From Escherichia coli (lineage in GTDB: Bacteria > Pseudomonadota > Gammaproteobacteria > Enterobacterales > Enterobacteriaceae): DNA of 64,000 nucleotides. This document shows positions 1 to 64,000 of the stretch, one piece after another (positions within the stretch are counted from its first letter, which is position 1; each line of letters begins with the position of its first letter). Made by a program: the position numbers and the translations under genes. The notes beneath the pieces were generated by a model. That model did no database searches, was not told where the DNA came from, and worked only from the letters and a program-made list of their open reading frames with translations. The stretch lies in the NCBI RefSeq assembly GCF_013315695.1, contig NZ_CP054353.1; one strand, written 5' to 3'.

Positions 1-86
1 GATATCATGATACTGCGGCGGGGCGCTAAAACGAAGGGAAGAAGCATTAGTGTAATTAATTAAAGCAAGATAATACGTATGTTTGA

Positions 87-374
87 TCAATTTTCGAGGC
101 GATAACCGGCCATAAAAAAGCGCAACGTAGAACAGGAATTATTCTCACGAAAGAAATCCATTACCATCTCTTTATCCAGTCCATAGCGGCGCGTCAGAAT
201 ACCCGCTTCCCAGGCGCTGAGCTGGCGATCTCCGGTCTTTTCGTACATCCGGTGCGAGTAGCCTAATACAAAACCGCGTTTATAATCGGCACAGTATTTT
301 GTCACATTAACCGCACTGTCGGCATGCGTTGCTTTTAATCCCGCCATTAAGCCTTTACCAAAATGGTTATTCAT
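87..374 (-). CDS. yghW: small conserved protein, 95 aa (YghW-like)
   Basis: 95-aa ORF at the position and length expected for yghW upstream of the yghX-gpr block; identity from memory. Confidence 0.55.
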
Positions 375-492
375 CGTTCACCTCATTCGATATATATTGT
401 CATATATAGCGATATTTTAGGCAAAGAACGACTTTTGCGCACGCTATTTTTTCATGCTTGTTTAAGACGTAATCCCGTAAGAGATAAACCTA

Positions 493-1380
493 TCAGGAGA
501 GATATTTATCGAACCATTTCAGTGTCCTTTGCCAGGCAAGATCGGCGGCAGATTTGTCATAACGGGGCGTGGAATCATTATGGAATCCGTGATTAACCCC
601 CGGATAGATATACGCCTCATAAACCTTATTATTGGCTTTCAACGCCGCCTCGTAAGCAGGCCAGCCCTCGTTGATTCGGGTGTCCAGTTCCGCGAAGTGG
701 AGTAGTAAAGGCGCTTCAATCTTCGCCACATCGGCAGTGGGTGCCTGGCGACCATAAAACGGCACCGCGCAGGCCAGTTCCGGATACGCGACAGCCGCCG
801 CGTTCGATACGCCACCGCCATAGCAAAATCCGGTAATACCCACTTTGCCTGTCGCTTGCGGATAGCGTTGCATAAACTCAATTGCGGCAAAGAAATCATT
901 CATCAGTTTGGTTGGATCAACCTGCTGTTGCAGCTCACGACCTTTATCATCATTTCCCGGATAACCTCCAACGGAACTTAAGCCGTCAGGTGCCAGGGCG
1001 ATATACCCCGCCTTCGCCACTCGCCGTGCCACATCTTCGATATACGGATTCAGTCCACGATTCTCATGCACCACTACCACGGCTGGCGTTTTGCCGCTCA
1101 TTTTTGCGGGTTTCACCAGATAACCCCGTACCTCGCCGTGACCATTTGGCGAAGGATACGTGATGTACTCAGCAACAATCTCCGGGTCGGTAAACTCTAC
1201 CTGAGTCGCCAGCGCATAATTTGGCTTGAGCAAATCAAACAACGCTAATGCCGTCATCCCGCCTACCGCATACTTCGCCGCAAGGTTGAGGAACTCACGT
1301 TTCGAGATTTTCCCGTGAGCGTAATAGTCGTAGTAATCCAACAACTCTTGTGGGAAATCTTTGGCGGTTAAACGCGGCAT
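493..1380 (-). CDS. yghX: dienelactone hydrolase-family protein, apparently intact (295 aa from the ATG at 1380)
   Basis: Hydrolase-like ORF; GAGGAG Shine-Dalgarno 7 nt upstream of the ATG at 1380; the track ORF (493..1425) starts further upstream. Confidence 0.7.
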   Translation of the reverse strand: MPRLTAKDFPQELLDYYDYYAHGKISKREFLNLAAKYAVGGMTALALFDLLKPNYALATQVEFTDPEIVAEYITYPSPNGHGEVRGYLVKPAKMSGKTPAVVVVHENRGLNPYIEDVARRVAKAGYIALAPDGLSSVGGYPGNDDKGRELQQQVDPTKLMNDFFAAIEFMQRYPQATGKVGITGFCYGGGVSNAAAVAYPELACAVPFYGRQAPTADVAKIEAPLLLHFAELDTRINEGWPAYEAALKANNKVYEAYIYPGVNHGFHNDSTPRYDKSAADLAWQRTLKWFDKYLS

Positions 1381-1536
1381 CGTTGCACTCCTCAACTGGT
1401 GTTTTTTTAAGCAAAGCATAAGCACGTGTTTTCGCCCAGTTTTTCGTCACTCTGTGAGCCAGACTACGGGATACGCGCTGGCGAATCGCTAAACTAGAAA
1501 CATTGTTTCGAAATTGAACGGTGGAAAGGAGAGGTC

Positions 1537-2577
1537 ATGGTCTGGTTAGCGAATCCCGAACGTTACGGGCAGATGCAGTACCGCTATTGCGGAAAAAGCG
1601 GTTTACGCCTGCCCGCGTTATCGCTCGGTTTATGGCACAATTTCGGTCACGTTAACGCGCTGGAATCACAGCGTGCGATCCTGCGTAAAGCGTTTGATTT
1701 GGGCATTACGCACTTTGATTTAGCCAACAATTACGGGCCACCTCCAGGAAGCGCAGAAGAGAACTTTGGTCGCCTGCTGCGGGAGGATTTTGCCGCTTAT
1801 CGCGATGAACTGATTATCTCTACCAAGGCTGGCTACGATATGTGGCCCGGCCCTTACGGCTCTGGCGGTTCACGTAAATACCTGCTCGCCAGCCTCGACC
1901 AAAGCCTGAAGCGGATGGGGCTTGAGTATGTCGATATCTTTTACTCTCATCGCGTCGATGAAAATACGCCGATGGAAGAAACCGCCTCTGCGCTGGCTCA
2001 TGCGGTACAAAGCGGTAAGGCGCTGTATGTCGGGATCTCCTCTTACTCGCCAGAGCGGACGCAAAAAATGGTCGAGTTACTGCGCGAGTGGAAAATTCCG
2101 CTGTTAATTCATCAACCTTCGTACAATTTACTGAACCGCTGGGTGGATAAAAGCGGCCTGCTGGATACCCTGCAAAATAACGGCGTGGGCTGCATTGCCT
2201 TTACTCCTCTGGCTCAGGGATTGCTGACCGGAAAATATCTCAACGGCATTCCGCAAGATTCACGGATGCATCGTGAAGGGAATAAAGTTCGTGGTCTGAC
2301 GCCGAAAATGCTCACCGAAGCCAACCTCAACAGCCTGCGGTTATTGAATGAAATGGCACAGCAGCGTGGACAATCAATGGCGCAAATGGCGTTAAGCTGG
2401 TTGCTGAAAGATGATCGCGTGACGTCGGTATTGATTGGTGCCAGCCGCGCGGAGCAACTTGAGGAGAACGTGCAGGCGCTGAATAATCTGACATTTAGCA
2501 CCGAGGAGCTGGCGCAGATTGATCAGCATATCGCCGATGGCGAGCTGAATCTGTGGCAGGCGTCTTCCGATAAATGA
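1537..2577 (+). CDS. gpr: aldo-keto reductase, L-glyceraldehyde 3-phosphate reductase
   Basis: 346 aa with AKR-family sequence; AGGAGAGG RBS before ATG. Confidence 0.85.
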   Translation: MVWLANPERYGQMQYRYCGKSGLRLPALSLGLWHNFGHVNALESQRAILRKAFDLGITHFDLANNYGPPPGSAEENFGRLLREDFAAYRDELIISTKAGYDMWPGPYGSGGSRKYLLASLDQSLKRMGLEYVDIFYSHRVDENTPMEETASALAHAVQSGKALYVGISSYSPERTQKMVELLREWKIPLLIHQPSYNLLNRWVDKSGLLDTLQNNGVGCIAFTPLAQGLLTGKYLNGIPQDSRMHREGNKVRGLTPKMLTEANLNSLRLLNEMAQQRGQSMAQMALSWLLKDDRVTSVLIGASRAEQLEENVQALNNLTFSTEELAQIDQHIADGELNLWQASSDK

Positions 2578-2616
2578 CCTGTTAATAACGGGCGCGAGAA
2601 CCGCGCCCGAATCAGA

Positions 2617-3180
<564 letters not shown>

Positions 3181-3301
3181 TCAACATATCCGTTAAACCT
3201 TTGTCGCATAAATCCGAGGTTTAGGGATCTTCCTGGTTCCCTTATCAACGCATCGAGAGCGTCTACCCTTAAAGGACGTTGAACCTGAAGGGAGAAAAAC
3301 G

Positions 3302-4186
3302 ATGTCTCATTTAAAAGACCCGACCACGCAGTATTACACTGGTGAATATCCCAAACAGAAACAACCGACGCCAGGCATCCAGGCGAAGATGACACCGGTA
3401 CCGGATTGCGGCGAGAAAACCTATGTTGGTAGCGGTCGCCTGAAAGATCGTAAAGCACTGGTGACAGGGGGCGATTCCGGAATCGGTCGCGCTGCCGCCA
3501 TTGCTTACGCGCGTGAAGGGGCTGACGTGGCGATTAGTTATCTTCCCGTAGAAGAACAAGACGCTCAGGATGTGAAAAAGATCATTGAAGAATGCGGACG
3601 CAAAGCCGTTCTGCTGCCAGGCGATTTAAGCGATGAGAAATTCGCCCGTTCGCTGGTTCACGAAGCGCACAAGGCGTTAGGCGGGCTGGATATTATGGCG
3701 CTGGTCGCCGGGAAACAGGTTGCCATTCCTGATATTGCAGACCTCACCAGCGAACAGTTTCAAAAGACCTTTGCCATTAACGTTTTCGCGCTGTTCTGGC
3801 TAACCCAGGAAGCGATACCCCTGCTACCGAAAGGTGCCAGTATCATCACCACTTCGTCAATCCAGGCATACCAGCCAAGCCCGCATTTACTGGACTATGC
3901 GGCTACGAAGGCGGCGATTCTGAACTACAGCCGAGGCCTGGCAAAACAGGTCGCGGAGAAAGGTATTCGGGTGAATATTGTCGCGCCAGGCCCGATCTGG
4001 ACAGCACTGCAAATTTCCGGCGGACAGACGCAGGATAAGATCCCGCAGTTTGGTCAGAAAACGCCGATGAAGCGTGCGGGGCAACCGGCGGAACTGGCCC
4101 CTGTATATGTTTATCTGGCAAGTCAGGAGTCGAGCTACGTCAGCGCAGAAGTGCACGGTGTGTGCGGCGGCGAGCATTTAGGTTAA
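3302..4186 (+). CDS. yghA: short-chain dehydrogenase/reductase, NADP-dependent
   Basis: 294 aa; [10 protein letters not shown] Rossmann motif. Confidence 0.85.
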
Positions 4187-4224
4187 AAAAATGCCCGGTT
4201 GTGAAAAGCAACCGGGCATCATTT

Positions 4225-4650
4225 TTATTTCGCTTTGGCGGTTTCTTCGCCGACCAGACCTATCTTCAGATAACCCGCCTGATGCAGCGTATCCATTACC
4301 TTCATCAACGTCTCGTAATCGACGGTTTTATCCGCACGGAAGAAGATGGTGGTGTCTTTCTTACCTTCAGTTAACGCATTCAGCGCCGTAACCATTGTTT
4401 CATCGGTGACCGGATCGTTACCGATAAACATCGAGTTGTCCGCCTTCACCGACAGATAAACCGGTTTTTCCGGGCGCGGCTGCGGCGTGCTGGTAGAAGC
4501 AGGCAAGTTCACCTTCACATCTACCGTCGCTAACGGTGCCGCCACCATAAAGATAATCAGCAGAACCAACATCACGTCGATAAACGGCGTCACGTTGATA
4601 TCATGCATTTCGCCATTATCGTCGAGGTTTTCGTTAAGATGCATTGCCAT
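4225..4650 (-). CDS. exbD: TonB-system energiser ExbD
   Basis: 141 aa, single N-terminal TM helix; immediately downstream of exbB. Confidence 0.9.
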   Translation of the reverse strand: MAMHLNENLDDNGEMHDINVTPFIDVMLVLLIIFMVAAPLATVDVKVNLPASTSTPQPRPEKPVYLSVKADNSMFIGNDPVTDETMVTALNALTEGKKDTTIFFRADKTVDYETLMKVMDTLHQAGYLKIGLVGEETAKAK

Positions 4651-4656
4651 CGGACA

Positions 4657-5391
4657 TTATCCTGCGCGTAATTTTTGTGCGACACGAACCGGATGCGCAG
4701 CGGCGCTGGCTTCCAGATCCAGGTCACGGCTTTGCAGCAACAATACCTGCGCTGCAACATCACCCAGCATCGCTTTAAAGCCGCCAATCTGGCGTGCAAA
4801 TACGTTATAGATAACGACCGCCGGAATCGCTGCCACGAGGCCGATTGCCGTTGCTAACAGAGCTTCTGCGATACCCGGCGCAACGACTGCCAGGTTAGTG
4901 GTCTGCGTTTGCGCGATACCAATAAAGCTGTTCATGATGCCCCAGACCGTACCAAACAGACCAACGAACGGCGAAATCGCGCCGATAGTCGCGAGATAGC
5001 CATTACCACGGCCCATTTGACGGCCCACAGCGGCGACCCGACGCTCCAGGCGGAAGCTGGTACGCTCTTTAATACCTTCGTTATCGTCGCTGCCTTCTGA
5101 CAGTTCCAGCTCATTCTGCGCTTCATTGAGCAAATGCAGGCTTAAGCTTTTGCTACCAAAATCAGCGGCGATATCGTTGGCCTGGTTTAAGGAACGCGCT
5201 TCAGCCAGCAGTTGCTGCTCGCGCTTAAGGCGACGCTTCTGATTGAAGAACTCTACGCTCTTACTGAAGAAGATTGCCCAGGTGACTACGGAGGCCAAAA
5301 TAAGCCCAATCATCACGCACTTAACGACAATATCGGCGTGCTGATACATACCCCAGACGGAAAGGTCCGTCTGCATTAAATTATTACCCAC
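4657..5391 (-). CDS. exbB: TonB-system energiser ExbB
   Basis: 244 aa, MotA/TolQ/ExbB-type. Confidence 0.9.
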   Translation of the reverse strand: MGNNLMQTDLSVWGMYQHADIVVKCVMIGLILASVVTWAIFFSKSVEFFNQKRRLKREQQLLAEARSLNQANDIAADFGSKSLSLHLLNEAQNELELSEGSDDNEGIKERTSFRLERRVAAVGRQMGRGNGYLATIGAISPFVGLFGTVWGIMNSFIGIAQTQTTNLAVVAPGIAEALLATAIGLVAAIPAVVIYNVFARQIGGFKAMLGDVAAQVLLLQSRDLDLEASAAAHPVRVAQKLRAG

Positions 5392-5454
5392 TGTGTATCT
5401 CCAGGACGCAAGTCACAAAATCTGCGCATAATAATATCAAAACGACGTCGAATT

Positions 5455-5473
5455 GATAGTCGTTCTCATTACT
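5455..5473. promoter_or_regulatory. candidate Fur box in the exbB promoter region
   Basis: gatagtcgttctcattact, about 12 of 19 matches to GATAATGATAATCATTATC by eye. Confidence 0.3.
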
Positions 5474-5600
5474 ATTTGCATACTGCCGTACCTTTGCTTT
5501 CTTTTCCTTGCGTTTACGCAGTAAAAAAGTCACCAGCACGCCATTTGCGAAAATTTTCTGCTTTATGCCAATTCTTCAGGATGCGCCCGCGAATATTCAT

Positions 5601-5624
5601 GCTAGTTTAGACATCCAGACGTAT
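5601..5624 (+). promoter_or_regulatory. tandem MetJ boxes upstream of metC
   Basis: Adjacent 8-mers agacatcc and agacgtat (consensus AGACGTCT) about 20 nt before the metC ATG. Confidence 0.45.
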
Positions 5625-5642
5625 AAAAACAGGAATCCCGAC

Positions 5643-6830
5643 ATGGCGGACAAAAAGCTTGATACTCAACTGGTGAATGCAGGACGCAGCAAAAAATACA
5701 CTCTCGGCGCGGTAAATAGCGTGATTCAGCGCGCTTCTTCGCTGGTCTTTGACAGTGTGGCAGCCAAAAAGCACGCGACGCGCAATCGCGCCAATGGCGA
5801 GTTGTTCTATGGACGGCGCGGAACGTTAACCCATTTTTCCTTACAACAAGCGATGTGTGAACTGGAAGGTGGCGCAGGCTGCGTGCTGTTCCCCTGCGGG
5901 GCGGCGGCGGTTGCTAATTCTATTCTTGCTTTTGTCGAACAGGGCGATCATGTGTTGATGACCAACACCGCCTATGAACCGAGTCAGGATTTCTGTAGCA
6001 AAATCCTCAGCAAACTGGGCGTAACGACATCGTGGTTTGATCCGCTGATTGGCGCAGATATCGTTAAACATGTGCAGCCAAACACTAAAATCGTGTTTCT
6101 GGAATCCCCAGGCTCCATCACCATGGAAGTCCACGACGTTCCGGCGATTGTTGCCGCCGTGCGCAGTGTGGTGCCGGATGCCATCATTATGATCGATAAC
6201 ACCTGGGCGGCCGGTGTGCTGTTTAAGGCGCTGGATTTTGGCATCGATGTTTCCATTCAGGCCGCTACCAAATATCTGGTTGGGCATTCAGATGCGATGA
6301 TTGGTACTGCCGTATGCAATGCCCGTTGCTGGGAGCAGCTGCGGGAGAATGCCTATCTGATGGGCCAGATGGTCGATGCCGATACCGCTTATATAACCAG
6401 CCGTGGCCTGCGCACTTTGGGTGTTCGCCTGCGTCAACATCATGAAAGCAGTCTGAAAGTGGCTGAGTGGCTGGCAGAACATCCGCAAGTAGCGCGAGTT
6501 AACCACCCTGCTCTGCCTGGCAGTAAAGGCCACGAATTCTGGAAACGAGACTTTACAGGTAGCAGCGGGCTATTTTCCTTTGTGCTTAAGAAAAAACTCA
6601 ATGATGAAGAGCTGGCGAACTATCTGGATAACTTCAGTTTATTCAGCATGGCCTACTCGTGGGGCGGGTATGAATCGTTGATCCTGGCAAATCAACCAGA
6701 ACATATCGCCGCCATTCGTCCACAAGGCGAGATCGATTTTAGCGGGACCTTGATTCGCCTGCATATTGGTCTGGAAGATGTCGACGATCTGATTGCCGAT
6801 CTGGACGCCGGTTTTGCGCGAATTGTATAA
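5643..6830 (+). CDS. metC: cystathionine beta-lyase
   Basis: 395 aa from the internal ATG ([15 protein letters not shown]...); track ORF is N-extended. Confidence 0.9.
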
Positions 6831-6969
6831 CATTGCCACTTTTGGACAATTTTGCAGACATTTTATTGTGAAAAGTCTTAAATTGTTGCGTCCGGGATCA
6901 AGGCGTCCCGGACGATTCAGGAGTACAATAGGCAGATAAAGGCTTAAACGCTGTTCCACAGGAAAGTCC

Positions 6970-7629
6970 ATGGCTGTTATTCAAGATATCATCGCTGCGC
7001 TCTGGCAACACGACTTTGCCGCGCTGGCGGATCCTCATATTGTTAGCGTTGTTTACTTTGTCATGTTTGCCACGCTGTTTTTAGAAAACGGCCTGCTGCC
7101 CGCCTCATTTTTGCCAGGCGACAGCTTGTTGATATTGGCTGGCGCATTGATTGCCCAGGGGGTTATGGATTTTCTGCCTACGATTGCGATTCTGACCGCC
7201 GCAGCAAGTCTGGGCTGCTGGCTAAGTTATATTCAGGGGCGCTGGTTAGGAAATACCAAAACGGTGAAAGGCTGGCTGGCACAGCTTCCTGCTAAATATC
7301 ACCAGCGCGCCACCTGCATGTTTGACCGCCACGGTCTGCTGGCGCTGCTGGCTGGACGTTTTCTTGCATTTGTCCGTACGCTGCTGCCAACCATGGCAGG
7401 AATTTCCGGTTTGCCAAACCGCCGTTTCCAGTTTTTCAACTGGTTAAGCGGATTGCTGTGGGTCAGCGTGGTAACCAGTTTCGGCTATGCCTTAAGTATG
7501 ATTCCGTTCGTTAAACGCCATGAAAATCAGGTAATGACGTTCCTGATGATCCTGCCAATTGCCTTGTTAACCGCTGGCTTGTTAGGCACGCTGTTTGTGG
7601 TGATTAAAAAAAAATACTGTAACGCCTGA
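6970..7629 (+). CDS. yghB: DedA-family inner membrane protein
   Basis: 219 aa, multiple TM helices. Confidence 0.85.
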
Positions 7630-7668
7630 CGATTTTCCCCGTTCCCGGTTGCTGTACCGGGAACGTAT

Positions 7669-8625
7669 TTAATTCCCCTGCATCGCCCGCATTCTTGCCG
7701 CATCTTCCCCCGGCGTCACACCAAAGTAACGTTTAAACTCACGGCTAAATTGCGATGCGCTTTCGTAACCGACGCGCATCGCTGCCGCACTGGCTTTCAT
7801 GCCGTCGTGGATAATCATCATCCGCGCCTTATGCAGACGGTAATTCTTCAAATACTGCAACGGCGAGGTGCTGGTGACAGACTTAAAATTATGGTGGAAC
7901 GTCGATACGCTCATGTTGGCTTCTGCCGCCAGTTGCTCGACGCTCAGGTTTTCGGTGTATTTATTCTCAATCCGTTTCAGCACGCGGCTAATCAGGCTGA
8001 AGTGAGTCTGGCGACTGACCAGCGCCAGTAACGCGCCGCCGCAAGGTCCGGTCAGCACGTAGTACAGAATTTCGCGGATGATCTGTTTGCCGAGAATACG
8101 CGCATCCAGTGGTCGCTCCATCACGTCGAGTAACCGCTCCGCCGCGCATAAAATCTCTTCTGATAACGTGGCAGAGTTAATCCCGCTGGCTGCCATCGAC
8201 GGCTGGAAATGCTCATCTTCGCCAATGTCCATCAACAGTTCCTGTAACTGCAAAATATCGACATTGAGACGCAACCCTGCCAGCGGCACCTCTGACGTGG
8301 CATAGGTTTCGCACTCAAACGGCAACGGCACCGTCAGCAGCAGGTATTCATTGGCATCATAACGAAACACGCGTTCATTGATATAACCGATTTTATGCCC
8401 GGAGAAGAGAATTATGATGCCAGGCTCGTACATTACCGGTGTACGTGCGAAAGGCGTCTCGCCATACAACAAACGCACATCGGGCAACAGCTCTGACAAA
8501 CCATTTTCTTTATTTTTCAGTTTATTAACTTTATCCGCCAGCAAGCGGCAAATCTCTTCACGTTTCATATCGCGTAATTTCTTAGGAATAATGCGGCAAT
8601 TTGATTGTGCGCAATTTTGTAGCAT
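7669..8625 (-). CDS. yqhC: AraC-family transcriptional activator
   Basis: 318 aa from the internal Met; C-terminal AraC-type HTH; divergent from yqhD. Confidence 0.8.
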
Positions 8626-8761
8626 TTCTCCAGCACTCTGGAGAAATAGGCAAGACATTGGCAGAAATGAGCATTGAGAGCCAGGGCGCTGGCGATCACA
8701 ATGAAAAACATCAGGCAGATCGTTCTCTGCCCTCATATTGGCCCAGCAAAGGGAGCAAGTA

Positions 8762-9925
8762 ATGAACAACTTTAATCTGCACACCCCAACCCGCATTCTG
8801 TTTGGTAAAGGCGCAATCGCTGGTTTACGCGAACAAATTCCTCACGATGCTCGCGTATTGATTACCTACGGCGGCGGCAGCGTGAAAAAAACCGGCGTTC
8901 TCGATCAAGTTCTGGATGCCCTGAAAGGCATGGACGTGCTGGAATTTGGCGGTATTGAGCCAAACCCGGCTTATGAAACGCTGATGAACGCCGTGAAACT
9001 GGTTCGCGAACAAAAAGTGACTTTCCTGCTGGCGGTTGGCGGCGGTTCTGTACTGGACGGCACCAAATTTATCGCCGCAGCGGCTAACTATCCGGAAAAT
9101 ATCGATCCGTGGCACATTCTACAAACGGGCGGTAAAGAGATTAAAAGCGCCATCCCGATGGGCTGTGTGCTGACGCTGCCAGCAACCGGTTCAGAATCCA
9201 ACGCCGGTGCGGTGATCTCCCGTAAAACCACAGGCGACAAGCAGGCATTCCATTCTGCCCATGTTCAACCCGTATTTGCCGTGCTCGATCCGGTTTATAC
9301 CTACACCCTGCCGCCGCGTCAGGTGGCTAACGGTGTAGTGGACGCTTTTGTACACACCGTGGAACAGTATGTTACTAAACCGGTTGATGCCAAAATTCAG
9401 GACCGTTTCGCAGAAGGCATTTTGTTGACGCTGATCGAAGATGGTCCGAAAGCCCTGAAAGAGCCAGAAAACTACGATGTGCGCGCCAACGTCATGTGGG
9501 CGGCGACGCAGGCGCTGAACGGTTTGATTGGCGCTGGCGTACCGCAGGACTGGGCAACGCATATGCTGGGCCACGAACTGACTGCGATGCACGGTCTGGA
9601 TCACGCGCAAACACTGGCTATCGTCCTGCCTGCACTGTGGAATGAAAAACGCGATACCAAGCGCGCTAAGCTGCTGCAATATGCTGAACGCGTCTGGAAC
9701 ATCACTGAAGGTTCCGACGATGAGCGTATTGACGCCGCGATTGCCGCAACCCGCAATTTCTTTGAGCAATTAGGCGTGCCTACCCACCTCTCCGACTACG
9801 GTCTGGACGGCAGCTCCATCCCGGCTTTGCTGAAAAAACTGGAAGAGCACGGCATGACCCAACTGGGCGAAAATCATGACATTACGCTGGATGTCAGCCG
9901 CCGTATATACGAAGCCGCCCGCTAA
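8762..9925 (+). CDS. yqhD: NADPH-dependent iron-type alcohol/aldehyde reductase
   Basis: 387 aa from [17 protein letters not shown]... Confidence 0.9.
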
Positions 9926-10029
9926 GCTTTTTACGCCTCAAACTTTCGTTTTCGGGCATTTCGTCCAGACTTAAGTTCACAACACCTCACCGGAGCCTGC
10001 TCCGGTGAGTTCATATAAAGGAGGAACGT

Positions 10030-10857
10030 ATGGCTAATCCAACCGTTATTAAGCTACAGGATGGCAATGTCATGCCCCAGCTGGGACTGGGCGTCTGGCA
10101 AGCAAGTAATGAGGAAGTAATCACCGCCATTCAAAAAGCGTTAGAAGTGGGTTATCGCTCGATTGATACCGCCGCGGCCTATAAGAACGAAGAAGGTGTC
10201 GGCAAAGCCCTGAAAAATGCCTCAGTCAACAGAGAAGAACTGTTCATCACCACTAAGCTGTGGAACGACGACCACAAGCGCCCCCGCGAAGCCCTGCTCG
10301 ACAGCCTGAAAAAACTCCAGCTTGATTATATCGACCTCTATTTAATGCACTGGCCCGTTCCCGCTATCGACCATTATGTCGAAGCATGGAAGGGCATGAT
10401 CGAATTGCAAAAAGAGGGATTAATCAAAAGCATTGGCGTGTGCAACTTCCAGATCCATCACCTGCAACGCCTGATTGATGAAACTGGCGTGACGCCTGTG
10501 ATAAACCAGATCGAACTTCACCCGCTGATGCAACAACGCCAGCTACATGCCTGGAACGCGACACACAAAATACAGACCGAATCCTGGAGTCCATTAGCGC
10601 AAGGTGGGAAAGGCGTTTTCGATCAGAAAGTCATTCGCGATCTGGCAGATAAATACGGCAAAACACCTGCGCAGATTGTTATCCGCTGGCATCTGGATAG
10701 CGGCCTGGTGGTGATCCCGAAATCGGTCACACCTTCACGTATTGCCGAAAACTTTGATGTCTGGGATTTCCGTCTCGACAAAGACGAACTCGGCGAAATT
10801 GCAAAACTCGATCAGGGCAAGCGTCTCGGTCCCGATCCTGACCAGTTTGGCGGCTAA
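10030..10857 (+). CDS. dkgA: 2,5-diketo-D-gluconate/methylglyoxal reductase (AKR)
   Basis: 275 aa aldo-keto reductase; GGAGG RBS. Confidence 0.9.
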   Translation: MANPTVIKLQDGNVMPQLGLGVWQASNEEVITAIQKALEVGYRSIDTAAAYKNEEGVGKALKNASVNREELFITTKLWNDDHKRPREALLDSLKKLQLDYIDLYLMHWPVPAIDHYVEAWKGMIELQKEGLIKSIGVCNFQIHHLQRLIDETGVTPVINQIELHPLMQQRQLHAWNATHKIQTESWSPLAQGGKGVFDQKVIRDLADKYGKTPAQIVIRWHLDSGLVVIPKSVTPSRIAENFDVWDFRLDKDELGEIAKLDQGKRLGPDPDQFGG

Positions 10858-11056
10858 CGGGCAAATTCTCCCGGTGGCGGTAATGTTCCGCTACCGGACT
10901 TTTCAGAAATCATTTATTCCCCTCGCGTCCCGCCCGTTGCTACTCTTCCTTGTTCAGGAATGCCAAATATAAGGACATCATCATGCAGAGCCGGAAGCTC
11001 TTAAAGGAACAACTCATCTACACCCGGGATAAACGCAACGGAGAGGTGAAAAACAG

Positions 11057-11983
11057 ATGAAAATAATACTTCTGTTTTTAGCAGCCCTGGCAAGTTTTAC
11101 CGTACAGGCGCAGCCTCCTTCACAGACCGTAGAACAAACAGTCCGGCAGATTTATCAGAACTATAAATCAGATGCCAGTACGCCTTATTTTGGTGAAACC
11201 GGAGAGCGAGCGATAACTTCTGCGCGTATTCAACAGGCGCTTACCCTGAACGACAATCTTACACTACCGGGCAATATTGGCTGGCTGGATTATGATCCGG
11301 TTTGTGATTGTCAGGATTTTGGCGATCTGGTGTTAGAAAGCGTAGCGATAACCCAACCTGACGCCGATCATGCCGATGCCGTTGTGCGCTTTCGTATCTT
11401 TAAAGACGATAAAGAAAAGACCACGCAGACACTGAAAATGGTGGCGGAAAATGGTCGTTGGGTCATTGACGATATTGTCAGCAATCATGGCAGCGTCTTA
11501 CAAGCGGTTAATAGCGAGAATGAAAAAACGCTGGCCGCTATAGCTTCGTTGCAAAAAGAACAGCCGGAAGCCTTTGTTACCGAACTCTTTGAACATTTTG
11601 CTGATTATAGCTGGCCGTGGACGTGGGTGGTTTCCGACCCTTACCGCCAGGCGGTCAATGCCTTCTATAAAACCACCTTCAAGACGGCCAACAATCCCGA
11701 TGAAGATATGCAAATAGAACGGCAATTTATTTACGACAATCCGATCTGTTTTGGCGAAGAGTCGCTATTTTCACGCGTTGATGAAATTCGAGTCCTGGAG
11801 AAAACCGCCGATTCCGCCCGCATTCATGTTCGCTTTACGCTGACCAATGGCAACAACGAAGAGCAAGAACTGATTTTACAGCGGCGCGAAGGTAAGTGGG
11901 AAATCGCTGATTTTATCCGCCCGAACAGCGGCAGCCTACTTAAGCAGATTGAGGCAAAAACCGCCGCCAGATTAAAACAATGA
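11057..11983 (+). CDS. yqhG: secreted protein of unknown function
   Basis: 308 aa with N-terminal signal peptide. Confidence 0.7.
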   Translation: MKIILLFLAALASFTVQAQPPSQTVEQTVRQIYQNYKSDASTPYFGETGERAITSARIQQALTLNDNLTLPGNIGWLDYDPVCDCQDFGDLVLESVAITQPDADHADAVVRFRIFKDDKEKTTQTLKMVAENGRWVIDDIVSNHGSVLQAVNSENEKTLAAIASLQKEQPEAFVTELFEHFADYSWPWTWVVSDPYRQAVNAFYKTTFKTANNPDEDMQIERQFIYDNPICFGEESLFSRVDEIRVLEKTADSARIHVRFTLTNGNNEEQELILQRREGKWEIADFIRPNSGSLLKQIEAKTAARLKQ

Positions 11984-12033
11984 GCTGAATTAAATAGCAA
12001 TTAGCCGGAACAATAAATAAAAGGGAACACTAT

Positions 12034-12291
12034 ATGAAAACGATTTTCACCGTGGGAGCTGTTGTTCTGGCAACCTGCTTGCTCAGTGGCTGCGTCAATG
12101 AGCAAAAGGTCAATCAGCTGGCGAGCAATGTGCAAACATTAAATGCCAAAATCGCCCGGCTTGAGCAGGATATGAAAGCATTACGCCCACAAATCTATGC
12201 TGCCAAATCCGACGCTAACAGAGCCAATACGCGTCTTGATGCCCAGGACTATTTCGATTGCCTGCGCTGCTTGCGTATGTACGCAGAATGA
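12034..12291 (+). CDS. yqhH: small lipoprotein
   Basis: 85 aa; signal peptide with lipobox LSGC. Confidence 0.7.
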
Positions 12292-12292
12292 T

Positions 12293-12336
12293 AAAAAAAT
12301 TCCCGGCAGCATTCTGTTACCGGGGATATTTTTTAA
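12293..12336. terminator. bidirectional rho-independent terminator between convergent yqhH and ygiQ
   Basis: GC hairpin tcccggcagc...ccgggga flanked by an A-run and a T-run. Confidence 0.55.
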
Positions 12337-14552
12337 CGTCCAACCGCCGCTTTAGGGCGTTTCTTCGCACCAGCATTCTGCAGGCGAGATTGCGTAGACG
12401 ACGCTTTTTTTGCCGTAGCAGGCGTCTGACGCTGGGTCGCCATCGGCGTATGTTTAGTCAACGCCGGGCGGGTATTGCGGTTCTGGCGACGAGCCTCACG
12501 CATCTCTTCAATGGTTGGCGCAGGCACTAAGCAATCGCGACGGCTGCCAATCAGATGCTTTTTGCCCATCGCTTCCAGCGCCTGGCGGATTAACGGCCAG
12601 TTTGCCGGATCGTGGTAACGCAACAACGCTTTATGCAGACGACGCTGTTTGTCGCCCTTCGGCACGAAGACGTCTTCACTCTTATAACCAATCTTCGCCA
12701 GCGGGTTTTTGCCGGTGTAATACATGGTGGTCGAGTTAGCCAGCGGCGACGGATAGAAGTTCTGCACCTGGTCGAGGCGGAAACGATGCTTTTTCAGCCA
12801 CAGCGCCAGATTCACCATATCTTCATCCCGCGTACCGGGGTGTGCCGAGATGAAATACGGGATCAGATACTGTTCTTTACCTGCCTGTTTCGAGTAAGTA
12901 TCGAACAGCTCTTTAAAGCGGTCATAGCTGCCCATGCCCGGCTTCATCATCTTCGATAACGGCCCTTCTTCGGTATGTTCCGGGGCAATCTTCAGATAAC
13001 CGCCAACGTGATGGGTCGCCAGCTCTTTGATATAGCGCGGATCTTCCACGGCGATGTCATAACGTACGCCGGAAGCGATCAGGATCTTTTTAATGCCTTT
13101 CAGATCACGCGCACGGCGATAGAGGTTGATCGTCGGTTCGTGGTTAGTGTCCATATGCGGACAAATATCCGGATAAACACACGACAAACGACGGCAGGTT
13201 TGCTCAGCGCGTGGCGATTTGCAGCGCAACATATACATGTTGGCAGTAGGCCCACCGAGATCGGAAATCACGCCCGTAAAACCTGGAACAGTGTCGCGGA
13301 TCGCTTCGATCTCATTAATAATCGAATCTTCGGAACGGCTCTGAATAATGCGCCCTTCGTGCTCGGTAATAGAACAGAAAGAGCAGCCGCCAAAGCAGCC
13401 ACGCATAATGTTGACCGAGAAACGAATCATTTCGTAAGCCGGAATTCGGGCATTACCGTAAGCCGGATGCGGCACGCGCTTGTACGGCAGCGCAAAGACG
13501 CTATCCATCTCTTCGGTAGAAAGCGGAATAGCAGGCGGGTTGATCCATACATAGCGGTCGCCATGTTTTTGCATCAATGCGCGGGCGCAGCCTGGGTTAG
13601 TTTCGTGGTGCAGAATGCGCGAAGCATGGGCGTACAGCACTTTATCGCCCTTCACTTTCTCGAAAGAAGGCAGCAACACGTAGGTTTTTTCCCACGGTTT
13701 CGGGCGTGGTGGCTGCACGGTTACAGCTTTGGCTTCCTGCTTTTTCGGAGCTACCGGTTTGTTATCCGCGCACGGCAAATCTTCGCCATACGGATGCGGG
13801 ATTGGGTCGATTTTCCCTGGGGTATCAAGACGGGTGGAATCCACACCGCTCCAGCCTGGCAACGCCTCTTTTACGATAATCGCGGTATTACGCACATCGC
13901 GGATTTCACTAATCGGCTCGCCCATCGCCAGACGGTGCGCCACTTCCACCAGCGGACGCTCACCGTTACCAAACATCAGCATGTCGGCTTTCGAATCCAC
14001 CAACACGGAACGGCGCACGGTATCGGACCAGTAATCATAATGCGCGGTACGGCGCAGGCTGGCCTCAATACCGCCGAGGATCACCGGCACATCTTTCCAC
14101 GCCTCTTTACAACGTTGGGTATAAACCAGTGTGGCGCGATCCGGACGCTTACCCGCGACATTATCTGGCGTGTAGGCATCGTCATGACGTAAACGGCGAT
14201 CGGCGGTATAGCGGTTGATCATCGAGTCCATGTTGCCTGCGGTAACGCCGAAAAACAGATTCGGTTTACCCAGACGCATGAAATCGTCTTTGCTGCTCCA
14301 GTCTGGCTGGGCGATGATCCCGACGCGAAAGCCCTGCGCTTCCAGCATACGACCGCAAATCGCCATCCCGAAGCTTGGGTGATCGACATACGCGTCGCCA
14401 GTAACCAAAATGATGTCGCAGCTATCCCAGCCAAGTTGATCCATCTCTTCACGTGACATCGGCAAAAACGGTGCCGGTCCAAAACAGGCGGCCCAGTACT
14501 GCGGCCAGGAGAACAGGTCGCGATCCGGTTGGATCAGGGAGATAGAGCTCAT
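12333..14552 (-). CDS. ygiQ: radical SAM superfamily protein (UPF0313)
   Basis: 739 aa; CxxxCxxC motif (CFGGCSFC). Confidence 0.85.
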
Positions 14553-14803
14553 TTTGCTTCCAGAAATGATAAAAAAATAATCAAAGGCCGGGGATTATAC
14601 GCTGTATCACGCGCGGAAATGAAGTGATGTTGATGAACGGTGGCGAAATACCCTGGTGAGGTTTTTCACTGCCCGACTTGGGCAAGCACATTTAAGGCTG
14701 GCGGTATCGTGGCAACTGCCGCTACTATTTATGCCGATCAGCAACGTTCAAATCATATTGCACGACGATCGGCTATCCGAGGACACCCACAGTAAGGCAA
14801 GGT

Positions 14804-15553
14804 ATGGAACAGGTTATTACAAAGCGCCGCTATTACGATATTGGTCTACAGATTGAAGAGCTGCTGTATTCAGGCGTATTTAAGGCCGGAGAACGCTTAC
14901 CTTCAGAACGTGAACTGAGCGAGCGGTTTAATACCAGCCGAACTACCATTCGTGAAGCCATCATTATGCTGGAACTGAAAGGCGTATTGAATGTGAAGCA
15001 AGGGTCAGGGATTTTCTTTGTCGACTCCACCGATAAGCTCAGCCAGAAATCATTAATGCCCTATTCAGAAATTGGCCCGTTTGAACTGTTGCAGGCGCGT
15101 CAGGTGATTGAGAGCAATATTACTGGTTTTGCAGCCAGCCAGATTAGCTTTAACGAGTTACAAGAGTTAAAGAAAATAATTAGGTTGCAGGAAAACGCTA
15201 TCGCTGCGGAAAGTGATAAATTTGAAGACCTGGATCACCGATTTCATAGCATTATTGCCGAAGCTACGCAAAATCGGGTACTCATCAAACAAGCCGCTGA
15301 ATTATGGCGGGCGGTACGTACAGAAAACCCCCGCTGGAAGAAACTTAACTACAAGTACCTGCATGAAAAGCATTTGCGTCTGCAATGGCTGGAAGATCAC
15401 CGGGCTATTTTCCTGGCTCTGCAACAGAAAGATTCAGAGCTCGCCAGGGAAGCCTCCTGGAGACACCTGGAAAACAGCAAAAATGAATTGATCAAAATCT
15501 TCAAACAAGACGCATCCATCAGCGATTTTGATGACTTTTTCTTCGCTCGTTAA
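14804..15553 (+). CDS. GntR/FadR-family transcriptional regulator
   Basis: 249 aa; N-terminal winged HTH (LPSERELSERFNTSRTTIREAI), FCD-type C-terminal domain. Confidence 0.8.
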   Translation: MEQVITKRRYYDIGLQIEELLYSGVFKAGERLPSERELSERFNTSRTTIREAIIMLELKGVLNVKQGSGIFFVDSTDKLSQKSLMPYSEIGPFELLQARQVIESNITGFAASQISFNELQELKKIIRLQENAIAAESDKFEDLDHRFHSIIAEATQNRVLIKQAAELWRAVRTENPRWKKLNYKYLHEKHLRLQWLEDHRAIFLALQQKDSELAREASWRHLENSKNELIKIFKQDASISDFDDFFFAR

Positions 15554-15875
15554 CCTTCATTAGTCCAGAGCTGGCGGGAAAAATAACGCCGGCTCTGCCT
15601 TCCGCCCTCCACTGGTACACGCTCTCTTTTTAATTGGTCTAATAAATCGACTATCATCAGATATCTTAGATTAGCGGCAATTATCCCAAAAACTGACTTC
15701 TAAAAAACTTTCCTTTCATTTTATTCATATAACTCATTGATAAAAATATAAATAACGCCTTGTTGTTCTGTTTCGTACTTTTATCTTTCTCTGCAAGCGT
15801 GATGCATCTCTCTGTTTTTGGCCTAGTGAATTATGTAAATTGGTCTACACACAAGCCACCAGGAGTAAGAGCATA

Positions 15876-17348
15876 ATGTCAGGGAACGAAAGTATCAATG
15901 CCGCCCACTATGATCAGGTAACCACCTGGCCTCGGGACGGGTTACAGGCAGATATTGTCCATATTGGTTTTGGCGCTTTTCATCGCGGACACCAGGCGGT
16001 CTACACGGATCTCACTAATCAACTTTCGGACACCCGCTGGGGGATCTTTGAGATCAACCTGTTTGGTGATGCTCAACTGATCGAAAACTTAAATGCACAA
16101 AATGGGCTGTTTTCGGTTGTGGAAACATCTGCATCGCAATCTACCTCACGCCTTGTGCGTTCGGTGGCTGGCGGTATTCATACCCCCAGAGATGGCATTG
16201 CCGCAGCAATCCATAAACTGGCTGAACCTCAGGTAAAAATCGTTTCATTAACCATCACCGAGAAAGGTTATTGCCTCGATCCGCAAACACGTTCACTTGA
16301 TCTCACCAATGGATTAATCCAACACGATCTACAAAACCCGGATGCGCCTCTGTCAGCTATTGGCGTGATCGTCTGTGCTTTGCAACAACGTAAAGCGATA
16401 GGACTCGCCGCTTTTAGTGTGCTCTCCTGTGACAACTTGCCAGACAATGGGCATCTGACGCGCAATGCCGTTCTCGGTTTTGCCCGACAACTGGACCAGC
16501 CCCTGGCTCAGTGGATCGAAGAAAATGTCTCATTTCCAGGCACGATGGTAGATCGCATTGTTCCGGCAATGACTGAATCGCAATTCGCCTTACTGGAAAC
16601 GAAAACCGGTTATGCCGATCCCTGCGGGATCGTCTGCGAATCATTTCGTCAGTGGGTGATCGAAGATAATTTTGTGCGCGGACGACCGAAATGGGATAAA
16701 GCCGGCGCGATGTTTGTCAGCAATGTTCAGCCTTATGAAGAGATGAAGTTACGCATGTTAAATGGTAGCCATTCATTTCTGGCTTATAACGGCTCGCTGG
16801 CAGGCTATGAGTTTATCTGGCAATGCATGGAAGACGCTAATTTTCGTTCCATTACCCACCAACTGATGATTAATGAACAAGCCCGAACACTTAATCCAGA
16901 CTTAAATATCAACATCCAGGAATACGCCGACCTGTTAATTGAACGCTTTAGCAACCGTAACGTTGCACACCGTACCGGGCAAATAGCCATGGACGGTTCA
17001 CAAAAGCTTCCCCAGCGTGCACTGACGCCCTGGCTGAAATTACATCAGCAAAAGCAAAACAATGCTGTTCTGTCACTGCTCGTTGCTGGTTGGTTGCATT
17101 ATGTCATTGATGCTGTTGAGAAAAGCCAGTCTGTCGCTGATCCAATGAATGACCAATTTCAGGCGCTAATAAAGGAACAACAAGACGCATGGCAACAGGC
17201 GCTCGCATTACTGCACCTTAGCGCCATATTTGGTGATTTAAGCAACCATCAGCCATTTATAAATGAAATAAAAATCGCCTTTGCGAATATAAAAAACAAA
17301 GGCATCAAGGCCACCATCAGCCAATTATTATCGGATGAGCAGAAATGA
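15876..17348 (+). CDS. mannitol-dehydrogenase-family oxidoreductase (UxuB/fructuronate reductase-like)
   Basis: About 490 aa from the ATG preceded by AGGAGT; family-level resemblance only. Confidence 0.75.
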   Translation: MSGNESINAAHYDQVTTWPRDGLQADIVHIGFGAFHRGHQAVYTDLTNQLSDTRWGIFEINLFGDAQLIENLNAQNGLFSVVETSASQSTSRLVRSVAGGIHTPRDGIAAAIHKLAEPQVKIVSLTITEKGYCLDPQTRSLDLTNGLIQHDLQNPDAPLSAIGVIVCALQQRKAIGLAAFSVLSCDNLPDNGHLTRNAVLGFARQLDQPLAQWIEENVSFPGTMVDRIVPAMTESQFALLETKTGYADPCGIVCESFRQWVIEDNFVRGRPKWDKAGAMFVSNVQPYEEMKLRMLNGSHSFLAYNGSLAGYEFIWQCMEDANFRSITHQLMINEQARTLNPDLNINIQEYADLLIERFSNRNVAHRTGQIAMDGSQKLPQRALTPWLKLHQQKQNNAVLSLLVAGWLHYVIDAVEKSQSVADPMNDQFQALIKEQQDAWQQALALLHLSAIFGDLSNHQPFINEIKIAFANIKNKGIKATISQLLSDEQK

Positions 17349-18361
17349 AAACATTAATTTGTCAGCAGCCTGGCGTTATGGAATATGTGGAAAAGGATAT
17401 TCCCACACCAGCAGATAATGAAGTGCTGTTAAAAATCAAAGCTGTGGGTATTTGTGGTACTGATATTCACGCTTTTGCCGGCAGACAGCCTTTTTTTAGC
17501 TACCCACGTGTATTAGGTCATGAAATATGCGCCGAAGCGGTTTCGCGAGGCAGCCAGTGCCAAACAGCACAATCAGGCCAGCGCTATTCCGTCATCCCAT
17601 GCATTCCGTGTGGCGAGTGCGCAGCCTGTCGGGAAGAGAAAACGAACTGCTGCGAACGTGTTTCGCTGTATGGCGTGCATCAGGATGGGGGTTTTAGTGA
17701 GTACCTTGCGGTACGTGAAGACAACCTTGTGCCTCTCCCTGACGAGGTCAGCGACAGTGCCGGAGCATTGGTTGAATGTTTCGCCATTGGTGCACATGCC
17801 GTTCGTCGGGCAGAGATCAAGGCTGAACAAAACGTACTGGTGGTTGGCGCTGGGCCAATCGGTCTGGCTACCGCGGCCATCGCCAGGGCTAAAGGGGCGC
17901 ATGTTGTTGTTGCTGATATTGATTGTCAACGTCGCCAGCACGTTGTGGATCATCTGGCAATTAATGTCTTCGACCCAACACAGGAAGGTTTTATTGCCGC
18001 GCTTAGTGAAGTATTTGGCGGCGAACTGGCTTGCGTAGTCCTGGATGCGACGGGAAATAAAGCTTCAATGAGTCATGATGTAAATCTTATTCGTCATGGC
18101 GGCAAAATTGTTTTCATCGGTTTGTACATTGGTGAACTTGTTATTGACGATCCGACCTTCCATAAAAAAGAGACAACGTTACTCAGCAGCCGCAATGCCA
18201 CACGGGAAGATTTTGCGTTGGTGATTGAACTGATGCGCAGCAATAAAATTCACGAAAATTTAATGAAAAACCAGGCATTCAATTTCTTTAGTGTTGGCGA
18301 AGATTACCAGCGTAACGTTGTAGAAAATAAAAATATGGTCAAGGGTGTGATCACTTTTTAA
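17345..18361 (+). CDS. zinc-dependent medium-chain alcohol/polyol dehydrogenase
   Basis: 338 aa; GHE zinc motif, GAGPIGL NAD-binding motif; 4-bp ATGA overlap with the upstream gene. Confidence 0.8.
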   Translation: MKTLICQQPGVMEYVEKDIPTPADNEVLLKIKAVGICGTDIHAFAGRQPFFSYPRVLGHEICAEAVSRGSQCQTAQSGQRYSVIPCIPCGECAACREEKTNCCERVSLYGVHQDGGFSEYLAVREDNLVPLPDEVSDSAGALVECFAIGAHAVRRAEIKAEQNVLVVGAGPIGLATAAIARAKGAHVVVADIDCQRRQHVVDHLAINVFDPTQEGFIAALSEVFGGELACVVLDATGNKASMSHDVNLIRHGGKIVFIGLYIGELVIDDPTFHKKETTLLSSRNATREDFALVIELMRSNKIHENLMKNQAFNFFSVGEDYQRNVVENKNMVKGVITF

Positions 18362-18371
18362 GGGAACAAAT

Positions 18372-19382
18372 ATGACAACTGTTTATGTCAGTGAAGAAAA
18401 TTTAAAATCACTGGTGCACCACAAATTACATACCGCCGGGCTGGATACCGACACCACACAACAGGTGACAGATGTTTTAGTACATGCCGATATTACAGGT
18501 GTGCATTCACATGGTGTTATGCGTGTCGAACATTATTGCACCCGCCTTGCTGCCGGAGGGTTAAATAAAGCCCCGCAGTTTAGCATTGAGCAAATTTCAC
18601 CGTCAGTGGCCATTCTCGACTCTGACGACGGAATGGGGCATTCCGCATTAATTAGCGCCACTGAGCACGCTATTAAACTGGCCCAGCAAGAGGGCCTCGG
18701 TTTTGTTAGCGTTAAAAACACGTCTCACTGTGGTGCGTTATCTTATTTTGCAGAGATGATCACCAACAAAGGGTTGGTTGCTATCGTAATGACGCAAACC
18801 GATACCTGTGTGGCTCCCCATGGCGGCGCCGAGCGCTTTTTGGGAACTAACCCCATCGCCTTTGGTTTCCCGGTGGAAAACAGCCATCCGATGATTGTTG
18901 ATATGGCGACCAGTGCCACGGCTTTCGGCAAAATACTTCATGCAAAGGAAACCGGAAAACATATTGGTGAAGGGCTGGCGATAGATAAAAACGGTTATGG
19001 CACCACTGATCCGTATAAGATTGAAAACCTGCTACCTTTCGGCCAACACAAAGGTTCAGGCATTGCACTGGCTATTGATGCACTGACTGGCGTGCTGATG
19101 AATGCGAATTTTGGCAACCATATTGTTCGCATGTATGGTGATTATGACAAGATGCGTAAGCTGGCAAGTTTGGTTATTGCCATCGATCCGAAAAAGCTCG
19201 GCAATCCTGTTTTTGCAAAAACCATGGCGCAAATGGTCACGGAGTTGCATGCCGTTAAACCGGCTCCCGGTATCGAAAAAGTGTTAGCGCCGAACGATCC
19301 GCAAATGCACTACAAAGAAAAATGCCAACAGGAAGGTATTCCGGTTCCGGCAGGAATATTCCATTATCTGGCAGAGAATTAA
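18372..19382 (+). CDS. Ldh_2-family dehydrogenase (malate/L-lactate or diketogulonate reductase-like)
   Basis: 336 aa; family-level resemblance (YiaK/AllD-like). Confidence 0.75.
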   Translation: MTTVYVSEENLKSLVHHKLHTAGLDTDTTQQVTDVLVHADITGVHSHGVMRVEHYCTRLAAGGLNKAPQFSIEQISPSVAILDSDDGMGHSALISATEHAIKLAQQEGLGFVSVKNTSHCGALSYFAEMITNKGLVAIVMTQTDTCVAPHGGAERFLGTNPIAFGFPVENSHPMIVDMATSATAFGKILHAKETGKHIGEGLAIDKNGYGTTDPYKIENLLPFGQHKGSGIALAIDALTGVLMNANFGNHIVRMYGDYDKMRKLASLVIAIDPKKLGNPVFAKTMAQMVTELHAVKPAPGIEKVLAPNDPQMHYKEKCQQEGIPVPAGIFHYLAEN

Positions 19383-19454
19383 TCACTACTTTTTATTATA
19401 ACGATAGAAAAGCGCTGTATTTATCGTTTCTGTTATATTAACCAGGAGCAGGAT

Positions 19455-20264
19455 ATGAAAGCACTTCGTCCTCTGACGGCATCGCTTATGCTGTTAACCA
19501 GTTGTTTATTAATATCTAATACCACACTGGCAAAAATAACATTAAAACTGAGTCATAATCAGGATAAAAGCCATGCTGTCCATAAAGCATTAAGCTATTT
19601 AGCGGATAAAACCAAAGAGTATTCTAATGGTGAATTAGTTATTCGCATTTACCCAAATGCAACATTAGGTAATGAGCGTGAATCACTGGAATTAATGAAC
19701 TCCGGTGCATTACAGATGGTTAAGGTTAATGCCGCATCACTAGAATCATTTGCTCCAGATTACAGCCTTTTCAGTCTGCCGTTCTTATTCCGCGACCGTG
19801 ATCACTATTATCGTGTTCTGCAAAGTGATTTAGGTAAAAAAATACTTAATTCATCAGAAAGCAAAGGTTTTGTTGGTATTACGTACTATGACGGCGGTGC
19901 GAGAAGTTTTTATTCCAATAAACCGATTACAAAACCTGAAGATTTAGCGGGAATGAAAATCAGGGTTCAACAAAGCCCCAGCGCCATTGCAATGATGAAA
20001 GCACTCGGTGGTGTCGCTACCCCGATGGCGCAAGGCGAACTCTACACCGCACTTCAGCAAGGTGTGGTTGATGGCGGAGAGAACAATACCGTTGTCTATT
20101 CCGATATGCGTCACGCCGAAGTCGCAAAAGTCTATTCACGTGATGAACACACCATGGTACCTGATGTGTTAATTATCAGCACCGACGTGTTGAATAAACT
20201 TGGTGATAAAGAGCGCACGGCATTATTAAAAGCAGCCGGTGATGCTGCCAACTTACTGATTTAG
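19455..20264 (+). pseudogene. TRAP transporter solute-binding protein (DctP family), 3'-truncated by IS1
   Basis: Signal peptide plus DctP-like sequence for 261 codons; last 8 codons (GDAANLLI*) are encoded by the IS1 terminal repeat. Confidence 0.75.
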
Positions 20265-20292
20265 TGTATGATGGTGTTTTTGAGGTGCTCCA

Positions 20293-20568
20293 GTGGCTTC
20301 TGTTTCTATCAGCTGTCCCTCCTGTTCAGCTACTGACGGGGTGGTGCGTAACGGCAAAAGCACCGCCGGACATCAGCGCTATCTCTGCTCTCACTGCCGT
20401 AAAACATGGCAACTGCAGTTCACTTACACCGCTTCTCAACCCGGTACGCACCAGAAAATCATTGATATGGCCATGAATGGCGTTGGATGCCGGGCAACAG
20501 CCCGCATTATGGGCGTTGGCCTCAACACGATTTTACGTCACTTAAAAAACTCAGGCCGCAGTCGGTAA
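20293..20568 (+). CDS. insA: IS1 InsA
   Basis: 91 aa; zinc-finger/HTH protein typical of IS1. Confidence 0.9.
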
Positions 20569-20990
20569 CCTCGCGCATACAGCCGGGCAGTGACGTCATC
20601 GTCTGCGCGGAAATGGACGAACAGTGGGGCTATGTCGGGGCTAAATCGCGCCAGCGCTGGCTGTTTTACGCGTATGACAGGCTCCGGAAGACGGTTGTTG
20701 CGCACGTATTCGGTGAACGCACTATGGCGACGCTGGGGCGTCTTATGAGCCTGCTGTCACCCTTTGACGTGGTGATATGGATGACGGATGGCTGGCCGCT
20801 GTATGAATCCCGCCTGAAGGGAAAGCTGCACGTAATCAGCAAGCGATATACGCAGCGAATTGAGCGGCATAACCTGAATCTGAGGCAGCACCTGGCACGG
20901 CTGGGACGGAAGTCGCTGTCGTTCTCAAAATCGGTGGAGCTGCATGACAAAGTCATCGGGCATTATCTGAACATAAAACACTATCAATAA
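20487..20990 (+). CDS. insB: IS1 InsB frame (transposase made by an InsAB' frameshift)
   Basis: 167-aa ORF overlapping insA in the -1 frame. Confidence 0.9.
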
Positions 20991-21004
20991 GTTGGAGTCA
21001 TTAC

Positions 21005-21046
21005 CGATTATGTCTACAGCAAAGAGTTGTATATCAAGGCACATTG
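21005..21046 (+). pseudogene. ygiS: orphaned 3' end of ygiS (DYVYSKELYIKAH*), displaced by the IS1-bounded inversion
   Basis: First 9 bp gattatgtc are the reverse complement of gacataatc at 26938..26946, which abuts the truncated ygiS; reading on yields ten codons and a stop, restoring the expected 535-aa length. Confidence 0.6.
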
Positions 21047-21184
21047 ATGTCTTTATCGCCGTCGGAGCACGTCCGGCGGCGCTATTCACGCTGATCTCCT
21101 GTGACTCGACGCGGCAGATAATGTAGTATCTCCGGCAATATTGCCCCTTTGAAGGCTGGCGAATAAGTTGAGGAATCAGAATTA

Positions 21185-23443
21185 ATGAGCGATATGGCAG
21201 AGCGCCTTGCGCTACATGAATTTACGGAAAACGCCTACTTAAACTACTCCATGTACGTGATCATGGACCGTGCGTTGCCGTTTATTGGTGATGGTCTGAA
21301 ACCCGTTCAGCGGCGCATTGTGTATGCGATGTCTGAACTGGGTCTGAATGCCAGTGCCAAATTTAAAAAATCGGCCCGTACCGTCGGTGACGTACTGGGT
21401 AAATACCATCCGCACGGCGATAGTGCCTGTTATGAAGCGATGGTCCTGATGGCGCAGCCGTTCTCTTACCGTTATCCGCTGGTTGATGGTCAGGGGAACT
21501 GGGGCGCGCCGGACGATCCGAAATCGTTCGCGGCAATGCGTTACACCGAATCCCGGTTATCGAAATATTCTGAGTTGCTATTAAGCGAGCTTGGACAGGG
21601 GACGGCTGACTGGGTGCCAAACTTCGACGGCACCTTACAGGAGCCGAAAATGCTGCCAGCCCGCCTGCCGAACATTTTGCTTAACGGCACCACCGGTATT
21701 GCCGTCGGCATGGCGACCGATATTCCACCGCATAACCTGCGTGAAGTGGCTCAGGCGGCAATCGCATTAATCGACCAGCCGAAAACCACGCTCGATCAGC
21801 TGCTGGATATCGTGCAGGGGCCGGATTATCCGACTGAAGCGGAAATTATCACTTCGCGCGCCGAGATTCGTAAAATCTACGAGAACGGACGTGGTTCAGT
21901 GCGTATGCGCGCGGTTTGGAAGAAAGAAGATGGCGCGGTGGTTATTAGCGCATTGCCGCATCAGGTTTCAGGTGCGCGCGTACTGGAGCAAATTGCTGCG
22001 CAAATGCGCAACAAAAAGCTGCCGATGGTTGACGATCTGCGCGATGAATCTGACCACGAGAACCCGACCCGTCTGGTGATTGTGCCGCGTTCCAACCGCG
22101 TGGATATGGATCAGGTGATGAACCACCTCTTTGCTACCACCGATCTGGAAAAGAGCTATCGCATTAACCTCAATATGATCGGTCTGGATGGTCGTCCGGC
22201 GGTGAAAAACCTGCTGGAAATCCTCTCCGAATGGCTGGTGTTCCGCCGCGATACCGTGCGCCGCCGACTGAATTATCGTCTGGAGAAAGTCCTCAAGCGC
22301 CTGCATATCCTCGAAGGTTTGCTGGTGGCGTTTCTCAATATCGACGAAGTGATTGAGATCATTCGTAATGAAGATGAACCGAAACCGGCGCTGATGTCGC
22401 GGTTTGGCCTTACTGAAACCCAGGCGGAAGCGATCCTCGAACTGAAACTGCGTCATCTTGCCAAACTGGAAGAGATGAAGATTCGCGGTGAGCAGAGTGA
22501 GCTGGAAAAAGAGCGCGACCAGTTGCAGGGCATTTTGGCTTCCGAGCGTAAAATGAATAACCTGCTGAAGAAAGAACTGCAGGCAGACGCGCAAGCCTAC
22601 GGTGACGAACGTCGTTCGCCGTTGCAGGAACGCGAAGAAGCGAAAGCGATGAGCGAGCACGACATGCTGCCGTCTGAACCTGTCACCATTGTGCTGTCGC
22701 AGATGGGCTGGGTACGCAGCGCTAAAGGCCATGATATCGACGCGCCGGGCCTGAATTATAAAGCGGGCGATAGCTTCAAAGCGGCGGTGAAAGGTAAGAG
22801 CAACCAACCGGTAGTGTTTGTTGATTCCACCGGTCGTAGCTATGCCATCGACCCGATTACGCTGCCGTCGGCGCGTGGTCAGGGCGAACCGCTCACCGGC
22901 AAATTAACGTTGCCGCCTGGAGCGACCGTTGACCATATGCTGATGGAAAGCGACGATCAGAAACTGCTGATGGCTTCCGATGCGGGTTACGGTTTCGTCT
23001 GCACCTTTAACGATTTGGTGGCGCGTAACCGTGCAGGTAAGGCTTTGATCACCTTACCGGAAAATGCCCATGTTATGCCGCCGGTGGTGATTGAAGATGC
23101 TTCCGATATGCTGCTGGCAATCACTCAGGCAGGCCGTATGTTGATGTTCCCGGTAAGCGATCTGCCGCAGCTGTCGAAGGGCAAAGGCAACAAGATTATC
23201 AACATTCCATCGGCAGAAGCCGCGCGTGGAGAAGATGGTCTGGCGCAACTGTACGTTCTGCCGCCGCAAAGCACGCTGACCATTCATGTTGGGAAACGCA
23301 AAATTAAACTGCGTCCGGAAGAGCTACAGAAAGTCACTGGCGAACGTGGACGCCGCGGTACGTTGATGCGCGGTTTGCAGCGTATCGATCGTGTTGAGAT
23401 CGACTCTCCTCGCCGTGCCAGCAGCGGTGATAGCGAAGAGTAA
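21185..23443 (+). CDS. parC: DNA topoisomerase IV subunit A
   Basis: 752 aa; GyrA/ParC family. Confidence 0.95.
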
Positions 23444-23676
23444 TATGCCGGGGAGGGCGCTGTTTCCTCCCGCTTGCAAGGAACGCCGGATGAAACGTTA
23501 AGTCGTCATCCGGCAGCGTATTCTACCCCCGGAAACGATAAAAATTCCCTTGAAACCGTTGTTTATTCATGCGTTGCGATTAACAATACGCTTTTCCAGA
23601 GAGCGGCTTTTAACAATGCCCTAACCTGATTTCAGGTGACGTACAATGCCAGTCTCTCAGACCTTCAGAGGGTGTT

Positions 23677-24414
23677 ATGCTATATATCTTTCGTCTTATT
23701 ATTACCGTGATTTACAGCATCTTAGTCTGTGTATTCGGCTCCATTTACTGCCTTTTCAGCCCGCGTAACCCGAAACATGTGGCCACCTTTGGGCATATGT
23801 TTGGTCGTCTTGCACCGCTGTTCGGCCTGAAAGTTGAGTGCCGCAAACCTGCGGATGCTGAAAGCTACGGCAATGCTATCTATATCGCTAACCACCAGAA
23901 CAACTATGACATGGTCACAGCATCGAACATTGTGCAACCGCCGACGGTGACGGTAGGTAAAAAGAGCTTGCTGTGGATCCCCTTCTTCGGGCAGTTGTAC
24001 TGGTTAACCGGCAACTTATTGATCGACAGAAACAATCGCACTAAAGCTCACGGCACTATTGCGGAAGTCGTGAATCACTTCAAAAAACGCCGTATTTCCA
24101 TCTGGATGTTCCCGGAAGGAACCCGCAGCCGTGGTCGCGGCCTGCTGCCGTTCAAGACCGGGGCATTTCACGCGGCAATTGCGGCGGGCGTCCCGATTAT
24201 TCCCGTGTGCGTCTCTACAACTTCGAATAAGATTAATCTTAATCGACTGCACAACGGTCTGGTGATTGTCGAAATGCTGCCGCCAATTGACGTCAGTCAG
24301 TATGGCAAAGATCAGGTTCGTGAGCTGGCTGCCCATTGTCGTTCGATAATGGAACAAAAAATCGCCGAGCTCGATAAAGAAGTCGCAGAGCGCGAAGCCG
24401 CCGGAAAAGTTTAA
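23677..24414 (+). CDS. plsC: 1-acyl-sn-glycerol-3-phosphate acyltransferase
   Basis: 245 aa; HX4D acyltransferase motif (NHQNNYD). Confidence 0.9.
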   Translation: MLYIFRLIITVIYSILVCVFGSIYCLFSPRNPKHVATFGHMFGRLAPLFGLKVECRKPADAESYGNAIYIANHQNNYDMVTASNIVQPPTVTVGKKSLLWIPFFGQLYWLTGNLLIDRNNRTKAHGTIAEVVNHFKKRRISIWMFPEGTRSRGRGLLPFKTGAFHAAIAAGVPIIPVCVSTTSNKINLNRLHNGLVIVEMLPPIDVSQYGKDQVRELAAHCRSIMEQKIAELDKEVAEREAAGKV

Positions 24415-24488
24415 GTCGGCAATCTGTATTTTTGCGGGGAACACTTTCCTGCACGGTATTACTTTAGCCAGTTTTACATGGAGCAAAT

Positions 24489-25901
24489 ATGTCACTCAGT
24501 CGGCGTCAGTTCATTCAGGCATCGGGGATTGCACTTTGTGCAGGCGCTGTTCCCCTGAAGGCCAGCGCAGCCGGGCAACAGCAACCGCTACCCGTTCCGC
24601 CGCTGCTTGAATCTCGCCGTGGGCAACCGCTGTTTATGACTGTACAACGTGCGCACTGGTCATTTACGCCAGGGACACGCGCGTCGGTTTGGGGAATCAA
24701 TGGTCGTTACCTGGGGCCGACTATCCGCGTCTGGAAGGGCGACGATGTTAAGCTTATTTACAGCAACCGCCTGACAGAAAATGTCTCAATGACGGTGGCC
24801 GGGCTACAGGTACCAGGCCCGCTGATGGGCGGTCCGGCACGGATGATGTCGCCAAACGCTGACTGGGCACCCGTACTGCCCATTCGCCAGAACGCAGCTA
24901 CTCTGTGGTATCACGCCAATACTCCCAACCGCACGGCTCAGCAGGTCTATAACGGCCTTGCCGGAATGTGGCTGGTGGAAGATGAAGTCAGCAAGTCGCT
25001 GCCTATCCCCAACCATTATGGTGTGGATGATTTTCCGGTCATTATCCAGGATAAACGGCTGGATAACTTTGGTACGCCAGAATACAACGAACCGGGAAGC
25101 GGCGGCTTTGTTGGTGATACGCTGCTGGTTAACGGTGTGCAAAGCCCGTACGTTGAAGTCTCGCGTGGCTGGGTGCGCTTGCGACTGCTGAACGCGTCGA
25201 ACTCTCGTCGCTATCAACTACAGATGAGCGATGGTCGCCCGTTACATGTGATTTCTGGCGATCAGGGATTCCTGCCTGCTCCTGTATCGGTGAAGCAACT
25301 TTCGCTGGCACCGGGCGAGCGCCGCGAGATTCTGGTGGATATGAGCAACGGTGATGAAGTGTCGATCACCTGTGGTGAAGCGGCGAGCATTGTTGATCGT
25401 ATTCGCGGCTTCTTTGAGCCATCCAGTATTCTGGTGTCTACGCTGGTGCTAACGCTGCGCCCAACCGGCCTTCTGCCGCTGGTCACAGACAGTCTTCCGA
25501 TGCGCTTGCTGCCAACTGAAATCATGGCCGGTTCGCCGATTCGTAGTCGCGATATCAGTCTGGGTGATGACCCGGGTATTAATGGACAACTGTGGGACGT
25601 CAACCGTATTGATGTCACCGCGCAGCAAGGAACGTGGGAACGCTGGACGGTACGCGCGGACGAGCCGCAAGCGTTCCATATTGAAGGCGTGATGTTCCAG
25701 ATCCGTAACGTGAATGGCGCGATGCCGTTCCCGGAAGACAGAGGCTGGAAAGATACCGTTTGGGTTGACGGACAAGTGGAGCTGCTGGTTTATTTCGGTC
25801 AGCCTTCCTGGGCGCACTTCCCGTTCTACTTCAACAGTCAGACGCTGGAAATGGCGGACCGTGGCTCGATTGGGCAACTGTTGGTCAATCCGGTACCGTA
25901 A
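24489..25901 (+). CDS. ftsP: cell-division multicopper-oxidase-like protein (SufI)
   Basis: 470 aa; Tat signal peptide (SRRQFI). Confidence 0.9.
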   Translation: MSLSRRQFIQASGIALCAGAVPLKASAAGQQQPLPVPPLLESRRGQPLFMTVQRAHWSFTPGTRASVWGINGRYLGPTIRVWKGDDVKLIYSNRLTENVSMTVAGLQVPGPLMGGPARMMSPNADWAPVLPIRQNAATLWYHANTPNRTAQQVYNGLAGMWLVEDEVSKSLPIPNHYGVDDFPVIIQDKRLDNFGTPEYNEPGSGGFVGDTLLVNGVQSPYVEVSRGWVRLRLLNASNSRRYQLQMSDGRPLHVISGDQGFLPAPVSVKQLSLAPGERREILVDMSNGDEVSITCGEAASIVDRIRGFFEPSSILVSTLVLTLRPTGLLPLVTDSLPMRLLPTEIMAGSPIRSRDISLGDDPGINGQLWDVNRIDVTAQQGTWERWTVRADEPQAFHIEGVMFQIRNVNGAMPFPEDRGWKDTVWVDGQVELLVYFGQPSWAHFPFYFNSQTLEMADRGSIGQLLVNPVP

Positions 25902-25911
25902 TGGACCAATT

Positions 25912-25940
25912 CAATGCCCCACAGAGTGGTGGGGCATTGA
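25912..25940. terminator. hairpin after ftsP, possibly bidirectional with the dctM remnant
   Basis: Perfect stem aatgcccca...tggggcatt. Confidence 0.4.
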
Positions 25941-25971
25941 AAATTACTCAGTATGCAGTCTTCACTGTGTA

Positions 25972-26170
25972 TCAGGTCGAAAATAATCCTGGCAGCATCA
26001 GACTAAGCTGCGGGAAATAACAAATAATTGCCATTACTACAAACAATGCCAGAAACATCGGCAGTAATGGTTTTATTGCCCTGTCGATACTGACCTTACC
26101 AATGCTGCACCCCACAAACAGAATGGTGCCGACAGGTGGTGTGCAAAGGCCAATGGTTAAGTTGAAAACG
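25972..26170 (-). pseudogene. C-terminal remnant of a TRAP transporter large permease (DctM-like), cut by IS1
   Basis: Minus-strand translation from the IS1 junction: VFNLTIGLCTPPVGTILFVGCSIGKVSIDRAIKPLLPMFLALFVVMAIICYFPQLSLMLPGLFST*; no start codon. Confidence 0.6.
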
Positions 26171-26184
26171 GTAATGACTCCAAC

Positions 26185-26688
26185 TTATTGATAGTGTTTT
26201 ATGTTCAGATAATGCCCGATGACTTTGTCATGCAGCTCCACCGATTTTGAGAACGACAGCGACTTCCGTCCCAGCCGTGCCAGGTGCTGCCTCAGATTCA
26301 GGTTATGCCGCTCAATTCGCTGCGTATATCGCTTGCTGATTACGTGCAGCTTTCCCTTCAGGCGGGATTCATACAGCGGCCAGCCATCCGTCATCCATAT
26401 CACCACGTCAAAGGGTGACAGCAGGCTCATAAGACGCCCCAGCGTCGCCATAGTGCGTTCACCGAATACGTGCGCAACAACCGTCTTCCGGAGCCTGTCA
26501 TACGCGTAAAACAGCCAGCGCTGGCGCGATTTAGCCCCGACATAGCCCCACTGTTCGTCCATTTCCGCGCAGACGATGACGTCACTGCCCGGCTGTATGC
26601 GCGAGGTTACCGACTGCGGCCTGAGTTTTTTAAGTGACGTAAAATCGTGTTGAGGCCAACGCCCATAATGCGGGCTGTTGCCCGGCAT
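26185..26688 (-). CDS. insB: IS1 InsB frame
   Basis: Protein identical to the copy-1 InsB. Confidence 0.9.
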
Positions 26689-26882
26689 CCAACGCCATTC
26701 ATGGCCATATCAATGATTTTCTGGTGCGTACCGGGTTGAGAAGCGGTGTAAGTGAACTGCAGTTGCCATGTTTTACGGCAGTGAGAGCAGAGATAGCGCT
26801 GATGTCCGGCGGTGCTTTTGCCGTTACGCACCACCCCGTCAGTAGCTGAACAGGAGGGACAGCTGATAGAAACAGAAGCCAC
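26607..26882 (-). CDS. insA: IS1 InsA
   Basis: Protein identical to the copy-1 InsA. Confidence 0.9.
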
Positions 26883-26910
26883 TGGAGCACCTCAAAAACA
26901 CCATCATACA

Positions 26911-28512
26911 CTAAATCAGTAAGTTGGCAGCATCACCGACATAATCCTGGGGATTATGCAGCGGAAAACCGCCAACGTAGGGTTTAAGCAGTTTGATTAA
27001 CGGCTGATAATAGACAGGAATGAGCGGTGCCTGCTGGTTGATGATCACTTCTGCCTGCTGATACAACGCATTACGCTTTGTTGCATCAGCCGTTTGTGCC
27101 GCCTGGTTTAGTAAGGCGTCATACTGCGCGTTTTTCCAGTGGCCGACATTTTCCTCGCTATCGCTCTTAAGCGTGTTCAGAAAGGTGGAGGCATCATTGT
27201 ACGTCGCATCCCACGACTGCCGAGACAACATGAAATCACCGGCTCGTCGGGCATCAAGATAAGTTTTCCACTCCATTGTGCGCAGCGTCACCTGTGCACC
27301 CAGCCATTTTTTCCATTCGGAAGACAACGCTATCGCGGTCTTTTCATGCAGATCGTACTTGTTGTAGAACAGCTCAAAGCGAAGCGGATGAGAGGCGTCG
27401 TATCCCGCCTGTTTCAACAAGGCTTTTGCCATCGCGACGCGCTCACTCAGCGGCTTTTGCAGTTCATCGAACGTCGTCGCGCTAAAGCCTTTTACCTCTG
27501 GCGGCGTCAGCGTAGTTGCGGGCGTTCTCAACCCCAGTACCTTTTGCGCAATAAGCTGTCGATCAACCGTAAGATATAGCGCCCGACGCACCCGCACATC
27601 GTTAAATGGCGGTTTCTCAAGGTTGAAGTTGTAATATTCGCTGTTCAGACGCGGAATAATTCGTAGCTCGCCAGGCAGTGATTTTTCAATGGCGGGAATT
27701 TGCTGCGCCGGAACCCAGGTGAGATCGACCTCTCCCGCGCGATAGCGGTTATAGCCGGTGACCGAATTATCCAGCGCCAGATACTCAACCTGTTGCAATA
27801 CTGTATGTTGCGCATCGCGGTACTTTGGATTTTTGCGTGCAGTAATCTTTTCGTTAACTACCCACTGATCAAGCACAAAGGCACCGTTGTAAACCATGTT
27901 CTCTGGCTTACTCCAGCTATCGCCATGTTTAGCGATGACATGATGAGGAACCGGGAACAGCGTCGGCCAGGCGAGCATCGTCGTGAACCAAGGAACTGGC
28001 TGCTCAAGCGTAACTTCAAGAGTACGATCATCCATCGCTTTGACACCCAGCGATGTAACATCTGCTTTACCCGCAACAATAGCCGCGGCATTGTTAATGT
28101 GCGCCTGTGCCAGATAGCCAGCAAAAGGGCTTGCCGTTTTCGGGTCAACCGCACGTTGCCAGCCGAGGACAAAATCCTCTGCTGTCAGAGGCTGACCGTC
28201 TGACCACTGCAAACCGCTACGCAGATGGAAAATATAGCGCTTGCCGCCGTCCAGTATCTCCCAGCGTTCAGCCTGAGCGGGCTGCACCTGGCCTTCACCG
28301 TCCATCCATACCAGACCTTCAAACAGATCCAGCACAATCTGCGCGGCAGTATTCTCCTCTACCTTTTGCGGGTCGAGCGTGCCTGGGTCGCTATGATTGT
28401 TGTAACGAAAAACTTGTTGCGGGGCGAGCGGTGTGTTGGCGGGAACGTCAGCAGCGTAGAGAGGAGCCGCACTTACCAGGCTGACCAGCCATAATAAATT
28501 TCGCGTATACAT
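26911..28512 (-). CDS. ygiS: periplasmic oligopeptide-type ABC substrate-binding protein with an IS1-encoded C-terminal tail
   Basis: 533 aa; signal peptide; SBP family 5; last 8 aa GDAANLLI come from the IS1 end (native part 26938..28512). Confidence 0.75.
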   Translation of the reverse strand: MYTRNLLWLVSLVSAAPLYAADVPANTPLAPQQVFRYNNHSDPGTLDPQKVEENTAAQIVLDLFEGLVWMDGEGQVQPAQAERWEILDGGKRYIFHLRSGLQWSDGQPLTAEDFVLGWQRAVDPKTASPFAGYLAQAHINNAAAIVAGKADVTSLGVKAMDDRTLEVTLEQPVPWFTTMLAWPTLFPVPHHVIAKHGDSWSKPENMVYNGAFVLDQWVVNEKITARKNPKYRDAQHTVLQQVEYLALDNSVTGYNRYRAGEVDLTWVPAQQIPAIEKSLPGELRIIPRLNSEYYNFNLEKPPFNDVRVRRALYLTVDRQLIAQKVLGLRTPATTLTPPEVKGFSATTFDELQKPLSERVAMAKALLKQAGYDASHPLRFELFYNKYDLHEKTAIALSSEWKKWLGAQVTLRTMEWKTYLDARRAGDFMLSRQSWDATYNDASTFLNTLKSDSEENVGHWKNAQYDALLNQAAQTADATKRNALYQQAEVIINQQAPLIPVYYQPLIKLLKPYVGGFPLHNPQDYVGDAANLLI

Positions 28513-28620
28513 GGTATTCCTTACCGGAGAAATTATAAGCCCGACAACAATACGCCTGTGGCATTGTTAGCTCAAACTTATCGCGAGTGATTTGGCTCAC
28601 ACTCCGGTAAAGATTCCCCA

Positions 28621-29103
28621 TCACGCTAACGGTACATAAACATCCGTTTCCAGTCGCTGCTCTGTCATCCCTTCGGCAAGATTGGTGTAGTGAAACAGGA
28701 TCGGGGCTTTGCGCATTTTTTCGCCGCTTGCCGGAAGCCAGTGGCGAATGATGCCCCATATCGTGTGTGAAATATCGTCCAGCTCGCCAACATGGCGGGC
28801 CACAGCATAACGTCCACCGGTAAGTTCACCATTACTTACGCCATAACGATTATCGGGGATCGGTTCGCTAACGCTGCCGCAGATATCAAAGCGAAACGCT
28901 TCTGGTGCGGTGGTGGCAGGGTCGTCCCAGGCGACGCCAAAAGTCTGGCTTTGGTTAACAGGAGAAAGCCCCGTCTCTTTACGCCACATGATAAATTTCG
29001 CCACGCTGTAGTTGAGCAACTCAGGGCTACAGCGGTGCGGCAACATCGCCACAGGGATTGAGGGGAAATCGATAATATTTACATCCAGTGTCAGGTTTGT
29101 CAT
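28621..29103 (-). CDS. ygiV: GyrI-like small-molecule-binding transcription factor
   Basis: 160 aa. Confidence 0.7.
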   Translation of the reverse strand: MTNLTLDVNIIDFPSIPVAMLPHRCSPELLNYSVAKFIMWRKETGLSPVNQSQTFGVAWDDPATTAPEAFRFDICGSVSEPIPDNRYGVSNGELTGGRYAVARHVGELDDISHTIWGIIRHWLPASGEKMRKAPILFHYTNLAEGMTEQRLETDVYVPLA

Positions 29104-29155
29104 TTTGCCTCCCTGCGAAATTATTCCCGGGAACGCGTCCCGGGAGCGGTAACAA

Positions 29156-29548
29156 TTACGGATTTACTTTGCGGATCTGTTTGACGTCAATTTCAACAGA
29201 GTTCCAGTCTTTATCGACTTCACCCTGAATCTCAACCGTATCTTTCGGCGTCACCGTCACGCCGTTCCAGCGTTTGTGATCGATATCCACATTGATAGTA
29301 CCGCTGGCATCTTTGAACACGTAGAGATCGTCAGAGATGCGTTCAACGATATTGCCGCGCAGGGTTACCCAGGTGTCGTCACGCAGGGATTTTGCGCTTT
29401 CTACGGTCGTTACGCTGCCGTTCGGCCCCTGGAATCCTCCGGCCTGACTTTGCGTTGCCGATGGGCCAGAAAAACCTCCCTGCTCTGCTGCCATAACCGG
29501 TGCACTGCACAGGGCCATTACTGCGATTACTGCTGCGAATTTTTTCAT
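29156..29548 (-). CDS. ygiW: BOF/YgiW-family periplasmic OB-fold protein
   Basis: 130 aa from MKKFAAVIAV...; signal peptide; GGGAG RBS. Confidence 0.75.
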   Translation of the reverse strand: MKKFAAVIAVMALCSAPVMAAEQGGFSGPSATQSQAGGFQGPNGSVTTVESAKSLRDDTWVTLRGNIVERISDDLYVFKDASGTINVDIDHKRWNGVTVTPKDTVEIQGEVDKDWNSVEIDVKQIRKVNP

Positions 29549-29699
29549 GTTTATTACTCCCTTTAATGTCTGTTTCCGAGCATTTAACAAGATAGTCCTT
29601 AACAACTTCTTAAGGGAAAAAAATAAAATTTAATGCTGTACAGAGCGCGTTACAACACGGTTTACTGGCAGCAAATACGGTTATCGCAGGGATGAAAAA

Positions 29700-30359
29700 A
29701 TGCGAATTTTACTGATAGAAGATGACATGCTGATTGGCGACGGCATCAAAACGGGCCTTAGTAAAATGGGTTTTAGCGTCGACTGGTTTACACAAGGTCG
29801 TCAGGGAAAAGAGGCGCTATATAGCGCACCTTATGATGCGGTGATCCTGGATTTAACCTTACCGGGCATGGATGGTCGCGATATTTTGCGCGAATGGCGA
29901 GAAAAAGGTCAGCGTGAGCCGGTTTTGATCCTGACCGCGCGCGATGCGCTGGCGGAACGTGTAGAAGGGCTGCGTCTGGGAGCTGACGATTATCTGTGTA
30001 AACCTTTTGCGTTGATAGAAGTCGCCGCCAGGCTGGAAGCTCTGATGCGCCGAACCAACGGCCAGGCCAGCAACGAGCTGCGCCACGGCAACGTCATGCT
30101 CGACCCCGGCAAACGTATCGCCACGCTGGCTGGCGAACCCTTAACGCTGAAGCCAAAAGAATTTGCCCTGCTGGAATTACTGATGCGTAACGCTGGTCGG
30201 GTACTGCCGCGCAAACTGATTGAAGAGAAACTGTATACCTGGGACGAAGAGGTCACCAGTAATGCCGTTGAAGTGCATGTGCATCATCTGCGACGCAAAC
30301 TCGGCAGTGATTTTATTCGTACCGTTCATGGTATTGGCTACACATTAGGTGAGAAATGA
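29700..30359 (+). CDS. qseB: OmpR-family response regulator
   Basis: 219 aa; receiver plus winged-helix domains. Confidence 0.9.
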
Positions 30360-31705
30360 AATTTACCCAACGTCTTAGTCTGCGAGTCAGGCTAACGCTA
30401 ATCTTTTTAATTCTGGCCTCGGTGACCTGGCTGCTTTCCAGCTTTGTCGCCTGGAAACAAACAACGGATAACGTCGATGAGTTGTTCGACACCCAACTGA
30501 TGCTGTTTGCCAAACGGTTAAGTACGCTCGATCTCAACGAAATCAACGCGGCGGATCGCATGGCACAGACGCCAAATAAATTAAAACACGGTCATGTTGA
30601 TGACGATGCGCTGACCTTTGCCATCTTTACCCACGACGGCAGAATGGTCCTTAACGATGGCGATAATGGAGAAGATATTCCTTATAGCTATCAACGAGAA
30701 GGTTTTGCTGACGGGCAACTGGTGGGCGATAAAGATCAATGGCGTTTTGTCTGGATGACCTCACCTGATGGCAAATATCGCATTGTTGTTGGTCAGGAAT
30801 GGGAATACCGTGAAGACATGGCGCTGGCGATTGTTGCCGGACAATTGATCCCGTGGCTGGTCGCACTGCCGATTATGTTAATCATCATGATGGTACTACT
30901 GGGTCGTGAACTCGCGCCGCTGAACAAACTGGCGCTGGCACTACGTATGCGTGACCCAGACTCGGAAAAACCACTAAACGCGACGGGCGTACCCAGCGAA
31001 GTGCGCCCACTGGTTGAGTCGTTGAATCAACTGTTCGCCCGCACACATGCGATGATGGTTCGTGAACGACGCTTTACCTCCGACGCAGCTCACGAACTTC
31101 GTAGCCCGTTAACGGCGCTGAAAGTGCAAACCGAAGTTGCTCAGCTCTCTGACGATGATCCGCAGGCGCGGAAAAAAGCGCTGCTCCAATTACATTCCGG
31201 GATCGATCGCGCTACTCGTCTGGTTGATCAACTGCTCACGCTATCGCGGCTGGACTCACTGGATAACCTTCAGGACGTCGCGGAGATCCCGCTTGAAGAT
31301 CTCCTGCAATCGTCGGTGATGGATATTTACCACACGGCGCAGCAGGCGAAAATTGACGTGCGACTGACACTCAATGCCCACGGCATCAAACGTACCGGAC
31401 AACCGCTGTTGCTAAGTTTGTTGGTACGAAACCTTCTGGATAACGCCGTGCGCTACAGTCCACAGGGCTGCGTGGTGGACGTCACGCTGAATGCCGATAA
31501 TTTCATCGTGAGGGATAACGGCCCCGGTGTGACGCCAGAGGCACTGGCGAGAATTGGCGAACGCTTCTATCGCCCACCCGGACAAACCGCTACCGGCAGT
31601 GGACTTGGGCTATCGATTGTCCAGCGAATCGCCAAGCTGCATGACATGAATGTTGAATTTGGGAATGCGGAACAAGGTGGATTTGAGGCGAAGGTAAGCT
31701 GGTAA
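30356..31705 (+). CDS. qseC: sensor histidine kinase
   Basis: 449 aa; H-box (AAHELRSPL); 4-bp overlap with qseB. Confidence 0.9.
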
Positions 31706-31814
31706 GGGTAAGACTTTTGCTAAATTCGCAAAAGACTTTGCACATTTTGCTAATTTCACCGTACCGCTCTGTGACGTACTATAGTCGGCAAACGTCTCAC
31801 CTTGAGGTTAAAAA

Positions 31815-32396
31815 ATGAGCAACATCCTGATTATCAACGGCGCGAAAAAATTCGCCCACTCCAATGGTCAACTGAACGACACCCTGACCGAAGTCGCGGA
31901 TGGCACACTGCGCGACCTCGGGCATGATGTCCGCATCGTTCGCGCCGACAGCGACTACGATGTCAAAGCGGAAGTACAAAACTTTCTCTGGGCTGATGTG
32001 GTGATCTGGCAGATGCCAGGCTGGTGGATGGGCGCGCCGTGGACAGTGAAAAAATACATTGATGATGTATTCACCGAAGGTCACGGGACGCTGTATGCCA
32101 GCGATGGTCGTACCCGCAAAGATCCGTCGAAAAAATACGGCTCCGGCGGCCTGGTACAGGGCAAAAAATATATGCTTTCTCTGACCTGGAACGCACCAAT
32201 GGAAGCCTTCACCGAAAAAGATCAGTTCTTCCACGGCGTTGGTGTTGACGGTGTGTACCTGCCGTTCCATAAAGCAAACCAATTCCTTGGCATGGAACCG
32301 CTGCCGACATTTATCGCTAATGACGTGATAAAAATGCCTGATGTTCCCCGCTATACTGAAGAATATCGCAAGCATCTTGTGGAAATTTTTGGTTAA
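31815..32396 (+). CDS. mdaB: NADPH:quinone oxidoreductase
   Basis: 193 aa flavodoxin-like. Confidence 0.9.
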   Translation: MSNILIINGAKKFAHSNGQLNDTLTEVADGTLRDLGHDVRIVRADSDYDVKAEVQNFLWADVVIWQMPGWWMGAPWTVKKYIDDVFTEGHGTLYASDGRTRKDPSKKYGSGGLVQGKKYMLSLTWNAPMEAFTEKDQFFHGVGVDGVYLPFHKANQFLGMEPLPTFIANDVIKMPDVPRYTEEYRKHLVEIFG

Positions 32397-32426
32397 CTAG
32401 AGCTCTGGCTTTAGAAGGAGTTAACC

Positions 32427-32741
32427 ATGATTACAGTAATCGCAGAAATCCGTACTCGTCCTGGTCAACATCACCGTCAGGCAGTGTTGGATCAGTTTGC
32501 TAAAATCGTTCCAACCGTACTGAAAGAAGAAGGTTGCCACGGCTATGCGCCAATGGTGGATTGCGCTGCTGGCGTGAGTTTCCAGTCTATGGCACCGGAT
32601 TCTATCGTGATGATTGAGCAGTGGGAAAGCATCGCGCATCTTGAAGCGCATCTGCAAACCCCGCACATGAAAGCATATAGCGAAGCCGTAAAAGGTGACG
32701 TGCTGGAGATGAATATTCGTATCCTGCAGCCGGGGCTTTGA
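32427..32741 (+). CDS. ygiN: quinol monooxygenase (ABM domain)
   Basis: 104 aa. Confidence 0.85.
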   Translation: MITVIAEIRTRPGQHHRQAVLDQFAKIVPTVLKEEGCHGYAPMVDCAAGVSFQSMAPDSIVMIEQWESIAHLEAHLQTPHMKAYSEAVKGDVLEMNIRILQPGL

Positions 32742-32785
32742 CATTTCTAAAAAGAGGCCGGTGCTGCTACCGGTCTCAGCCCAGA

Positions 32786-33673
32786 TTAGCCATTCTTTCT
32801 TCCCGTTTTCAGTCCTCGATGGAAATCGTTAATTCGCTTAATGGTTTTAACCGCACGCTGCGGCACTGCGGAAGCTACCGACCAGACAATCATTTCCAGA
32901 CACAACAATACCGTACCATGTAGCGGCGTTTTCCCTTTTTCATCCCCGCGCGGAACATGAATCACGATACTGGCGTCTTTGCTAAAACGTGAATCCAGCG
33001 CGTTTGTCAGCAAAATAACAGGGATCCCCAGCCGCCTCGCCTCACGAAGCGTTGTCAGCCCTTCCCGGTGCGCAGATTTTTGCGCCATCATGATCAGAAC
33101 ATCGCCACGTTGAAGCGCGATCAGTTGCTCGGCAAGGCCAATACCCGTACGGTTTAGTGCCGTGGCAGGCAAACCTATGCGGTTGAATAGTCGTGCGGTA
33201 TAGTCCGCCAGGATACCCGAAGCGCCAATGCCAAAAATAGCGACTTGCCGTGCCTGCACCAACAACGCTACAGCTTGCGCAAGCGCGTGGCGGTTTTCAG
33301 GCTCTGACAGGACATTACAGGTATACAAATGCCCTTCAAGAACAAAGTCGATTGCGGTGTTAACATCGCTCGTCAAGTTACTCACCGTCGTAGACATCTT
33401 TTCGCTGGAACTAAGGGCTGGACCAAGCCACTGTTCCAGAGTGCGTTTCAGATCACGCAGCCCGGCAAACCCCAGGGCCTGTATAGCCCTGATAACAGTG
33501 GCATCGGAAGTGTTCAACGTGGCCGCAATTTCCATCGCCGTTTGCTCGAGTACCACTTCACGATGCTCATTAATGTAGCTGGCGACAGCTCTTAACCCAG
33601 GCGTTAACTGACTCGCGCGAGTGCGAAAACGCTCACCAAAAATATCAACCCGCGCTTTATCTTTCTGGATCAT
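32786..33673 (-). CDS. RpiR/MurR-family regulator (HTH_6 plus SIS domain)
   Basis: 295 aa; last gene of the ABC transporter operon, 4-bp overlap with the binding-protein gene. Confidence 0.8.
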   Translation of the reverse strand: MIQKDKARVDIFGERFRTRASQLTPGLRAVASYINEHREVVLEQTAMEIAATLNTSDATVIRAIQALGFAGLRDLKRTLEQWLGPALSSSEKMSTTVSNLTSDVNTAIDFVLEGHLYTCNVLSEPENRHALAQAVALLVQARQVAIFGIGASGILADYTARLFNRIGLPATALNRTGIGLAEQLIALQRGDVLIMMAQKSAHREGLTTLREARRLGIPVILLTNALDSRFSKDASIVIHVPRGDEKGKTPLHGTVLLCLEMIVWSVASAVPQRAVKTIKRINDFHRGLKTGRKNG

Positions 33674-34617
33674 TTAGCCTCCGGTAGAGGTCGCCCTGCA
33701 ATTTGTGATTGTATCTGCGCAGCCATCAGCCCCAGTGATGCAAAGGAGTTAGAAATTGCCTCTTCACGAGAAATCAGCACATAACGCCCGGAACGACAGG
33801 CAGTCAGAAACTGACACCATCCCGGCATGACTTTTTCCATTGCTGCCAGCTCATCCTGAGGTTTACCACCGGTGTCACCGCGCCAGGTTGCAAAAACAAA
33901 ATCGGCATCCAGTTCAGGTAAACGCTCCGCGCTCACATCCATTCGCCCACCTTCAGGAATGCTCTCAATCAGCGGCGGAAAACGAAAACCAGCATCGCGT
34001 AATACCCGCCCCAGCGAATGATAGCTATGCATCACATTAATTTTTCCCTGGTTTGCCTGAATCACCGATACCGTTATTTTTTGGCTGTCCAGCGTCGCCT
34101 TCAGCGCATTGATTTGTGCCTGATAGCGGCGTTCAAGTATCGCCAGCTGCGACTGCGTTCCTGTAAGTTCTGCCAGCTTGCGATAGATTTCTGGCGCGCC
34201 CCCTTTGAGATGATCAATGCTCACCGTGGGCGCAATTTTTTCAAGTTGTTCAATGGGCGTATTACGGGTCGGTTCTGTGATGATCAAGTCAGGCTTTGCC
34301 GCCACAATCGCTTCAATATCAATATCAGCGGTACCAATAAAGGCGATCGATGAATTATCAAAGTCGACACCTGTCAATAACGCGCCAGATCGAATGAAAT
34401 GGCTACCGTCAGGCCGAGTTCGCCCGTGGCTGGCGACAGGAGGTACACCGAGCTCAATCAGAGGAATAGTGATATCAAGATCGTGTAAAGAGACAATTCT
34501 CTTTGGATGAGCAGGAACAGTGACTTTGCGCCCTAAATCATCAGTAAATACCTGAACAGGTTCTGTTGCACGGGAAAAAAATGACAACAGTATCAGCAGA
34601 GAAAAAAATAAACGCAT
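33670..34617 (-). CDS. periplasmic iron-siderophore/cobalamin-type ABC substrate-binding protein
   Basis: About 315 aa from MRLFFSLLILLSFFSRA (signal peptide); GGGAG RBS. Confidence 0.8.
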   Translation of the reverse strand: MRLFFSLLILLSFFSRATEPVQVFTDDLGRKVTVPAHPKRIVSLHDLDITIPLIELGVPPVASHGRTRPDGSHFIRSGALLTGVDFDNSSIAFIGTADIDIEAIVAAKPDLIITEPTRNTPIEQLEKIAPTVSIDHLKGGAPEIYRKLAELTGTQSQLAILERRYQAQINALKATLDSQKITVSVIQANQGKINVMHSYHSLGRVLRDAGFRFPPLIESIPEGGRMDVSAERLPELDADFVFATWRGDTGGKPQDELAAMEKVMPGWCQFLTACRSGRYVLISREEAISNSFASLGLMAAQIQSQIAGRPLPEAK

Positions 34618-34627
34618 ATAACTCCCG

Positions 34628-35677
34628 TTAAAAACTGTTCCTGCGCTGCCAGAGCAGTAGCAAAAAAAATGGTCCACCAATCAGTGAGATAATGATTCCG
34701 GCAGGCAGTTGCAAAGGCAAAAAAGCCAAACGACCAATGCTATCCGCCAGAATAACTAACAACGCCCCCGATACCGCACTCCCCAGCAGTAATGTCGTCT
34801 GCCCGCCACGTAGAATAAAACGTGATATATGGGGTGCTATCAATCCGACAAAACCGATGTTACCAACACACGAAACGCAGACGGCTGTCAGGATTATGGG
34901 TGCGGCGACACGTAACAACGCCAGACGAGAACTATTCACCCCTAACCCGGTTGCAACCTGATGACCAAGCAGAGCGATATCCGCCGTCCTGGCGGTGAAC
35001 AGCAATAAAAGAGCGGCTGGCAACATCCAACAGGCTGAAATACCGACTAACATCCAGTTAGCTGCATGCAGGCTTCCCGATAACCACATCAATGCAGTTT
35101 GTACATCTCGAACATCTGCAGTGGTCATAAATACACCGATACCGGCGGCGAAAAACCAAGAAACACCAATACCAATCAGAACAAATCGCGGGCGGGAAAT
35201 ATCGCGCGCACAAAAAATCACGATTAAAGCCACCAACAGGCCACCAGCAAGACCAGCCACTGGACGCCAGAACACTCCCAGCATTGGAAACTGGAAAATC
35301 AGCCACAGCACAGCCACGCTACATCCTTCTTTGACGCCGATTAACCCAGGATCGGCAAGGCCGTTACGTGCAATGGATTGCATTGCGGCCCCTGCCATAC
35401 CTAACATGGCCCCGCATAGCAATGCCATGATGACTCTCGGCAAGCGAATATCCTGCACAATATAACGTGCGTCTGTGCTTACGTTTTCTGGAGCAAACAA
35501 CGCTCGTCCTACTTCCGATGCCGGAACAGAGAAAGAACCCTGCATCAGACCGAATATCAGTATTCCAACCGCAAACAGAAACAGCCCACCAAGCAACAGC
35601 AGATTTTTAGGGCGTACCAGTGTCGAAAACTTACCAACACGTAGTGGGCGTAGCCCGACGTTCATTATCCGACTCAT
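34628..35677 (-). CDS. FecCD-family ABC permease
   Basis: 349 aa polytopic membrane protein. Confidence 0.8.
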   Translation of the reverse strand: MSRIMNVGLRPLRVGKFSTLVRPKNLLLLGGLFLFAVGILIFGLMQGSFSVPASEVGRALFAPENVSTDARYIVQDIRLPRVIMALLCGAMLGMAGAAMQSIARNGLADPGLIGVKEGCSVAVLWLIFQFPMLGVFWRPVAGLAGGLLVALIVIFCARDISRPRFVLIGIGVSWFFAAGIGVFMTTADVRDVQTALMWLSGSLHAANWMLVGISACWMLPAALLLLFTARTADIALLGHQVATGLGVNSSRLALLRVAAPIILTAVCVSCVGNIGFVGLIAPHISRFILRGGQTTLLLGSAVSGALLVILADSIGRLAFLPLQLPAGIIISLIGGPFFLLLLWQRRNSF

Positions 35678-36657
35678 TTGAACATCCTCGTCGCCATAAT
35701 GACAAAAACAGGCGCACCAACTAACGCCGTCATGACACCGGTCGCTAATTCATGGGGCGTGAAAAGCGTACGGGCAATAATATCTGCCAGTAATAACAAA
35801 AGTGCGCCGACACAAGCTGAAAGAGGGAGCAGAACGCGCAGATCCGCTGATACCAGGCGCCGGACAATCTGCGGTACTAGCAGGCCGACAAAACCAATGG
35901 GGCCAGCAATCGATACGGCTGCGCCACAGAGCAACGCGATCGCAAGCAGGGTGAATGTTCGCGTGCGGAGTACAGAGACGCCCAGCCCCTGCGCCATGCG
36001 ATCGCCCAGTGCCAACATGTTAAGGGAGGGTGCAAGGTAAAGGGCTAACACAAATCCCCCCAGAGAAAACCAGGCGGACGTACCCAGCGTCGCCCAATCC
36101 TGCCCCGCTAAATCACCTGCTAGCCATGTCCGCATCGCCAGCAGTGTTTGTTCGTCAAGAATCAGGATTGCAGCCGTTATTGAGGACACGAACGCCGATA
36201 GCGCCACGCCGCATAAAGTAACTTTCATTGGCGTTAACCCTGAACGCCCTGCGGAGGAAAGCAGCAATATCAACAGGAACAATAACGCGCCGCCCGTAGA
36301 TGCCAGCAGTGGGCGTCCAACCGGAAAGGCCAGCCCAAGCGCACTGGCAGCAACGACAGCAAGAGCGGCTCCGGCATTTAAGCCTAAAATATGTGGCTCC
36401 CCCAATGGGTTACGAATGACAGCCTGCAACAAAGCACCAGCAACTCCAAGAGAAGCACCGGTAAGCAATGCTGCCGCTAAACGCGGCAAACGGAGTCTTA
36501 CAATTACGTTGTGATCGAAGTTTTGCGGTTCAAAATGAAGAAATGCCTGCAATACCGTTTGTGGTGCAATAAATCGGGCACCAATCCCTGGATATACCAC
36601 GCATCCCACCAGCAGTAAGGCGAGGAAAATTACAGTAACCAGCCCTGTGCGCATCAT
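35674..36657 (-). CDS. FecCD-family ABC permease
   Basis: 327 aa; 4-bp overlap with the neighbouring genes. Confidence 0.8.
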   Translation of the reverse strand: MMRTGLVTVIFLALLLVGCVVYPGIGARFIAPQTVLQAFLHFEPQNFDHNVIVRLRLPRLAAALLTGASLGVAGALLQAVIRNPLGEPHILGLNAGAALAVVAASALGLAFPVGRPLLASTGGALLFLLILLLSSAGRSGLTPMKVTLCGVALSAFVSSITAAILILDEQTLLAMRTWLAGDLAGQDWATLGTSAWFSLGGFVLALYLAPSLNMLALGDRMAQGLGVSVLRTRTFTLLAIALLCGAAVSIAGPIGFVGLLVPQIVRRLVSADLRVLLPLSACVGALLLLLADIIARTLFTPHELATGVMTALVGAPVFVIMATRMFK

Positions 36658-37463
36658 ACTTTTTCTACACCACGAAACGGCATGAAGAACGGCTTTCCCG
36701 TCAGAGGATTTATTGATGCGTGAACATCAACGTCAAAGACAGCTTTTACCAGCTCAGGCGTGCAATGCTCCCCCTCATTCAACACACGCACCACTTTCCC
36801 CTGGCGTAAAAATATCAACGTATCGCCATAATTGACGGCAAAATTCAGATCATGCAACACCACGACGACTGTACGCCCGTGATGACGTGTTAAATCATGT
36901 AATAACTCAAGAATTTCAACCTGATAACGTAAATCAAGCCAGGTTGTGGGTTCATCCAGCAGGATATAAGGCGTCTTTTGCGCCAACACCATCGCAATCC
37001 AGCAACGCTGACGCTGCCCGCCAGAGAGTTTTTCAACAGGTAAATGTGCAAACTCCTGCGTACCCGTTAATTTCAGGGCCTCTTCTACCGCCAGCTCATC
37101 GGCGTCGCTCCATTGACGAATGAAATTCTGCCAGGGAAAACGCCCACGCGACACCAGTTCATAAACGGTTAAGCCCTCCGGCAATAATGGCGACTGCGGC
37201 AAGATCCCAAGTCTACGGGATAACGCTTTCGTTGGTTGCTCGTGAATCGCTTTGCCATCAAGCAATATCGAACCGCCCATGGGTTGCAAGATACGTGCAA
37301 TGGTGCTGAGCAACGTCGACTTTCCACAGCCGTTTGCCCCAACCAGAACGGTCATTTTTTCTGTGGGAACGGAGAAAGAAACACCATCAACAATGATCTT
37401 CTTGTGATACCCGGCAGAAACATTGTCGAGGATCAGCCCCTGCCCTTTTGCGTTATGTGCCAC
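36654..37463 (-). CDS. ABC transporter ATP-binding protein (FecE/FepC-like)
   Basis: 269 aa; Walker A GANGCGKST, signature LSGGQRQR. Confidence 0.85.
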   Translation of the reverse strand: MAHNAKGQGLILDNVSAGYHKKIIVDGVSFSVPTEKMTVLVGANGCGKSTLLSTIARILQPMGGSILLDGKAIHEQPTKALSRRLGILPQSPLLPEGLTVYELVSRGRFPWQNFIRQWSDADELAVEEALKLTGTQEFAHLPVEKLSGGQRQRCWIAMVLAQKTPYILLDEPTTWLDLRYQVEILELLHDLTRHHGRTVVVVLHDLNFAVNYGDTLIFLRQGKVVRVLNEGEHCTPELVKAVFDVDVHASINPLTGKPFFMPFRGVEKV

Positions 37464-37717
37464 GTGTACGCCAACTTAATCAAAGACAAACAAAAATAAA
37501 ACTCATTCTCCTTTGAGAGTTTGACGCCACAAAATGTAGTAGTCAAGCAGTTAAAAGCCACACAAAAACAAGGTAAATAACAGGTAAAATATTTTTGCAC
37601 ATAAAAATAAAAACATTAAATATCAATAATTTAAAAGCAATCAAATTGTATAAACTTTTCATAAAAACACATGTAGCAATTTTTTGTTATTTCTCATTTA
37701 CTACTACATTACTGCGT

Positions 37718-37738
37718 GATTGAATGATTCTCAATTAC
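37718..37738. promoter_or_regulatory. candidate Fur box in the divergent promoter region of the iron-uptake locus
   Basis: gattgaatgattctcaattac, partial match to the Fur consensus, in a 370-bp AT-rich spacer. Confidence 0.3.
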
Positions 37739-37836
37739 ATATCCGATGGCGAAATAACAAACGGATAGTGCTTAGTGAGCAATAAGAAACAATTTTCACT
37801 CGCGACAATCCGCGAGTTTTTGGGATAACAGACTAA

Positions 37837-39978
37837 ATGGCTATGTTCACACCTTCATTCTCAGGACTCAAAGGTCGGGCGCTCTTTTCACTGCTTTTTG
37901 CGGCACCGATGATTCATGCAACAGACTCTGTAACGACCAAAGATGGCGAAACAATCACTGTTACAGCAGATGCAAATACCGCAACTGAGGCAACCGATGG
38001 TTATCAACCTCTGAGCACCTCTACGGCGACATTAACCGATATGCCGATGCTGGATATCCCGCAGGTGGTCAATACGGTTAGCGATCAGGTTCTGGAAAAC
38101 CAGAATGCGACAACGCTGGATGAGGCGCTTTATAACGTCAGTAACGTGGTACAGACCAATACATTAGGCGGGACTCAGGATGCTTTTGTACGCCGTGGGT
38201 TTGGCGCAAACCGGGATGGCTCCATCATGACCAACGGCCTGCGAACTGTACTTCCTCGCAGTTTCAACGCCGCCACAGAACGTGTGGAAGTGCTAAAAGG
38301 TCCGGCCTCCACGCTGTATGGCATTCTCGATCCTGGTGGATTGATTAACGTCGTGACCAAGCGCCCGGAAAAAACATTCCATGGTTCTGTCTCAGCCACG
38401 TCCTCCAGTTTTGGCGGAGGCACTGGGCAACTTGATATCACAGGTCCCATTGAAGGCACTCAGCTGGCATACCGCCTGACGGGGGAAGTGCAGGATGAAG
38501 ATTACTGGCGAAACTTCGGTAAAGAGCGCAGTACATTTATTGCCCCGTCACTCACCTGGTTTGGTGATAATGCAACAGTAACCATGCTCTATTCCCATCG
38601 GGACTATAAAACTCCGTTCGATCGTGGAACGATTTTCGACCTTACGACGAAACAGCCCGTAAACGTTGATCGAAAAATACGTTTTGACGAACCGTTTAAT
38701 ATTACAGATGGTCAGTCCGATCTGGCGCAACTCAACGCAGAATATCATCTCAATAGCCAGTGGACAGCGCGCTTTGATTACAGCTACAGCCAGGATAAAT
38801 ACAGCGACAATCAGGCTCGCGTTACCGCGTATGATGCAACGACAGGAACGCTGACACGGCGTGTTGATGCAACTCAGGGATCTACCCAGCGTATGCATTC
38901 TACTCGTGCGGATCTGCAAGGGAATGCTGATATTGCTGGGTTCTATAATGAGATTCTGGGTGGGGTGTCATATGAATATTATGATCTTCTGCGCACAGAT
39001 ATGATTCGCTGTAAAAACGCTAAAGATTTCAATATCTACAACCCCGTTTATGGCAATACCAGCAAATGCACAACGGTTTCGGCGTCGGACAGTGATCAGA
39101 CGATCAAACAGGAGAGCTACTCAGCGTATGCACAGGACGCGCTCTATCTGACCGATAACTGGATTGCCGTCGCCGGGATCCGCTATCAGTATTACACGCA
39201 GTATGCGGGTAAAGGCCGTCCTTTTAATGTCAATACTGACAGCCGCGATGAACAATGGACGCCCAAACTGGGGTTAGTCTACAAACTGACGCCATCGGTA
39301 TCCTTATTTGCCAATTATTCGCAAACATTTATGCCGCAGTCGTCAATTGCCAGCTACATTGGCGATCTTCCACCGGAATCATCTAATGCTTACGAAGTCG
39401 GGGCAAAATTCGAGCTATTCGATGGTATCACCGCAGATATTGCGCTGTTTGATATCCATAAACGTAACGTGTTGTATACCGAAAGTATTGGTGATGAAAC
39501 CATTGCCAAAACGGCAGGCCGTGTTCGTTCAAGAGGGGTAGAAGTCGACCTTGCGGGAGCATTAACTGAAAACATTAATATCATTGCCAGCTACGGCTAT
39601 ACCGATGCTAAGGTTCTGGAGGATCCTGATTATGCAGGGAAACCATTGCCGAATGTTCCTCGTCATACCGGTTCGCTATTCCTGACTTATGACATTCATA
39701 ACATGCCTGGCAATAACACACTGACGTTTGGCGGTGGTGGACATGGCGTAAGCCGTCGTTCGGCAACCAATGGGGCTGACTATTATCTGCCAGGCTATTT
39801 CGTTGCCGATGCCTTCGCTGCATACAAAATGAAATTGCAGTATCCGGTCACACTGCAATTAAACGTCAAAAACCTGTTTGATAAAACGTATTACACCTCT
39901 TCCATCGCCACAAATAATCTGGGGAATCAGATTGGCGATCCGCGTGAAGTGCAATTCACGGTGAAAATGGAATTTTGA
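37837..39978 (+). CDS. TonB-dependent outer-membrane siderophore-type receptor
   Basis: 713 aa; signal peptide; TonB-box-like ETITVTA; C-terminal aromatic residue (F). Confidence 0.85.
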   Translation: MAMFTPSFSGLKGRALFSLLFAAPMIHATDSVTTKDGETITVTADANTATEATDGYQPLSTSTATLTDMPMLDIPQVVNTVSDQVLENQNATTLDEALYNVSNVVQTNTLGGTQDAFVRRGFGANRDGSIMTNGLRTVLPRSFNAATERVEVLKGPASTLYGILDPGGLINVVTKRPEKTFHGSVSATSSSFGGGTGQLDITGPIEGTQLAYRLTGEVQDEDYWRNFGKERSTFIAPSLTWFGDNATVTMLYSHRDYKTPFDRGTIFDLTTKQPVNVDRKIRFDEPFNITDGQSDLAQLNAEYHLNSQWTARFDYSYSQDKYSDNQARVTAYDATTGTLTRRVDATQGSTQRMHSTRADLQGNADIAGFYNEILGGVSYEYYDLLRTDMIRCKNAKDFNIYNPVYGNTSKCTTVSASDSDQTIKQESYSAYAQDALYLTDNWIAVAGIRYQYYTQYAGKGRPFNVNTDSRDEQWTPKLGLVYKLTPSVSLFANYSQTFMPQSSIASYIGDLPPESSNAYEVGAKFELFDGITADIALFDIHKRNVLYTESIGDETIAKTAGRVRSRGVEVDLAGALTENINIIASYGYTDAKVLEDPDYAGKPLPNVPRHTGSLFLTYDIHNMPGNNTLTFGGGGHGVSRRSATNGADYYLPGYFVADAFAAYKMKLQYPVTLQLNVKNLFDKTYYTSSIATNNLGNQIGDPREVQFTVKMEF

Positions 39979-39980
39979 TC

Positions 39981-40022
39981 AAAAAAGCCCGGTATACACT
40001 TGTATACCGGGCTATTTTTTAT
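39981..40022. terminator. bidirectional terminator between the receptor gene and parE
   Basis: Hairpin agcccggtatacacttgtataccgggct flanked by an A-run and a T-run. Confidence 0.55.
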
Positions 40023-40041
40023 TCTTCTGGCGGGAGGATTA

Positions 40042-41937
<1,896 letters not shown>

Positions 41938-41962
41938 TTAAGTTAGCAATTCGAGTTGATCG

Positions 41963-42544
41963 TCAGAGATGGTGCAGACCAAGAAAATCGACGATCGGGT
42001 TGAAATAATCTTCGAAGCCCGTGAATGCGTGGTTGCCGCCTTCTATGACAGTCTGGCGGCAGGAAGCGTAGTACGCCACCGCCTGGCGGTAATCCAGCAC
42101 TTCATCTCCCGTCTGTTGCAGCAGCCAGATCAAATCCGGCGCTTCCAGCGGGTCAATCTGCATGACTTTGAGATCGTAAATATGGCGTGACTCTAGCACA
42201 TATTGCTGCCCGGTGTAGGGGTTCTCGTTCTGACCGAGATAGTCCGTCAGCAGTTCAAACGGGCGCACCGCCGGGTTGACCACCACTGCGGGCAGCATAA
42301 AACATTGCGACAACCAGGTGGCGTAATATCCCCCCAGTGACGAACCGACAATACCCAGCGAATCGCCGCCATGTTCCAGGACAATGGATTCCAGCAGTTC
42401 TGCCGCGTCAGAAGGATACGGCGGCAACTGCGGAATGATCATCTCTACGTCAGGGTGATGTTCCGCCAACCAGTTTTTTAACAAGCTCGCTTTTGCAGAG
42501 CGCGGCGAGCTGTTGAAACCGTGTAAATAAAGAAGCGTAGACAT
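41963..42544 (-). CDS. yqiA: alpha/beta-hydrolase esterase
   Basis: 193 aa. Confidence 0.8.
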
Positions 42545-43371
42545 CAGTAGCCTTCTGAAGCGGTATCAGGTTGGAAACGTGTGTCCGCCAGGCGATGCAC
42601 CTCGGTGGTCAGCGTGCCATCAGCATGTAACTCGAGAGTACGCCAGCCGGGCGCGATGGTGTCCAGCGTAAAGTTAGAACAGTGCGGCTTAAACTGCACA
42701 CAGGTCGACGGCGTTGCCAGCAGGCGGCGACCGTTCCAGTCGAGATCCAGCTCCTGATGAATATGACCGCACAGCAAGTATTTGACGTGCGGAAACTTCG
42801 CCAGCACGGTATCCAGTTCGCCCGCGTTACGCAGGCTGTGTTGATCAAGCCAACTACAACCCGCAGGTAGCGGATGATGATGCAGCAGCAGCAACGTATG
42901 GCGTTCTGGCGCATCGGCCAGTTTACGTTCCAGCCACTCAAGCTGAAACTCGCTCAGCTCACCGTGCGGCACGCCAAACACCTGGCTATCCAGCAACAGG
43001 ATTTGCCATTGCTCACCAATAAACACCCGCTTCGCCGGGGAGATACCCGCATCCTGTAACGCGCTGTACATCGCGGGCTGGAAATCGTGGTTGCCCGGCA
43101 GCCAGACGCAGGGCGCACGAAAACTTGCGATGCCTTCAGCGAAATGCTGATAGGCCGCAGAGGATTGATCCTGCGCTAAATCACCTGTCGCGACAATCAG
43201 GTCGAATTCGTGCTGGTGTGGCCGAATCGCCTCCAGCACCGCCTGGTAGCTTTCCCAGGTGTTTACCCCTAACAGGGCTTCGTGCTTTTGCGCAAACAGG
43301 TGAGTGTCGGTAATTTGTAAAATCCTGACTCTGGCCTCACCAGCCAGAGGAAGGGTTAACAGGCTTTCCAA
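42544..43371 (-). CDS. cpdA: 3',5'-cyclic AMP phosphodiesterase
   Basis: 275 aa metallophosphoesterase. Confidence 0.85.
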
Positions 43372-43395
43372 ATGGTGTCCTTAGGTTTCACGACG

Positions 43396-43818
43396 CTAAT
43401 AAACCGGAATCGCCATCGCTCCATGTGCTAAACAGTATCGCAACCAGTCCGCTAAAAACTGATTAATTTGATGCTTTTCGTCGCGTTGATGCAACTTTTT
43501 ATTAGGATAATCATACCGCGCTTTGAAGCGAAAAATCTGCTGGCTTGAACACACTTCAGCCACCATCGCGTCATGATACAGACGCACCGTCATTGACGGA
43601 AGGCTCCAGTAACTGATCGCGGGCGCAGTCTGTTCTATTGTCACCAGGGTAGTGTATCGGGTCGATTCCACAATCGTCAGCCGATATTGTGCGTTTGCCA
43701 CCTGATAGCTTACAGTTTCGCCGGGTGCGTCATTGCGCGGTAACAAACGGCGCAATTGTGAAAAGTTCATCTCGCACAGGCGCATCATTTCAGGAAAGTC
43801 AGGTGTGTAACGCTTCAT
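43396..43818 (-). CDS. yqiB: DUF1249-family protein
   Basis: 140 aa. Confidence 0.75.
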
Positions 43819-44448
43819 TTATGCCCACTCATTTTTTAACGCTTGATGATGCAGCTGCAGCCATTGCAAAGCGATGACCGACGCTGCGTTGTCGATTTTC
43901 CCCTCTTCTACCCACTGGTATGCCTGTTCCCGGCTTACCACATGAACGCGAATATCTTCGTTTTCATCAGCCAGACCGTGAATACCGCTTGCGGTCGTGG
44001 CGTCCACTTCGCCCACCATAATTGACGAACGCTCACTGGTGCCCCCCGGGCTTGCCAGGAAACTTAACACCGGTTTGGTCCGTTTGACTATCAGCCCCGC
44101 CTCTTCAATCGCTTCGCGACGGGCAACATCTTCCACACTTTCCCCCTCTTCAATCATCCCGGCAACCATCTCCAGTAGCCAGGGGGTTTCGCTAGTGTCG
44201 TACGCGGCAATTCGAATCTGCTCAATCAGCACAACTTCATCACGCACTGGGTCAAAGGGTAGCAAGACTGCGGCGTGACCGCGCTCAAAAATTTCCCGCC
44301 GTACCTCATGACTCATTTGCCCGTTGAATAGACGATGACGAAATCTATAAAGATCTAATGAAAAAAAGCCGCGATAAAGTGTTTCTCGTGCAATAATTTC
44401 TACATCGTTTTTGCCAAATGTAACGGGCAGGTTGTCTGGCTTAAGCAT
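43819..44448 (-). CDS. nudF: ADP-ribose pyrophosphatase (Nudix)
   Basis: 209 aa; Nudix box. Confidence 0.85.
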
Positions 44449-44652
44449 TGTTAATGTCCTGGCACTAATAGTGAATTAAATGTGAATTTCAGCGACGTTT
44501 GACTGCCGTTTGAGCAGTCATGTGTTAAATTGAGGCACATTAACGCCCTATGGCACGTAACGCCAACCTTTTGCGGTAGCGGCTTCTGCTAGAATCCGCA
44601 ATAATTTTACAGTTTGATCGCGCTAAATACTGCTTCACCACAAGGAATGCAA

Positions 44653-46134
44653 ATGAAGAAATTGCTCCCCATTCTTATCGGCCTGAGCCTTTCTGGGTTC
44701 AGTTCGTTGAGCCAGGCCGAGAACCTGATGCAAGTTTATCAGCAAGCACGCCTTAGTAACCCGGAATTGCGTAAGTCTGCTGCCGATCGTGATGCTGCCT
44801 TTGAAAAAATTAATGAAGCGCGCAGTCCATTACTGCCACAGCTAGGTTTAGGTGCAGATTACACCTACAGCAACGGCTACCGCGACGCGAACGGCATCAA
44901 CTCTAACGCGACCAGTGCGTCCCTGCAGTTAACTCAATCCATTTTTGATATGTCGAAATGGCATGCGTTAACGCTGCAGGAAAAAGCAGCTGGGATTCAG
45001 GACGTCACGTATCAGACCGATCAACAAACCTTGATCCTCAACACCGCGACCGCTTATTTCAACGTGTTGAATGCTATTGACGTTCTTTCCTATACACAGG
45101 CGCAAAAAGAAGCGATCTACCGTCAATTAGATCAAACCACCCAACGTTTTAACGTGGGCCTGGTAGCGATCACTGACGTGCAGAACGCCCGCGCACAGTA
45201 CGATACCGTGCTGGCGAACGAAGTGACCGCACGTAATAACCTTGATAACGCGGTAGAGCAGCTGCGCCAGATCACCGGTAACTACTATCCGGAACTGGCG
45301 GCGCTGAATGTCGAAAACTTTAAAACCGACAAACCACAGCCGGTTAACACGCTGCTGAAAGAAGCCGAAAAACGCAACCTGTCGTTGTTACAGGCGCGCT
45401 TGAGCCAGGACCTGGCGCGCGAGCAAATTCGCCAGGCGCAGGATGGTCACTTACCGACTCTGGATTTAACGGCTTCTACCGGGATTTCTGACACCTCTTA
45501 TAGCGGTTCGAAAACCCGTGGTGCCGCTGGTACCCAGTATGACGATAGCAATATGGGCCAGAACAAAGTTGGCCTGAGCTTCTCGCTGCCGATTTATCAG
45601 GGCGGAATGGTTAACTCGCAGGTGAAACAGGCCCAGTACAACTTTGTTGGTGCCAGCGAGCAACTGGAAAGCGCGCATCGTAGCGTCGTGCAAACCGTAC
45701 GTTCCTCCTTCAACAACATTAATGCTTCTATCAGTAGCATTAACGCCTACAAACAAGCCGTAGTTTCCGCTCAAAGCTCATTAGACGCGATGGAAGCGGG
45801 CTACTCGGTCGGTACGCGTACCATTGTTGATGTGTTGGATGCGACCACCACGCTGTACAACGCTAAGCAAGAGCTGGCAAATGCGCGTTATAACTACCTG
45901 ATTAACCAGTTGAATATTAAGTCAGCTCTGGGTACGTTGAACGAGCAGGATCTGCTGGCACTGAACAATGCGCTGAGCAAACCGGTTTCCACTAATCCGG
46001 AAAACGTTGCCCCGCAAACGCCGGAACAGAATGCTATTGCTGATGGTTATGCGCCTGATAGCCCGGCACCCGTCGTTCAGCAAACATCCGCACGCACTAC
46101 CACCAGTAACGGTCATAACCCTTTCCGTAACTGA
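44653..46134 (+). CDS. tolC: outer-membrane efflux channel
   Basis: 493 aa from MKKLLPILIGLSL...; AAGGA RBS. Confidence 0.95.
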   Translation: MKKLLPILIGLSLSGFSSLSQAENLMQVYQQARLSNPELRKSAADRDAAFEKINEARSPLLPQLGLGADYTYSNGYRDANGINSNATSASLQLTQSIFDMSKWHALTLQEKAAGIQDVTYQTDQQTLILNTATAYFNVLNAIDVLSYTQAQKEAIYRQLDQTTQRFNVGLVAITDVQNARAQYDTVLANEVTARNNLDNAVEQLRQITGNYYPELAALNVENFKTDKPQPVNTLLKEAEKRNLSLLQARLSQDLAREQIRQAQDGHLPTLDLTASTGISDTSYSGSKTRGAAGTQYDDSNMGQNKVGLSFSLPIYQGGMVNSQVKQAQYNFVGASEQLESAHRSVVQTVRSSFNNINASISSINAYKQAVVSAQSSLDAMEAGYSVGTRTIVDVLDATTTLYNAKQELANARYNYLINQLNIKSALGTLNEQDLLALNNALSKPVSTNPENVAPQTPEQNAIADGYAPDSPAPVVQQTSARTTTSNGHNPFRN

Positions 46135-46281
46135 TGACGACGACGGGGCTTCGGCCCCGTCTGAACGTAAGGCAACGTAAAGATACGGGTTATCTGCCGC
46201 ATTCTTCCCCCTTCTCGCTTCAATTTCGACCAGCCATCCTCTATTCTGATGGGTATTTACCACTGGTCCCGGAAGACAAAA

Positions 46282-46953
46282 ATGAAACGGACAAAATCCA
46301 TACGCCACGCATCGTTCCGCAAAAACTGGAGCGCACGCCATCTGACACCAGTCGCTCTCGCGGTTGCCACTGTTTTTATGCTGGCGGGCTGTGAAAAGAG
46401 TGATGAAACAGTGTCTCTCTATCAAAATGCTGACGACTGTTCAGCTGCAAACCCAGGCAAAAGCGCCGAATGTACCACTGCGTACAACAATGCGCTGAAA
46501 GAAGCCGAACGTACTGCGCCGAAATACGCCACCCGTGAAGACTGTGTTGCTGAATTTGGTGAAGGTCAGTGCCAGCAGGCACCAGCCCAGGCTGGCATGG
46601 CACCGGAAAACCAGGCGCAGGCCCAGCAATCCAGCGGGAGTTTCTGGATGCCGCTGATGGCCGGTTACATGATGGGGCGTCTGATGGGCGGCGGCGCGGG
46701 ATTTGCACAGCAGCCGCTGTTCTCCTCGAAAAACCCAGCCAGCCCGGCTTACGGTAAATATACCGACGCGACGGGTAAAAACTATGGCGCAGCCCAGCCA
46801 GGCCGCACCATGACCGTACCGAAGACGGCAATGGCACCAAAACCGGCGACCACCACCACCGTTACTCGTGGCGGTTTTGGTGAATCTGTTGCCAAACAAA
46901 GCACTATGCAGCGTAGCGCAACCGGCACCTCTTCTCGTTCAATGGGTGGCTGA
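46282..46953 (+). CDS. ygiB: DUF1190-family lipoprotein
   Basis: 223 aa from [10 protein letters not shown]... Confidence 0.75.
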
Positions 46954-46958
46954 TACCG

Positions 46959-48119
46959 ATGGAAAGAGTCAGTATTACCGAGCGCCCGGACTGGCGCGAA
47001 AAAGCCCACGAATACGGTTTCAATTTTCACACCATGTACGGCGAGCCGTACTGGTGTGAAGATGCTTACTACAAGTTGACCCTCGCCCAGGTTGAAAAGC
47101 TGGAAGAAGTCACCGCCGAACTGCACCAGATGTGCCTGAAAGTGGTGGAAAAAGTGATCGCCAGCGATGAGCTGATGACCAAATTCCGCATACCAAAACA
47201 CACCTGGAGTTTTGTGCGCCAGTCATGGCTGACGCACCAGCCATCGCTTTATTCGCGTCTTGATCTGGCGTGGGATGGCACTGGCGAACCTAAGCTTCTG
47301 GAAAATAACGCCGATACGCCAACGTCACTATACGAGGCGGCGTTCTTTCAGTGGATCTGGCTGGAAGATCAGCTTAACGCCGGTAACTTGCCGGAGGGCA
47401 GCGACCAGTTTAACAGTTTGCAAGAAAAGCTGATCGATCGCTTCGTTGAGCTGCGTGAACAGTATGGCTTCCAGTTGCTGCATCTCACCTGCTGTCGCGA
47501 CACGGTGGAAGATCGCGGAACCATTCAGTATTTGCAGGACTGCGCGACGGAAGCTGAAATCGCTACCGAGTTCCTCTACATCGACGATATCGGGTTAGGT
47601 GAAAAAGGTCAGTTCACGGATTTACAGGATCAGGTGATTTCCAACCTGTTCAAGCTGTATCCGTGGGAATTTATGTTGCGTGAGATGTTCTCCACCAAGC
47701 TGGAGGATGCAGGCGTACGCTGGCTGGAACCGGCGTGGAAGAGCATTATCTCCAACAAAGCGCTTCTACCGCTACTGTGGGAGATGTTCCCGAATCACCC
47801 GAACCTGCTGCCCGCTTATTTTGCGGAAGATGATCATCCGCAAATGGAAAAATATGTGGTTAAACCGATCTTCTCCCGTGAAGGCGCAAACGTGTCGATC
47901 ATTGAGAACGGCAAAACCATTGAAGCAGCGGAAGGTCCGTATGGCGAAGAAGGGATGATTGTTCAGCAATTCCACCCGTTACCGAAATTCGGCGACAGCT
48001 ATATGCTGATTGGTAGCTGGCTGGTGAACGATCAACCTGCCGGAATTGGCATTCGTGAAGACCGTGCATTGATCACCCAGGATATGTCTCGGTTTTATCC
48101 GCATATTTTTGTTGAGTAA
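46959..48119 (+). CDS. ygiC: glutathionylspermidine-synthase-like ATP-grasp protein
   Basis: 386 aa. Confidence 0.8.
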
Positions 48120-48215
48120 TACAGCTTAATATTGCCCCGATAAGCGGGGCAATCTCTTATAATCCACCATTCATAATTCCCATCAATATATAAACACATA
48201 CATATCCAACCTTTA

Positions 48216-48245
48216 TTTAACATTAATACTCAATTTAATGTTAAA
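48216..48245. repeat. perfect 11-bp inverted repeat with an 8-bp spacer in the assT leader
   Basis: tttaacattaa-tactcaat-ttaatgttaaa, about 360 bp upstream of assT in very AT-rich DNA. Confidence 0.4.
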
Positions 48246-48603
48246 TCGTCATATGCAAGCGATATTGTAATTAAAGTAAGTGAATACATCACAACATAAC
48301 TATTTGATATTATTTGAATACTTTACTTTTATCTCACCAGATTTAAATTTAATAATTAAAAAACAATGTTGCAGGGATCACACTACACAGTATTGAACAT
48401 TGTGATTGATATATTGCCCCCCTACTATCCATTAAACATAAATATTTGTTTCACCGAATAACAACATATTTAAAAGAAACACAAAAGCATTCTCACTCTT
48501 TATTGAATTAATATTCATATTCACGTAACGAATTTATTAGAACCCTCTCAACAGTCGATATTCATCATTATTATATATTTGCGTTATATAAGGAGATATA
48601 TCC

Positions 48604-50400
48604 ATGTTTGATAAATATAGAAAAACACTCGTAGCCGGAACTGTGGCGATAACCCTGGGTTTGTCAGCATCGGGGGTGATGGCTGCGGGTTTTAAACCAG
48701 CGCCGCCTGCCGGGCAACTGGGTGCGGTCATTGTCGATCCCTACGGCAATGCACCACTGACCGCTTTGGTTAACTTAGATAGCCATGTTATTTCTGACGT
48801 CAAAGTTACCGTCCATGGGAAGGGCGAAAAAGGCGTAGAAATCAGCTATCCCGTGGGTCAGGAATCACTAAAAACTTACGATGGTGTACCGATTTTTGGT
48901 CTTTATCAGAAATTTGCTAACAAAGTGACCGTTGAGTGGAAAGAAAACGGCAAGGTCATGAAAGATGATTATGTGGTGCACACTTCGGCCATCGTCAACA
49001 ATTACATGGATAACCGCTCCATCTCCGACCTACAGCAAACCAAAGTCGTTAAAGTCGCGCCAGGTTTTGAAGATCGCCTCTATCTGGTTAATACCCACAC
49101 CTTTACCGCCCAAGGTTCCGATCTCCACTGGCATGGTGAGAAAGATAAAAATGCCGGTATCCTTGATGCGGGTCCGGCAACTGGCGCACTCCCTTTTGAT
49201 ATCGCGCCCTTTACTTTCATCGTCGATACCGAAGGTGAATACCGCTGGTGGCTGGATCAAGACACTTTCTACGATGGTCGTGACCGCGATATCAACAAGC
49301 GTGGTTATCTGATGGGTATCCGCGAAACGCCACGCGGCACCTTTACCGCTGTACAAGGTCAGCACTGGTACGAGTTCGACATGATGGGGCAGGTGCTCGA
49401 AGATCACAAACTACCGCGCGGATTTGCTGACGCTACTCATGAATCCATTGAGACGCCAAATGGCACAGTATTGTTGCGCGTAGGTAAGAGCAATTACCGT
49501 CGCGATGACGGCGTACACGTCACCACCATTCGTGACCATATCCTCGAAGTCGATAAATCTGGTCGCGTTGTAGATGTATGGGATCTGACGAAGATCCTCG
49601 ATCCGAAACGCGATGCACTGCTCGGCGCGCTGGATGCAGGTGCAGTTTGCGTTAACGTTGACCTTGCCCATGCAGGACAACAGGCAAAACTGGAACCAGA
49701 TACACCGTTCGGCGACGCTCTGGGTGTAGGGCCAGGCCGTAACTGGGCGCACGTTAATTCCATCGCTTATGACGCAAAAGATGACTCAATTATTCTCTCT
49801 TCTCGTCACCAGGGTGTTGTGAAGATTGGTCGTGATAAGCAAGTGAAATGGATCCTTGCACCCTCTAAAGGTTGGGAAAAACCGCTGGCCAGCAAGCTGC
49901 TGAAACCGGTTGATGCTAACGGTAAGCCAATTACCTGTAACGAAAATGGCCTGTGCGAAAACTCAGACTTCGACTTTACCTACACCCAGCATACCGCCTG
50001 GATTTCCAGCAAAGGAACGCTCACCATTTTTGATAATGGCGATGGTCGTCATCTGGAACAACCTGCCTTACCAACCATGAAATATTCCCGCTTTGTGGAA
50101 TATAAGATTGATGAGAAGAAAGGCACCGTTCAGCAAGTGTGGGAATACGGTAAAGAACGTGGCTACGATTTCTATAGCCCAATCACCTCCATCATTGAAT
50201 ATCAAGCCGACCGTAACACCATGTTTGGCTTCGGTGGTTCTATTCATTTGTTCGATGTCGGGCAGCCAACCGTCGGTAAGTTGAACGAAATCGATTACAA
50301 AACCAAAGAAGTGAAAGTGGAAATCGACGTGCTGTCAGATAAACCCAATCAGACTCACTATCGTGCATTGTTAGTCCGTCCACAACAGATGTTCAAATAA
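48604..50400 (+). CDS. assT: periplasmic arylsulfate sulfotransferase
   Basis: 598 aa; signal peptide; followed by a dedicated DsbA/DsbB-like pair. Confidence 0.8.
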   Translation: MFDKYRKTLVAGTVAITLGLSASGVMAAGFKPAPPAGQLGAVIVDPYGNAPLTALVNLDSHVISDVKVTVHGKGEKGVEISYPVGQESLKTYDGVPIFGLYQKFANKVTVEWKENGKVMKDDYVVHTSAIVNNYMDNRSISDLQQTKVVKVAPGFEDRLYLVNTHTFTAQGSDLHWHGEKDKNAGILDAGPATGALPFDIAPFTFIVDTEGEYRWWLDQDTFYDGRDRDINKRGYLMGIRETPRGTFTAVQGQHWYEFDMMGQVLEDHKLPRGFADATHESIETPNGTVLLRVGKSNYRRDDGVHVTTIRDHILEVDKSGRVVDVWDLTKILDPKRDALLGALDAGAVCVNVDLAHAGQQAKLEPDTPFGDALGVGPGRNWAHVNSIAYDAKDDSIILSSRHQGVVKIGRDKQVKWILAPSKGWEKPLASKLLKPVDANGKPITCNENGLCENSDFDFTYTQHTAWISSKGTLTIFDNGDGRHLEQPALPTMKYSRFVEYKIDEKKGTVQQVWEYGKERGYDFYSPITSIIEYQADRNTMFGFGGSIHLFDVGQPTVGKLNEIDYKTKEVKVEIDVLSDKPNQTHYRALLVRPQQMFK

Positions 50401-50417
50401 TTAAGAAGGGAATAAAA

Positions 50418-51086
50418 ATGTCGAAATTAGGGATCTCATCACTATTTAAAAGCATACTGCTTACTGCAGCTTTGGCTGTTTCATTTACCGCCTCTGCATT
50501 TACCGAAGGCACGGATTACATGGTTCTGGAAAAACCTATTCCGAATGCAGACAAAACGCTGATTAAGGTATTCAGCTACGCCTGCCCGTTCTGTTACAAG
50601 TACGACAAAGCGGTTACCGGTCCGGTATCGGAAAAAGTGAAAGATATCGTTGCTTTCACGCCGTTCCATCTGGAAACCAAAGGTGAATACGGCAAACAAG
50701 CAAGCGAAGTCTTTGCGGTCTTGATCAATAAAGATAAAGCAGCAGGCATTTCCTTATTTGATGCTAACTCTCAGTTTAAGAAAGCCAAGTTTGCCTACTA
50801 CGTGGCTTATCACGACAAAAAAGAACGCTGGTCTGACGGTAAAGATCCGGCTGCTTTTATCAAAACCGGTCTGGATGCCGCAGGTATGAGTCAGGCGGAT
50901 TTTGAAGCGGCACTGAAAGAACCAGCGGTTCAAGAAACACTGGAAAAATGGAAAGCCTCTTATGATGTCGCCAAAATCCAGGGGGTTCCAGCCTATGTCG
51001 TTAATGGTAAGTACTTGATCTACACCAAGAGCATCAAATCCATCGACGCGATGGCAGACCTTATCCGTGAGTTAGCAAGCAAATAA
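50418..51086 (+). CDS. dsbL: DsbA-like periplasmic thiol:disulfide oxidoreductase
   Basis: 222 aa; signal peptide; CPFC active site. Confidence 0.75.
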
Positions 51087-51100
51087 CAGGGAAACAGGCT

Positions 51101-51772
51101 ATGGGTATTAAGGGAATGTGGAAAGATCTTCGCACATCACCAGTTGACACACTGGTCAGATGGCAGGAGCAACGCTTGTTGTGGTTGTTAATGGCCGTTG
51201 CGATGGGCGCGTTAATTATCCTGGCGCACTCTTTCTTCCAGATCTATCTCTACATGGCACCCTGTGAGCAATGTGTATACATTCGCTACGCCATGTTTGT
51301 GATGGTTATTGGAGGATTGGTTGCAGCGATCAACCCAAAGAACATCATCCTAAAGCTAATTGGCTGCGTGATGGCATTTTACGGCAGCATTTTGGGACTG
51401 AAGTTTTCGCTCAAACTGAACGATATCCACCATGCAGTACATAATCCGGATCCCGATTCACTGTTTGGCGTACAGGGTTGCTCTACCGATCCAACTTTTC
51501 CCTTTAACCTGCCGCTGGCACAGTGGGCACCAAATTGGTTCAAGCCTACCGGGGATTGTGGCTATGACGCACCAATCGTTCCTGATGGCGTCACACTGAG
51601 CAGCACGCAACAGTGGTTTGTGGAAATGTATCAGCAATCTGAAGGCTGGTATCTGCTACCACCATGGCATTTTATGAATATGGCTCAGGCTTGTATGCTG
51701 GCTTTTGGTATGTGTCTGGTGCTGCTGGTCATTATGAGTGGCGCATGGGCGCTTAAAATCATCAGAGGCTAA
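51101..51772 (+). CDS. dsbI: DsbB-like membrane disulfide oxidoreductase
   Basis: 223 aa; TM helices with paired Cys. Confidence 0.75.
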
Positions 51773-51782
51773 CTCAGCAACA

Positions 51783-51817
51783 CCCGAAGCCAGTCATTCT
51801 GGCTTCGGGTTCTTTTA
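51783..51817 (+). terminator. rho-independent terminator after dsbI
   Basis: Hairpin cccgaagccag...ctggcttcggg followed by ttcttttatt. Confidence 0.5.
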
Positions 51818-52606
51818 TTAACCTATCTGCACCGACAGCATACTTAAACTGCCCATTTCTATACCATCGACCGGAATGGTAATTGGCTCCTGCCCATCCC
51901 ACGCACCTAACACATACAACAACGGCAGATAGTGCTCTGGCGTTGGGTTCGATAACGCGCCACCTTCATGGTCGAGATAATTCACCAGAGGATGTTGTTC
52001 CACCGGCCCTTGCCACGTCAGATTCGCTTTCACATACTCATTAAACGACGTCGCCCACGGATACGGTGAACTATCACCGTGCCACTTCACTGTACGCAGG
52101 TTATGCACCACGTTGCCACTGGCGACCAACATTATCCCTTCATCACGCAGCGCCGCGAGTTTGCGCCCCATTTCGAAATGCCAGGCGGCAGGTTTGCTAC
52201 TGTCGATACTCAACTGCACCATCGGGATATCGGCGTCAGGATACATCTTAATCAGTACGCCCCACGAGCCGTGGTCGAAGCCCCAGGCTTCTTTATCCAG
52301 CGTCACAGGGACCGGCGCTAACAGCTCAACCAGATGCTGTGCCAGCGCAGGTGAACCCGGAGCAGGATAATGCGTATCGTACAGCGCCTGCGGGAAGCCA
52401 CCAAAGTCATGAATCGTGGGCGGCGTCTCCATCGCGGTCACTCCTGTTCCACGGGTAAACCAGTGAGCCGAAACCACCACTATTGCTTGCGGGCGTGGCA
52501 ATGTCATCCCCAACGTCTGCCAGCTGCGGGTATACAAATTATCTTCCAGCACGTTCATCGGACTACCGTGACCTAAAAACAATGCTGGCATACGTGTTGA
52601 AGACAT
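51818..52606 (-). CDS. ygiD: extradiol ring-cleavage dioxygenase (DOPA-dioxygenase-like)
   Basis: 262 aa from MSSTRMPALF...; AAGGA RBS. Confidence 0.8.
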   Translation of the reverse strand: MSSTRMPALFLGHGSPMNVLEDNLYTRSWQTLGMTLPRPQAIVVVSAHWFTRGTGVTAMETPPTIHDFGGFPQALYDTHYPAPGSPALAQHLVELLAPVPVTLDKEAWGFDHGSWGVLIKMYPDADIPMVQLSIDSSKPAAWHFEMGRKLAALRDEGIMLVASGNVVHNLRTVKWHGDSSPYPWATSFNEYVKANLTWQGPVEQHPLVNYLDHEGGALSNPTPEHYLPLLYVLGAWDGQEPITIPVDGIEMGSLSMLSVQIG

Positions 52607-52748
52607 GATGATATCCTTAACTAAAGGTGTCATTTTGATATCCTCACAATACGCTTGTTCGGCGGAGTAAGAACCCGGATAACAATGATGATGATCATCA
52701 GTTATTTTGACGATCTGCCTGAAAGTGAAGATTTATAAGGAGTTGTCG

Positions 52749-53522
52749 ATGTCAGTACCTCTCATTCTGACCATACTGGCGGGGGCAGCCACGTTTATTG
52801 GCGCGTTTCTCGGCGTTCTCGGGCAAAAACCCTCGAACCGCTTACTGGCGTTTTCGCTAGGATTTGCGGCGGGGATCATGTTGCTCATCTCATTAATGGA
52901 AATGCTTCCTGCCGCATTAGCCGCCGAAGGAATGTCACCTGTGTTGGGTTATGGAATGTTTATCTTCGGTCTGCTTGGCTATTTTGGCCTGGACCGCATG
53001 TTGCCACATGCGCATCCGCAGGATTTAATGCAAAAATCGGTGCAGCCGTTGCCAAAATCGATCAAGCGCACAGCCATTCTGCTCACTCTCGGCATCAGTC
53101 TGCATAACTTCCCGGAAGGGATTGCCACCTTTGTCACGGCGAGCAGCAACCTGGAGCTGGGCTTTGGCATCGCACTGGCCGTTGCGTTACACAATATTCC
53201 TGAAGGTCTGGCGGTTGCAGGCCCGGTTTACGCGGCAACGGGGTCTAAACGCACCGCGATTCTTTGGGCGGGGATTTCTGGACTGGCAGAAATTCTTGGT
53301 GGTGTGCTGGCGTGGTTAATCCTCGGTAGCATGATTTCCCCGGTGGTCATGGCGGCAATCATGGCGGCGGTTGCAGGAATTATGGTGGCGCTCTCGGTTG
53401 ATGAATTAATGCCGCTCGCCAAAGAGATTGACCCTAATAATAACCCCAGCTATGGCGTACTATGTGGAATGTCAGTGATGGGATTCAGTTTAGTGCTGCT
53501 ACAAACGGCGGGAATTGGTTAA
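52749..53522 (+). CDS. zupT: ZIP-family zinc transporter
   Basis: 257 aa from [10 protein letters not shown]...; AAGGAG RBS. Confidence 0.9.
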
Positions 53523-53579
53523 AAGCAACATCAGAAGTTGTCCAGCGCATGGACAACTTCTGCCAGCTTCACTAAAGCC

Positions 53580-53750
53580 TTATTCTACCTTTTCGGCTGT
53601 CTCTTCTCTCGTACTGTTTAAGTATTTGTTCCGCGCTTCAAGCAGTGCGTCTCTGTCCTGGCGAAACGCCCGACAATAACGTTTCAAATGCAGGAAATAA
53701 CCCACAACAACAAGAGCAATCAATACAATCCAGTACCAGGCGATAAACAT
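53580..53750 (-). CDS. hypothetical small membrane protein (56 aa from the ATG)
   Basis: Single predicted TM helix (FIAWYWIVLIALVVVGYFL); AAGG before the ATG at 53750; the track ORF starts at an upstream TTG. Confidence 0.35.
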   Translation of the reverse strand: MFIAWYWIVLIALVVVGYFLHLKRYCRAFRQDRDALLEARNKYLNSTREETAEKVE

Positions 53751-53940
53751 CCTTTTACCCTTAATATTTAACAATACTAAACATTTAGCGCATAAATTTC
53801 ACATATCCTTTTTCGGATATATTCATATGGTCGCATAATAACGGAACAATTATATGATTTTGATCATAATGAAAAAGAATGCCTGATATTAATGAAATTT
53901 TCTCATAGAAAGAGAAGCGGAATTAACATCTTGCTTAGCA

Positions 53941-53980
53941 GGGAAAAATAAAAACCGAAGCCTGCTACAACTTCGGTTTC
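53941..53980 (-). terminator. ribB rho-independent terminator
   Basis: Hairpin aaccgaag...cttcggtt followed on the minus strand by a T-run. Confidence 0.5.
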
Positions 53981-54011
53981 TTGATTAAGGCAGTAAATTA
54001 AGCAGCGGTTT

Positions 54012-54665
54012 TCAGCTGGCTTTACGCTCATGTGCCTGACGGTATGCCACCAGGTCTTCAATAGTCACGAGCGCCATATTGTGTTTATTGGCAAACTCAA
54101 TGCACTCTGGTGCACGCGCCATCGTGCCATCGTCATTAGTCAGCTCACACAGCACACCAGCCGGTTTAAAGCCTGCCAGCGTCATTAGATCAATAGTTGC
54201 TTCAGTATGACCGCCACGCGTCAGTACTCCACCTGCCTGCGCGCGAAGTGGGAAAACGTGGCCCGGGCGATTCAGATCAGAAGGTTTTGCGTCATCGGCA
54301 ATCGCTGCGCGAACGGTCGTAATACGGTCAGCGGCAGAAACACCGGTAGTCACACCTTCAGCCGCTTCAATGGTCACGGTAAAACCGGTGCCATAGGCGC
54401 TGGTGTTATTTTCTACCATCATTGGCAGATCGAGTTGTTTACGGCGATCTTCAGTAATGCACAGGCAAACAATACCGCTACCGTGGCGAATGGTCAGCGC
54501 CATCTGCTCAACGGTCATGGTTTCTGCCGGGAAGATCATATCGCCTTCGTTTTCACGGTCTTCATCATCAAGCACCATTACACCGCGTCCTTCACGCAGC
54601 GCAGCCAGTGCATTTTCAACACGTTCGAAAGGCGTACCAAAAGAGGAAAGTAGCGTCTGATTCAT
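54012..54665 (-). CDS. ribB: 3,4-dihydroxy-2-butanone-4-phosphate synthase
   Basis: 217 aa. Confidence 0.95.
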
Positions 54666-54699
54666 GGTAAAAAAACCTCACTAAAATTATGGTTACCAG

Positions 54700-54935
54700 A
54701 ATCAGGGCAGTCTTAGGAGTGGCGGCATATAGCCAAAATAACGTGAGCGGGTCCATGCCCGACAGAATCGTTACTCTCTCCCATCCGGACTCTAACCGTC
54801 GGCCCCGGAATTACACCGGATCTGCTGTCCTTTGAGTTCGCACCCAAAGCGCTCGCGGGCTTTCAACTGAGTTGATTTACCGCCGGTGGGGAATTTCGCC
54901 CCGCCCTGAGAATAAGCGGATTCACTATAACGCTA
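54700..54935 (-). promoter_or_regulatory. FMN riboswitch (RFN element) in the ribB leader
   Basis: Minus strand carries GGGCGGGGCGAAATTCCCCACCGGCGG and the downstream GGATGGGAGAGAG-type conserved segments. Confidence 0.8.
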
Positions 54936-55038
54936 ATGATTAGCGGCAGCAACGCATAGCTTCACATAATTCTGGTTTATGACTTACCCTTATCGCACTA
55001 CAATGGCACTCAACACCTATCAGTACAGGGAAACTACA

Positions 55039-55338
55039 ATGATTGACCCGAAAAAAATTGAGCAAATCGCTCGCCAGGTTCACGAATCAATGCCTAAAGG
55101 AATCAGGGAGTTCGGGGAAGATGTGGAGAAAAAAATCCGCCAAACCCTACAAGCGCAGCTGACACGTCTCGATCTGGTAAGCCGCGAAGAATTCGACGTT
55201 CAGACGCAAGTCCTGTTACGGACTCGTGAAAAACTGGCGTTACTGGAACAGCGCATCAGTGAACTGGAAGCGCGCAATAATTCGGTAGCAGATCTTCAAT
55301 CTCCTCCGGCTATCCCGCCTATTGATAAAGCAGAATAA
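55039..55338 (+). CDS. ubiK: ubiquinone-biosynthesis accessory factor (BMFP family)
   Basis: 99 aa from [14 protein letters not shown]...; coiled-coil. Confidence 0.75.
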
Positions 55339-55343
55339 AGCAA

Positions 55344-55372
55344 CACAAAAACGGGCCAGACGGCCCGTAATA
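55344..55372. terminator. bidirectional terminator between convergent ubiK and glgS
   Basis: Hairpin acgggcc-aga-cggcccgt. Confidence 0.45.
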
Positions 55373-55573
55373 TCAGTGTTCTAATTCAAGTTCTCTGGTT
55401 TGCATCATTTGTTGGCAATACCAGGCATAACGTGCGCAAAACCAGGTTCTATGTTCTTCATCCATGTTACCAGTAACGGCCAGAATATCGACCGGGCGAC
55501 CTTCTGCGTGCATTCTGGCAAAACTACGCGCCAGGAAATCGAAATTATTTAAAGAATTAAGACTATGATCCAT
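55373..55573 (-). CDS. glgS: surface-composition regulator GlgS
   Basis: 66 aa from [13 protein letters not shown]...; GGAGG RBS. Confidence 0.85.
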
Positions 55574-55841
55574 AAGCACATCCTCCGGTTATCGCATACC
55601 TTTTAAGGCCATATGCTTTTTCTGATTTCAGTATTCACCAATCAGTGTAGTGCCTTTAAACATAACGTGCGTAAATATATTGTCCCCGATCACACTTTTT
55701 AGTGAAAAATAAAAAACCATATTAAAAGACTTTCTCTTCCAGAACTTCTCTAACATGTGTTATTATTAACAAAGATAAATGTAAGCAAGGAAACTATCAT
55801 AAAGTAAATATTGCGTCACTAAATGGACATTGGAGTGACAT

Positions 55842-56471
55842 ATGATTTTATTCGCCGACTATAACACCCCTTATCTTTTCGCTATTTCCTTTGTACTGTT
55901 GATCGGCCTTTTAGAAATTTTTGCGCTTATCTGCGGTCACATGCTCTCCGGTGCACTTGATGCACATCTTGACCATTATGATTCCATAACCACAGGTCAT
56001 ATTAGCCAGGCACTTCATTATCTCAATATCGGAAGATTGCCAGCTCTCGTCGTTCTTTGCTTACTGGCTGGTTTTTTTGGTCTTATTGGCATCCTGTTGC
56101 AGCATACCTGCATCATGGTCTGGCAATCACCACTCTCGAACCTGTTTGTGGTTCCTGTCAGTTTACTGTTTACGATTATTGCGGTGCATTATACCGGTAA
56201 AATAGTTGCGCCCTGGATTCCACGCGATCATAGCTCAGCTATTACAGAAGAAGAATATATTGGTAGCATGGCGTTAATTACCGGTCATCAAGCCACTTCA
56301 GGTAATCCCTACGAAGGAAAACTCACCGATCAATTTGGCCAAATACATTATTTACTACTGGAGCCTGAAGAAGGAAAAATTTTCACTAAAGGAGACAAAG
56401 TGTTAATTATTTGCCGACTTTCTGCAACTCGATATTTGGCGGAAAACAATCCCTGGCCCCAAATATTGTAA
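55842..56471 (+). CDS. yqiJ: NfeD-like inner membrane protein
   Basis: 209 aa; N-terminal TM helices; precedes the flotillin-like yqiK. Confidence 0.8.
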
Positions 56472-56497
56472 TTTATTAATCAAAAGGAAATTTAATA

Positions 56498-58159
56498 ATG
56501 GATGATATTGTTAATTCTGTGCCCTCCTGGATGTTTACCGCGATTATTGCCGTATGCATTCTGTTTATTATTGGAATTATTTTCGCCAGGCTCTATCGTC
56601 GCGCTTCGGCAGAGCAAGCTTTTGTTCGTACTGGTTTAGGTGGGCAAAAAGTGGTAATGAGCGGTGGCGCAATCGTGATGCCGATCTTTCATGAAATAAT
56701 CCCCATCAATATGAATACTCTGAAGCTGGAAGTCAGCCGCTCAACCATTGATAGCCTGATTACGAAAGATCGTATGCGCGTCGATGTCGTTGTCGCTTTC
56801 TTTGTGCGGGTAAAACCGTCAGTGGAAGGTATTGCCACCGCCGCCCAGACGCTGGGGCAACGCACCCTGTCGCCTGAAGACTTACGTATGTTGGTTGAAG
56901 ATAAATTTGTCGATGCCCTCCGTGCAACAGCTGCACAAATGACCATGCATGAGTTACAGGATACCCGCGAGAACTTCGTGCAGGGCGTACAAAATACCGT
57001 TGCTGAAGATCTGTCGAAAAACGGCCTGGAACTGGAAAGCGTTTCACTTACCAACTTTAACCAGACGTCGAAAGAACATTTCAATCCTAACAACGCCTTT
57101 GACGCCGAAGGTTTAACCAAGCTGACGCAGGAGACGGAGCGCCGTCGTCGCGAACGTAACGAAGTTGAACAGGATGTAGAAGTTGCGGTGCGTGAGAAAA
57201 ACCGTGATGCGCTTTCGCGGAAGCTGGAGATTGAACAGCAAGAAGCGTTTATGACGCTTGAGCAGGAGCAGCAGGTTAAAACCCGTACCGCTGAGCAGAA
57301 TGCGAAAATTGCGGCTTTTGAAGCTGAACGTCGTCGTGAAGCAGAGCAGACGCGAATTCTGGCTGAACGACAGATTCAGGAAACAGAAATCGACCGCGAA
57401 CAGGCCGTCCGCTCAAGAAAAGTTGAAGCTGAACGTGAAGTTCGCATTAAAGAGATCGAACAACAGCAGGTCACCGAAATCGCCAACCAGACGAAATCGA
57501 TCGCTATTGCCGCCAAATCGGAACAGCAGTCACAAGCGGAAGCGCGTGCCAACCTTGCACTTGCAGAAGCGGTAAGCGCCCAGCAAAACGTAGAAACCAC
57601 TCGCCAGACCGCAGAAGCCGATCGTGCTAAACAAGTTGCCCTAATCGCTGCCGCGCAGGATGCAGAAACCAAAGCGGTTGAACTGACCGTGCGGGCGAAA
57701 GCAGAGAAAGAAGCCGCAGAGATGCAGGCGGCGGCGATCGTTGAGTTAGCCGAAGCAACACGCAAAAAAGGCCTGGCGGAAGCAGAAGCGCAACGTGCGC
57801 TGAACGACGCTATCAACGTACTTTCTGACGAGCAAACCAGCCTTAAATTCAAACTGGCCTTGTTGCAGGCGCTACCTGCGGTAATTGAGAAATCCGTGGA
57901 ACCAATGAAGTCCATTGACGGTATCAAGATTATTCAGGTCGATGGATTAAACCGAGGTGGTGCTGCGGGGGATGCGGCATCAGGCAGCGTTAGTGGCGGA
58001 AACCTGGCAGAACAGGCATTGTCTGCCGCCCTTTCTTACCGCACACAGGCACCGCTGATTGACTCCTTGCTCAATGAAATTGGCGTTTCAGGCGGCTCAC
58101 TGGCGGCATTGACTTCCCCCTTAACCTCAACAACTCCCGTCGAAGAAAAAACAGAGTAA
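56498..58159 (+). CDS. yqiK: SPFH/band-7 flotillin-like protein
   Basis: 553 aa; N-terminal TM helix, SPFH domain, long charged coiled-coil (EA-rich). Confidence 0.85.
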   Translation: MDDIVNSVPSWMFTAIIAVCILFIIGIIFARLYRRASAEQAFVRTGLGGQKVVMSGGAIVMPIFHEIIPINMNTLKLEVSRSTIDSLITKDRMRVDVVVAFFVRVKPSVEGIATAAQTLGQRTLSPEDLRMLVEDKFVDALRATAAQMTMHELQDTRENFVQGVQNTVAEDLSKNGLELESVSLTNFNQTSKEHFNPNNAFDAEGLTKLTQETERRRRERNEVEQDVEVAVREKNRDALSRKLEIEQQEAFMTLEQEQQVKTRTAEQNAKIAAFEAERRREAEQTRILAERQIQETEIDREQAVRSRKVEAEREVRIKEIEQQQVTEIANQTKSIAIAAKSEQQSQAEARANLALAEAVSAQQNVETTRQTAEADRAKQVALIAAAQDAETKAVELTVRAKAEKEAAEMQAAAIVELAEATRKKGLAEAEAQRALNDAINVLSDEQTSLKFKLALLQALPAVIEKSVEPMKSIDGIKIIQVDGLNRGGAAGDAASGSVSGGNLAEQALSAALSYRTQAPLIDSLLNEIGVSGGSLAALTSPLTSTTPVEEKTE

Positions 58160-58175
58160 ACCCTCTTCTATGAAT

Positions 58176-58208
58176 AATCCCTGGCCCAAAAAGCCGGGGA
58201 TTTTTTAT
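58176..58208 (+). terminator. yqiK rho-independent terminator
   Basis: Hairpin aatccctggc...gccggggatt followed by a T-run. Confidence 0.5.
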
Positions 58209-58339
58209 ATCTGCGTTCCGCTAAAAAGTACAAATGTTCAGGTTGTTACAGCGTTTTTCGAGCCGACTCGGGGAAGAGAAAACTGCATAAGAGAAAGCAT
58301 TGCGCGGGGTCTGGCGCTCATCAACAATCGGGGAGTCAG

Positions 58340-58480
58340 CAAGGGGCTGAAACGGGAAAGCCCCTCCCGAGGAAGGGGCCTTATAGAAGGAAAGGGTTAT
58401 GATGAAGTTCGTCATCATACTGGTTGTGTTGTTACTGTTAAGTTTCCCGACTTACTAACAACTCATCAGAGGGGGGAGAA
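58340..58480 (-). ncRNA. sib: Sib-type antisense sRNA antitoxin (boundaries approximate)
   Basis: Inferred from the ibs ORF and the GC-rich hairpins on the opposite strand; no promoter or terminator mapped. Confidence 0.35.
58399..58458 (+). CDS. ibs: Ibs-type type I toxin peptide, 19 aa (MMKFVIILVVLLLLSFPTY)
   Basis: atgatgaag... ORF with a GGAAAGG RBS; hydrophobic peptide ending in FPTY; below the size cutoff of the ORF track. Confidence 0.6.
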   Translation: MMKFVIILVVLLLLSFPTY

Positions 58481-58577
58481 ATCCTCCCTTACCCTTGTTC
58501 CTTTACTTTAGGTTGAAAAAACAACAGCGTCAATAGGTCTATCCGGCACAACGCGAGAACTGTGAAGCGCTTTCCGG

Positions 58578-60011
58578 TTAGCCTTTTTTATCCTGTTGGA
58601 TCTTCTTGATAATGTTAGTGGTCGAGCAACCGTCTTCAAAGTTGAGCACCAGCACTTCGCCACCATTGGCCCAGACTTCTTTACTCCCGGCAATCTCTTC
58701 TGGTTTATAATCGCCGCCTTTCACCAGCAGGTCTGGCAGGATCCCGGCGATCAAGCGCTGCGGCGTGTCTTCTTCAAACGACACCACCCAGTCGACCGCT
58801 TCCAGTGCGCCCAGCACAATCATACGCTGTTCGAGCGGGTTAACGGGGCGGGAATCCCCTTTCAGCCGTTTGGTGGAGGCATCGCTGTTGACGGCGACAA
58901 TCAAACGGTCACCCAGTTTACGGGCATTTGCCAGATAAGAGACGTGTCCGGCGTGCAGGATGTCAAAGACGCCATTGGTCATCACCACTTTTTCACCGCG
59001 TTTACGCGCTGCCGCTACAGCAAGCTTCAGTTCCTCTTCGGTCATCACGCCAAAGCCGGTATCTGCACGTCCACGTACTGCATTTTCCAGCTCGATCGGC
59101 GAAACCGTGGATGTCCCCAGTTTGCCGACCACCACACCAGCCGCCGCATTGGCAAAGAAGCAGGCTTCTTCCAGCGAATTACCCGCTGCCAGCGTTGCCG
59201 CCAGGACACCAATCACCGTGTCGCCCGCACCGGTAACGTCATACACTTCCTGCGCCTGGGTTGGCATATGCAGCGGCGCTTTACCCGGTTGCAGCAGCGA
59301 CATACCCTGTTCGGAACGGGTCACTAACAGAGCCGAGAGTTCGTAATCGGCAATCAGTTTCATGCCGCGCTCAACAATCTCTTCTTCGGTTTTACATTTA
59401 CCGACAACAGCTTCAAATTCCGAGAGATTCGGCGTTAACAGCGTAGCGCCGCGGTAGCGCTCAAAATCGGTACCTTTTGGATCAATCAGCACCGGAACAC
59501 CCGCTTTACGCGCCAGTTGGATCATCTGCTGTACGCTTGCCAGCGCACCTTTGGCGTAGTCAGAAAGCACCAGCGCGCCAATCGAACTCAGCGCCTGATT
59601 AATCCGTTCGTGCAGCGGCTGCGGATCAACACCTTCGAAACCTTCTTCAAAATCCAGACGAATCAGCTGTTGGTTGCGGGAAAGCACCCGTAATTTGGTG
59701 ATGGTCGGATGCGTCGGTACAGAAACGAAGTCGCATTTGACGTTGACGTCGGCCAGAGATTTACTCAGCGCGCGCGCCGCATCGTCAATGCCCGTTAACC
59801 CGACCAGGCGTGCATTAGCACCGAGAGAAGCGATATTCATCGCCACGTTAGCCGCGCCGCCCGGACGTTCTTCGATGGTATTTACTTTAACCACGGGCAC
59901 CGGCGCTTCCGGCGAGATACGGCTGGTGGGACCGTACCAGTAACGATCCAGCATCACATCACCAACCACCATCACTCCTGCACGTTCAAACTCTGGCAGC
60001 GTTACTTTCAT
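58578..60011 (-). CDS. hldE: bifunctional heptose 7-phosphate kinase / heptose 1-phosphate adenylyltransferase
   Basis: 477 aa. Confidence 0.95.
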
Positions 60012-60058
60012 TCCTGTCTCCTGAGAGATTCAAAATTTGCGCGCGATAATACCATACT

Positions 60059-62899
60059 TCATTCTTCCACCAGCCACTTCTGCCAGCTTGCCCGCACCAG
60101 ATCACGCTCTGCGGTGAAGCAATCCTCCGACACATGGCCCGGCAATTCCTGTAATGCCAGATGATGAAGTTCATCGCGCAGCGTAGTGTAAGCACGGGTC
60201 AGCACCATCGCTTCCTGCTCTTCCATAATGTCGTTTTGCGCCAGCAGCTCCAGAATACGCACGTTGTCTGACCAGCGCGTTAACTTCGGTTTTTCATGAG
60301 CGTAGCGCAACACCAGATATTGGGTAATAAATTCGATATCGGTAATTCCGCCTTCATCGGCTTTGATATCAAAGCGATCGCGATGTTTATTGCCGAGATG
60401 AGCGCGCATTTTCTCGCGCATTTCCCGCACTTCCGTTTGCAGGGTTTTGCCTTCGCGCGGCAGCGTCATAATCTCCCGGCGTACTGCGTCAAAGTGCGCG
60501 GTGAGCTGCGGATCGCCGTACACTACACGCGCACGCACCAGCGCCTGATGCTCCCACGTCCAGGCCTCGTTTTTCTGATAATCAGCAAATGCTTCTGCGG
60601 ATGTCACCAGCATTCCCGCCGCCCCGGACGGACGCAGTCGAGCATCCACTTCATACAAAATGCCGGAAGAGGTTCGCGTACTGAACAGATGCATAATGCG
60701 TTGCGCCAGACGCAGATAAAACTGTCGCCCGTCGATTTCCCGCTCGCCGTCAGTCATCGCATCCATTGGGCAATCATGGAGGAAGATAAGGTCAAGATCG
60801 GAACTGTAGCCTAACTCCCAGCCGCCCAGCTTGCCGTAGCCGACCACCGCAAAACCACGGCCTTCGCGATCGTTGAGGTGATTTGGCTTACCGTAGCGGG
60901 CCACCATTTGAACCCACGCCTGCTGAACAACGGCGTCAATCATGGCTTCCGCCAGCCAGGTTAAGTGATCGCTCACTTTCATTACCGGCAGCGTACCGGC
61001 GATATCCGCTGCCGCAATGCGTAACAGTTGCGCCTGTTTGAACTGACGCAGCGCCTCAAGCTGTTGTTCTTCGTCATCTTCCGGCACGCGCAGCAAATAC
61101 TGGCGCAACTCATCACGGTAAGCATCGGTCGCCGTCGGCTGGTAGAGAGTGTTTGGATCGAGCAGTTCATCCAGCAATAACGGATAACGCGCCAGCTGGC
61201 TGGCAATCATCGGCGATGCGGCACACAGAGAAATCAAATGCTTAAGCGCCGCAGGAAATTCACTAAGCAATTCTAAATAGGTGGTGCGGGTAACAATCCC
61301 CACCAGCAAGGCCGTAATGCGCGACAGCGTGACAGCAGCGTCTTCACGTGTACAGACATCTCTTAGCAGATGTGGCATCAGATGGTCGAGCACCTGACGT
61401 CCGCGTGGCCCGATTGTGCGCTTATCCAGCTCTTTGCGGAAATCGGCAATCAGCGTCAGCACCTGTTTGCGATCGTCCTCGCTAAGATGCGCCAGCACTG
61501 GTGTAGTGTCATCTTCCTGCAACGCGTCCTGCCACAGCTCACGCCACTGTTCCGACAGCGACTCTTCCTGAGTTTCACTTTCGTCGTCGCCAATCAATTC
61601 ATTAAACACCCGGCGCACATTGGTCATATGTCCGGTCAGCGCCCCAGTCAGTTGCTGCCAGTCAGCAAAGTCCATCGCCCACGCCAGCCGCGCACGGTTA
61701 AGCTCATCAGAAGTAAGCGTCTGGGTTTGTTCGTCGTTAATGCTTTGCAGCAGGTTTTCCAGACGCCGCAGGAACAGATACGCCACTCGCAATTGTTCAG
61801 CATCGTTTTCAGAAAGCAGATGCAGCTCGGCAATAGCGCTGAGCGTTGGTAGTAAAGAGCGCGATTGCAGCGACGGCTCGCGCCCGCCGCGAATAAGCTG
61901 GAATACCTGGACGATAAATTCAATTTCACGAATGCCACCCGCGCCAAGTTTGATGTTGTCGGTCAAACCGCGCCGACGCACTTCACGGGCAATCATCCCT
62001 TTCATGTTGCGCAGCGACTGAATCACGCTGAAATCGATGTAACGACGGAAAACAAACGGGCGCAGCATCGCACGCAACTCGTTAGCATAGACGCCTTCGC
62101 TATCGCCCATAATCCGCGCCTTGACCATCGCGTAACGCTCCCAGTCGCGCCCCTGCTCCTGGTAATAATCTTCCAGTGCCGCAAAGCTCAGCACCAGCGG
62201 GCCACTTTCGCCAAACGGACGCAGTCGCATATCCACGCGATAGACGAAGCCATCCTGCGTTGGTTGATCCAGCACTTTAATCAGCCGCTGCCCCATGCGG
62301 GTAAAAAACTGGGCGTTATCCAGTTCCCGGCGTCCGCCCTGCGTACAACCATGTTCCGGCCAGGCAAAAATCAGATCGATATCTGATGAGAAATTCAGCT
62401 CCCCACCGCCCAGCTTACCCATGCCTAAAATCAGCAGCGGTTGCGCTTCGCCCTGCGCATTGCACGGCGTTCCCCATTCGCGGCAGCAGGCGTCATACAG
62501 CCAGTCACGCGCCGCAACAATCAGCGTCTCCGCCAGATGGCTGAGCTGCTGCAAAATGCTCTCTTCAGTAACCAATGCCAGCGTTTGCGCCCAGGCGATG
62601 CGCACCATAATGCGCCGCCGGAATAGCCGCAGCTCGCGCATTAACCCGGCTTCGTCACTCACATTACTGAGCGCCTCCTGCCACCATGCAGAGTAATGCT
62701 GCCATTCGTCGGCCTGCGGCGGTTGGCTTTCCAGTTCCGTCAGCCACTCTGGATGCGCAATCACGCTGTCCTGCACAAAATCACTGAAAGTAAGTACCGA
62801 CTTCGCCTGTGCGCTAAGTGATTCGTCGGCTAAAGGCTCTGGCAGCCGCTCAACAACGGTCTGCCAGTACTGCTGTAACGGTGAAGAGAGCGGCTTCAT
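60059..62899 (-). CDS. glnE: glutamine synthetase adenylyltransferase
   Basis: 946 aa from [13 protein letters not shown]...; track ORF is N-extended. Confidence 0.95.
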
Positions 62900-62921
62900 A
62901 AGCGATTTTATCCTTGCCTGA

Positions 62922-64000
62922 TTAACGTTTTCCGCTGTGCAACCAGAACGGTTCCTGATTGTTTGCCTCATTACGGAAATGTTCAATTTCAATGCGTTGC
63001 CCGGTCACAATAGCGTGACGCAGCCCCTGCCAGTTCTCCAGCCAGGCTTGAGCCACGACAGGATCATAGTAACCCGCCAGCAACAGTATTGAGTCAATAT
63101 CACGCGTCAGACGTGGCAACTGGTCACGGTAGCGATCGCCTAACGGCTGGCAGAAAACGCTTTTCAGTTCAGCGGCATGGCGGGAAAGATGGATATCGGC
63201 AAAGCGTTTGAAGGAATCGCTCATTTTACTCTGCGCTTTGGCATCTAAAAACGGCTGCCAGGCTTTGCTTACCAGCCATTCGGTCAACGCCAGCTTCGCC
63301 ATTGCCGTTTCGGTAGAATAGACCGCCGTCACGGCAGAAACCGCTGAAGCGATGGTCGCTTCGCATTGGGTCAGCAAATCACGTAAGTGAGTGCTCGCTT
63401 TACGCGGCACAATGCCACCGAACAGCATCAGCGTATGACGGACCAGGCCAATGGCTGCCAGCACCTGCTCTTTCGCCGCATCGTTGCCGCGTACCCACAG
63501 CTCTTCATGATACTGCCATTGCGCTAACGCCAGCTCGAGCGCCGCTTCCAGCCCCTGCTCGACATCCGCTTTTGCCGCAACATGTAAAATGGTGGTCGGT
63601 TTGATTTCACGCGCCGGATTGCCCTGCGCCAGATGATAGCCACGCGCCGCTTTGCTCAGGCTGCCCTGGCGTAATCCGGTTTGCGATACCAGTTGGTTCG
63701 CCAGTTTCAGCACCGCGCGCGTGTCGCCGCTAAGCAGTTCCAGTTCCAGCTCGCAGATAGGTTCAGCAAATTCACCCGCTTTCACTTCCCCCTGGTCGAG
63801 GGCGATTTCAATTTGGCTACCATCAACCTCTACCAGCCACTTTTCGCGATAAAAATCGGTGCTAAACAGCGGCTGCACGCGGGAAGCGAGATCGGTAGGC
63901 AATTCGCCGTTCGGCCAGACTTCCGTCGGTAACTGCGCCAGGTCGAGCGTCGGTTCGCTCAACGCCACGTTATATTCCGGGCGCTGGTGTAAGCCGCCTG
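62922..64000 (-). CDS. ygiF: inorganic triphosphatase (CYTH domain), partial: N-terminus lies beyond the window
   Basis: ORF runs off the window end; C-terminal part matches the gene next to glnE. Confidence 0.8.

Follow-up and report, generated by a model that had tools for sequence, protein, structure and literature searches.

IS1 insertion in ygiS and an IS1-bounded inversion strand the end of the gene upstream of parC in an Escherichia coli clone

How do the last codons of ygiS come to lie directly upstream of parC, 5.89 kb from the head of the gene and on the opposite strand? An earlier note on this E. coli DNA, made from the letters alone, had drawn attention to the stranded tail in the window, by which we mean the whole stretch of 64,000 nucleotides that was analysed. 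The tail is stranded because the whole of 21006..26169 has been inverted between two inverted copies of IS1, and not because 5.9 kb of DNA was inserted into the gene. Along the window, the order is dehydrogenase genes, a cut TRAP binding-protein gene, IS1 (+), ygiS tail (+), parC (+), plsC (+), ftsP (+), a permease stub (-), IS1 (-), ygiS head (-) and ygiV (-). The features of the locus are the following:

19455..20237, + strand: TRAP-transporter substrate-binding protein gene (DctP family), cut after codon 261 of 327; NCBIfam TRAP_S1/dctP matches, and a native 327-aa gene in SMS-3-5
19455..20264, + strand: chimeric TRAP binding-protein ORF of 269 aa, which reads into IS1 and ends with GDAANLLI and a stop
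20238..21005, + strand: IS1 copy 1, IS1A type, 768 bp, with its left inverted repeat at 20238; from the sequence, an IRL pattern match and NCBIfam transpos_IS1, and IS1A in RefSeq
20293..20568, + strand: insA of IS1 copy 1
20487..20990, + strand: insB of IS1 copy 1
21006..21014, + strand: 9-bp IS1 target-site duplication GATTATGTC at the right end of copy 1, equal to ygiS codons 523-525 (DYV)
21006..21047, + strand: stranded ygiS 3' remnant, consisting of the duplicated DYV, the last ten codons (YSKELYIKAH) and the stop; the same as the native ygiS 3' end
21048..21184, + strand: native ygiS-parC intergenic region, intact (100% identity of the rejoined junction to intact genomes), with a hairpin with a 10-bp stem at about 21056..21080 (from folding)
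21006..26169: inverted segment of 5,164 bp, holding the ygiS tail, parC, plsC, ftsP and the TRAP large-permease stub; from gene order and strand relative to SMS-3-5
21185..23443, + strand: parC, in the inverted segment
23677..24414, + strand: plsC, in the inverted segment
24489..25901, + strand: ftsP, in the inverted segment
25972..26169, - strand: TRAP large-permease (DctM) stub, of which the last 65 codons and the stop are left and the first 369 codons are deleted; from its translation and the native tail in SMS-3-5, and a pseudogene in RefSeq
26170..26937, - strand: IS1 copy 2, in inverted orientation, identical to copy 1 at 768 of 768 positions
26938..26946, - strand: second 9-bp target duplication (GATTATGTC on the - strand), at the left end of IS1 copy 2
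26911..28512, - strand: chimeric ygiS ORF of 533 aa, YgiS residues 1-525 followed by the IS1-encoded GDAANLLI; RefSeq WP_001571929.1
26938..28512, - strand: ygiS head, up to NPQDYV

The 42 bases that follow IS1 copy 1 translate on the + strand to DYVYSKELYIKAH and a stop, and the claim that a ygiS tail is stranded upstream of parC was thus borne out. Its location right after the element was also correct, while the coordinates given for it, 21005..21046, lie one base too far to the left of the true 21006..21047. The alignment that had been proposed as a check takes the reverse complement, which is the wrong strand for the tail, as the tail is on the + strand. The gene is truncated after codon 525, and its native last 10 residues are exchanged for eight IS1-encoded residues, GDAANLLI, and a stop, as had been read from the sequence. 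When the reverse complement of 26938..28512 is joined to 21015..21047, with one copy of the 9-bp repeat removed, the rejoined gene encodes 535 aa, the length predicted in the earlier note. That note had also named an intact homologue with some other C-terminus as a refutation; the C-terminus of YgiS in SMS-3-5 is identical, and M160T is the single difference between the rejoined protein and SMS-3-5 YgiS. The rejoined YgiS spans the NCBIfam equivalog NF007287, of the OppA-like cluster of SBP_bac_5, from end to end (1-535 of 535; 1281.8 bits, cutoff 1098).

At the DNA level, the rejoined ygiS 3' end, the intergenic region and the parC 5' end are contiguous in many complete E. coli genomes and identical to them at 886 of 886 positions, which rules out a chance similarity of the tail to ygiS. 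At an identity of at least 95%, the rejoined 886-nt junction is contiguous in 4,053 of the 5,426 complete E. coli genomes. The remnant was also considered as a separate small gene, and this was rejected: it has no start codon and sits behind the stop codon of insB. The stranded remnant is not translatable and is dead. It is in frame with the insB of copy 1, with only the insB stop codon between them (HYQ-stop-VGVITDYVYSKELYIKAH-stop; window 20988-21047). Read-through of this stop codon would extend InsB by 18 residues; there is no evidence of read-through.

The two copies of IS1, each with both ends read directly, are exactly 768 bp long, mutually identical throughout and inverted with respect to each other. 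The terminal inverted repeats of the element are imperfect and about 23 bp long (GGTGATGCTGCCAACTTACTGAT and GGTAATGACTCCAACTTATTGAT). In copy 1, 20238 is the first base of the left inverted repeat GGTGATGCTGCCAACTTACTGAT, and the element closes with GTCATTACC at 21005. Both transposase ORFs are matched by NCBIfam NF033558 (transpos_IS1). In the IS1 transposase, the insA and insB' frames are joined by a programmed frameshift, and identical loci in RefSeq are annotated as "IS1A family transposase, programmed frameshift".

Read in the orientation of IS1, the flanks of copy 1 are AAAGCAGCC-IS1-GATTATGTC and those of copy 2 are GATTATGTC-IS1-GTTTTCAAC. The 9-bp sequence GATTATGTC is found once beside each copy, in inverted orientation, so that the target duplication is split between the two copies. 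Target duplications of 8 or 9 bp have been described for IS1 (PMC12428005). On the TRAP side, the flanks AAAGCAGCC (20229-20237) and GTTTTCAAC (26161-26169) do not match and form no duplication, which is what an adjacent deletion would be expected to leave.

In SMS-3-5, the native order is ygiV, ygiS, parC, plsC and ftsP, with no IS1; after ftsP, and on the opposite strand, follow the genes for the TRAP large permease, the small permease, the binding protein and the sugar-acid dehydrogenases. In more than 4,000 E. coli genomes the ygiS-parC junction is contiguous, and compared with these the 5,164-bp segment runs the other way round. The locus is almost certainly an IS1 insertion in ygiS together with an IS1-bounded inversion, by one path or another, and the inversion is a real but ordinary rearrangement. 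GC skew is +0.05 in the inverted segment and -0.02 in the whole window, a difference of only about 2 SD, with positive values in neighbouring windows as well; its direction fits a recent flip and is weak, supportive and indecisive evidence.

Compared with SMS-3-5, 1,842 bp are missing on the TRAP side: codons 262-327 of the binding-protein gene, the whole small permease gene and codons 1-369 of the DctM gene. This deletion inactivated the TRAP transporter that belongs to an island for sugar-acid utilisation; the island holds a GntR regulator, a mannitol-type dehydrogenase, a Zn-dependent alcohol dehydrogenase, an Ldh-family oxidoreductase, the TRAP binding protein and the two permeases. In the window lineage and in SMS-3-5, the island lies between ygiQ and ftsP.

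A structure bounded by repeated elements could be an assembly artefact, formed by wrong contig joins across IS1. Repeats of 768 bp often break or mis-join short-read assemblies, and the draft KE137068.1 does hold IS1 copies of irregular length. However, the arrangement recurs in complete assemblies made independently in the UK, in Australia and by other submitters, and an inverted 9-bp target duplication is a prediction of biology and not of mis-joining. We consider an artefact highly improbable. The same structure is present in 2 of the 5,426 complete RefSeq E. coli genomes, NZ_OZ547117.1 (UK, blood culture) and NZ_LR898874.1 (Australia, rectal swab), each with 2-3 SNPs relative to the window in 24.4 kb, and further complete GenBank assemblies also carry it. 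Public assemblies have the exact chimeric YgiS sequence in 866 blocks and the chimeric TRAP binding protein in 1,171. The flanks of the window are most similar to the SMS-3-5 group of strains. A real and widely sampled clone carries the arrangement as an inherited marker.

If a single resident IS1 is assumed throughout, the structure can be derived as follows. In a first step, an IS1 resident in the TRAP operon would have removed 1,842 bp by adjacent replicative deletion (in cis); such a deletion would leave no target repeats, hence the unmatched old flanks. In a second step, the same IS1 would have entered ygiS, 5 kb away, at the target GATTATGTC, by replicative transposition in trans within the chromosome. 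This single in trans step would create the second, inverted copy of IS1, flip the ygiS tail, parC, plsC, ftsP and the permease stub, and split the 9-bp target between the copies. The order of these events, and whether the inversion took one step or two, is what we infer. Several features expected of the one-step path are present at the locus: two inverted IS copies, an inverted middle, one target repeat per copy, and the old flanks at the other ends. For IS26, He et al. took target repeats that match but lie next to different IS copies to reflect replicative transposition in trans within one molecule, with inversion as its product, and a deletion without target repeats was read as an in cis outcome (PMC4471558). 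The same paper cites Turlan & Chandler 1995 for replicative deletions and intramolecular rearrangements by the IS1 family. In PMC12428005, IS1 within the chromosome moved solely replicatively.

The inversion could also have been formed in two steps. A separate IS1 would then have inserted simply in ygiS, in the opposite orientation to the IS1 of the TRAP operon, and RecA recombination between the two would later have flipped the 5.16 kb. This path yields exactly the observed flanks, and its end product is identical to that of the one-step path: split inverted target repeats are necessary for the latter, yet they are also produced by insertion followed by recombination. In addition, the genome is rich in IS1 (at least 40 places), and relatives in which the same two copies underwent further exchanges indicate that IS1-IS1 exchange is frequent in the lineage. 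On the other hand, the two-step path costs one event more, and no non-inverted ygiS::IS1 intermediate was seen with junction queries, which are the same for both orientations. Junction queries of the 5,426 complete E. coli genomes and exact look-ups of the chimeric proteins in public assemblies, in which similar contexts are collapsed, gave no form other than the inverted one and derivatives rearranged further. As either orientation has identical junction sequences, a flip-flop is compatible with this outcome. Neither the 5,426 complete genomes nor the long contigs read held an ancestor with the TRAP-operon IS1 and an intact ygiS. The identity of the two copies is weak evidence for an origin from a single element, in a comparison that covers these two of at least 40 IS1 places. 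The two-step path is a serious possibility that falls somewhat short of probable; the one-step path, with one resident IS1 throughout, is preferred on parsimony, and only slightly.

Further exchanges were observed in two relatives. In GCA_900448625.1 (UGAA01000001.1, an NCTC strain), copy 1 has undergone an exchange with an IS1 of the ETT2 type III secretion cluster; about 280 kb separate the two junctions. In GCA_046047015.1 (CP164765.1), copy 2 was exchanged with a distant IS1 near tktA or mtlR. Thus, IS1-IS1 exchange is active in this lineage.

In the flipped segment, parC keeps its native upstream intergenic region of 137 bp, with the hairpin just past the ygiS stop; further upstream now lies the right end of IS1, 179 bp before the parC start codon. 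A simple promoter and terminator scan of 20900..21250 found no consensus sites. The quinolone-resistance region of parC is wild type (S80, E84), despite the flip. The MSB1_4I record starts at dnaA and has oriC, between mioC and mnmG, at 5.232 Mb and the locus at 0.76-0.78 Mb. In this genome, ygiS and the outer flanks are co-directional with the fork, on the leading-strand side; the opposite strand carries the inverted genes. Judging from this map position, and with weak support from the GC skew, parC, plsC and ftsP were probably turned head-on to the replication fork. A 5-kb flip that places these three genes head-on would thus be tolerated in an internationally spread clone.

Next, we consider what the exchange of the C-terminus means for YgiS. 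An alignment of the protein with Salmonella OppA (E = 9e-146) begins at residue 21 and runs through its very end, and the AlphaFold2 model of intact YgiS superimposes on OppA (1ola_A) with TM scores of 0.93/0.96 and an rmsd of 1.7 A. In OppA and MppA (PDB 1ola, 1b05, 3tcf, 3o9p), the tail is shared with YgiS, the OppA tail DNIYVKNLYIIKH corresponding to DYVYSKELYIKAH. In contrast to these proteins, YgiS is an orphan paralogue without adjacent permease genes, and the allele in the window is without the terminal strand of the family. Among 131 representatives of the YgiS family, chosen at no more than 50% mutual identity, 113 have K or R at position 528, about 115 have aliphatic or aromatic residues at positions 530 and 532, no sequence stops short of position 533, and all keep the C-terminal element. 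This element, [YP]-[ST]-[KR]-x-aliphatic-x-aliphatic, is absent from the chimera, which has G-D-A-A-N-L-L-I instead: the near-universal K/R528 is replaced by Ala, and the aliphatic 530 by Asn.

The model of intact YgiS (pLDDT 95.2, pTM 0.91) places a turn at 527-529 and the last beta-strand at 531-533, with pLDDT values of 96-98. In the model of the chimera, the fold is kept (overall pLDDT 94.3, pTM 0.90), the pLDDT of residues 521-530 falls from 96 to 82, only one bridge is left of the three-residue strand, and residue 29, near the N-terminus, no longer forms its bridge. We rejected the kept fold as evidence of function, since the alignment dictates the fold in AlphaFold2.

The chimera might nevertheless be a working binding protein, in which the IS1-encoded NLLI replaces the strand ELYI, which it loosely resembles with an offset of one residue. 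AlphaFold2 puts the IS1 tail in roughly the native position, with a pLDDT of 96 at residues 531-533, and the chimera matches NF007287 over 1-526 of 535 with 1258.5 bits, which stays above the cutoff of 1098. Against this stand the local drop in pLDDT, the loss of the strand and the substitutions at K/R528 and 530, and AlphaFold2, being driven by the alignment, is a poor judge of stability. A working chimera appears unlikely to us. Where the earlier note had said that the new tail may or may not preserve function, the range can be narrowed: the replaced tail is predicted to be structural, and the function of chimeric YgiS is probably impaired, because the replaced residues form a conserved, ordered turn and the terminal beta-strand.

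The reported role of YgiS is the import of deoxycholate, with the ygiS mRNA cleaved by MqsR, and this role is contested (PMC6918082). Deletion of ygiS left the susceptibility to negamycin unaffected (PMC8097410). In the window lineage, there is no mqsR or mqsA between ygiV and ygiS (spacer 28512-28621), and the same is true of SMS-3-5. Since mqsR and mqsA are missing at the locus, the published regulatory link between MqsR and ygiS cannot operate here.

Many E. coli have no ygiS at all. The gene is wholly absent from 1,357-1,372 of the 5,426 complete genomes, which is about a quarter. In the ygiS-less genomes, the stretch from ygiV to parC consists of the first 21 nt of ygiS, a single-copy filler of 239 bp, and the last ~36 nt of ygiS (6744-7042 of the stretch taken from NZ_AP022120.1); the filler stands in place of ygiS nucleotides 22 to about 1572. 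NZ_CP148493.1 has a group II intron, with ltrA and beside traG, whose 3' end shares 93.6% identity with bases 18-237 of the filler. The similarity stops directly behind TCAA, and the junction therefore lies at GATTAT^GTC. On the strength of DNA similarity to this one annotated intron, the filler may derive from such an intron; searched against Rfam, it returned no match. In two ygiS-less genomes, NZ_AP022120.1 and one more, no mqsR or mqsA lies between ygiV and parC. The sugar-acid island is absent from both, and ftsP directly adjoins ygiQ.

The ygiS-less allele resembles the allele in the window in that the last ~12 codons of ygiS are stranded directly upstream of parC and the break falls in the same 9 bp. 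It differs in the element involved, the group II intron-like filler, and in having neither IS1 nor an inversion. Within ygiS there is an 8-bp palindrome, CATAATCC-CCA-GGATTATG, whose 3' arm holds both the IS1 target and the filler junction. We estimate the chance of such a coincidence within the 1.6-kb gene at about 1%, for a match that was noticed after the fact; the shared break site may reflect either coincidence or a hotspot. It is unlikely that the loss of YgiS is recurrent and possibly selected, with the palindrome as a hotspot for the entry of mobile elements and with disruption as a route to bile tolerance if YgiS imports deoxycholate and mqsRA is absent. Since ygiS is absent from about a quarter of E. 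coli, stranded tails are common and the gene is dispensable, and its loss here is probably of little consequence. The natural absence of ygiS in about a quarter of E. coli tells more about YgiS than this single allele does.

The two chimeric genes also bear on annotation. The ygiS and TRAP binding-protein genes share the frame in which they enter the left end of IS1; hence both end with GDAANLLI and a stop. RefSeq calls both chimeras intact, as WP_001571926.1 or WP_510002277.1 for the TRAP protein and as an ABC transporter substrate-binding protein, WP_001571929.1, for YgiS; the sole pseudogene flag at the locus is on the TRAP permease stub. The practical lesson is that IS disruptions near the end of a gene escape pseudogene calling.

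All components of this locus are textbook: IS1, a 9-bp duplication, an adjacent deletion and an IS-bounded inversion. A search of the literature found no paper describing a ygiS::IS1 allele. The importance of the case is modest, as a clean natural inversion bounded by IS1 whose history is legible from the flanking 9-mers.

Its closest parallels are known from other systems. In the crl::IS1 allele of an MG1655 stock, which PMC6918082 mentions, a 768-bp IS1 with a 9-bp duplication likewise lies in a non-essential gene whose ORF runs into the end of the element. At ygiS, in contrast, the insertion is only 10 codons before the stop, and the product is nearly full length and is called intact. The duplicative inversion by IS26 in plasmids (PMC4471558) shares with this locus the inverted pair of IS copies, the inverted middle, one target repeat per IS and an adjacent deletion without repeats. 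The rearrangement described here differs in that it is chromosomal, involves IS1 with a target of 9 bp and not 8 bp, has flipped the essential genes parC and plsC, and has a one-step origin that is putative.

Follow-up and report, generated by a model that had tools for sequence, protein, structure and literature searches.

The empty ygiS-ygiV spacer of an Escherichia coli clone as the probable ancestral, never-occupied allele of the mqsRA insertion site

Introduction

The mqsR-mqsA pair of Escherichia coli K-12, a type II toxin-antitoxin (TA) module also known as ygiU-ygiT (b3022-b3021), has drawn attention through a range of MqsRA-dependent phenotypes reported in that strain, namely effects on biofilm, persistence, control of GhoT and bile tolerance. 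Type II TA systems as a class belong to the accessory genome, and none of them is conserved across the strains MG1655, W, EDL933 and UTI89 (Fraikin et al. 2020, PMC7167474). For their uneven distribution among E. coli phylogroups the same article cites Fiedoruk et al. 2015 together with Ramisetty and Santhosh 2016, and for one strain, NRG857c, no MqsRA homologue has been reported (PMC7232551). The presence/absence polymorphism described for such TA islets typically involves a small, AT-rich module lying between core genes and occurring in some lineages, and mqsRA is alike in all of these respects.

A close parallel is ccdO157, a chromosomal TA module that in some E. coli occupies the short intergenic spacer between folA and apaH, a spacer that is empty in others, much as mqsRA occupies the one between ygiS and ygiV (Mine et al. 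2009, cited in PMC7167474). Carriers of ccdO157 are reported to show decay by point mutation, whereas the mqsRA copies found here, occasional IS1 insertions aside, all stood at 99% identity or more. The absence of mqsRA from a strain is thus already known in kind, and the case described here does not differ in kind from published TA polymorphism; what we add, with overlap with the primary data assumed, are exact boundaries, polarity from outgroups and population counts for a single locus. At the ccdO157 locus it is K-12 that presumably shows the unoccupied state, with a folA-apaH spacer that is short and empty of the module.

Here we describe the ygiS-ygiV spacer in a 64-kb stretch of E. coli DNA, referred to below as the window, by which we mean the whole of the sequence analysed. 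We compare it with K-12-type genomes, with other Escherichia species and with a large collection of complete E. coli genomes, and we weigh the histories that could have left the site without mqsRA.

Results

A 108-bp spacer in place of the K-12 cassette

Both genes that flank the spacer are read from the minus strand (Table 1), and the distance between the start codon of ygiS (ATG, appearing as 'cat' at 28510-28512) and the stop codon of ygiV ('tca' at 28621-28623) is 108 bp. The original prediction, made from the sequence, had given this same figure, and the ORF coordinates reproduce it exactly. The identities of the two genes are secure: they rest on family matches and on the annotation of AF3, a near-identical complete genome in which they are named ygiS and ygiV. 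Only one ORF extends across the spacer (28448..28759, minus strand, 103 aa), and a Pfam search with it gave no match.

Table 1. Features of the ygiS-ygiV region and of the inversion borders, in window coordinates
Feature	Coordinates	Strand	Description and basis
IS1 copy A	20238..21005	+	Inversion border, abuts truncated TRAP binding-protein gene; exact IS1 terminal repeats, flanks, AF3 annotation
IS1 copy B	26170..26937	-	In 3' end of ygiS, other inversion border; exact IS1 terminal repeats, 100% identical to copy A
ygiS	26911..28512	-	OppA-like periplasmic binding protein, 533 aa; NCBIfam NF007287, 1258 bits over residues 1-526
Inverted-repeat 3' arm (RNA)	28513..28529	-	17 nt, contains ygiS Shine-Dalgarno AAGGA; repeat search (82% complementary), RNA fold
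ygiV-ygiS spacer	28513..28620	-	Unoccupied mqsRA insertion site and ygiS leader; sequence, ORFs, alignments to K-12 and outgroups
Inverted-repeat 5' arm (RNA)	28602..28618	-	17 nt, pairs with Shine-Dalgarno arm; repeat search, RNA fold
TTCCC	28614..28618		5 bases standing in for the K-12 927-bp cassette, 2 nt beyond the ygiV stop; pairwise alignment and exact boundaries
ygiV	28621..29103	-	GyrI-like domain regulator, 160 aa; PF06445, E 5e-36
ygiW	29156..29548	-	OB-fold stress protein, upstream neighbour on the same strand; TIGR00156, E 1e-65, AF3 annotation

K-12, which according to the original prediction carries mqsRA between these two genes, indeed does so: in the K-12-like laboratory genome g62 the annotated order is ygiS-mqsA-mqsR-ygiV-ygiW-qseB-qseC, and MG1655 and other K-12 records match the g62 cassette at 100%, so that ygiS and ygiV are not direct neighbours there. 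Pairwise alignment of the window with the K-12-type region is collinear on both sides of mqsRA. On the left, alignment continues as far as window 28613 (...CCGGTAAAGA); it resumes on the right at window 28619 with CATCACGC, 2 nt past the ygiV stop, leaving 927 bp in K-12 opposite TTCCC in the window. This cassette holds a hairpin with a T-run after mqsA, the genes mqsA and mqsR themselves and the mqsR promoter region, and the alignment places two ACCT-AAAA-AGGT palindromes (ACCT-N4-AGGT) inside it, upstream of mqsR. At 41.1%, its G+C content is lower than that of ygiS and ygiV (52-53%) and of the window as a whole (50.6%), and such AT-richness is suggestive of a horizontal origin. The cassette ends show neither a target-site duplication nor terminal repeats, a search for direct and inverted repeats having returned chance 7-mers only. 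The two loci thus share chromosomal position and flanking sequence; where K-12 has the mqsA terminator, mqsA, mqsR and the palindrome promoter, the window has five ancestral bases instead.

The absence of mqsRA from this site in the strain, as originally proposed, is confirmed by searches of the whole window. Using the K-12 proteins as tblastn queries, we found no gene for MqsR (PF15723, a RelE-like RNase; best E 2.4) or MqsA (PF15731, zinc ribbon and HTH-XRE; best E 1.6) in the 64 kb, while the same two proteins, as positive controls, matched PF15723 at 5.5e-35 and PF15731 at 7e-56. In a blastn comparison of the cassette DNA with the window only chance matches of 12-25 nt appeared, and the palindrome promoter was not present.

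Outgroups place the empty site as ancestral

A scan of species-representative genomes with YgiV yielded five Escherichia loci, from E. albertii, E. whittamii, two further Escherichia species and one divergent genome titled E. coli, with none from E. fergusonii, Salmonella or Citrobacter. Within about 10 kb of the site, tblastn found neither MqsR nor MqsA in any of the five. In all of them ygiV is followed directly by ygiS or by what remains of it: three have an intact ygiS about 110 bp after ygiV, and the other two, both from other Escherichia species, have only ygiS remnants. The spacer of the window aligns base for base with those of E. albertii, E. whittamii and one other Escherichia genome, and the pentamer GGGAA (the reverse complement of TTCCC) or a near variant of it, missing from K-12, is present in the outgroups.

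The locus therefore shows what would be looked for in an ancestral unoccupied islet site, that is, collinear flanks and a site sequence held in common with islet-free outgroups; the cassette, for its part, shows what would be looked for in an islet, namely a foreign composition and a single constant junction in its carriers. Because five other Escherichia representatives share the uninterrupted spacer, the empty site is, by the polarity that this small set of genomes provides, the ancestral state and mqsRA the insertion. For the same reason, the statement that this strain 'lacks' mqsRA is best taken to mean that the module never arrived, not that it was lost.

We consider it very probable that the spacer is an ancestral, never-occupied allele and that mqsRA is an AT-rich islet, inserted once in a subset of E. 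coli that includes K-12 and spread by descent and recombination. The 927-bp islet would have entered a single time, its point of entry lying 2 nt past the ygiV stop codon, where the ygiS leader hairpin has its outer edge, and would have replaced five bases in the process. Later it would have been inherited vertically and exchanged between strains through homologous recombination involving long stretches of flanking DNA, and the window lineage would carry an allele that never received it. We infer the single origin of the islet from sequence identity and from the constancy of its junction, and the never-occupied status of the window lineage likewise rests on these two observations.

Distribution of the cassette among complete genomes

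Among 5,426 complete RefSeq E. coli genomes, which form a biased sample, the cassette was present in 2,299 (42.4%), and an empty, contiguous junction was found in 3,111 (57.3%). The latter comprise 1,357 genomes (25.0%) in which ygiS has been replaced by a 236-bp filler and, by subtraction, about 1,754 (32%) in which ygiS is kept, as in the window. Genomes with the empty site include O157:H7, Nissle 1917, 536 and ATCC 25922, and carriers of mqsRA include K-12, B-derived strains, ATCC 8739 and 042.

The 2,299 cassette copies, all of them within the 1% divergence given above, are chromosomal only, and their number was the same in the megablast and blastn 'distant' modes; an identical ygiS-mqsA junction occurs in 2,294 of the carriers. 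In every match listed the occupied site spans about 2,222-2,223 bp, corresponding to the 1,301-bp probe and a constant insert of about 922 bp. Moreover, the extra places produced by split junctions (7,723 - 5,424 = 2,299) equal the mqsRA-positive genomes in number, which fits mqsRA being found solely at the ygiS-ygiV site. The state seen in the window is the original and the commonest one at this site, and the absence of mqsRA, correct as it is, is ordinary. The description of the ygiS-ygiV interval as the usual site of the module stands for a K-12-centred view only; population-wide, the K-12 arrangement is the minority (42%, as against 57% empty).

A mosaic genome and the case for allelic replacement

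Strain KE40 has the accessory island of the window, with a GntR-family regulator, dehydrogenases and a TRAP transporter. Gene by gene, from this regulator through to ftsP, the two sequences show 0-2 mismatches, two of the TRAP genes being partial in the window. From plsC to parE the difference rises to 1.0-4.3%, and KE40 equals g62 at 100% in ten genes (parC, mqsA, mqsR, ygiV, ygiW, qseC, ygiZ, mdaB, ygiN and the available part of parE). The comparison of the KE40 locus (8407-22546) with the window thus delimits a recombination tract with one breakpoint near ftsP/plsC. This one mosaic genome shows, at the level of its sequence, that mqsRA moves with its flanks by homologous recombination; that such recombination is the general route of mqsRA spread is what we infer from it. 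The most economical reading is that the islet was inserted once, long ago, and was then passed on both vertically and by transfer together with long homologous flanks.

If recombination across the locus does happen, as KE40 demonstrates, it could also have run in the other direction: an ancestor of the strain may have had mqsRA and swapped the region for an empty-site allele, a history that would sit well with the occurrence of both mqsRA-positive and mqsRA-negative strains among genomes with 99.8% identical ftsP-TRAP sequence. In KE40, however, it is the mqsRA-bearing stretch that looks imported, with more than 12 kb that match the K-12-like genome at 100%, and the background island of KE40 was not found in the available g62 sequence. 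Furthermore, the ygiS, ygiV and qseC alleles of the window lie 2.7-4.3% from the K-12 type, as expected of an old independent allele. Such a secondary loss is unlikely on this evidence, and even if it had taken place, the allele now present would itself never have held the cassette.

A further difference in this region concerns ygiZ (DUF2645), which is absent between qseC and mdaB in the window, where 109 bp (31706-31814) correspond to about 700 bp including the gene in K-12-type genomes. This small presence/absence difference is 3 kb away from the mqsRA site, and in KE40 ygiZ has been transferred together with mqsRA.

Searches beyond the spacer

As the window covers 64 kb only, mqsRA might have relocated to another part of the chromosome or to a plasmid, or an assembly collapse might have produced the junction. 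Two near-identical genomes bear on this: AF3, a UK blood-culture isolate, is collinear with the window and differs by 7 SNPs in 64 kb, and MSB1_4I, from an Australian rectal swab, differs by 1 SNP in 19 kb. A composite probe, made up of the lineage-specific ftsP-TRAP junction and the mqsRA cassette, found two places in mqsRA-positive relatives and a single place on each of the AF3 and MSB1_4I chromosomes, where it matched by its ftsP part only and gave no second place for mqsRA. Plasmid-borne mqsRA was found in none of 20,395 records (chromosomes and plasmids), even at blastn sensitivity. Since the probe gives the ftsP place only on both chromosomes and no plasmid in these records carries the cassette, the clone appears to be without any mqsRA, at the DNA level and as judged on near-identical genomes; the genome-wide absence of mqsR and mqsA thus extends from the window to the AF3 chromosome and the plasmids of the collection. 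The equality of 2,299 carriers and 2,299 extra split-junction places also speaks against relocation, and the identical junction in 3,111 independently finished genomes against a collapse, which makes either event highly improbable here.

A precise deletion of the 927-bp cassette from a K-12-like allele, for which there is nothing specific beyond the general point that TA modules can decay or be deleted, as the cited account of ccdO157 illustrates (Mine et al. 2009, cited in PMC7167474), is not credible and is effectively refuted, in that excision would have had to restore five ancestral bases that are missing from K-12 junctions and match the outgroup sequence base for base, with no flanking repeats to mediate it, between flanks that diverge from the K-12 alleles and with no cassette remnant found in the window.

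An IS1-bounded inversion next to ygiS

The window also differs from K-12-type genomes on the far side of ygiS, where a 5.9-kb segment between the two IS1 copies (Table 1) is inverted. It comprises parC-plsC-ftsP and a 206-bp tail of the TRAP large-permease gene, and the essential topoisomerase IV gene parC is thereby flipped relative to K-12. The new joints, GATTATGTC and GACATAATC, are the same 9 bp of the uninverted reference KE40 (13294-13302) in opposite orientation, and each IS1 copy has one old joint and one new joint. The copies are inverted, the 9-bp target duplication is inverted, and one copy lies inside and the other outside the segment, all as in known inversions by IS1 replicative transposition. 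Because the 9-bp target copies lie in inverted orientation, the sequence bears the signature of intramolecular replicative IS1 transposition, by which the inversion would have arisen. Unlike in a plain IS1 inversion, the IS1 flanks in the window also imply an earlier deletion in the TRAP genes. The TRAP transporter operon, which belongs to an accessory island of the sugar-acid type, is broken (19455-20237 and 25972-26169). Its binding-protein gene breaks off at about nt 783, no small permease is left and the large permease is down to about 200 bp, remnants that point to the loss of about 1.8 kb beside the original IS1. The inversion is common to AF3 and MSB1_4I, and MSB1_4I also shares the ygiS truncation and the TRAP loss.

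The IS1 target falls within the last 11 codons of ygiS. Native ygiS sequence runs from 26938 to 28512, and the last 8 codons and the stop are supplied by the IS1 end (26911-26937), with the result that the native 10 C-terminal residues YSKELYIKAH give way to 8 IS1-encoded residues, GDAANLLI. Up to the stop, the C-terminus reads ...PQDYVGDAANLLI in the window and ...PQDYVYSKELYIKAH in K-12-type genomes, so that the window protein ends in ...DYVGDAANLLI and not in ...DYVYSKELYIKAH.

Other differences in gene content lie further away. Between ygiN and parE (window 32786-39980) there is an accessory island, absent from K-12-type genomes, that encodes a MurR/RpiR regulator, a TonB-dependent receptor and an iron-siderophore ABC transporter made up of a binding protein, two FecCD permeases and an ATPase. 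At about 48600-51800, ygiC and ygiD are separated by an assT-dsbL-dsbI cluster, for arylsulfate sulfotransferase. Further along the window, at about 58400, the annotation also places a type I toxin gene, ibsE, downstream of yqiK.

The spacer as the leader of ygiS

Read as RNA from the minus strand, the spacer is predicted to fold at -49.6 kcal/mol (z = -4.4), with none of 200 shuffled sequences as stable. In the predicted fold an outer helix of 12-17 bp pairs UCUUUACCGGAG with CUCCGGUAAGGA, the latter containing the ygiS Shine-Dalgarno. The K-12 cassette abuts this helix and replaces the outer 5 nt of its 5' arm. Across six Escherichia leader alleles the fold was kept with 0 compensatory pairs, support for the structure being thermodynamic only, and a permissive Rfam search of 28400-28750 returned no family. 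We therefore regard the ygiS leader element as a lead and not as a demonstrated regulator.

A scan for sigma-70-like promoters found no site between 28350 and 28800, and a terminator scan of the same interval gave one weak hairpin that lacks a proper T-run and does not exceed what shuffled sequence gives. With the mqsA terminator and the mqsR promoter missing here, and nothing in the spacer that convincingly matches a terminator or a sigma-70 promoter, transcription from ygiV may run on into ygiS.

The 236-bp filler seen in 1,357 genomes is single-copy and replaces ygiS except for its first 22 nt and last 35 or so; one example is found in E. coli O91:H21 (locus 4765-5000). On its left side the filler begins about 6 bp or less from the point targeted by IS1 in the window strain. 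The filler is 93% identical to a region annotated as 'group II intron maturase' in one genome, and a search of Rfam with the 236 bp gave no match; from that one annotated region we have the impression of a group II intron remnant.

Discussion

The comparison of the ygiS-ygiV interval across K-12-type genomes, other Escherichia and a large set of complete E. coli genomes leads us to a reading in which the 108-bp spacer would be an old, unoccupied allele and the K-12 arrangement the derived one. One question is whether the presence or absence of mqsRA has consequences for ygiS. The strain presumably lives without the MqsR RNase and the MqsA repressor. Published accounts of a specific link between MqsR and ygiS contradict each other. 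According to the model of Kwan et al. 2015, MqsR cleaves the ygiS mRNA and thereby protects against deoxycholate; Fraikin et al. 2019 were unable to reproduce this and raised the suspicion that polar effects on ygiS were at work (PMC6918082).

In our dataset, ygiS is kept next to mqsA in 2,294 of 2,299 mqsRA-positive genomes and lost in 1,357 of 3,111 mqsRA-negative ones. This association is striking, but it largely reflects one deletion event and is thus confounded by phylogeny. One could nevertheless imagine that the site is not simply neutral and that there is a functional coupling, as in the contested bile-salt model of Kwan et al. 2015, in which MqsR or the cassette itself would insulate or restrain ygiS and module-free strains would come under pressure to silence or lose the gene; the thought arises because ygiS is disrupted in several mqsRA-free backgrounds (by the filler, as remnants and by IS1) and because the islet sits at the edge of the leader helix. 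We give this little credence and hold such coupling to be quite improbable.

As for the locus itself, K-12 is not the reference state for the ygiS-ygiV interval, a point whose importance reaches little beyond bookkeeping. In annotation, the 108 bp are best recorded as the leader native to ygiS, not as the scar of a deletion. Taken with the polarity given by the outgroups and the mosaic structure of KE40, the exact boundaries of the cassette make a clean worked example of how a TA islet may enter once and then travel with its flanks by homologous recombination. Furthermore, the phenotypes attributed to MqsRA in K-12 can play no part in the 57% of sequenced E. coli without the module, the bloodstream clone of the window among them.

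Follow-up and report, generated by a model that had tools for sequence, protein, structure and literature searches.

Does the inverted repeat in the spacer between qseC and mdaB of Escherichia coli end the transcript of the gene on its left or control the gene on its right, and why does the spacer examined here lack ygiZ? We addressed both questions in a 64,000-nt stretch of an E. coli genome (here called the window) and in the corresponding regions of other enterobacteria.

Anatomy of the spacer

The gene order in the window runs from ygiS, ygiV, and ygiW (all on the minus strand) through qseB and qseC to the spacer, and from there to mdaB and ygiN, and over these genes the window is identical (100%) to E. 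coli strain VTB96816v. The initial annotation had described a spacer of 109 bp without ygiZ, and both points hold: the stop codon of qseC and the start codon of mdaB leave positions 31706-31814 between them, and this interval contains no ygiZ-like open reading frame. The features of the region are as follows.

29700-30359: qseB.
30356-31705, plus strand: qseC, sensor kinase, with its TAA stop codon at 31703-31705, as placed by the list of open reading frames and by the qseC annotation in matching E. coli genomes.
31706-31814: qseC-mdaB spacer, 109 bp.
31706-31710: junction GGGTA, empty here and filled by ygiZ alone, or by hcp, an effector gene, and ygiZ, in other E. coli strains.
31804-31807, plus strand: GAGG, the Shine-Dalgarno sequence of mdaB, kept in the alignment.
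31815-32396, plus strand: mdaB, with its ATG at 31815.
32427-32741, plus strand: ygiN, which with mdaB makes up the operon served by the spacer (31815-32741).

Two further differences in gene content lie nearby. The gap between ygiS and ygiV is only about 108 bp long (28513-28620), and strain NGF1 likewise lacks mqsR-mqsA; in K-12, this gap presumably holds the mqsR-mqsA toxin-antitoxin pair, which would make it a second presence/absence polymorphism of the neighborhood. Downstream of ygiN (32786-34680 onward), the window encodes a MurR/RpiR-type regulator and an iron-siderophore ABC transporter, to which NGF1 adds a TonB-dependent receptor. We take parE to follow ygiN directly in K-12, and the genes that follow ygiN in the window to resemble the fit iron-uptake locus.

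The inverted repeat and the near-repeat

The inverted repeat had been put forward as a perfect 11-bp stem, which overstates it: 10 of the 11 positions pair, an A.A mismatch joins positions 31713 and 31735, and the perfect core is the 7-bp CTTTTGC/GCAAAAG. The near-repeat reported beside it is genuine and takes the form of a direct repeat, TTTTGCTAAATTC (31715-31727) against TTTTGCTAATTTC (31745-31757), with 12 of 13 positions identical; AAGACTTT occurs twice in the spacer, 22 bp apart. The parts of the inverted repeat are the following.

31710-31720, plus strand: left arm, AAGACTTTTGC; across genera only TTGC (31717-31720) is kept, and most genera have ATTATTGC.
31721-31727, plus strand: loop or spacer TAAATTC, 7 nt, of fixed length and free sequence across genera.
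31728-31738, plus strand: right arm, GCAAAAGACTT, within the invariant run GCAAAAGACTTTGCACATTTTGC (column identity above 0.9 over 84 sequences).

When the spacer was shuffled with its dinucleotide composition preserved, 0.8% of shuffles contained an inverted repeat of 11 bp with no more than one mismatch and a loop of 3 to 12 nt, and 6.8% contained a perfect 7-bp inverted repeat. Taken alone, the inverted repeat is only mildly unusual; the element is real because it is conserved across genera, not because of the repeat statistics.

Three states of the site

The initial annotation was right in placing ygiZ at this site in K-12: in both K-12 and BW25113, ygiZ (DUF2645) lies on the minus strand with qseC and mdaB on either side, and the K-12 spacer measures 696 bp. 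NGF1 and many other strains have a third arrangement, in which hcp and a gene for a 236-amino-acid protein accompany ygiZ. The 5,426 complete E. coli genomes are distributed over the three states as follows.

(i) Empty site, as in the window and also in O157:H7: 822 of 5,426 genomes.

(ii) ygiZ only: about 3,300 of 5,426 genomes.

(iii) Full cassette of hcp, the 236-amino-acid gene, and ygiZ: 1,262 of 5,426 genomes.

The first of these is the common one outside E. coli. With one genome taken per species, the spacer is 102 to 110 bp long in 76 of 80 Enterobacteriaceae species, and it is exactly 109 bp long in E. albertii and in two other Escherichia lineages. Since nearly all species have the short spacer, we regard that spacer as ancestral and ygiZ as an insertion in some lineages. 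By this comparison, the missing ygiZ is the ancestral state and the ordinary arrangement, from which nothing has been lost.

K-12 and NGF1 part from the window immediately past the stop codon of qseC and rejoin it at AGACTTTTGC, and the megablast alignment breaks at query position 505/506, which corresponds to 31710/31711. K-12 shares with the window qseC, the element from AGACTTTTGC onward, mdaB, and ygiN, at about 98% identity; it differs in having about 590 bp of extra DNA, with minus-strand ygiZ and a strong, apparently bidirectional terminator hairpin beside the qseC stop codon, and in having a ygiZ promoter activated by BglJ-RcsB (PMC3950696).

That hairpin is shared by the convergent genes qseC and ygiZ in the K-12 lineage (L001, 808-841): TCTATGAGAG...CTCTCATAGA, followed by TTTT, folds at -18 to -21 kcal/mol on either strand, with z about -6. 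It has the look of a terminator acting in both directions and brought in with the ygiZ insertion, and it is absent from the window.

To look for a target-site duplication where the cassette joins the locus, we set the K-12 right flank GGTGAGTCAGAGTAAGA against the window; the match was not significant (p about 0.3), and the candidate was rejected. Separately, this right flank (GGTGAGTCAGAGTAAGA, then TCAGA; L001, 1373-1395) resembles the qseC 3' end GGTGAGCTGGTCAGAGTAAGA of Escherichia sp. MOD1-EC7003 (L007), a member of another Escherichia clade, a likeness that hints that duplication or replacement of the end of qseC may have accompanied the arrival of the cassette.

The repeat travels with mdaB and lies in a conserved block

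From AGACTTTTGC up to the mdaB start codon, the window, K-12, and NGF1 agree in sequence, even though this segment stands 0.6 to 1.7 kb away from qseC in the latter two. The 40 nt at 31711-31750 are 100% identical among the E. coli matches listed, and the best match reaches an identity of at least 99% in 4,924 of 5,288 matching genomes. The element is thus unchanged beside mdaB in all three states, and therefore the repeat travels with mdaB, not with qseC.

An alignment of 84 upstream regions from about 80 enterobacterial species reveals a near-invariant block, ATTATTGC-N7-GCAAAAGACTTTGCACATTTTGCTnATTT, followed by a conserved -10 element. After ATTATTGC and the 7-nt gap, the conserved segments are, in order, GCAAAAGACTTTGCACATTTTGCT(A/C)ATTT, TT(n)ACC, GTAnnAT, and GAGG. 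Both ATTATTGC and GCAAAAGACTTTGCACATTTTGC are nearly invariant in the same species in which QseC falls to about 66% identity, and the block must therefore be under strong constraint. What is conserved is sequence and not structure, Salmonella being the exception, and the pattern, as read from this alignment, is the signature of protein-DNA recognition rather than of an RNA stem.

Predicted marboxes and the mdaB promoter

The conserved block contains two predicted binding sites for activators of the MarA type (marboxes), and promoter-like elements follow.

31716-31735, plus strand, forward: site 1, a 20-mer that resembles a marbox and falls on the hairpin (15-mer GCTAAATTCGCAAAA, center 31726).
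31737-31756, plus strand, forward: site 2, predicted marbox TTTGCACATTTTGCTAATTT (15-mer GCACATTTTGCTAAT, center 31747), which contains the near-repeat.
31748-31756, plus strand: alternative extended -10, TGcTAATTT, a conjectural reading of the hexamer that fits the K-12 transcription start site (TSS) equivalent to 31763.
31755-31760, plus strand: weak -35-like TTCACC of a putative promoter, P1, kept as TT(c/t/a)ACC, 16 bp upstream of the -10.
31777-31782, plus strand: predicted -10 of mdaB P1, TACTAT, kept as GTAnnAT (TAAAAT, TAGAAT, TAACAT, and TATCAT across genera).

To score the two sites, we used a marbox matrix built from 87 ChIP-seq sites and ranked the results among 127,972 window positions. 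Site 2, which has two mismatches to the marbox consensus AYnGCACnnWnnRYYAAAY, scores 10.3 bits (rank 24 of 127,972), inside the range of the training sites; site 1, which lacks the AC of GCAC, scores 7.4 bits (rank 129 of 127,972), just under the 10th percentile of the training set. The degenerate consensus by itself is not specific, as it is not enriched in the window (15 matches against 17.7 expected). One of its matches in the window, ATGGCACGTAACGCCAACC (44550-44568), has a single mismatch and lies between the putative nudF (43819-44448) and tolC (44614-46134); in all likelihood this is the tolC marbox already known, and it serves as a positive control of the consensus scan.

Across species, the two sites behave differently. 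Site 1 has a median score of 8.6 bits in the forward orientation and 1.6 bits in the reverse, scores at or above the 10th percentile of the training set in 64% of species (in the forward orientation only), and keeps G1, C2, G10, C11, and A12-15, which are high-information positions of the marbox motif. Site 2 reads GCTCAT in many genera, Klebsiella and Enterobacter among them, and there it scores poorly (species median 2.9 bits), yet the block remains invariant. Since the block is invariant where site 2 scores poorly, a constraint beyond MarA-type binding probably acts on it.

From the conserved -10, the predicted start of P1 falls at about 31789, and sites 2 and 1 would then lie near -42 and -63, respectively. 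Relative to this predicted start, site 2 would fall within the range of about -36 to -55, overlapping the -35, that class II marboxes occupy. The promoter itself would be weak: a consensus scan of the spacer region returned no sigma-70 match, P1 having 8 of 12 positions against a threshold of 9 of 12. The published K-12 coordinates used for comparison were calibrated on what we take to be the marR start codon. In that source (PMC12052159, Table S2), the "position" column has an unexplained 10-nt offset in some rows, and TSS and site coordinates were used instead. These place a TSS at 3170500 and a marbox center at 3170484, that is, a TSS 16 nt downstream of the site 2 center (PMC12052159, Table S2). 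After conversion, the K-12 TSSs nearest the two sites are equivalent to 31715 and 31763 in the window, not to about 31789.

Published work connects mdaB with this class of activators. The 15-mers of sites 1 and 2 both appear next to mdaB in a list of predicted marboxes (PMC12052159, Table S2); mdaB is cited as a member of the mar regulon (PMC2989944) and said to be MarA activated (bioRxiv 10.1101/2020.04.27.065417); and deletion of ramA in Salmonella lowers mdaB 3.2-fold and ygiN 2.3-fold (PMC3139621). In Salmonella, mdaB and ygiN are cotranscribed, and primer extension for the mdaB start failed (PMC2653508). The genome-wide surveys are silent: mdaB is without a peak in the published ChIP-seq table for Salmonella, goes unmentioned in the main text of the MarA ChIP-seq paper on E. 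coli, and is not among the high-quality MarA targets based on EcoCyc (PMC12052159, Table S3), a table by which ChIP-seq misses many proven MarA targets.

The closest known arrangement is that of class II promoters of the Mar/Sox/Rob (RamA) type, such as lpxC P2, lpxL P1, and rfaY P1, in which a forward marbox overlaps the -35 (PMC12052159). Like these, mdaB has a predicted 20-bp marbox in the forward orientation whose GCAC and GCTAA elements are separated by 9 bp; its -35 is poor and its -10 recognizable, the site center lies about 41 to 43 bp upstream of the predicted start, and a response to MarA/RamA has been published. Unlike them, it has an additional forward site, weaker and one 21-bp unit farther upstream (at about -63), no peak in the ChIP-seq tables, and a block far more conserved than a degenerate marbox requires. 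Favored activator positions are about -41 in the forward orientation and about -62 and -72, and sites at -62 are usually reversed (PMC10268841). The predicted places of sites 2 and 1 are near the first two of these, but site 1 is forward at about -63, which counts against its reading as an activator site.

We consider it reasonably probable that the spacer is the ancestral compact junction and that the repeat is activator-binding DNA of the mdaB-ygiN promoter, acting through the predicted marboxes. The mdaB marbox is reportedly credited to Martin and Rosner, 2002. The block TTGC-N7-GCAAAAGAC-TTTGCACATTTTGCTAAT, followed by the weak -35 and the conserved -10, would then be the upstream control region of mdaB-ygiN, with the inverted repeat as its distal end and a DNA-level element. 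Monomeric AraC/XylS-type activators (MarA, SoxS, and Rob, with RamA in other genera) would bind site 2 in the class II position (about -42) and probably also the weaker site 1, that is, the hairpin itself. Their binding would bring RNA polymerase to a promoter that is weak without it, and drug or redox stress would induce MdaB, a quinone reductase, and YgiN, a quinol monooxygenase. The palindromic look may come about by chance, the conserved GC...GCAAAAG of site 1 happening to follow CTTTTGC in Escherichia. An element of this kind is known, and mdaB is a known member of the regulon; in that respect, the finding is ordinary.

The hairpin as a possible terminator of qseBC

The initial annotation had offered the hairpin as either the qseBC terminator or an mdaB operator. 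The operator is the alternative that gains, given that the element stays with mdaB and the block ends in a conserved -10, and the terminator is the one that loses. We nevertheless weighed the terminator in full, as a weak, noncanonical intrinsic terminator or a 3'-end stabilizer of the qseBC transcript, which may overlap the control DNA of mdaB and so have a dual role.

The position is favorable, with the hairpin beginning 5 nt past the qseC stop codon and no other hairpin in the spacer, but the signal is poor. A terminator scan of 31300-32200 returned no terminator-like site; the fold in the window has an energy of -9.3 kcal/mol (z of -1.1) and is equaled in stability by 29 of 200 shuffles; the stem is AU rich, with two G-C pairs in its perfect core; and the tail, UGCACAUU, has no U run right after the stem. 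A scan of 31400-32000 against Rfam gave as its only match a snoRNA model inside mdaB (E = 8), which we attribute to chance.

The comparison among genera points the same way. In most of them, the left arm ATTATTGC breaks the stem (A.A in 69 of 84 and 79 of 84 sequences), and the Klebsiella and Enterobacter folds have z scores above 0. When variable positions were shuffled (the 7-nt gap or the 12-nt upstream flank) and the invariant parts held fixed, the folds of 82 sequences were not weakened (mean z of -0.06 and -0.27). The loop of an alternative small stem is invariant, unlike what is seen in a structural element. Within the 7-nt gap, covariation between n2 and n6 (35 observed against 21.9 in shuffles) brought no stabilization in the energy test and was therefore set aside as phylogenetic or compositional noise; pairing of n1 with n7 across the alignment was no better than in shuffles.

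K-12 can be argued both ways: a separate strong hairpin with a U-tail stands between qseC and ygiZ (-18.1 kcal/mol, z of -6.2), which suggests that a terminator is needed after qseC, but the element itself is unchanged there at a distance of 590 bp from qseC.

The best case for termination comes from Salmonella. The 106-bp preB(qseC)-mdaB region of S. Typhimurium (PMC2653508) is like the window in being compact, in having the same conserved block, and in having mdaB-ygiN downstream, and reverse transcription-PCR across this short spacer gave no preB-mdaB product from cDNA (PMC2653508). It is unlike the window in its extra upstream complementarity and much more stable stem: lineage-specific bases upstream lengthen the Salmonella stem, which folds at -15 to -19 kcal/mol with flank-shuffle z scores of -2.7 and -3.8, and the U-rich ACAUUUUGCUAAUUU follows. 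The cotranscript and PreA-induction experiments (PMC2653508) come from Salmonella only. Taking both sides together, we judge a terminator or stabilizer function of the hairpin to be unlikely.

The same lengthening is seen in Salmonella enterica subsp. diarizonae and arizonae (L016 and L027, about 2390-2430), where GCAGAG or GCAAAG upstream of the left arm pairs with the invariant CTTTGC. The resulting stem is about 13 bp long and folds at -14.5 to -18.9 kcal/mol, the contribution of the flank being far above that of its shuffles. The extended stem may serve this lineage as a terminator, with the promoter element as its base.

Other candidate regulators

A second alternative keeps the element at the DNA level and assigns it to a different protein: the dyad TTGC-N7-GCAA, with the unit TTGC-N7-GCTAA 21 bp downstream, would be the operator of a dimeric AraC-type regulator, a LysR-type regulator, or the Rob-like two-domain STM3175/YgiV. 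Its appeal lies in the block, which is more conserved than a degenerate marbox would call for, even in genera with a low-scoring site 2, and in the repetition of the two dyad units with a period of 21 to 22 bp. For a LysR-type protein, TGC-N7-GCA can be read as a T-N11-A dyad centered near -65 of the predicted promoter, but this pattern is weak evidence, and no LysR gene is adjacent, the neighbors being qseC and ygiN.

STM3175 is encoded two genes upstream and has a Rob-like AraC DNA-binding domain (PMC10414762), and overexpression of PreA (QseB) raises STM3175 605-fold and mdaB 7- to 32-fold (PMC2653508). The QseB/PmrA box CTTAA-N6-CTTAA is absent from 31706-31814, so the effect of PreA on mdaB may be indirect, and STM3175 as intermediary would explain how QseB (PreA) raises mdaB. 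Against this, E. coli YgiV (160 amino acids in the window) has no DNA-binding domain, yet the block is kept in E. coli, and the difference in the left half-site between Salmonella/Escherichia and other genera is unrelated to YgiV architecture. An operator for any of these other regulators seems to us quite improbable. A CTTAA-N6-CTTAA direct repeat does occur elsewhere in the window, at 29598-29613 between ygiW and qseB, and is a PmrA/QseB-type box of the sort expected for autoregulation.

Further candidates were discarded by inspection. A sigma-54 reading of TTTGCAC-N-TTTTGC, checked by hand, leaves the GG-to-GC spacing 2 nt too short and one G missing. Half-sites for FNR, CRP, PurR, MarR, SlyA, NsrR, and Fur, as we take them to be, do not fit the spacer in spacing or sequence.

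That the palindrome arose by chance in AT-rich intergenic DNA, or was left behind by ygiZ excision, and has no function is very hard to credit: a perfect 7-bp repeat is indeed common enough among shuffles (6.8%) and the RNA fold is unremarkable, but the sequence is near-invariant in about 80 species, the 109-bp spacer is colinear with that of outgroup Escherichia, and the element cannot be an excision scar, being present together with ygiZ or the full cassette.

A proposed T6SS cassette at the same site

The same three-gene cassette is found at the same site in Citrobacter werkmanii and in a Pseudocitrobacter. We tentatively propose, at somewhat less than even confidence, that a type VI secretion system (T6SS) cassette made up of hcp, a putative lysozyme-fold effector of an undescribed family, and ygiZ has landed repeatedly between the qseC stop codon and the mdaB block, and that the ygiZ of K-12 (DUF2645) is an orphan immunity gene kept after the loss of hcp and the toxin.

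The closest known systems are the T6SS glycoside-hydrolase effector-immunity pairs Tse3-Tsi3 and Tge2-Tgi2 and the Hcp-linked orphan cassettes. The ygiZ cassette differs from these in that the family of its putative effector has no Pfam or NCBIfam model, and in that YgiZ, the putative immunity protein, is small and read as having three membrane spans rather than as a soluble periplasmic protein or a lipoprotein.

Implications

For the locus itself, the stakes are small: the "hairpin" would belong to the promoter of mdaB, not to qseC. The result nonetheless describes, upstream of a gene for drug and redox stress, a very highly conserved promoter block that is absent from published genome-wide maps, and this block may be a worthwhile target for footprinting.

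With its three states, the site is also a polymorphism with the potential to affect how E. coli strains compete with one another. If the immunity reading of ygiZ is true, the roughly 15% of E. coli with an empty site, this strain and O157:H7 included, would lack immunity and be sensitive to the roughly 23% with the full cassette. That reading, which offers a testable function for ygiZ, a gene of K-12, would matter more than the finding on the spacer itself.

Follow-up and report, generated by a model that had tools for sequence, protein, structure and literature searches.

Genomic context and organization of the fit locus

The window analyzed here, a stretch of 64,000 nucleotides of Escherichia coli DNA, contains six intact open reading frames between ygiN (32427-32741, +) and parE (40042-41934, -), with the positions and family assignments that an earlier sequence-only reading had given them. 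A receptor gene, fitA, is divergent from fitB-C-D-E-R, which encodes an ATPase, two permeases, a binding protein and a regulator, in that order (Table 1). The operon had been described as coupled by 4-bp overlaps. ATGA overlaps are present at fitB/fitC and fitE/fitR; fitC and fitD overlap only if translation starts at the upstream ATG (35677), as the RefSeq ATG is 12 nt downstream; and fitD and fitE are 10 nt apart, in a gap that includes a GGGAG ribosome-binding site ahead of the fitE ATG. The maximal fitE ORF, starting at a TTG at 34680, is probably unused.

Table 1. Coordinates of the genes and regulatory features of the fit locus (positions in the window)
Feature	Position	Strand	Description
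Terminator-like hairpin after fitR	32758..32773	-	End of the fitBCDER operon; from sequence
fitR	32786..33673	-	295 aa, RpiR/MurR-family repressor, last in operon; ORF, Pfam, primers
fitE	33670..34617	-	315 aa, class III (Peripla_BP_2) ferric-chelate binding protein; RefSeq start, primers
fitD	34628..35677	-	FecCD-family permease; RefSeq start 35665, alternative ATG 35677
fitC	35674..36657	-	327 aa, FecCD-family permease; primers
fitB	36654..37463	-	269 aa, ABC ATPase, FecE-like, GTG start; primers
fitB/fitA divergent control region	37464..37836	.	373 bp, 31% G+C; includes the 'fit promoter' fragment of the published EMSA
Fur-box-like site by fitB promoter	37492..37510	-	GAGAATGAGTTTTATTTTT in fitB sense; 13/19 matches
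Predicted FitR operator copy B	37533..37546	-	TTGACTACTACATT in fitB sense; overlaps -35-like TTGACT
Predicted FitR operator copy A	37697..37710	+	TTTACTACTACATT in fitA sense; 166 nt from copy B and in inverted orientation to it
Fur box by fitA promoter	37720..37740	+	TTGAATGATTCTCAATTACAT; 12/19 Fur-consensus matches
fitA	37837..39978	+	713-aa TonB-dependent siderophore receptor; TIGR01783, primers
Bidirectional terminator hairpin	39986..40013	.	fitA/parE 3' ends; 12-bp stem, T-runs on both strands

The locus is the E. coli iron-transport cluster published as Fit, together with its repressor FitR, and is hence already known. Ouyang and Isaacson reportedly described the Fit system, with transport data, in Infect Immun in 2006. 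The sequence-only reading had noted a resemblance to Fit; at the sequence level this is identity, as judged by published primers and by the FitE protein. Primer sequences were taken from PMC2593036, and identity with the i484 fit was assessed through 17 of them (cloning, promoter and qPCR sets), all of which land on the gene and strand expected, at 0-1 mismatch; in the same test, control primers for fepA, gst and polA did not map. FitE matches PDB 3BE5/3BE6 with E = 2.2e-195 (residues 19-315 on chain 1-297), entries named as E. coli FitE in PMC10553834 and PMC2966073. RefSeq annotation and gene order are consistent with Fit, and the gene roles listed in PMC2593036 agree with the six genes found here. 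Compared with the published cluster (PMC2593036, Open Microbiol J 2008; CFT073 c3771-c3775), the content, the order and the divergent promoters with Fur-type boxes are the same and the regulator with HTH and SIS domains is likewise the last gene, the present locus being an allele.

Distribution and related loci

Of the 5426 complete E. coli genomes, 1870 have the fit locus in the ygiN-parE interval. In the rest, about two thirds of the set, ygiN and parE are adjacent with a spacer of 47 bp, an arrangement that the sequence-only reading had given for K-12, and the locus is an insertion. The presence or absence of fit among E. coli lineages already serves as a marker, and fitA has been linked to ExPEC and AIEC. 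Our survey covered 80 related loci from over 15 genera, and the only constant partners of the cassette were TonB receptors and FecCD transport genes. The minimal loci of some genera consist of a FitR-like gene and a different receptor alone, approximately 36% identical to FitA, and other FitR-type loci have no adjacent receptor. Extended cassette variants carry genes similar to PstS-family phosphate-binding proteins, and some relatives also encode a PepSY_TM protein.

Transport proteins

The receptor FitA scores 371.7 bits against TIGR01783 (cut-off 223.5) and belongs to the class with a plug and a 22-strand barrel; its TonB box, ETITVTA, was read in translation at residues 38-44 (37948-37968). 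The nearest solved relatives are FetA, FoxA and FhuA (~1e-48). FitA-FoxA alignments begin at chain residues 94-146 and query residue 44, and the N-terminal signalling extension is absent from FitA in the alignment to solved relatives. As FitA is devoid of a FecA- or FoxA-type signalling domain, ECF-sigma surface signalling would be absent from this system. Besides the structures cited above, the proteins nearest to FitE are the siderophore-binding YfiY, FhuD, SirA and FepB. The FecCD permeases, the Peripla_BP_2 protein and the ATPase make up a complete FecCD/BtuCD-type (type II) importer, with the same Pfam families in the orthologous products. These family matches agree with the initial description of a TonB-dependent, FecCD-type ferric-chelate uptake locus.

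Regarding the substrate, the sequence-only reading had named identity with a system of fully defined substrate and regulator as grounds for refutation, and half of this applies: the regulator is defined, and the substrate, called unknown in papers of 2018 and 2022 that exclude enterobactin (PMC5907654, PMC9409007), is not. The term 'ferric chelate' is based on homology, Fur control and published work. The Fhu, Fec and Fep systems of K-12 have, like Fit, a TonB receptor, a class III binding protein, FecCD permeases, an ATPase and Fur repression, whereas in Fit the permeases are encoded by two separate genes and a cytoplasmic repressor is dedicated to the locus. Every Fit protein scores far below the Fhu/Fec/Fep equivalog cut-offs and, therefore, the substrate is probably a different one.

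B12, haem and other metallophores can also be the cargo of TonB receptors and FecCD/Peripla_BP_2 transporters, and the family matches of the Fit proteins include BtuC and haem ATPases. Given a substrate that published work has left unidentified, and the PstS-like and PepSY_TM proteins of some relatives, the cargo of Fit might be a different metallophore, a cofactor resembling haem or a corrinoid, or iron complexed with a phosphorylated metabolite from a host or plant. We consider such a cargo very unlikely, since FitA passes a curated model for siderophore receptors and has FetA, FoxA and FhuA, not BtuB or haem receptors, as its closest relatives, and the neighbours of FitE are siderophore-binding proteins. 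The conserved Fur box, the published control by Fur and iron, and the induction of Klebsiella fitA by iron limitation also favour iron.

The regulator FitR

Two Pfam domains were identified in FitR: HTH_6 (PF01418, residues 15-81, E = 1.1e-9) and SIS (PF01380, residues 138-247, E = 1.3e-13). In the AlphaFold2 model (pLDDT 92.7) the SIS fold is present as a five-stranded alpha/beta domain, and the top Foldseek matches of the model are RccR, NanR, MurR and 3SHO (probability 1.00, SIS TM-score up to 0.85). The assignment to the RpiR/SIS proteins, for which a structure prediction had been suggested as a check, is thus confirmed. The novelty that had been attributed to this regulator does not stand, because FitR was published in 2008 as an auto-repressor with HTH and sugar-isomerase domains that binds the fitA-fitB intergenic DNA independently of Fur (PMC2593036). 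According to the same study, over-expression of FitR represses fit and a fitR knock-out de-represses it, the fit promoter fragment is shifted by FitR in EMSA, and fit expression goes up 23x when fur is mutated, 2.2x when fitR is and 52x when both are, with FitR repression being approximately 2-5 fold, in LB (PMC2593036). Fur binding at the fit locus was reported for CFT073 (PMC7157518).

All scores of FitR against the NCBIfam equivalogs are far below the cut-offs, so it cannot be counted among the orthologues of MurR, HexR, AlsR or comparable named regulators. RccR (8K3B, KDPG), HexR, NanR (4IVN, ManNAc-6P) and MurR (7EN5/7EN7) share with FitR the HTH_6 and SIS domains and the role of repressor. 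In contrast, FitR is 16-24% identical to them, its targets are iron-chelate transport genes rather than sugar catabolism, and the phosphate loop S-x-S-G-x-S/T (SQSGRS in RccR, SSSGST in NanR) is replaced, aligning to A197-Q-K-S-A-H202. The loop A-Q-K-S-A-H-R-E-G is invariant in 12 orthologues with 69-88% identity, the invariant pocket residues being Q198, K199, S200, H202, R203, E204 and G205, and none of the 97 full-length representatives examined from the FitR subfamily has the canonical loop. The first SIS motif, G-x-G-x-S, is kept as GIGAS.

These features bear on the earlier suggestion of a sugar-containing substrate or of sugar-phosphate sensing. The SIS fold is genuine and its nearest structures are bound to phosphosugars (RccR-KDPG, NanR-ManNAc-6P and MurR-MurNAc-6P); GIGAS is retained, the substituted loop, basic through K199, H202 and R203, might still accommodate a phosphate, and PstS-like genes accompany the extended cassettes. 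FitR could accordingly sense a sugar phosphate in the manner of other SIS proteins, the locus importing a sugar-containing siderophore or coupling the acquisition of iron to central carbon metabolism, as happens in the regulons of HexR, RccR, MurR and NanR. The replacement of the phosphate loop throughout the orthologues and the subfamily argues against it, as does the gene neighbourhood: in the 80 loci, genes for sugar kinases, isomerases, PTS components or glycosidases show no consistent linkage to the cassette. We therefore regard the suggestion as unsupported and sugar-phosphate sensing as unlikely.

SIS domains form dimer and tetramer interfaces in the RpiR family, as in the MurR and NanR structures, and the domain could serve for oligomerisation only. 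FitR would then be an effector-free, negative-feedback damper that limits transporter overshoot after Fur repression is lifted. Its auto-regulation, the merely 2-5 fold repression in plain LB and the lack of a reported inducer in the literature searched suggest that it could act without a ligand. On the other hand, the ligand-site residues are invariant over genera and distinct from the surrounding subfamily, as expected of a specific, non-vestigial pocket, and the retention of a dedicated regulator next to different receptors in the minimal loci suggests substrate-specific control. We find an effector-free FitR doubtful, if somewhat easier to accept than a sensor of sugar phosphates.

The divergent control region

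The published fit-promoter primers map at 37457-37480 and 37794-37815. The FitR and Fur sites were left unmapped in published Fit work, to which the prediction of TGTAGTAGT as operator and the description of the non-canonical SIS loop are additions. The operator 10-mer occurs only twice in the window, with 0 occurrences expected, and across four genera the element forms conserved islands within otherwise diverged intergenic DNA. Copy B is kept as cTTGACTACTACAt in 54 of the 56 full cassettes, and also in Tatumella and Pantoea sp. A4. With at most one mismatch, TGTAGTAGT was found in all 56 full cassettes and all 17 minimal loci, an enrichment of approximately 620-fold in relation to flanking DNA; it is also present at FitR-type loci with no receptor alongside and in Orrella L007, a betaproteobacterium whose FitR is 45% identical. 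From these sequence comparisons, TGTAGTAGT tracks FitR-type genes across Enterobacterales and a betaproteobacterium, and we predict that it is the FitR operator. As it overlaps -35-like hexamers, some of its conservation could be due to a role in the promoter and not to FitR binding.

The HexR consensus is a TGTA-type operator sequence that resembles the predicted FitR operators. RpiR/MurR-type regulators have one local palindrome, whereas the predicted FitR operators form a pair of non-palindromic copies separated by about 166-188 nt. Their spacing falls into classes of approximately 166, 178 and 188 nt, near 16, 17 and 18 helical turns, a phasing drawn from three or four classes of spacing without phylogenetic independence. 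The Fur box on the fitA side is at a constant 10-11 nt from copy A, and its 21-mer is at least 90% conserved over the 56 full cassettes; several minimal loci have TTGATAATCATTC at this box, with the Fur core GATAATCATT inside it. The Fur-like site on the fitB side is less conserved, being partly kept in four genera and weak in the 56-locus consensus.

Proposed mechanism and implications

Overall, it is very probable that the locus is the known, Fur-controlled Fit system for ferric-chelate uptake, complemented by the FitR operator, bridging and effector proposals outlined here. As published, Fit takes up, in a TonB-dependent manner, a ferric chelate not synthesised by the cell itself: FitA moves the chelate over the outer membrane, FitE holds it in the periplasm, and FitC, FitD and FitB import it. 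Also as published, both divergent promoters are repressed independently by Fur-Fe2+ and FitR and, because fitR sits at the end of the operon, FitR represses its own synthesis. FitR is predicted to bind the inverted TGTAGTAGT pair, with one copy over the -35/spacer of each promoter and each beside a Fur box, an arrangement that would explain the additive and independent repression by the two proteins. The spacing of the pair appears compatible with a single FitR oligomer bridging both sites. Release of FitR may depend on a small anionic effector in the remodelled SIS pocket, for which the chelate taken up, or a product of it, is the most likely candidate rather than a canonical sugar phosphate; full induction of the operon would occur only at low iron and with the substrate present. 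In the proposed model, the AraC-type PchR, YbtA and AlcR and the FecIR signalling system offer a functional analogy only, that of a locus-specific regulator layered over Fur, through which the uptake genes would answer to the availability of the substrate in addition to iron. FitR differs from them in belonging to another protein family and in its logic, which is that of a repressor and not of an activator or sigma factor, and the effector assigned to it here is a proposed one.

More tentatively, and with less than even confidence, FitR-type proteins could represent an undescribed RpiR/SIS subfamily dedicated to TonB-dependent ferric-chelate uptake, in which the pocket (Q-K-S-x-H-R-E-G) was rebuilt to sense the chelate or its product. 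They would share a fixed composite operator with Fur (Fur box, 10-11 nt, TGTAGTAGTAAA), possibly with DNA looping between the inverted copies, and the module would have been reused with various receptors and transporters in Enterobacterales and Burkholderiales.

As a discovery the locus carries little weight, given that the locus, its regulator and one protein structure have been in the literature since 2006-2009. The comparative results offer a candidate operator and specific pocket residues that bear on the cargo of Fit and on what FitR senses. Natural variants, such as receptor-only minimal loci, swapped receptors and cassettes with PepSY_TM and PstS-like genes, may help to narrow the substrate. 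If a chelate-sensing FitR subfamily does exist, the effector of FitR would also identify the substrate of Fit.

Identity and organization of the locus

The genes between ygiN and parE in the window are those of the six-gene fit system, which comprises the receptor gene fitA, the ATPase gene fitB, the permease genes fitC and fitD, the binding protein gene fitE and the regulatory gene fitR (Ouyang & Isaacson 2008, PMC2593036). Every primer in Table 2 of that paper was mapped onto the window. All 17 fit primers match the expected gene and strand with 0 or 1 mismatch, and the fepA, gst and polA primers have no match in the window. The sequence-only reading had suggested comparing the binding protein with characterised systems, and this comparison returned the crystallised E. 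coli FitE (PDB 3BE5/3BE6, so named in two papers; E = 2e-195). Because 17/17 primers map and FitE matches these structures, the locus is the Fit system itself. The resemblance to Fit that had been proposed is therefore an identity, and the earlier reading correctly recognised a system that was already known.

The five-gene run and the divergent TonB-dependent receptor are present as originally described (table). Regarding the 4-bp overlaps reported along the run, those of fitB/fitC and fitE/fitR stand, that of fitC/fitD depends on the start codon chosen, and fitD/fitE has none, being separated by a 10-nt gap. The maximal fitE ORF reaches 34680, and a GGGAG ribosome-binding site precedes the RefSeq ATG. 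The fitA-fitB gap is 373 bp long and AT-rich (31% G+C), terminator-like hairpins lie at the ends of both transcription units, and Rfam gave no RNA family match across the locus. In NCBIfam, the six proteins fall in the expected families, FitA scoring 371.7 bits against the curated TonB-dependent siderophore receptor model (cut-off 223.5), and none of the six reaches the equivalog cut-off of a named system (Fhu, Fec, Fep, Btu and others). Upstream, the sensor kinase gene qseC and mdaB precede ygiN; the O157:H7 RefSeq annotation has the same order, which is ordinary conserved context.

Coordinates of features in the window and in related loci (L-handles) from other genomes
Sequence	Feature	Position	Strand	Basis or remark
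Window	qseC	30356-31705
Window	mdaB	31815-32396
Window	fitR, regulator, 295 aa	32786-33673	minus	ORF list
Window	fitE, binding protein	33670-34617	minus	RefSeq start ATG at 34617
Window	fitD, FecCD permease	34628-35677	minus	ORF list
Window	fitC, FecCD permease	35674-36657	minus	ORF list
Window	fitB, ATPase, 269 aa	36654-37463	minus	ORF list
Window	Intergenic region bracketed by 'fit promoter' primers	37457-37815		PMC2593036
Window	14-nt inverted repeat, arms	37533-37546 and 37697-37710		13/14 matching
Window	fitA, TonB-dependent receptor, 713 aa	37837-39978	divergent from five-gene run	ORF list
L054	Minimal locus	7445-10870		others: L062, L065-L069, L072, L076, L078, L083, L086-L089
L004 (Sodalis)	Swapped receptor	3476-5602
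L063 (Shimwellia)	Swapped receptor	1053-3329
L003	Insert between fitE and fitR	7007-10004		also in L046, L050
L007 (Orrella)	PstS-like proteins	7010-8946

Distribution and insertion site in E. coli

Megablast located the whole 7.7-kb stretch in 1870 of 5426 complete E. coli genomes (34%), in every case on the chromosome; O157:H7 and extraintestinal strains are among the carriers. The other genomes have ygiN next to parE, as the sequence-only reading had stated for K-12; in an empty-site genome, the place of the 7.3-kb locus is taken by a 47-bp spacer containing a terminator hairpin. The last residues of ygiN (window 32741) read QPGL in the window versus QPGI in the empty-site genome, and the parE stop (window 40042) is TGA versus TAA, after a synonymous change. 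As the divergence between genomes with and without fit reaches the last codons of both genes, the replaced segment extends slightly into each of them. A mobile-element origin was considered and rejected: the junctions have no direct repeats, integrase or IS, and the spacer is simply swapped for the locus. Apart from the AT-rich promoter region, the G+C content of the locus is not anomalous.

FitR belongs to a non-canonical SIS branch

FitR has an HTH_6 domain (residues 15-81) and a SIS domain (residues 138-247) in Pfam. The AlphaFold2 model (103 sequences, mean pLDDT 92.7) contains a five-stranded alpha/beta domain and, in structural comparison, comes closest to RccR with KDPG, NanR with ManNAc-6P, MurR and the SIS domain of 3SHO. 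The SIS fold, without which the sequence-only reading would fall, is thus present in the model. This fold and the matches to RccR and NanR speak for a canonical sugar-phosphate sensor, the role that had been proposed along with a sugar-containing substrate, but the loop and the gene context argue against it. In canonical SIS proteins the phosphate loop carries phosphate-binding serines and threonine. It reads SQSGRS in RccR and SSSGST in NanR, and FitR aligns there with A197-Q-K-S-A-H202, followed by R-E-G. Residues Q198, K199, S200, H202, R203, E204 and G205 are invariant in 12 FitR orthologues from 10 genera (69-88% identity), and the first SIS motif, G-x-G-x-S, is retained.

Among 1.84 billion representative proteins searched, 637 clusters of FitR relatives were identified at E < 1e-10. 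The canonical S-x-S-G-x-S/T loop was found in none of the 97 full-length relatives aligned, down to 25% identity, and most of them read (L/M)AYG(R/K)xYxE at the loop position. As FitR and all 97 aligned relatives lack the canonical loop, the alignments place FitR in a broad non-canonical branch, in which the FitR clade carries a distinctive basic loop. The HTH_6 plus SIS branch that lacks the canonical loop (FitR residues 193-206; relatives P0121-P0269) also has a conserved PRG...LHG segment. With the canonical loop replaced, homology no longer argues for a sugar phosphate; the remodelled loop may still be compatible with an effector that is anionic or even phosphorylated. In the loci examined, the genes constantly found beside FitR-type genes are those for TonB receptors and FecCD transport; sugar-metabolism genes never belong to this set. 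A link to iron uptake is seen only in the inner FitR clade, down to about 45% identity; more distant subfamily members (loci L006, L008 and L009, 35-52% identity) are not beside siderophore genes.

FitR-type loci in other genomes

One genome per species was scanned for FitR-encoding loci, which were sorted by tblastn with the six window proteins. We identified 80 loci, all in Enterobacterales, in genera including Escherichia, Enterobacter, Kosakonia, Phytobacter, Citrobacter, Klebsiella, Raoultella, Kluyvera, Erwinia, Pantoea, Tatumella, Serratia, Rahnella and Shimwellia. Of these, 53 have the full fitA<>fitBCDER cassette, and L003-L005 bring the total to 56, in varied chromosomal neighbourhoods. 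Another 17 loci, in Pantoea, Serratia, Rahnella, Erwinia and some Enterobacter, are minimal: a FitR-like gene (66-69% identity) stands divergent from a different, FhuA/FoxA-like TonB receptor that shares 35-39% identity with FitA, and ABC genes are absent. They retain the Fur box and the TGTAGTAGTAAA element, and such a regulator-plus-receptor module was not found in the literature searched. In Sodalis and Shimwellia fitBCDER is kept and the receptor swapped (36-38% identity), and in Tatumella (L052, L055, L056) and Pantoea sp. A4 (L081) no receptor is adjacent. Since these cassettes retain fitBCDER and both copies of the predicted operator, the outer-membrane component appears to evolve as a separate module.

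In L003, L046 and L050, a 3-kb insert between fitE and fitR encodes a membrane protein of PepSY_TM, the Pfam family of FoxB/FpvG-type siderophore reductases, and two PstS-family proteins that resemble phosphate-binding proteins. L003 is labelled Pseudomonas cerasi (GCA_977069525.1); its FitR groups with proteins of Erwinia sorbitola, the neighbouring PTS and glycosidase genes are of enterobacterial type, and the label is probably a mis-assignment or contamination. In Orrella dioscoreae (Burkholderiales), a FitR relative (45% identical) ends a co-directional cassette of receptor, ABC and two PstS-like genes. One of the PstS-like proteins has a Pfam PBP_like_2 match and the other a weak TIGR02136 match.

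A predicted FitR operator and an adjacent Fur box

The regulator had been put forward as the unusual part of the locus, yet FitR was published 18 years ago, in 2008 (PMC2593036). Its over-expression represses fitA and fitB, its knock-out de-represses both, and complementation restores repression; the His-tagged protein specifically shifts the 347-bp fitA-fitB intergenic fragment. The work shows FitR to be a DNA-binding auto-repressor, independent of Fur (PMC2593036). Beyond this paper, no link between an RpiR regulator and a siderophore receptor was found in the literature searched.

The intergenic region contains a 14-nt inverted repeat, whose 10-mer core, ATGTAGTAGT, is absent elsewhere in the 64 kb (0 occurrences expected). 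In a four-genus alignment, nearly all of the region has diverged apart from two islands, ATGTAATTGAGAATCATTCAA followed after 10-11 nt by ATGTAGTAGTAAA on the fitA side, and TTGACTACTACAT on the fitB side. With at most one mismatch, TGTAGTAGT occurs in 56/56 full cassettes, 54 of which have a second, inverted copy; in 17/17 minimal loci, although the receptor differs; and in the receptor-less loci of Tatumella and Pantoea sp. A4. The high-G+C Orrella locus has it too, within the same composite element. In these promoter regions exact copies number 4.1 per kb, and the 1.37 Mb of flanking sequence has 0.0066 per kb. Because its presence follows that of the regulator, not that of the receptor or the host, and its position falls within the fragment shifted by FitR in vitro, TGTAGTAGT is the predicted FitR operator. 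Part of its conservation could come from overlapping -35-like hexamers (TTGACT, TTTACT). A sigma-70 consensus scan of the intergenic region found no promoter under the criteria used, so promoter positions are taken from these hexamers only.

The distance between the two copies is 164-166 nt in 18 loci, 178 nt in 8 and 184-189 nt in 29. These spacings, about 16, 17 and 18 helical turns, are compatible with an oligomer bridging both copies, but only suggestive, the spacing classes being few and phylogenetically related.

ATGTAATTGAGAATCATTCAA is a Fur box, with 12/19 consensus matches in E. coli; in several minimal loci it reads TTGATAATCATTC, with the core GATAATCATT inside. A Fur-like site beside fitB is weakly conserved across the 56 loci and was therefore not relied on. 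A Fur box that is adjacent to the predicted operator but separate from it agrees with the published finding that Fur and FitR repress independently, and Fur binds directly at the CFT073 copy, c3771-c3775 (PMC7157518).

Induction and substrate

We propose that FitR binds TGTAGTAGT at both fit promoters and would be released by an anionic effector, the most plausible candidate being the chelate that Fit imports or a product of that chelate, so that full induction would need both low iron and substrate. Alternatively, FitR could act as a feedback damper that takes no ligand. A non-iron substrate for Fit is another alternative; against it, Klebsiella fitA is induced by iron limitation (PMC5907654), and Fit has been shown in the literature to be an iron-repressed TonB/ABC uptake system. 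PMC5907654, citing work of 2006, states that the substrate is not enterobactin and assigns none, and a 2022 paper still finds no functional data on FitA. No later assignment was found in the literature, where searches for 'fitA' and 'FitE' are swamped by unrelated acronyms. The similarity of FitE to YfiY suggests citrate-hydroxamates such as schizokinen as candidate substrates. The PstS-like proteins inside a siderophore-type operon may be informative about the substrate's chemistry. For this known locus, the remaining interest lies in that substrate, in any effector of FitR, and in the predictions for operator and pocket, which can be tested.

Follow-up and report, generated by a model that had tools for sequence, protein, structure and literature searches.

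The stretch of DNA analysed here (hereafter, the window) comprises 64,000 nucleotides of Escherichia coli (NCBI RefSeq assembly GCF_013315695.1, contig NZ_CP054353.1) and contains the fit locus, flanked by ygiN and parE. The minus strand carries the genes fitR-E-D-C-B and the plus strand carries fitA. Besides fitB and fitR, the minus-strand unit encodes two FecCD-type permeases and a periplasmic binding protein. The boundaries given by the RefSeq annotation on identical DNA agree with those of the open reading frames, and the gene names fitR, fitE, fitD, fitC and fitA are found in the Sakai record. The fit genes were reportedly first described by Ouyang and Isaacson in 2006. Of 5426 complete E. 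coli genomes, 1870 contain the region by megablast, and it is thus an accessory locus. The positions of the genes, sequence elements and Fur occupancy peaks discussed below are collected in Table 1.

The fitB and fitA genes diverge from a spacer of 373 bp with a GC content of 30.6%, compared with 50.6% for the window. At 23.5% GC, the 200-bp core of the spacer ranks second in AT-richness among stretches of that length in the 64 kb, and it contains 15 runs of A or T of at least four bases. Eight small open reading frames of at least 20 amino acids can be drawn within the spacer, but all are of low complexity and lie in AT-rich, unconserved DNA, and they were rejected as genes. An earlier note, made from the sequence alone, had described a long divergent control region and had quoted within it a 21-mer, GATTGAATGATTCTCAATTAC (37718-37738), as a weak partial match to a Fur box; its account of spacer length, AT-richness, A/T tracts and the 21-mer is exact throughout, and the divergent arrangement is as it described. 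Reporters for fitA and fitB have been made by cloning the spacer in either orientation (Ouyang and Isaacson 2008, PMC2593036). On the evidence presented below, the region is very probably a bidirectional promoter/operator, repressed by Fur, that serves the ferric-siderophore uptake genes of the E. coli fit locus.

Table 1. Genes, sequence elements and Fur occupancy peaks at the fit locus, in window coordinates
Feature	Position	Strand	Details
fitR	32786-33673	minus	product: MurR/RpiR-family regulator
fitB	36654-37463	minus	ABC ATPase
fitB-fitA intergenic control region	37464-37836		probable bidirectional fit promoter; boundaries from ORFs and RefSeq
Fur box 1, AAAAATAAAACTCATTCTC	37492-37510		17.7 bits, rank 1 in window, shuffle P 0.0026; invariant block
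042 ChIP-exo peak P109	37502-37514		box 1
CFT073 ChIP-exo peak P123	37505-37517		box 1
Inferred PfitB -10 hexamer, CAAACT	37518-37523	minus	17 bp downstream of TTGACT
CFT073 ChIP-seq summit 3607777	37524		box 1; height 2545
Left repeat copy, reads TTGACTACTACATT toward fitB	37533-37546	minus	candidate FitR operator; contains TTGACT
Invariant block TGTAGTAGTCAAG	37535-37547		
-35-like TTGACT of PfitB	37541-37546	minus	within left repeat copy
042 ChIP-exo peak P110	37610-37622		extra central peak; adjoins IHF-like element
Central IHF-like element, TATCAATAATTTA	37621-37633	plus	exact match to WATCAANNNNTTR; A/T-only tract upstream
Partial partner ATGTAG	37671-37676		28 bp upstream of CTACAT; fitA side only
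-35-like TTTACT of PfitA	37697-37702	plus	within right repeat copy
Right repeat copy, TTTACTACTACATT	37697-37710	plus	candidate FitR operator; contains TTTACT
Invariant block TTACTACTACATT	37698-37710		
CFT073 ChIP-exo peak P124	37715-37727		box 2
042 ChIP-exo peak P111	37715-37727		box 2
Inferred extended -10 of PfitA, TG-a-TTGAAT	37717-37725	plus	17-bp spacing from TTTACT, invariant
Invariant block: box 2 and flanks	37717-37739		
Fur box 2, TTGAATGATTCTCAATTAC	37720-37738		12.3 bits, rank 4 of 63,982, shuffle P 0.091; quoted site 37718-37738
CFT073 ChIP-seq summit 3607979	37726		box 2; height 2720
Conserved GCAAT(A/G)A block	37779-37785	plus	presumed fitA leader; at least 90% conserved at 6 of 7 positions
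Leader hairpin ACTCGCG-acaatc-CGCGAGT, then five U	37798-37821	plus	ends 19 nt before ATG
fitA	37837-39978	plus	TonB-dependent siderophore receptor, 713 aa
Fur-occupied site in fitA coding region, TGCCAATTATTCGCA, with adjacent ChIP-exo peak	39309-39331		two mismatches to TGAnAATnATTnTCA
CFT073 ChIP-exo peak P125	39319-39331		fitA coding site
042 ChIP-exo peak P112	39320-39332		fitA coding site

Candidate Fur sites were scored with a matrix derived from the CFT073 ChIP-exo peak coordinates of Gao et al. 2023 (PMC10164565, Dataset 2). Twenty-three peaks located at well-known iron genes (fepA, fes, entS, fepB, entC, fhuA, fiu, fhuE, tonB, sufA, hemP, cirA, mntH, nfeF, bfd, feoA, nfuA, ryhB, chuA, chuT and fhuF) yielded 21 distinct sites, from which a palindromic 19-mer matrix was built; the fit sites were left out of the training. 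The matrix recovers the classical 19-bp Fur motif GATAATGATAATCATTATC, although it was seeded with the classical consensus and therefore favours consensus-like sites. In leave-one-out scoring the genuine sites range from 4.9 to 22.3 bits, and both of the boxes found in the fit spacer fall inside this range. Box 1, the best match in the window, serves the fitB operon and is absent from the earlier note, whereas box 2, serving fitA, corresponds to the quoted 21-mer and is the weaker of the two. To gauge the significance of each score, dinucleotide shuffles of the spacer were made and the fraction reaching it was taken (shuffle P in Table 1). By sequence alone box 2 is indistinguishable from AT-rich background. 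The pair formed by box 1 and box 2 is distinguishable from it, as 0.16% of the spacer shuffles contain two sites that reach 12.3 bits. Matrix scoring, which the earlier note had proposed as a check, is thus inconclusive for the quoted site on its own and informative for the two sites taken together. Plain consensus matching was discarded, as in the window it fails to tell real Fur sites from background: box 2 agrees with the classical consensus at 12 of 19 positions and departs from the ChIP-exo 7-1-7 consensus TGAnAATnATTnTCA at three, and 41 sites in the window reach that level of mismatch where 30.5 would be expected.

Published maps of Fur binding show occupancy of both boxes in vivo. The ChIP-exo peaks were obtained in the iron-replete condition (Gao et al. 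2023, PMC10164565), and Fur ChIP-seq is available for CFT073 (Banerjee et al. 2020, PMC7157518). The spacers of CFT073, Sakai and 042 differ from that of the window at 4, 28 and 27 of the 373 positions, respectively, and, as the spacers of CFT073 and the window are collinear, peak positions from that strain can be transferred exactly. The peaks of CFT073 and 042 and both ChIP-seq summits fall at or beside the two boxes. Sakai likewise shows two ChIP-exo peaks with the 211-bp spacing seen in CFT073, their absolute position being assigned through an inferred record-version shift of +129. The heights of the two fit summits exceed all others among the ChIP-seq table rows listed (iroN 2115, ireA 1485). 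In 042 there is an additional central peak, which is considered further below.

The two boxes are also conserved well beyond E. coli. Searching representative genomes with FitA yielded 39 loci, and the footprint extends over Escherichia, Enterobacter, Lelliottia, Silvania, Huaxiibacter, Citrobacter, Kosakonia, Kluyvera, Yokenella, Erwinia, Pantoea and Affinibrenneria. The divergent arrangement of fitB and fitA is present at all 39 loci, with spacers of 369-588 bp. Alignment of these spacers reveals sharply bounded invariant blocks within sequence that is otherwise unconserved, corresponding to box 1, the two short blocks that overlap the repeat copies described below, and box 2 with its flanks (Table 1). 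Thirty-three of the 39 loci have the same box 2, six differ from it slightly, and its distance from the right repeat is 11 bp throughout. Box 1 is nearly invariant, scoring 10.3-20 bits across the loci at a distance of 22-25 bp from the left repeat. Both boxes are real Fur sites, because the conservation and the published ChIP data show them to be so. The quoted sequence is accordingly a Fur site, with ChIP-exo peaks and a ChIP-seq summit on it, and the description of it as weak holds for its consensus match but not for its tall occupancy in vivo, nor for its invariance across about ten genera. A site that agrees poorly with the consensus can therefore be among the Fur targets with the highest occupancy in vivo.

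The effect of Fur on expression is well documented. In strain i484, fitA was up 23-fold when fur was mutated, 2.2-fold when fitR was and 52-fold when both were; a fitB reporter rose from 168 to 525 units under iron deprivation (approximately 3-fold), and iron induction was retained in the fitR mutant (PMC2593036). Repression by Fur was cited in that 2008 paper as unpublished. Deletion of fur in 042, Sakai and CFT073 gave log2 fold changes of 8.15, 3.53 and 3.92, respectively, for fitA and of 5.90, 1.82 and 3.27 for fitB, and the operon from fitB to fitR was derepressed throughout, in a gradient falling along its length (PMC10164565). RNA-seq in CFT073 recorded changes of 6.96-fold for c3775 and 5.66-fold for c3774, and RyhB was without effect (PMC7157518). 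All six fit genes are derepressed in fur mutants, over four strains in total, as would be expected from the iron control that the earlier note anticipated. The Fur dependence of the region, on which that expectation turned, is borne out several times over by the derepression in these published mutants, and the Fur reading stands.

The earlier note had also allowed that regulation might be dominated by the RpiR-type regulator encoded in the locus, FitR. The FitR sequence matches the MurR/RpiR, AlsR and HexR models of NCBIfam with E values of 1e-14 to 1e-22, below the equivalog cut-offs. A dominant FitR, with Fur minor or indirect, would be in keeping with the place of fitR within the locus, with the poor consensus match of box 2 and with the observation that FitR binds the spacer and represses both reporters; in EMSA it shifted a 347-bp spacer fragment with specific competition, and its repression amounted to 2-5-fold, independent of iron and Fur (PMC2593036). 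The magnitudes of the mutant effects on fitA quoted above (2.2-fold for fitR, compared with 23-fold for fur and 52-fold with both mutated) run against this explanation, as do the independence of iron induction from FitR and the occupancy of both boxes by Fur in three strains and by two methods. Dominance of FitR is highly improbable, and for laboratory media it is already refuted by the cited genetics. The same genetics show that Fur dominates fit regulation. Dual repression by Fur and FitR at fit was already known, and the system behaves as published.

Silencing of the AT-rich spacer by H-NS, with or without StpA, has to be considered as another candidate for the main determinant of fit expression; the earlier note had raised H-NS as well. 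The composition of the core, with a tract suited to H-NS nucleation, and the accessory character of fit would favour such a role. In other genera, however, the spacer is less AT-rich (29-43% GC) while its architecture is kept, and mutation of fur alone produces a large derepression, so that any effect of H-NS is not dominant in those conditions. A search by locus tag in supplements of a CFT073 H-NS/StpA study gave no fit genes. We consider H-NS as the main determinant to be improbable.

A strict promoter scan of the region matched no promoter, and promoters were therefore inferred from conservation. Each of the -35-like hexamers TTGACT and TTTACT lies within a conserved repeat copy and is followed at a 17-bp spacing by a candidate -10 element. 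For the putative PfitB the -10 hexamer has C, A(-11) and T(-7) invariant across orthologs. That of the putative PfitA, TTGAAT, does not have the usual A at -11 and is of the extended type, and a conserved T-rich tract is present just upstream of the fitA -35 hexamer. From this pattern, each Fur box appears to be situated at a sigma-70 promoter. PfitB would be read on the minus strand as TTGACT-17-CAAACT, with a start predicted near 37511, and PfitA on the plus strand as TTTACT-17-TG-n-TTGAAT, with a start predicted near 37732. The two sigma-70 promoters would thus face outward, approximately 165 bp apart, each with its own Fur box; box 1 would cover approximately +2 to +20 of PfitB, and box 2 approximately -12 to +7 of PfitA. 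Under iron-replete conditions, Fe2+-Fur bound at both boxes would block RNA polymerase by simple steric repression, and under iron limitation Fur would leave the DNA and both operons would be derepressed. FitR adds an independent layer of autorepression of about two- to five-fold, most likely through the TT(G/T)ACTACTACAT sequence placed over both -35 regions.

The left and right copies of this sequence form a 14-nt inverted repeat that is 93% complementary, and the left copy is invariant in 39 of 39 loci. Read toward its own gene, each copy gives TT(G/T)ACTACTACAT, the first six bases of which are -35-like. The seven invariant bases that follow each hexamer are not explained by sigma-70. As FitR binds the spacer and represses both promoters, and little else in it is conserved apart from the Fur boxes (a short block in the leader and the IHF-like element at the centre being the only other strongly conserved elements), the repeat was assigned to FitR. 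By this process of elimination, the chance that the repeat is the FitR operator seems close to even, or slightly below. Neither copy contains a local palindrome, which is unusual for a dimeric HTH regulator; a partial partner, ATGTAG, can be recognised upstream of CTACAT on the fitA side (Table 1).

Midway between the repeats lies the IHF-like element that matches the consensus WATCAANNNNTTR exactly. Its form among orthologs is wwTwTCAAnnnnTTAA; TCAANNNNTTR is found at a fixed offset in 24 of the 39 loci, and most of the others have a version with one mismatch. In a profile of 38 distinct orthologs the T-C-A-A and T-T-A positions are conserved and the four N positions are not, and G and C are essentially absent upstream of the element. 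Position 2 of the IHF consensus (A) is T in most orthologs. An ArcA-type reading of this segment, based on direct GTTAA repeats 11 bp apart, was rejected because the second repeat is unconserved. Published IHF maps are known for K-12. The Fur pan-regulon table has no fit entries for K-12 strains.

The distance from repeat to repeat falls into two classes, a short one of 164-166 bp with 21 loci and a long one of 186-188 bp with 18. Between the repeats, the sequence is barely more similar across genera than shuffled sequence (0.60-0.69 versus 0.56-0.59), and the flanks vary more in length, from 69 to 133 bp on the fitB side and from 125 to 277 bp on the fitA side. Distances from the element to the left and right repeats are 88-89 bp and 77 bp, respectively, in the short class and 99-100 bp and 87-88 bp in the long class, so that the arms differ between the classes by approximately one helical turn each.

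This geometry raises the possibility that the module of approximately 250 bp functions as a phase-locked nucleoprotein complex, in which IHF would bend the centre and the two promoter halves, each with a copy of the candidate FitR repeat and a Fur box, would come together and be repressed cooperatively. Such an arrangement would extend the account of Fur repression given above rather than replace it. In its favour are the two discrete repeat distances, despite near-shuffled intervening sequence and flexible flanks, and the addition of about one turn to each arm, which a phase-sensitive bent complex would predict, and the extra central peak of 042 lies where a strong Fur motif is absent. The length classes, however, follow the divergence of FitA and may reflect only one or two ancestral events, and the consensus behind the IHF assignment is short and degenerate and was matched in AT-rich DNA. 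The 042 peak could be explained more simply by the decent Fur-like sites, scoring up to 15.6 bits, that several orthologs carry next to the centre, and no helical periodicity of AA/TT at 10-11 bp was found in the spacer. We regard the phase-locked complex as a tentative candidate only. If the helical phasing is true, the pattern of arm lengths would make fit a natural example of a phase-locked divergent promoter.

In the presumed leader of fitA, downstream of the conserved GCAAT(A/G)A block, a hairpin is predicted with a 7-bp stem (37798-37817; -11.4 kcal/mol, z -4.6). The block itself reads GCAATGA in Enterobacter and there contains an upstream in-frame ATG, which was dismissed as an alternative start because it is ATA in E. 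coli and hence not conserved. Orthologs form a hairpin at the same place from unrelated stem sequences, with z scores of -1.9 or lower in 16 of 20, and Sakai and 042 share the compensatory pair G37802A / C37813T. In a covariance-model alignment all nine pairs show double changes, with 40 double-change cells compared with 20.0 +/- 3.4 in shuffled alignments (none of 500 shuffles reached 40) and a covariation score of 0.341 against 0.07-0.17 for slid controls; these values are somewhat inflated, as the alignment was fitted to the model. RNAalifold applied to a MAFFT alignment of the leaders predicted no structure. The covariation nevertheless indicates that the hairpin stem is conserved. The sequence 3' of the stem is variable, being five U in E. 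coli and AUAUUUU in Enterobacter and having no U-run in Erwinia, and a terminator scan found none in the region. A combined arrangement, in which a phase-constrained module with a predicted IHF-type bend is followed by the leader hairpin as a further, post-initiation control step, is conceivable but rather unlikely.

The earlier papers on fit by Ouyang and Isaacson (2008), Banerjee et al. (2020) and Gao et al. (2023) concern the same locus and the same repression by Fur and FitR, but do not place the sites of either protein at nucleotide resolution, and site mapping is named as future work in PMC2593036. Confirmation of Fur control, which was established, changes little; the gain is a nucleotide-level map that should ease targeted mutagenesis of the fit transporter, which is expressed during urinary-tract infection (PMC7157518) and in sepsis models (PMC2593036). 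What we infer as new is the two-box layout, the promoters, the repeat, the central element and the leader hairpin. The layout resembles that of the enterobactin promoters (fepA-fes, fepD-entS and fepB-entC), which likewise serve back-to-back iron-uptake operons and have Fur boxes over the promoter cores, as is predicted for fit. The enterobactin spacers of CFT073 are approximately 110-240 bp long, however, with Fur peaks in pairs, separated by 39 and 119 bp, or one peak shared, whereas the fit boxes are 210 bp apart in a length-constrained spacer of 373 bp and a dedicated second repressor is present.

FitR resembles the RpiR/MurR/HexR repressors, which have an N-terminal HTH and a C-terminal SIS phosphosugar-binding domain, in being an autorepressor within its own operon, and its SIS domain suggests a phosphosugar as ligand. 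Control of a siderophore transporter is atypical for this family, which is known for sugar and amino-sugar catabolism, and the candidate operator, a non-palindromic pair of 13-14 bp separated by approximately 165 bp, differs from the usual local palindrome. With the IHF sites of complex enterobacterial promoters, which consist of WATCAANNNNTTR and an upstream A/T tract, the IHF-like element of fit shares the consensus, the tract and the central position.

An Rfam scan of positions 37300-38000 gave sub-threshold matches only, which were discounted as chance; these were the plant family MIR827, spanning 37678-37795 with 27.6 bits against a gathering score of 65, and the Leu leader and AfaR. The same stretch as the MIR827 match contains an 11-nt inverted repeat (37683-93 and 37751-61) that is specific to E. 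coli and unconserved in other genera. Outside the spacer, a further Fur-occupied site is found within the coding region of fitA, where ChIP-exo peaks of both CFT073 and 042 are positioned, and peak P120 of Sakai corresponds to the same site once the inferred +129 shift is applied.

The divergent promoters of the fitB operon and fitA each carry one copy of an invariant inverted repeat (see the table), and both copies overlap -35-like hexamers of their respective promoters. The repeat is a candidate operator for FitR, the RpiR-type repressor of fit; no mapped FitR binding site was found in the fit literature as far as this was accessible. Across the 39 orthologous loci compared (L004-L042), the distance between the two copies is constant at either 164–166 or 186–188 bp, and the DNA that they enclose (window 37547–37696) is of near random similarity. 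A central IHF-like element (37621–37633) holds its position within this segment, the longer class having approximately 11 bp extra in each arm. In the Enterobacter-type spacers (L006-L016 and related loci), a CCCTG-N8-CAGGG palindrome adjoins the left, fitB-side repeat, roughly 15–45 bp inside it; this palindrome is absent from the E. coli spacer.

Features of the fit locus and other Fur-matrix matches in the window
Feature	Sequence	Position	Remark
Invariant inverted repeat	TT(G/T)ACTACTACAT	37533–37546 and 37697–37710	One copy per promoter
Perfect 11-nt inverted repeat	TTTGTTATTTC / GAAATAACAAA	37683–37693 and 37751–37761	Brackets Fur box 2 (37720–37738) in E. coli
fitA leader stem-loop		37798–37821	Structure kept, sequence not, across about ten genera
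Fur-occupied site in fitA coding region	TGCCAATTATTCGCA	39309–39331	With adjoining ChIP-exo peaks
Fur-matrix match	GATATTCATCATTATTATA	48557–48575	12.3 bits
Fur-matrix match	TATAACGCTAATGATTAGC	54926–54944	14.1 bits

Within E. coli the region falls into two allelic classes, of at least 99% (1059 genomes) and 90–95% identity (718 genomes). Differences from Sakai are clustered in the central spacer (16 of 28 within window 37586–37658), and none of the 28 lies within Fur box 1 or Fur box 2. In strain 042, a third intergenic Fur ChIP-exo peak has been reported in mid-spacer (window 37610–37622), and derepression of fitA in this strain is the largest among the three of that dataset, with a log2 value of 8.15 (PMC10164565). 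Scanning the spacer centre of 042 with the Fur matrix returned no site above 7 bits under this peak.

The stem-loop in the fitA leader shows covariation at all nine of its base pairs, and a compensatory G-C to A-T difference is seen among the E. coli alleles themselves. The E. coli structure looks like a weak terminator; the U-run that follows it is not universal among the orthologs compared. The 11-nt inverted repeat shows no conservation in other genera. A sub-threshold match to a plant microRNA precursor (Rfam) over the same stretch was dismissed as spurious.

The intragenic site in fitA has two mismatches to the ChIP-exo consensus, and is adjoined by peaks P125 of CFT073 and P112 of 042 (PMC10164565). 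In Sakai (NC_002695.1), P119 and P120 are labelled 'intergenic' and given to parE and yqiA (PMC10164565, Dataset 2). Applying an inferred shift of approximately +129 bp between record versions puts both peaks within the fitA gene, near window positions 38328 and 39321, and the labels then look like a mis-assignment; by the same shift, P120 probably corresponds to the intragenic site.

Two further high-scoring Fur-matrix matches are present elsewhere in the window; one of them, GATATTCATCATTATTATA, is separated by approximately 190 bp from the 200-bp segment with the highest AT content in the 64 kb, which starts at 48171.

Follow-up and report, generated by a model that had tools for sequence, protein, structure and literature searches.

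The assT-dsbL-dsbI operon of Escherichia coli and its AT-rich control region in the tolC-ribB neighbourhood

The segment at positions 48120-51817 (3698 bp) of the window, i.e., the whole stretch of 64,000 nucleotides of E. coli DNA that was analysed, is the accessory operon assT-dsbL-dsbI, which is already known and well studied. The new content is its context, namely the homology of the leader, three conserved islands, two leader alleles and two chromosomal positions. Taken as a whole, the segment is probably explained by this known operon, combined with an old AT-rich control region, proposed silencing of the H-NS type and long residence in its chromosomal neighbourhood.

Locus, operon and encoded proteins

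Alignment with K-12 MG1655 revealed that the block is an exact replacement, from stop codon to stop codon, for the ygiC-ygiD spacer. In MG1655 this spacer measures 37 bp and the block is absent, as an earlier note on this DNA had stated. The K-12 spacer is REP-like and similar to the ygiC-ygiD spacer of Salmonella; the K-12 state may have arisen by loss or may be an alternative haplotype of older date. Within E. coli, the block is a clean presence/absence polymorphism, occurring in 1508 of 5426 complete genomes (27.8%), with an empty junction in 3917. A UK blood isolate (NZ_OZ547117) matches the window at 100% identity. The association with uropathogenic strains claimed in the earlier note agrees with the literature (PMC7810732; PMC13426309). 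The operon has also been described as absent from commensal or enteric pathotypes.

The block contains the three operon genes only, all on the + strand, with gaps of 17 nt between assT and dsbL and 14 nt between dsbL and dsbI; DNA identical to it carries the RefSeq labels assT, DsbA/DsbL and dsbI. The terminator scan placed an intrinsic terminator at 51782-51810 (+ strand; 12 pairs, 8 of them G-C, followed by a T run), 7 nt short of the ygiD stop codon. This terminator and that of the Salmonella and Citrobacter dsbI-ribB region are homologous (the window copy reaches z = 3.3, the E. whittamii copy 9-15). In S. Typhi, dsbL-dsbI also have internal start sites. The anatomy of the block (its spacers and one terminator) fits a single operon, and the literature describes assT-dsbL-dsbI as tri-cistronic, with DsbL and DsbI specific for the sulfotransferase, ASST (PMC7810732; PMC13426309). 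One transcript would thus cover all three genes and end at the 51782-51810 hairpin.

The first gene, assT (48604-50400, + strand), encodes a protein of 598 aa in which Pfam detected PF05935 (Arylsulfotrans, E 5.2e-136) and PF17425 (Arylsulfotran_N, E 1.4e-28). Aligned with the ORF, the mature chain of PDB 3ELQ, the crystallised enzyme of strain CFT073, starts at residue 28 and is identical to the window protein at 569 of 571 residues; the two substitutions, D57N and I148V in precursor numbering, are conservative. Residues C418, C424 and H436 (mature numbering) are all kept. We take H436 to be the catalytic histidine and C418-C424 to be the single disulfide; the roles of these residues were reportedly established by Malojcic et al. 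in 2008. Judged by its domains, export signal and key residues, the product is a periplasmic, PAPS-independent aryl-sulfate sulfotransferase. The CFT073 enzyme, nearly identical in sequence, has been shown to transfer sulfuryl groups from a phenolic donor to an acceptor (PMC7810732; PMC13426309).

The second gene, dsbL (50418-51086, + strand; 222 aa), encodes a DsbA-like periplasmic dithiol oxidase with a Pfam DSBA domain and a CPFC active site (its translation reads ...YACPFCYKY...). It matched PDB 3C7M, the crystallised CFT073 DsbL, with near-identity over residues 28-222 (E 7.8e-127) and scored 77 bits against the NCBIfam DsbA equivalog, for which the cut-off is 279, so that DsbL is regarded as a paralogue distinct from DsbA. 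The third gene, dsbI (51101-51772, + strand; 223 aa), encodes a DsbB-like membrane protein predicted to re-oxidise DsbL; it contains Pfam DsbB (PF02600), passed the DsbI equivalog model NF003304 of NCBIfam with 417.7 bits (cut-off 212) and matched the structures of E. coli DsbB (E 2e-10). What the earlier note had read from the letters, namely the identities of the genes, a CPFC pair of DsbA-like and DsbB-like proteins and a terminator, was thereby borne out by the ORFs, Pfam and the terminator scan, and comparison with the known assT-dsbLI loci gave the same assignments. The exported AssT would shift sulfuryl groups among phenolic compounds without PAPS in the periplasm; the one disulfide it requires would be put in by the co-encoded DsbL, which in turn would be re-oxidised by DsbI.

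The AT-rich control region and its conserved elements

The ygiC-assT intergenic region (48120-48603, + strand; 484 bp, 28.1% GC), comprising the control region and the 5' leader, bears no annotated feature in RefSeq. It is the sole stretch below 33% GC in the 64-kb window and contains the lowest GC found there. Sliding-window analysis upheld the extreme AT-richness that had been claimed for its greater part, 48157-48603, which has 26.4% GC versus 50.6% for the window and lies ∼5 sd under the mean of all 447-bp windows. The 447-484 bp upstream of assT are 72-74% AT, against the figure of more than ∼65-70% AT over hundreds of bp that serves as a criterion for H-NS loci. Strong AT-richness is confined to this non-coding region, the genes of the block having 45-49% GC. 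The coding part of the block has 47.8% GC versus 51-53% for the flanks, and a GC3 of 0.48-0.55 versus 0.55-0.62.

A tract of this kind (∼200-400 bp, 19-36% GC) precedes assT in 22 of 22 Enterobacterales loci, from Escherichia to Edwardsiella, and is present even in the latter, whose genomes have 58-60% GC. Since the tract is AT-rich in all 22 loci whatever the GC content of the host, its AT-richness appears to be maintained as a feature of the control region rather than being an unameliorated foreign signature. In the cross-genus comparison its sequence was poorly conserved apart from three islands, one of which holds a promoter-like module. The window leader is homologous to the divergent yqiD-assT region of Salmonella and Citrobacter, and from these alignments the 484-bp region looks like the operon's own control region, and an evolutionarily old one.

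Immediately after ygiC, a perfect 9-bp inverted repeat (ATTGCCCCG/CGGGGCAAT; 48131-48153, + strand) forms a hairpin that is probably the ygiC terminator. Where other Escherichia species differ in the alignment, compensatory changes preserve its pairing; owing to a weak T run, it was missed by the terminator scan. Further downstream, a perfect 12-bp inverted repeat, ATTTAACATTAA-N8-TTAATGTTAAAT (48215-48246), is a candidate regulator site and a conserved island in Escherichia, Citrobacter and Salmonella; the copy in the E. coli yqiD-ribB region is degenerate.

A CRP-like candidate, TGTTG-N6-TCACA (48367-48382, + strand), takes in an invariant GATCACA. Its right half is perfect, while its left half has two mismatches and lacks the key G and A. 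In 17 Enterobacteriaceae loci its spacing is constant and its distance to a TAnnAT motif fixed, with the centre at approximately -60.5 to -61.5 from the predicted start. As a plain pattern, the CRP consensus was at chance level in the window (20 matches, 26 expected), so that the weight given to this candidate derives from its cross-genus conservation. For comparison, a class I CRP-dependent promoter would have TGTGA-N6-TCACA with its centre near -61.5 ahead of a weak promoter; a literature search on CRP/cAMP control of assT returned nothing. A putative weak sigma-70 promoter follows at 48401-48428 (+ strand), with a -35 TTGTGA at 48401-48406, a 16-nt spacer and a -10 TACTAT at 48423-48428, which would place the transcription start at ∼48435. 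In the 17 loci, TA at positions 1-2 and AT at positions 5-6 of the -10 are kept, while positions 3-4 vary. The promoter scan reported no + strand sigma-70 promoter in the leader; it omitted this one because the score of 8/12 is under the threshold. The conservation profile marked a promoter-proximal/translation-initiation island at 48539-48603 (+ strand), which includes the near-invariant TATATAAGGAGATATATCCATG and the Shine-Dalgarno sequence AAGGAG (48590-48595).

The high-affinity H-NS motif TCGATAAATT, allowing up to 2 mismatches, was not enriched in the window (80 matches versus 65 expected), and its matches in the leader were weak only. An Rfam search of 47800-52200 returned nothing relevant, and folding of the predicted 181-nt 5' leader gave no RNA structure signal (z = 0.26).

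Within E. coli, the leader occurs as two sharply distinct alleles, carried by 1246 and 262 genomes. They are ∼77% identical, with almost no intermediates. The window has the type-1 leader, and strain MMC-J-0078 the type-2 leader. In the variable segments the identity between the alleles is 62-76%, while dS in the neighbouring genes is ∼0.1, i.e., these segments diverge faster than synonymous sites.

Residence in the tolC-ribB neighbourhood

The tolC-ribB neighbourhood of the operon is shared by Salmonella, Citrobacter, Intestinirhabdus, Pseudocitrobacter, E. albertii, E. whittamii and a cryptic Escherichia clade. Within it the operon occupies two positions: left of ygiD-zupT in Escherichia and Pseudocitrobacter, and right of zupT-yqiD in Salmonella and Citrobacter. 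In Pseudocitrobacter, a homologue of YqiD (E 2e-12) adjoins the leader. Between genera dS is saturated. Versus E. whittamii, dS was 0.32-0.37 for the block and 0.33-0.48 for its flanks, consistent with co-divergence, while versus Escherichia sp. MOD1-EC7003 it reached ∼1.1 for assT and dsbL and 0.14-0.42 for the flanks; the high values for assT and dsbL suggest some exchange of alleles between lineages. No tRNA genes were found in 40000-60000, no mobility genes in the block and no repeats at its boundaries.

The window's own yqiD-ribB intergenic region (53751-54011) holds both flanks of the operon position used in Salmonella and Citrobacter. Positions 53753-53868 align with the Salmonella yqiD-assT region over its first 117 nt (z = 33), and the ribB-proximal terminator at 53950-53982 aligns with the Salmonella dsbI-ribB terminator (z = 6.9). 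The middle 81 nt have no detectable homology to the block and may be either a deletion scar or the ancestral state. Direct similarity between the 5' half of the window leader and this region was not significant (z = 0.4), and the link between the two is transitive, via Salmonella and Citrobacter. A "yqiD remnant" at 48154-48206, hinted at by the multiple alignments, was rejected when shuffling, with yqiD and with its Pseudocitrobacter homologue as references, gave z ∼0.

By gene neighbourhood and sequence divergence, then, the operon has most likely long resided between tolC and ribB in the Enterobacteriaceae and is not a recent import. The earlier note had taken the AT-rich leader to suggest a horizontal origin, which is not supported in view of the synteny, the lack of mobility features, the dS values versus E. 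whittamii and the AT-rich tracts at all 22 loci.

Proposed silencing, alternative readings and known systems

Silencing of the E. coli locus by H-NS is plausible and a reasonable reading of the composition and of the published observations. As summarised in PMC4264507 from Gallego-Hernandez et al. (2012), assT-dsbL-dsbI of S. Typhi is repressed by H-NS and activated by LeuO. The chromosomal assT of CFT073 is not expressed in laboratory conditions and has been reported as up-regulated in the urine of infected mice (PMC7810732). In the same strain, H-NS binds only about one-third of the lineage-specific genes (Hustmyer et al. 2022; PMC9765446). In the proposed mechanism, H-NS, probably together with StpA, would coat the AT-rich tract and keep the weak, activator-dependent promoter (predicted -35 at 48401 and -10 at 48423) shut in the laboratory. 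Antagonists of the LeuO type, possibly with CRP at approximately -61, would activate it in certain conditions of growth or of the host.

Several other readings of the segment were weighed. That the block is a recent horizontal island of uropathogenic strains, its leader being a foreign, unameliorated sequence silenced by H-NS as xenogeneic, would account for its patchy occurrence in the 5426 genomes and its reported lack in commensal or enteric pathotypes, as well as for the somewhat lower GC of its coding part and the raised dS of assT and dsbL versus one Escherichia lineage. We nevertheless regard such an origin as improbable: integrase, IS, tRNA and flanking repeats are missing, the chromosomal neighbourhood is shared across several genera and other Escherichia, the block co-diverges with its flanks versus E. 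whittamii, and the strong AT-richness stops at the coding sequence. Amelioration would moreover have erased the tract, which is found in all the genera, including the GC-rich Edwardsiella.

The region might instead be a lengthy spacer that evolves fast and contains an ordinary regulated promoter, its composition being due to mutational bias in unconstrained DNA, with no specific role for a nucleoid protein. The rapid divergence of the variable segments, the H-NS motif counts and the lack of a structure signal in the predicted 5' leader fit such a spacer, which we still consider unlikely, as the tract keeps its length and AT content from genus to genus and whatever the host GC, which neutral drift would not achieve at 58-60% GC. 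In addition, repression by H-NS is reported for the Salmonella orthologue in the summary cited above (PMC4264507), and the gene is silent in laboratory culture (PMC7810732). A far less probable proposal takes the island at 48360-48430 to encode a small RNA or a small protein of 31 aa (ORF 48366-48461) instead of forming a promoter. The ORF has an ATG or TTG start and recurring R/G-S-H and Y-Y residues and is readable in most genera, but it lacks a Shine-Dalgarno sequence, and the conserved bases (GATCACA, TAC TAT) are invariant even at synonymous positions. Only 6 codons are left in Escherichia sp. MOD1-EC7003 and 19 in the type-2 E. coli and E. whittamii alleles. The small-ORF reading was rejected on these three grounds (no Shine-Dalgarno sequence, no synonymous variation, truncation in three lineages), and a small RNA finds no match in Rfam.

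The known operon with an old control region and H-NS-type silencing is therefore the reading we retain. A more ambitious combination of three proposals can be offered tentatively, and we consider it possible but doubtful. The tract may be a silencing platform selected for its composition: it keeps its AT content and length across the Enterobacterales, but its sequence, which surrounds a small, invariant, activator-dependent promoter module, changes more rapidly than synonymous sites do. The two leader alleles, old and discrete, may set different thresholds of sulfotransferase expression across ExPEC lineages. Finally, an ancestral divergent yqiD-assT control region may have been split when a segment was swapped locally, possibly through tandem duplication and then reciprocal loss, such that the yqiD-side elements stayed by yqiD and the assT-side elements by assT.

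The operon has been published as an accessory locus associated with UPEC and serves as a read-out in screens for DsbA inhibitors; in the search for the conditions in which the enzyme is produced, the conserved module and both alleles of the leader offer concrete targets. The AT-rich region is better understood as a conserved regulatory element than as a sign of foreign origin, and it cautions that one AT-rich intergenic region is insufficient to infer horizontal transfer. The two operon positions would provide a small, clean case of local rearrangement splitting a divergent control region.

Among known systems, the operon of UPEC CFT073 has the same genes, order and location as that of the window, with essentially no differences. 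Totsika et al. are said to have treated the CFT073 operon in 2009. A passage of PMC13426309 credits it to Grimshaw et al. (2008) and Malojcic et al. (2008 and 2014). The S. Typhi cluster consists of the same three genes in the same order; its upstream region is likewise AT-rich and shares with the window the inverted repeat, the TGTnG-N6-TCACA/TTGnnn/TAnnAT module and the Shine-Dalgarno region. In contrast to the window operon, which lies between ygiC and ygiD, the Salmonella cluster lies between yqiD and ribB and shares its control region with the divergent yqiD; the Salmonella genes have 78-79% DNA identity to those of the window. DsbA and DsbB of E. coli have the same folds and chemistry as DsbL and DsbI (a thioredoxin-like CXXC oxidase and a four-helix membrane re-oxidase) and are also able to fold ASST (PMC7810732), but DsbL and DsbI are operon-linked to a single substrate. 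The classical low-GC islands of Salmonella and pathogenic E. coli, horizontally acquired and silenced by H-NS, resemble the block in being strain-variable and laboratory-silent and in having an AT-rich region. Unlike them, the block is AT-rich in 484 bp of non-coding DNA only, has no mobility features and has long been syntenic across genera.

Gene content and occupancy of the block

The window is part of an E. coli chromosome; over the 4.8 kb around the block, it shares 100% identity with a UK blood isolate and 95-99% with other E. coli. The genes here are ordered tolC, ygiB, ygiC (46959-48119, + strand), a gap of 484 bp, three + strand ORFs in operon-like arrangement, ygiD (51818-52633, - strand), zupT, yqiD and ribB. 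The first ORF, assT (48604-50400), encodes the Pfam Arylsulfotrans domain with its Ig-like N-domain, and its mature chain (residues 28-598) shares 569 of 571 positions with 3ELQ, the crystallised enzyme of CFT073. After 17 nt follows dsbL (50418-51086; active site CPFC, Pfam DSBA), whose product matches PDB 3C7M at E 8e-127 and has an NCBIfam score far under the DsbA equivalogs. A further 14 nt separate it from dsbI (51101-51772; Pfam DsbB), the product of which scores above the curated NCBIfam cut-off for DsbI. A G+C-rich terminator hairpin of 12 pairs, followed by a T run, lies 3' of dsbI (51782-51810). The block is thus the known locus, and the earlier note had correctly recognized the sulfotransferase, its DsbA-like (CPFC) and DsbB-like pair and the terminator.

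In K-12 MG1655, ygiC and ygiD are 37 bp apart and, as the earlier note stated, the block is lacking: alignment places 3698 bp of the window in the exact position of the 37-bp spacer, with the two stop codons as limits. Among 5426 complete E. coli genomes, the site is cleanly polymorphic between two states, filled (1508) and empty (3917). One block match in this set was a record classed as plasmid, and the leader matches include NZ_OZ369162.1 (785,832 bp); the two may be one record, or a fragmented chromosome assembly may account for them.

The leader, i.e., the ygiC-assT intergenic region (48120-48603), has 28.1% GC, and the portion singled out earlier as exceptionally AT-rich (48157-48603) has 26.4%, versus 50.6% for the whole window. 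In sliding windows of 447 bp, GC is under 33% nowhere else in the 64 kb, which bears out that description. The coding part of the block is slightly below its flanks in GC.

Probable long residence and a proposed local rearrangement

The horizontal origin that the earlier note read from this composition is not supported. When one genome of each species was scanned, the operon turned up in E. albertii, E. whittamii, a cryptic Escherichia clade, Pseudocitrobacter, eight Citrobacter species, S. enterica arizonae, Intestinirhabdus, three Budviciaceae and four Edwardsiella. In all Enterobacteriaceae loci whose contig reaches the flanks, it occupies the tolC-ribB neighbourhood, either between ygiC and ygiD (Escherichia, Pseudocitrobacter) or after zupT-yqiD, immediately 5' of ribB (Citrobacter, Salmonella, Intestinirhabdus). 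No tRNA gene was found in 40000-60000, no gene for mobility in the block and no repeat at its boundaries. Relative to E. whittamii, dS is 0.32-0.37 for assT, dsbL and dsbI and 0.33-0.48 for ygiC, ygiD and zupT; between genera, dS is saturated for all genes. An AT tract of ~200-400 bp (19-36% GC) precedes assT in 22 of 22 loci, including those of Edwardsiella, which have 58-60% GC. Its retention across genera argues against a foreign signature, which amelioration would have removed over such time. A composition that is conserved where the sequence is poorly so points towards selection for AT-richness as such, the property that a nucleoid-protein platform needs. Alleles appear to have moved between lineages, since assT and dsbL are far more diverged from Escherichia sp. 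MOD1-EC7003 (dS ~1.1) than are the flanks (0.14-0.42). In Citrobacter sp. On2M (extracted locus L050, 3094-4611), an incomplete AssT match (residues 1-540, 63% identity) follows ygiC-ygiD-zupT, with no dsbL or dsbI match found beside it, and could be a copy that has decayed or diverged.

The leader shares homology with the divergent region between yqiD and assT in Salmonella and Citrobacter (z = 10.8 for the promoter-like module and 2.8 for the palindrome region). In Pseudocitrobacter (L007, 5419-5643, - strand), the sole local YqiD homologue (74 aa, E 2e-12) lies directly left of the assT leader, its gene overlapping the ygiC 3' end by 47 bp, and no yqiD homologue was found after zupT. The yqiD-ribB spacer of the window (53751-54011, ~30% GC) is 99% identical to that of K-12 and holds both flanks of the operon's Salmonella/Citrobacter position: in both strains it has retained the 116 nt of the yqiD-assT region nearest yqiD (53753-53868, z = 33) and a terminator homologous to that of Salmonella dsbI-ribB (z = 6.9). 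The palindrome TATGATTTTGATCATA (53853-53868) is conserved in this spacer and in Salmonella/Citrobacter, and degraded in the assT leader. The block at ygiC/ygiD has its own terminator copy (z 3.3 in the window, 9-15 for the E. whittamii version). These homologies indicate that the Escherichia arrangement derives from a yqiD/operon/ribB order, with both non-coding ends carried along. One proposed route, tandem duplication of the segment from ygiD through the terminator and then reciprocal losses, would yield precisely this layout. In the E. coli yqiD-ribB spacer, the central 81 nt match nothing in the block and may be a deletion scar or an ancestral state. A proposed yqiD remnant in the leader failed a shuffle test.

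Two readings of the empty K-12 junction were weighed. Its REP-like spacer resembles the Salmonella ygiC-ygiD spacer, which suggests an older haplotype; the presence of the block in sister species favours secondary loss.

To the right of zupT, structure varies among E. coli (L057 and L058, 8985-10801; window, 53580-55400; L003, 4841-5966). In some strains with the block, yqiD is divergent (80% identity over 63% of the gene) and is followed by fimbrial and usher genes in place of ribB. In the window the order is yqiD-ribB-ubiK-glgS, and the fimbrial gene ygiL, found after ubiK in K-12, is missing.

Leader anatomy and allelic forms

Alignments within Escherichia and across genera, together with a conservation profile, delimit three conserved islands amid otherwise fast-changing sequence. 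The palindrome island (48215-48246) contains a perfect 12-bp inverted repeat. The promoter-like module (~48347-48431) comprises a CRP-like site, TGTTG-N6-TCACA (48367-48382; GATCACA invariant), a candidate -35, TTGTGA (48401-48406), a 16-nt spacer and a candidate -10, TACTAT (48423-48428). Its spacing is constant in 17 Enterobacteriaceae loci, in which positions 1, 2, 5 and 6 of the last hexamer are retained (TAnnAT) and 3 and 4 vary, consistent with the pattern expected for a -10 element. The translation-initiation island (48539-48603), with AAGGAG 8 nt 5' of the ATG, differs hardly at all between genera. Another hairpin, 3' of ygiC (48131-48153), is preserved in other Escherichia through compensatory changes and probably serves as the terminator of ygiC. 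No Rfam family was found in the leader region, and structure prediction on the leader gave nothing stable. A small ORF across the promoter-like module was judged not credible from coding inspection and the Escherichia and cross-genus alignments. C. amalonaticus and Intestinirhabdus (L013, L020) carry a G+C-rich, repeat-like insertion of ~140 bp that separates the promoter-proximal island from the Shine-Dalgarno sequence (columns ~590-780 of multiple alignment A2).

Among the 1508 block-bearing E. coli, 1246 have a leader at least 95% identical to that of the window and 262 one at 60-80%; a reciprocal search with the second form (L056, 3555-4003) returned 262 genomes at 95% or above. The two forms share only ~77% identity, and intermediates are almost absent. 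Their divergence is limited to 48159-48351 and 48452-48551 (62-76% identity), while islands and flanking genes together are 86-100% and the adjacent genes 92-100% identical. The second form is similar to the leader of E. whittamii. As leader divergence exceeds the local dS of ~0.1, sequence comparison suggests a pair of old control-region alleles and not a steady drift. Within assT (48652-48951), identity between the window and strain WP5-S18-ESBL-09 (L057), which has the same leader form, falls to 86-92% over ~300 bp, against 98-100% in the remaining locus, suggestive of recombination tracts. The dsbL gene is unusually diverged from that of strain MMC-J-0078, a carrier of the second form (dS 0.33).

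Predicted control and relation to known systems

With TACTAT read as the -10, transcription is predicted to start near 48435, which would place the TCACA-containing site at ~-61, where class I CRP sites classically lie. This promoter would drive the operon, possibly with a CRP contribution. It scored 8 of 12 in a promoter scan of the leader and was not called; the left half of the CRP-like site is poor, and the bare pattern of the site occurs at chance level in the window. In S. Typhi, Gallego-Hernandez and colleagues reportedly found in 2012 a LeuO-dependent operon promoter and further start sites in minimal medium.

The earlier note's link of this block to uropathogenic strains agrees with the literature, in which UPEC CFT073 carries a tri-cistronic operon whose DsbL and DsbI constitute an ASST-specific redox pair (PMC7810732; PMC13426309). 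Commensal or enteric pathotypes are said to lack the operon (PMC6067686). The chromosomal assT of CFT073 was unexpressed in laboratory assay conditions and is reported to show higher expression in urine from infected mice (PMC7810732). For assT-dsbL-dsbI of S. Typhi, H-NS is cited as a negative and LeuO as a positive regulator (Gallego-Hernandez et al. 2012, via PMC4264507). By analogy, silencing of the E. coli leader by nucleoid proteins is a reasonable expectation, in which H-NS, probably together with StpA, would coat the leader.
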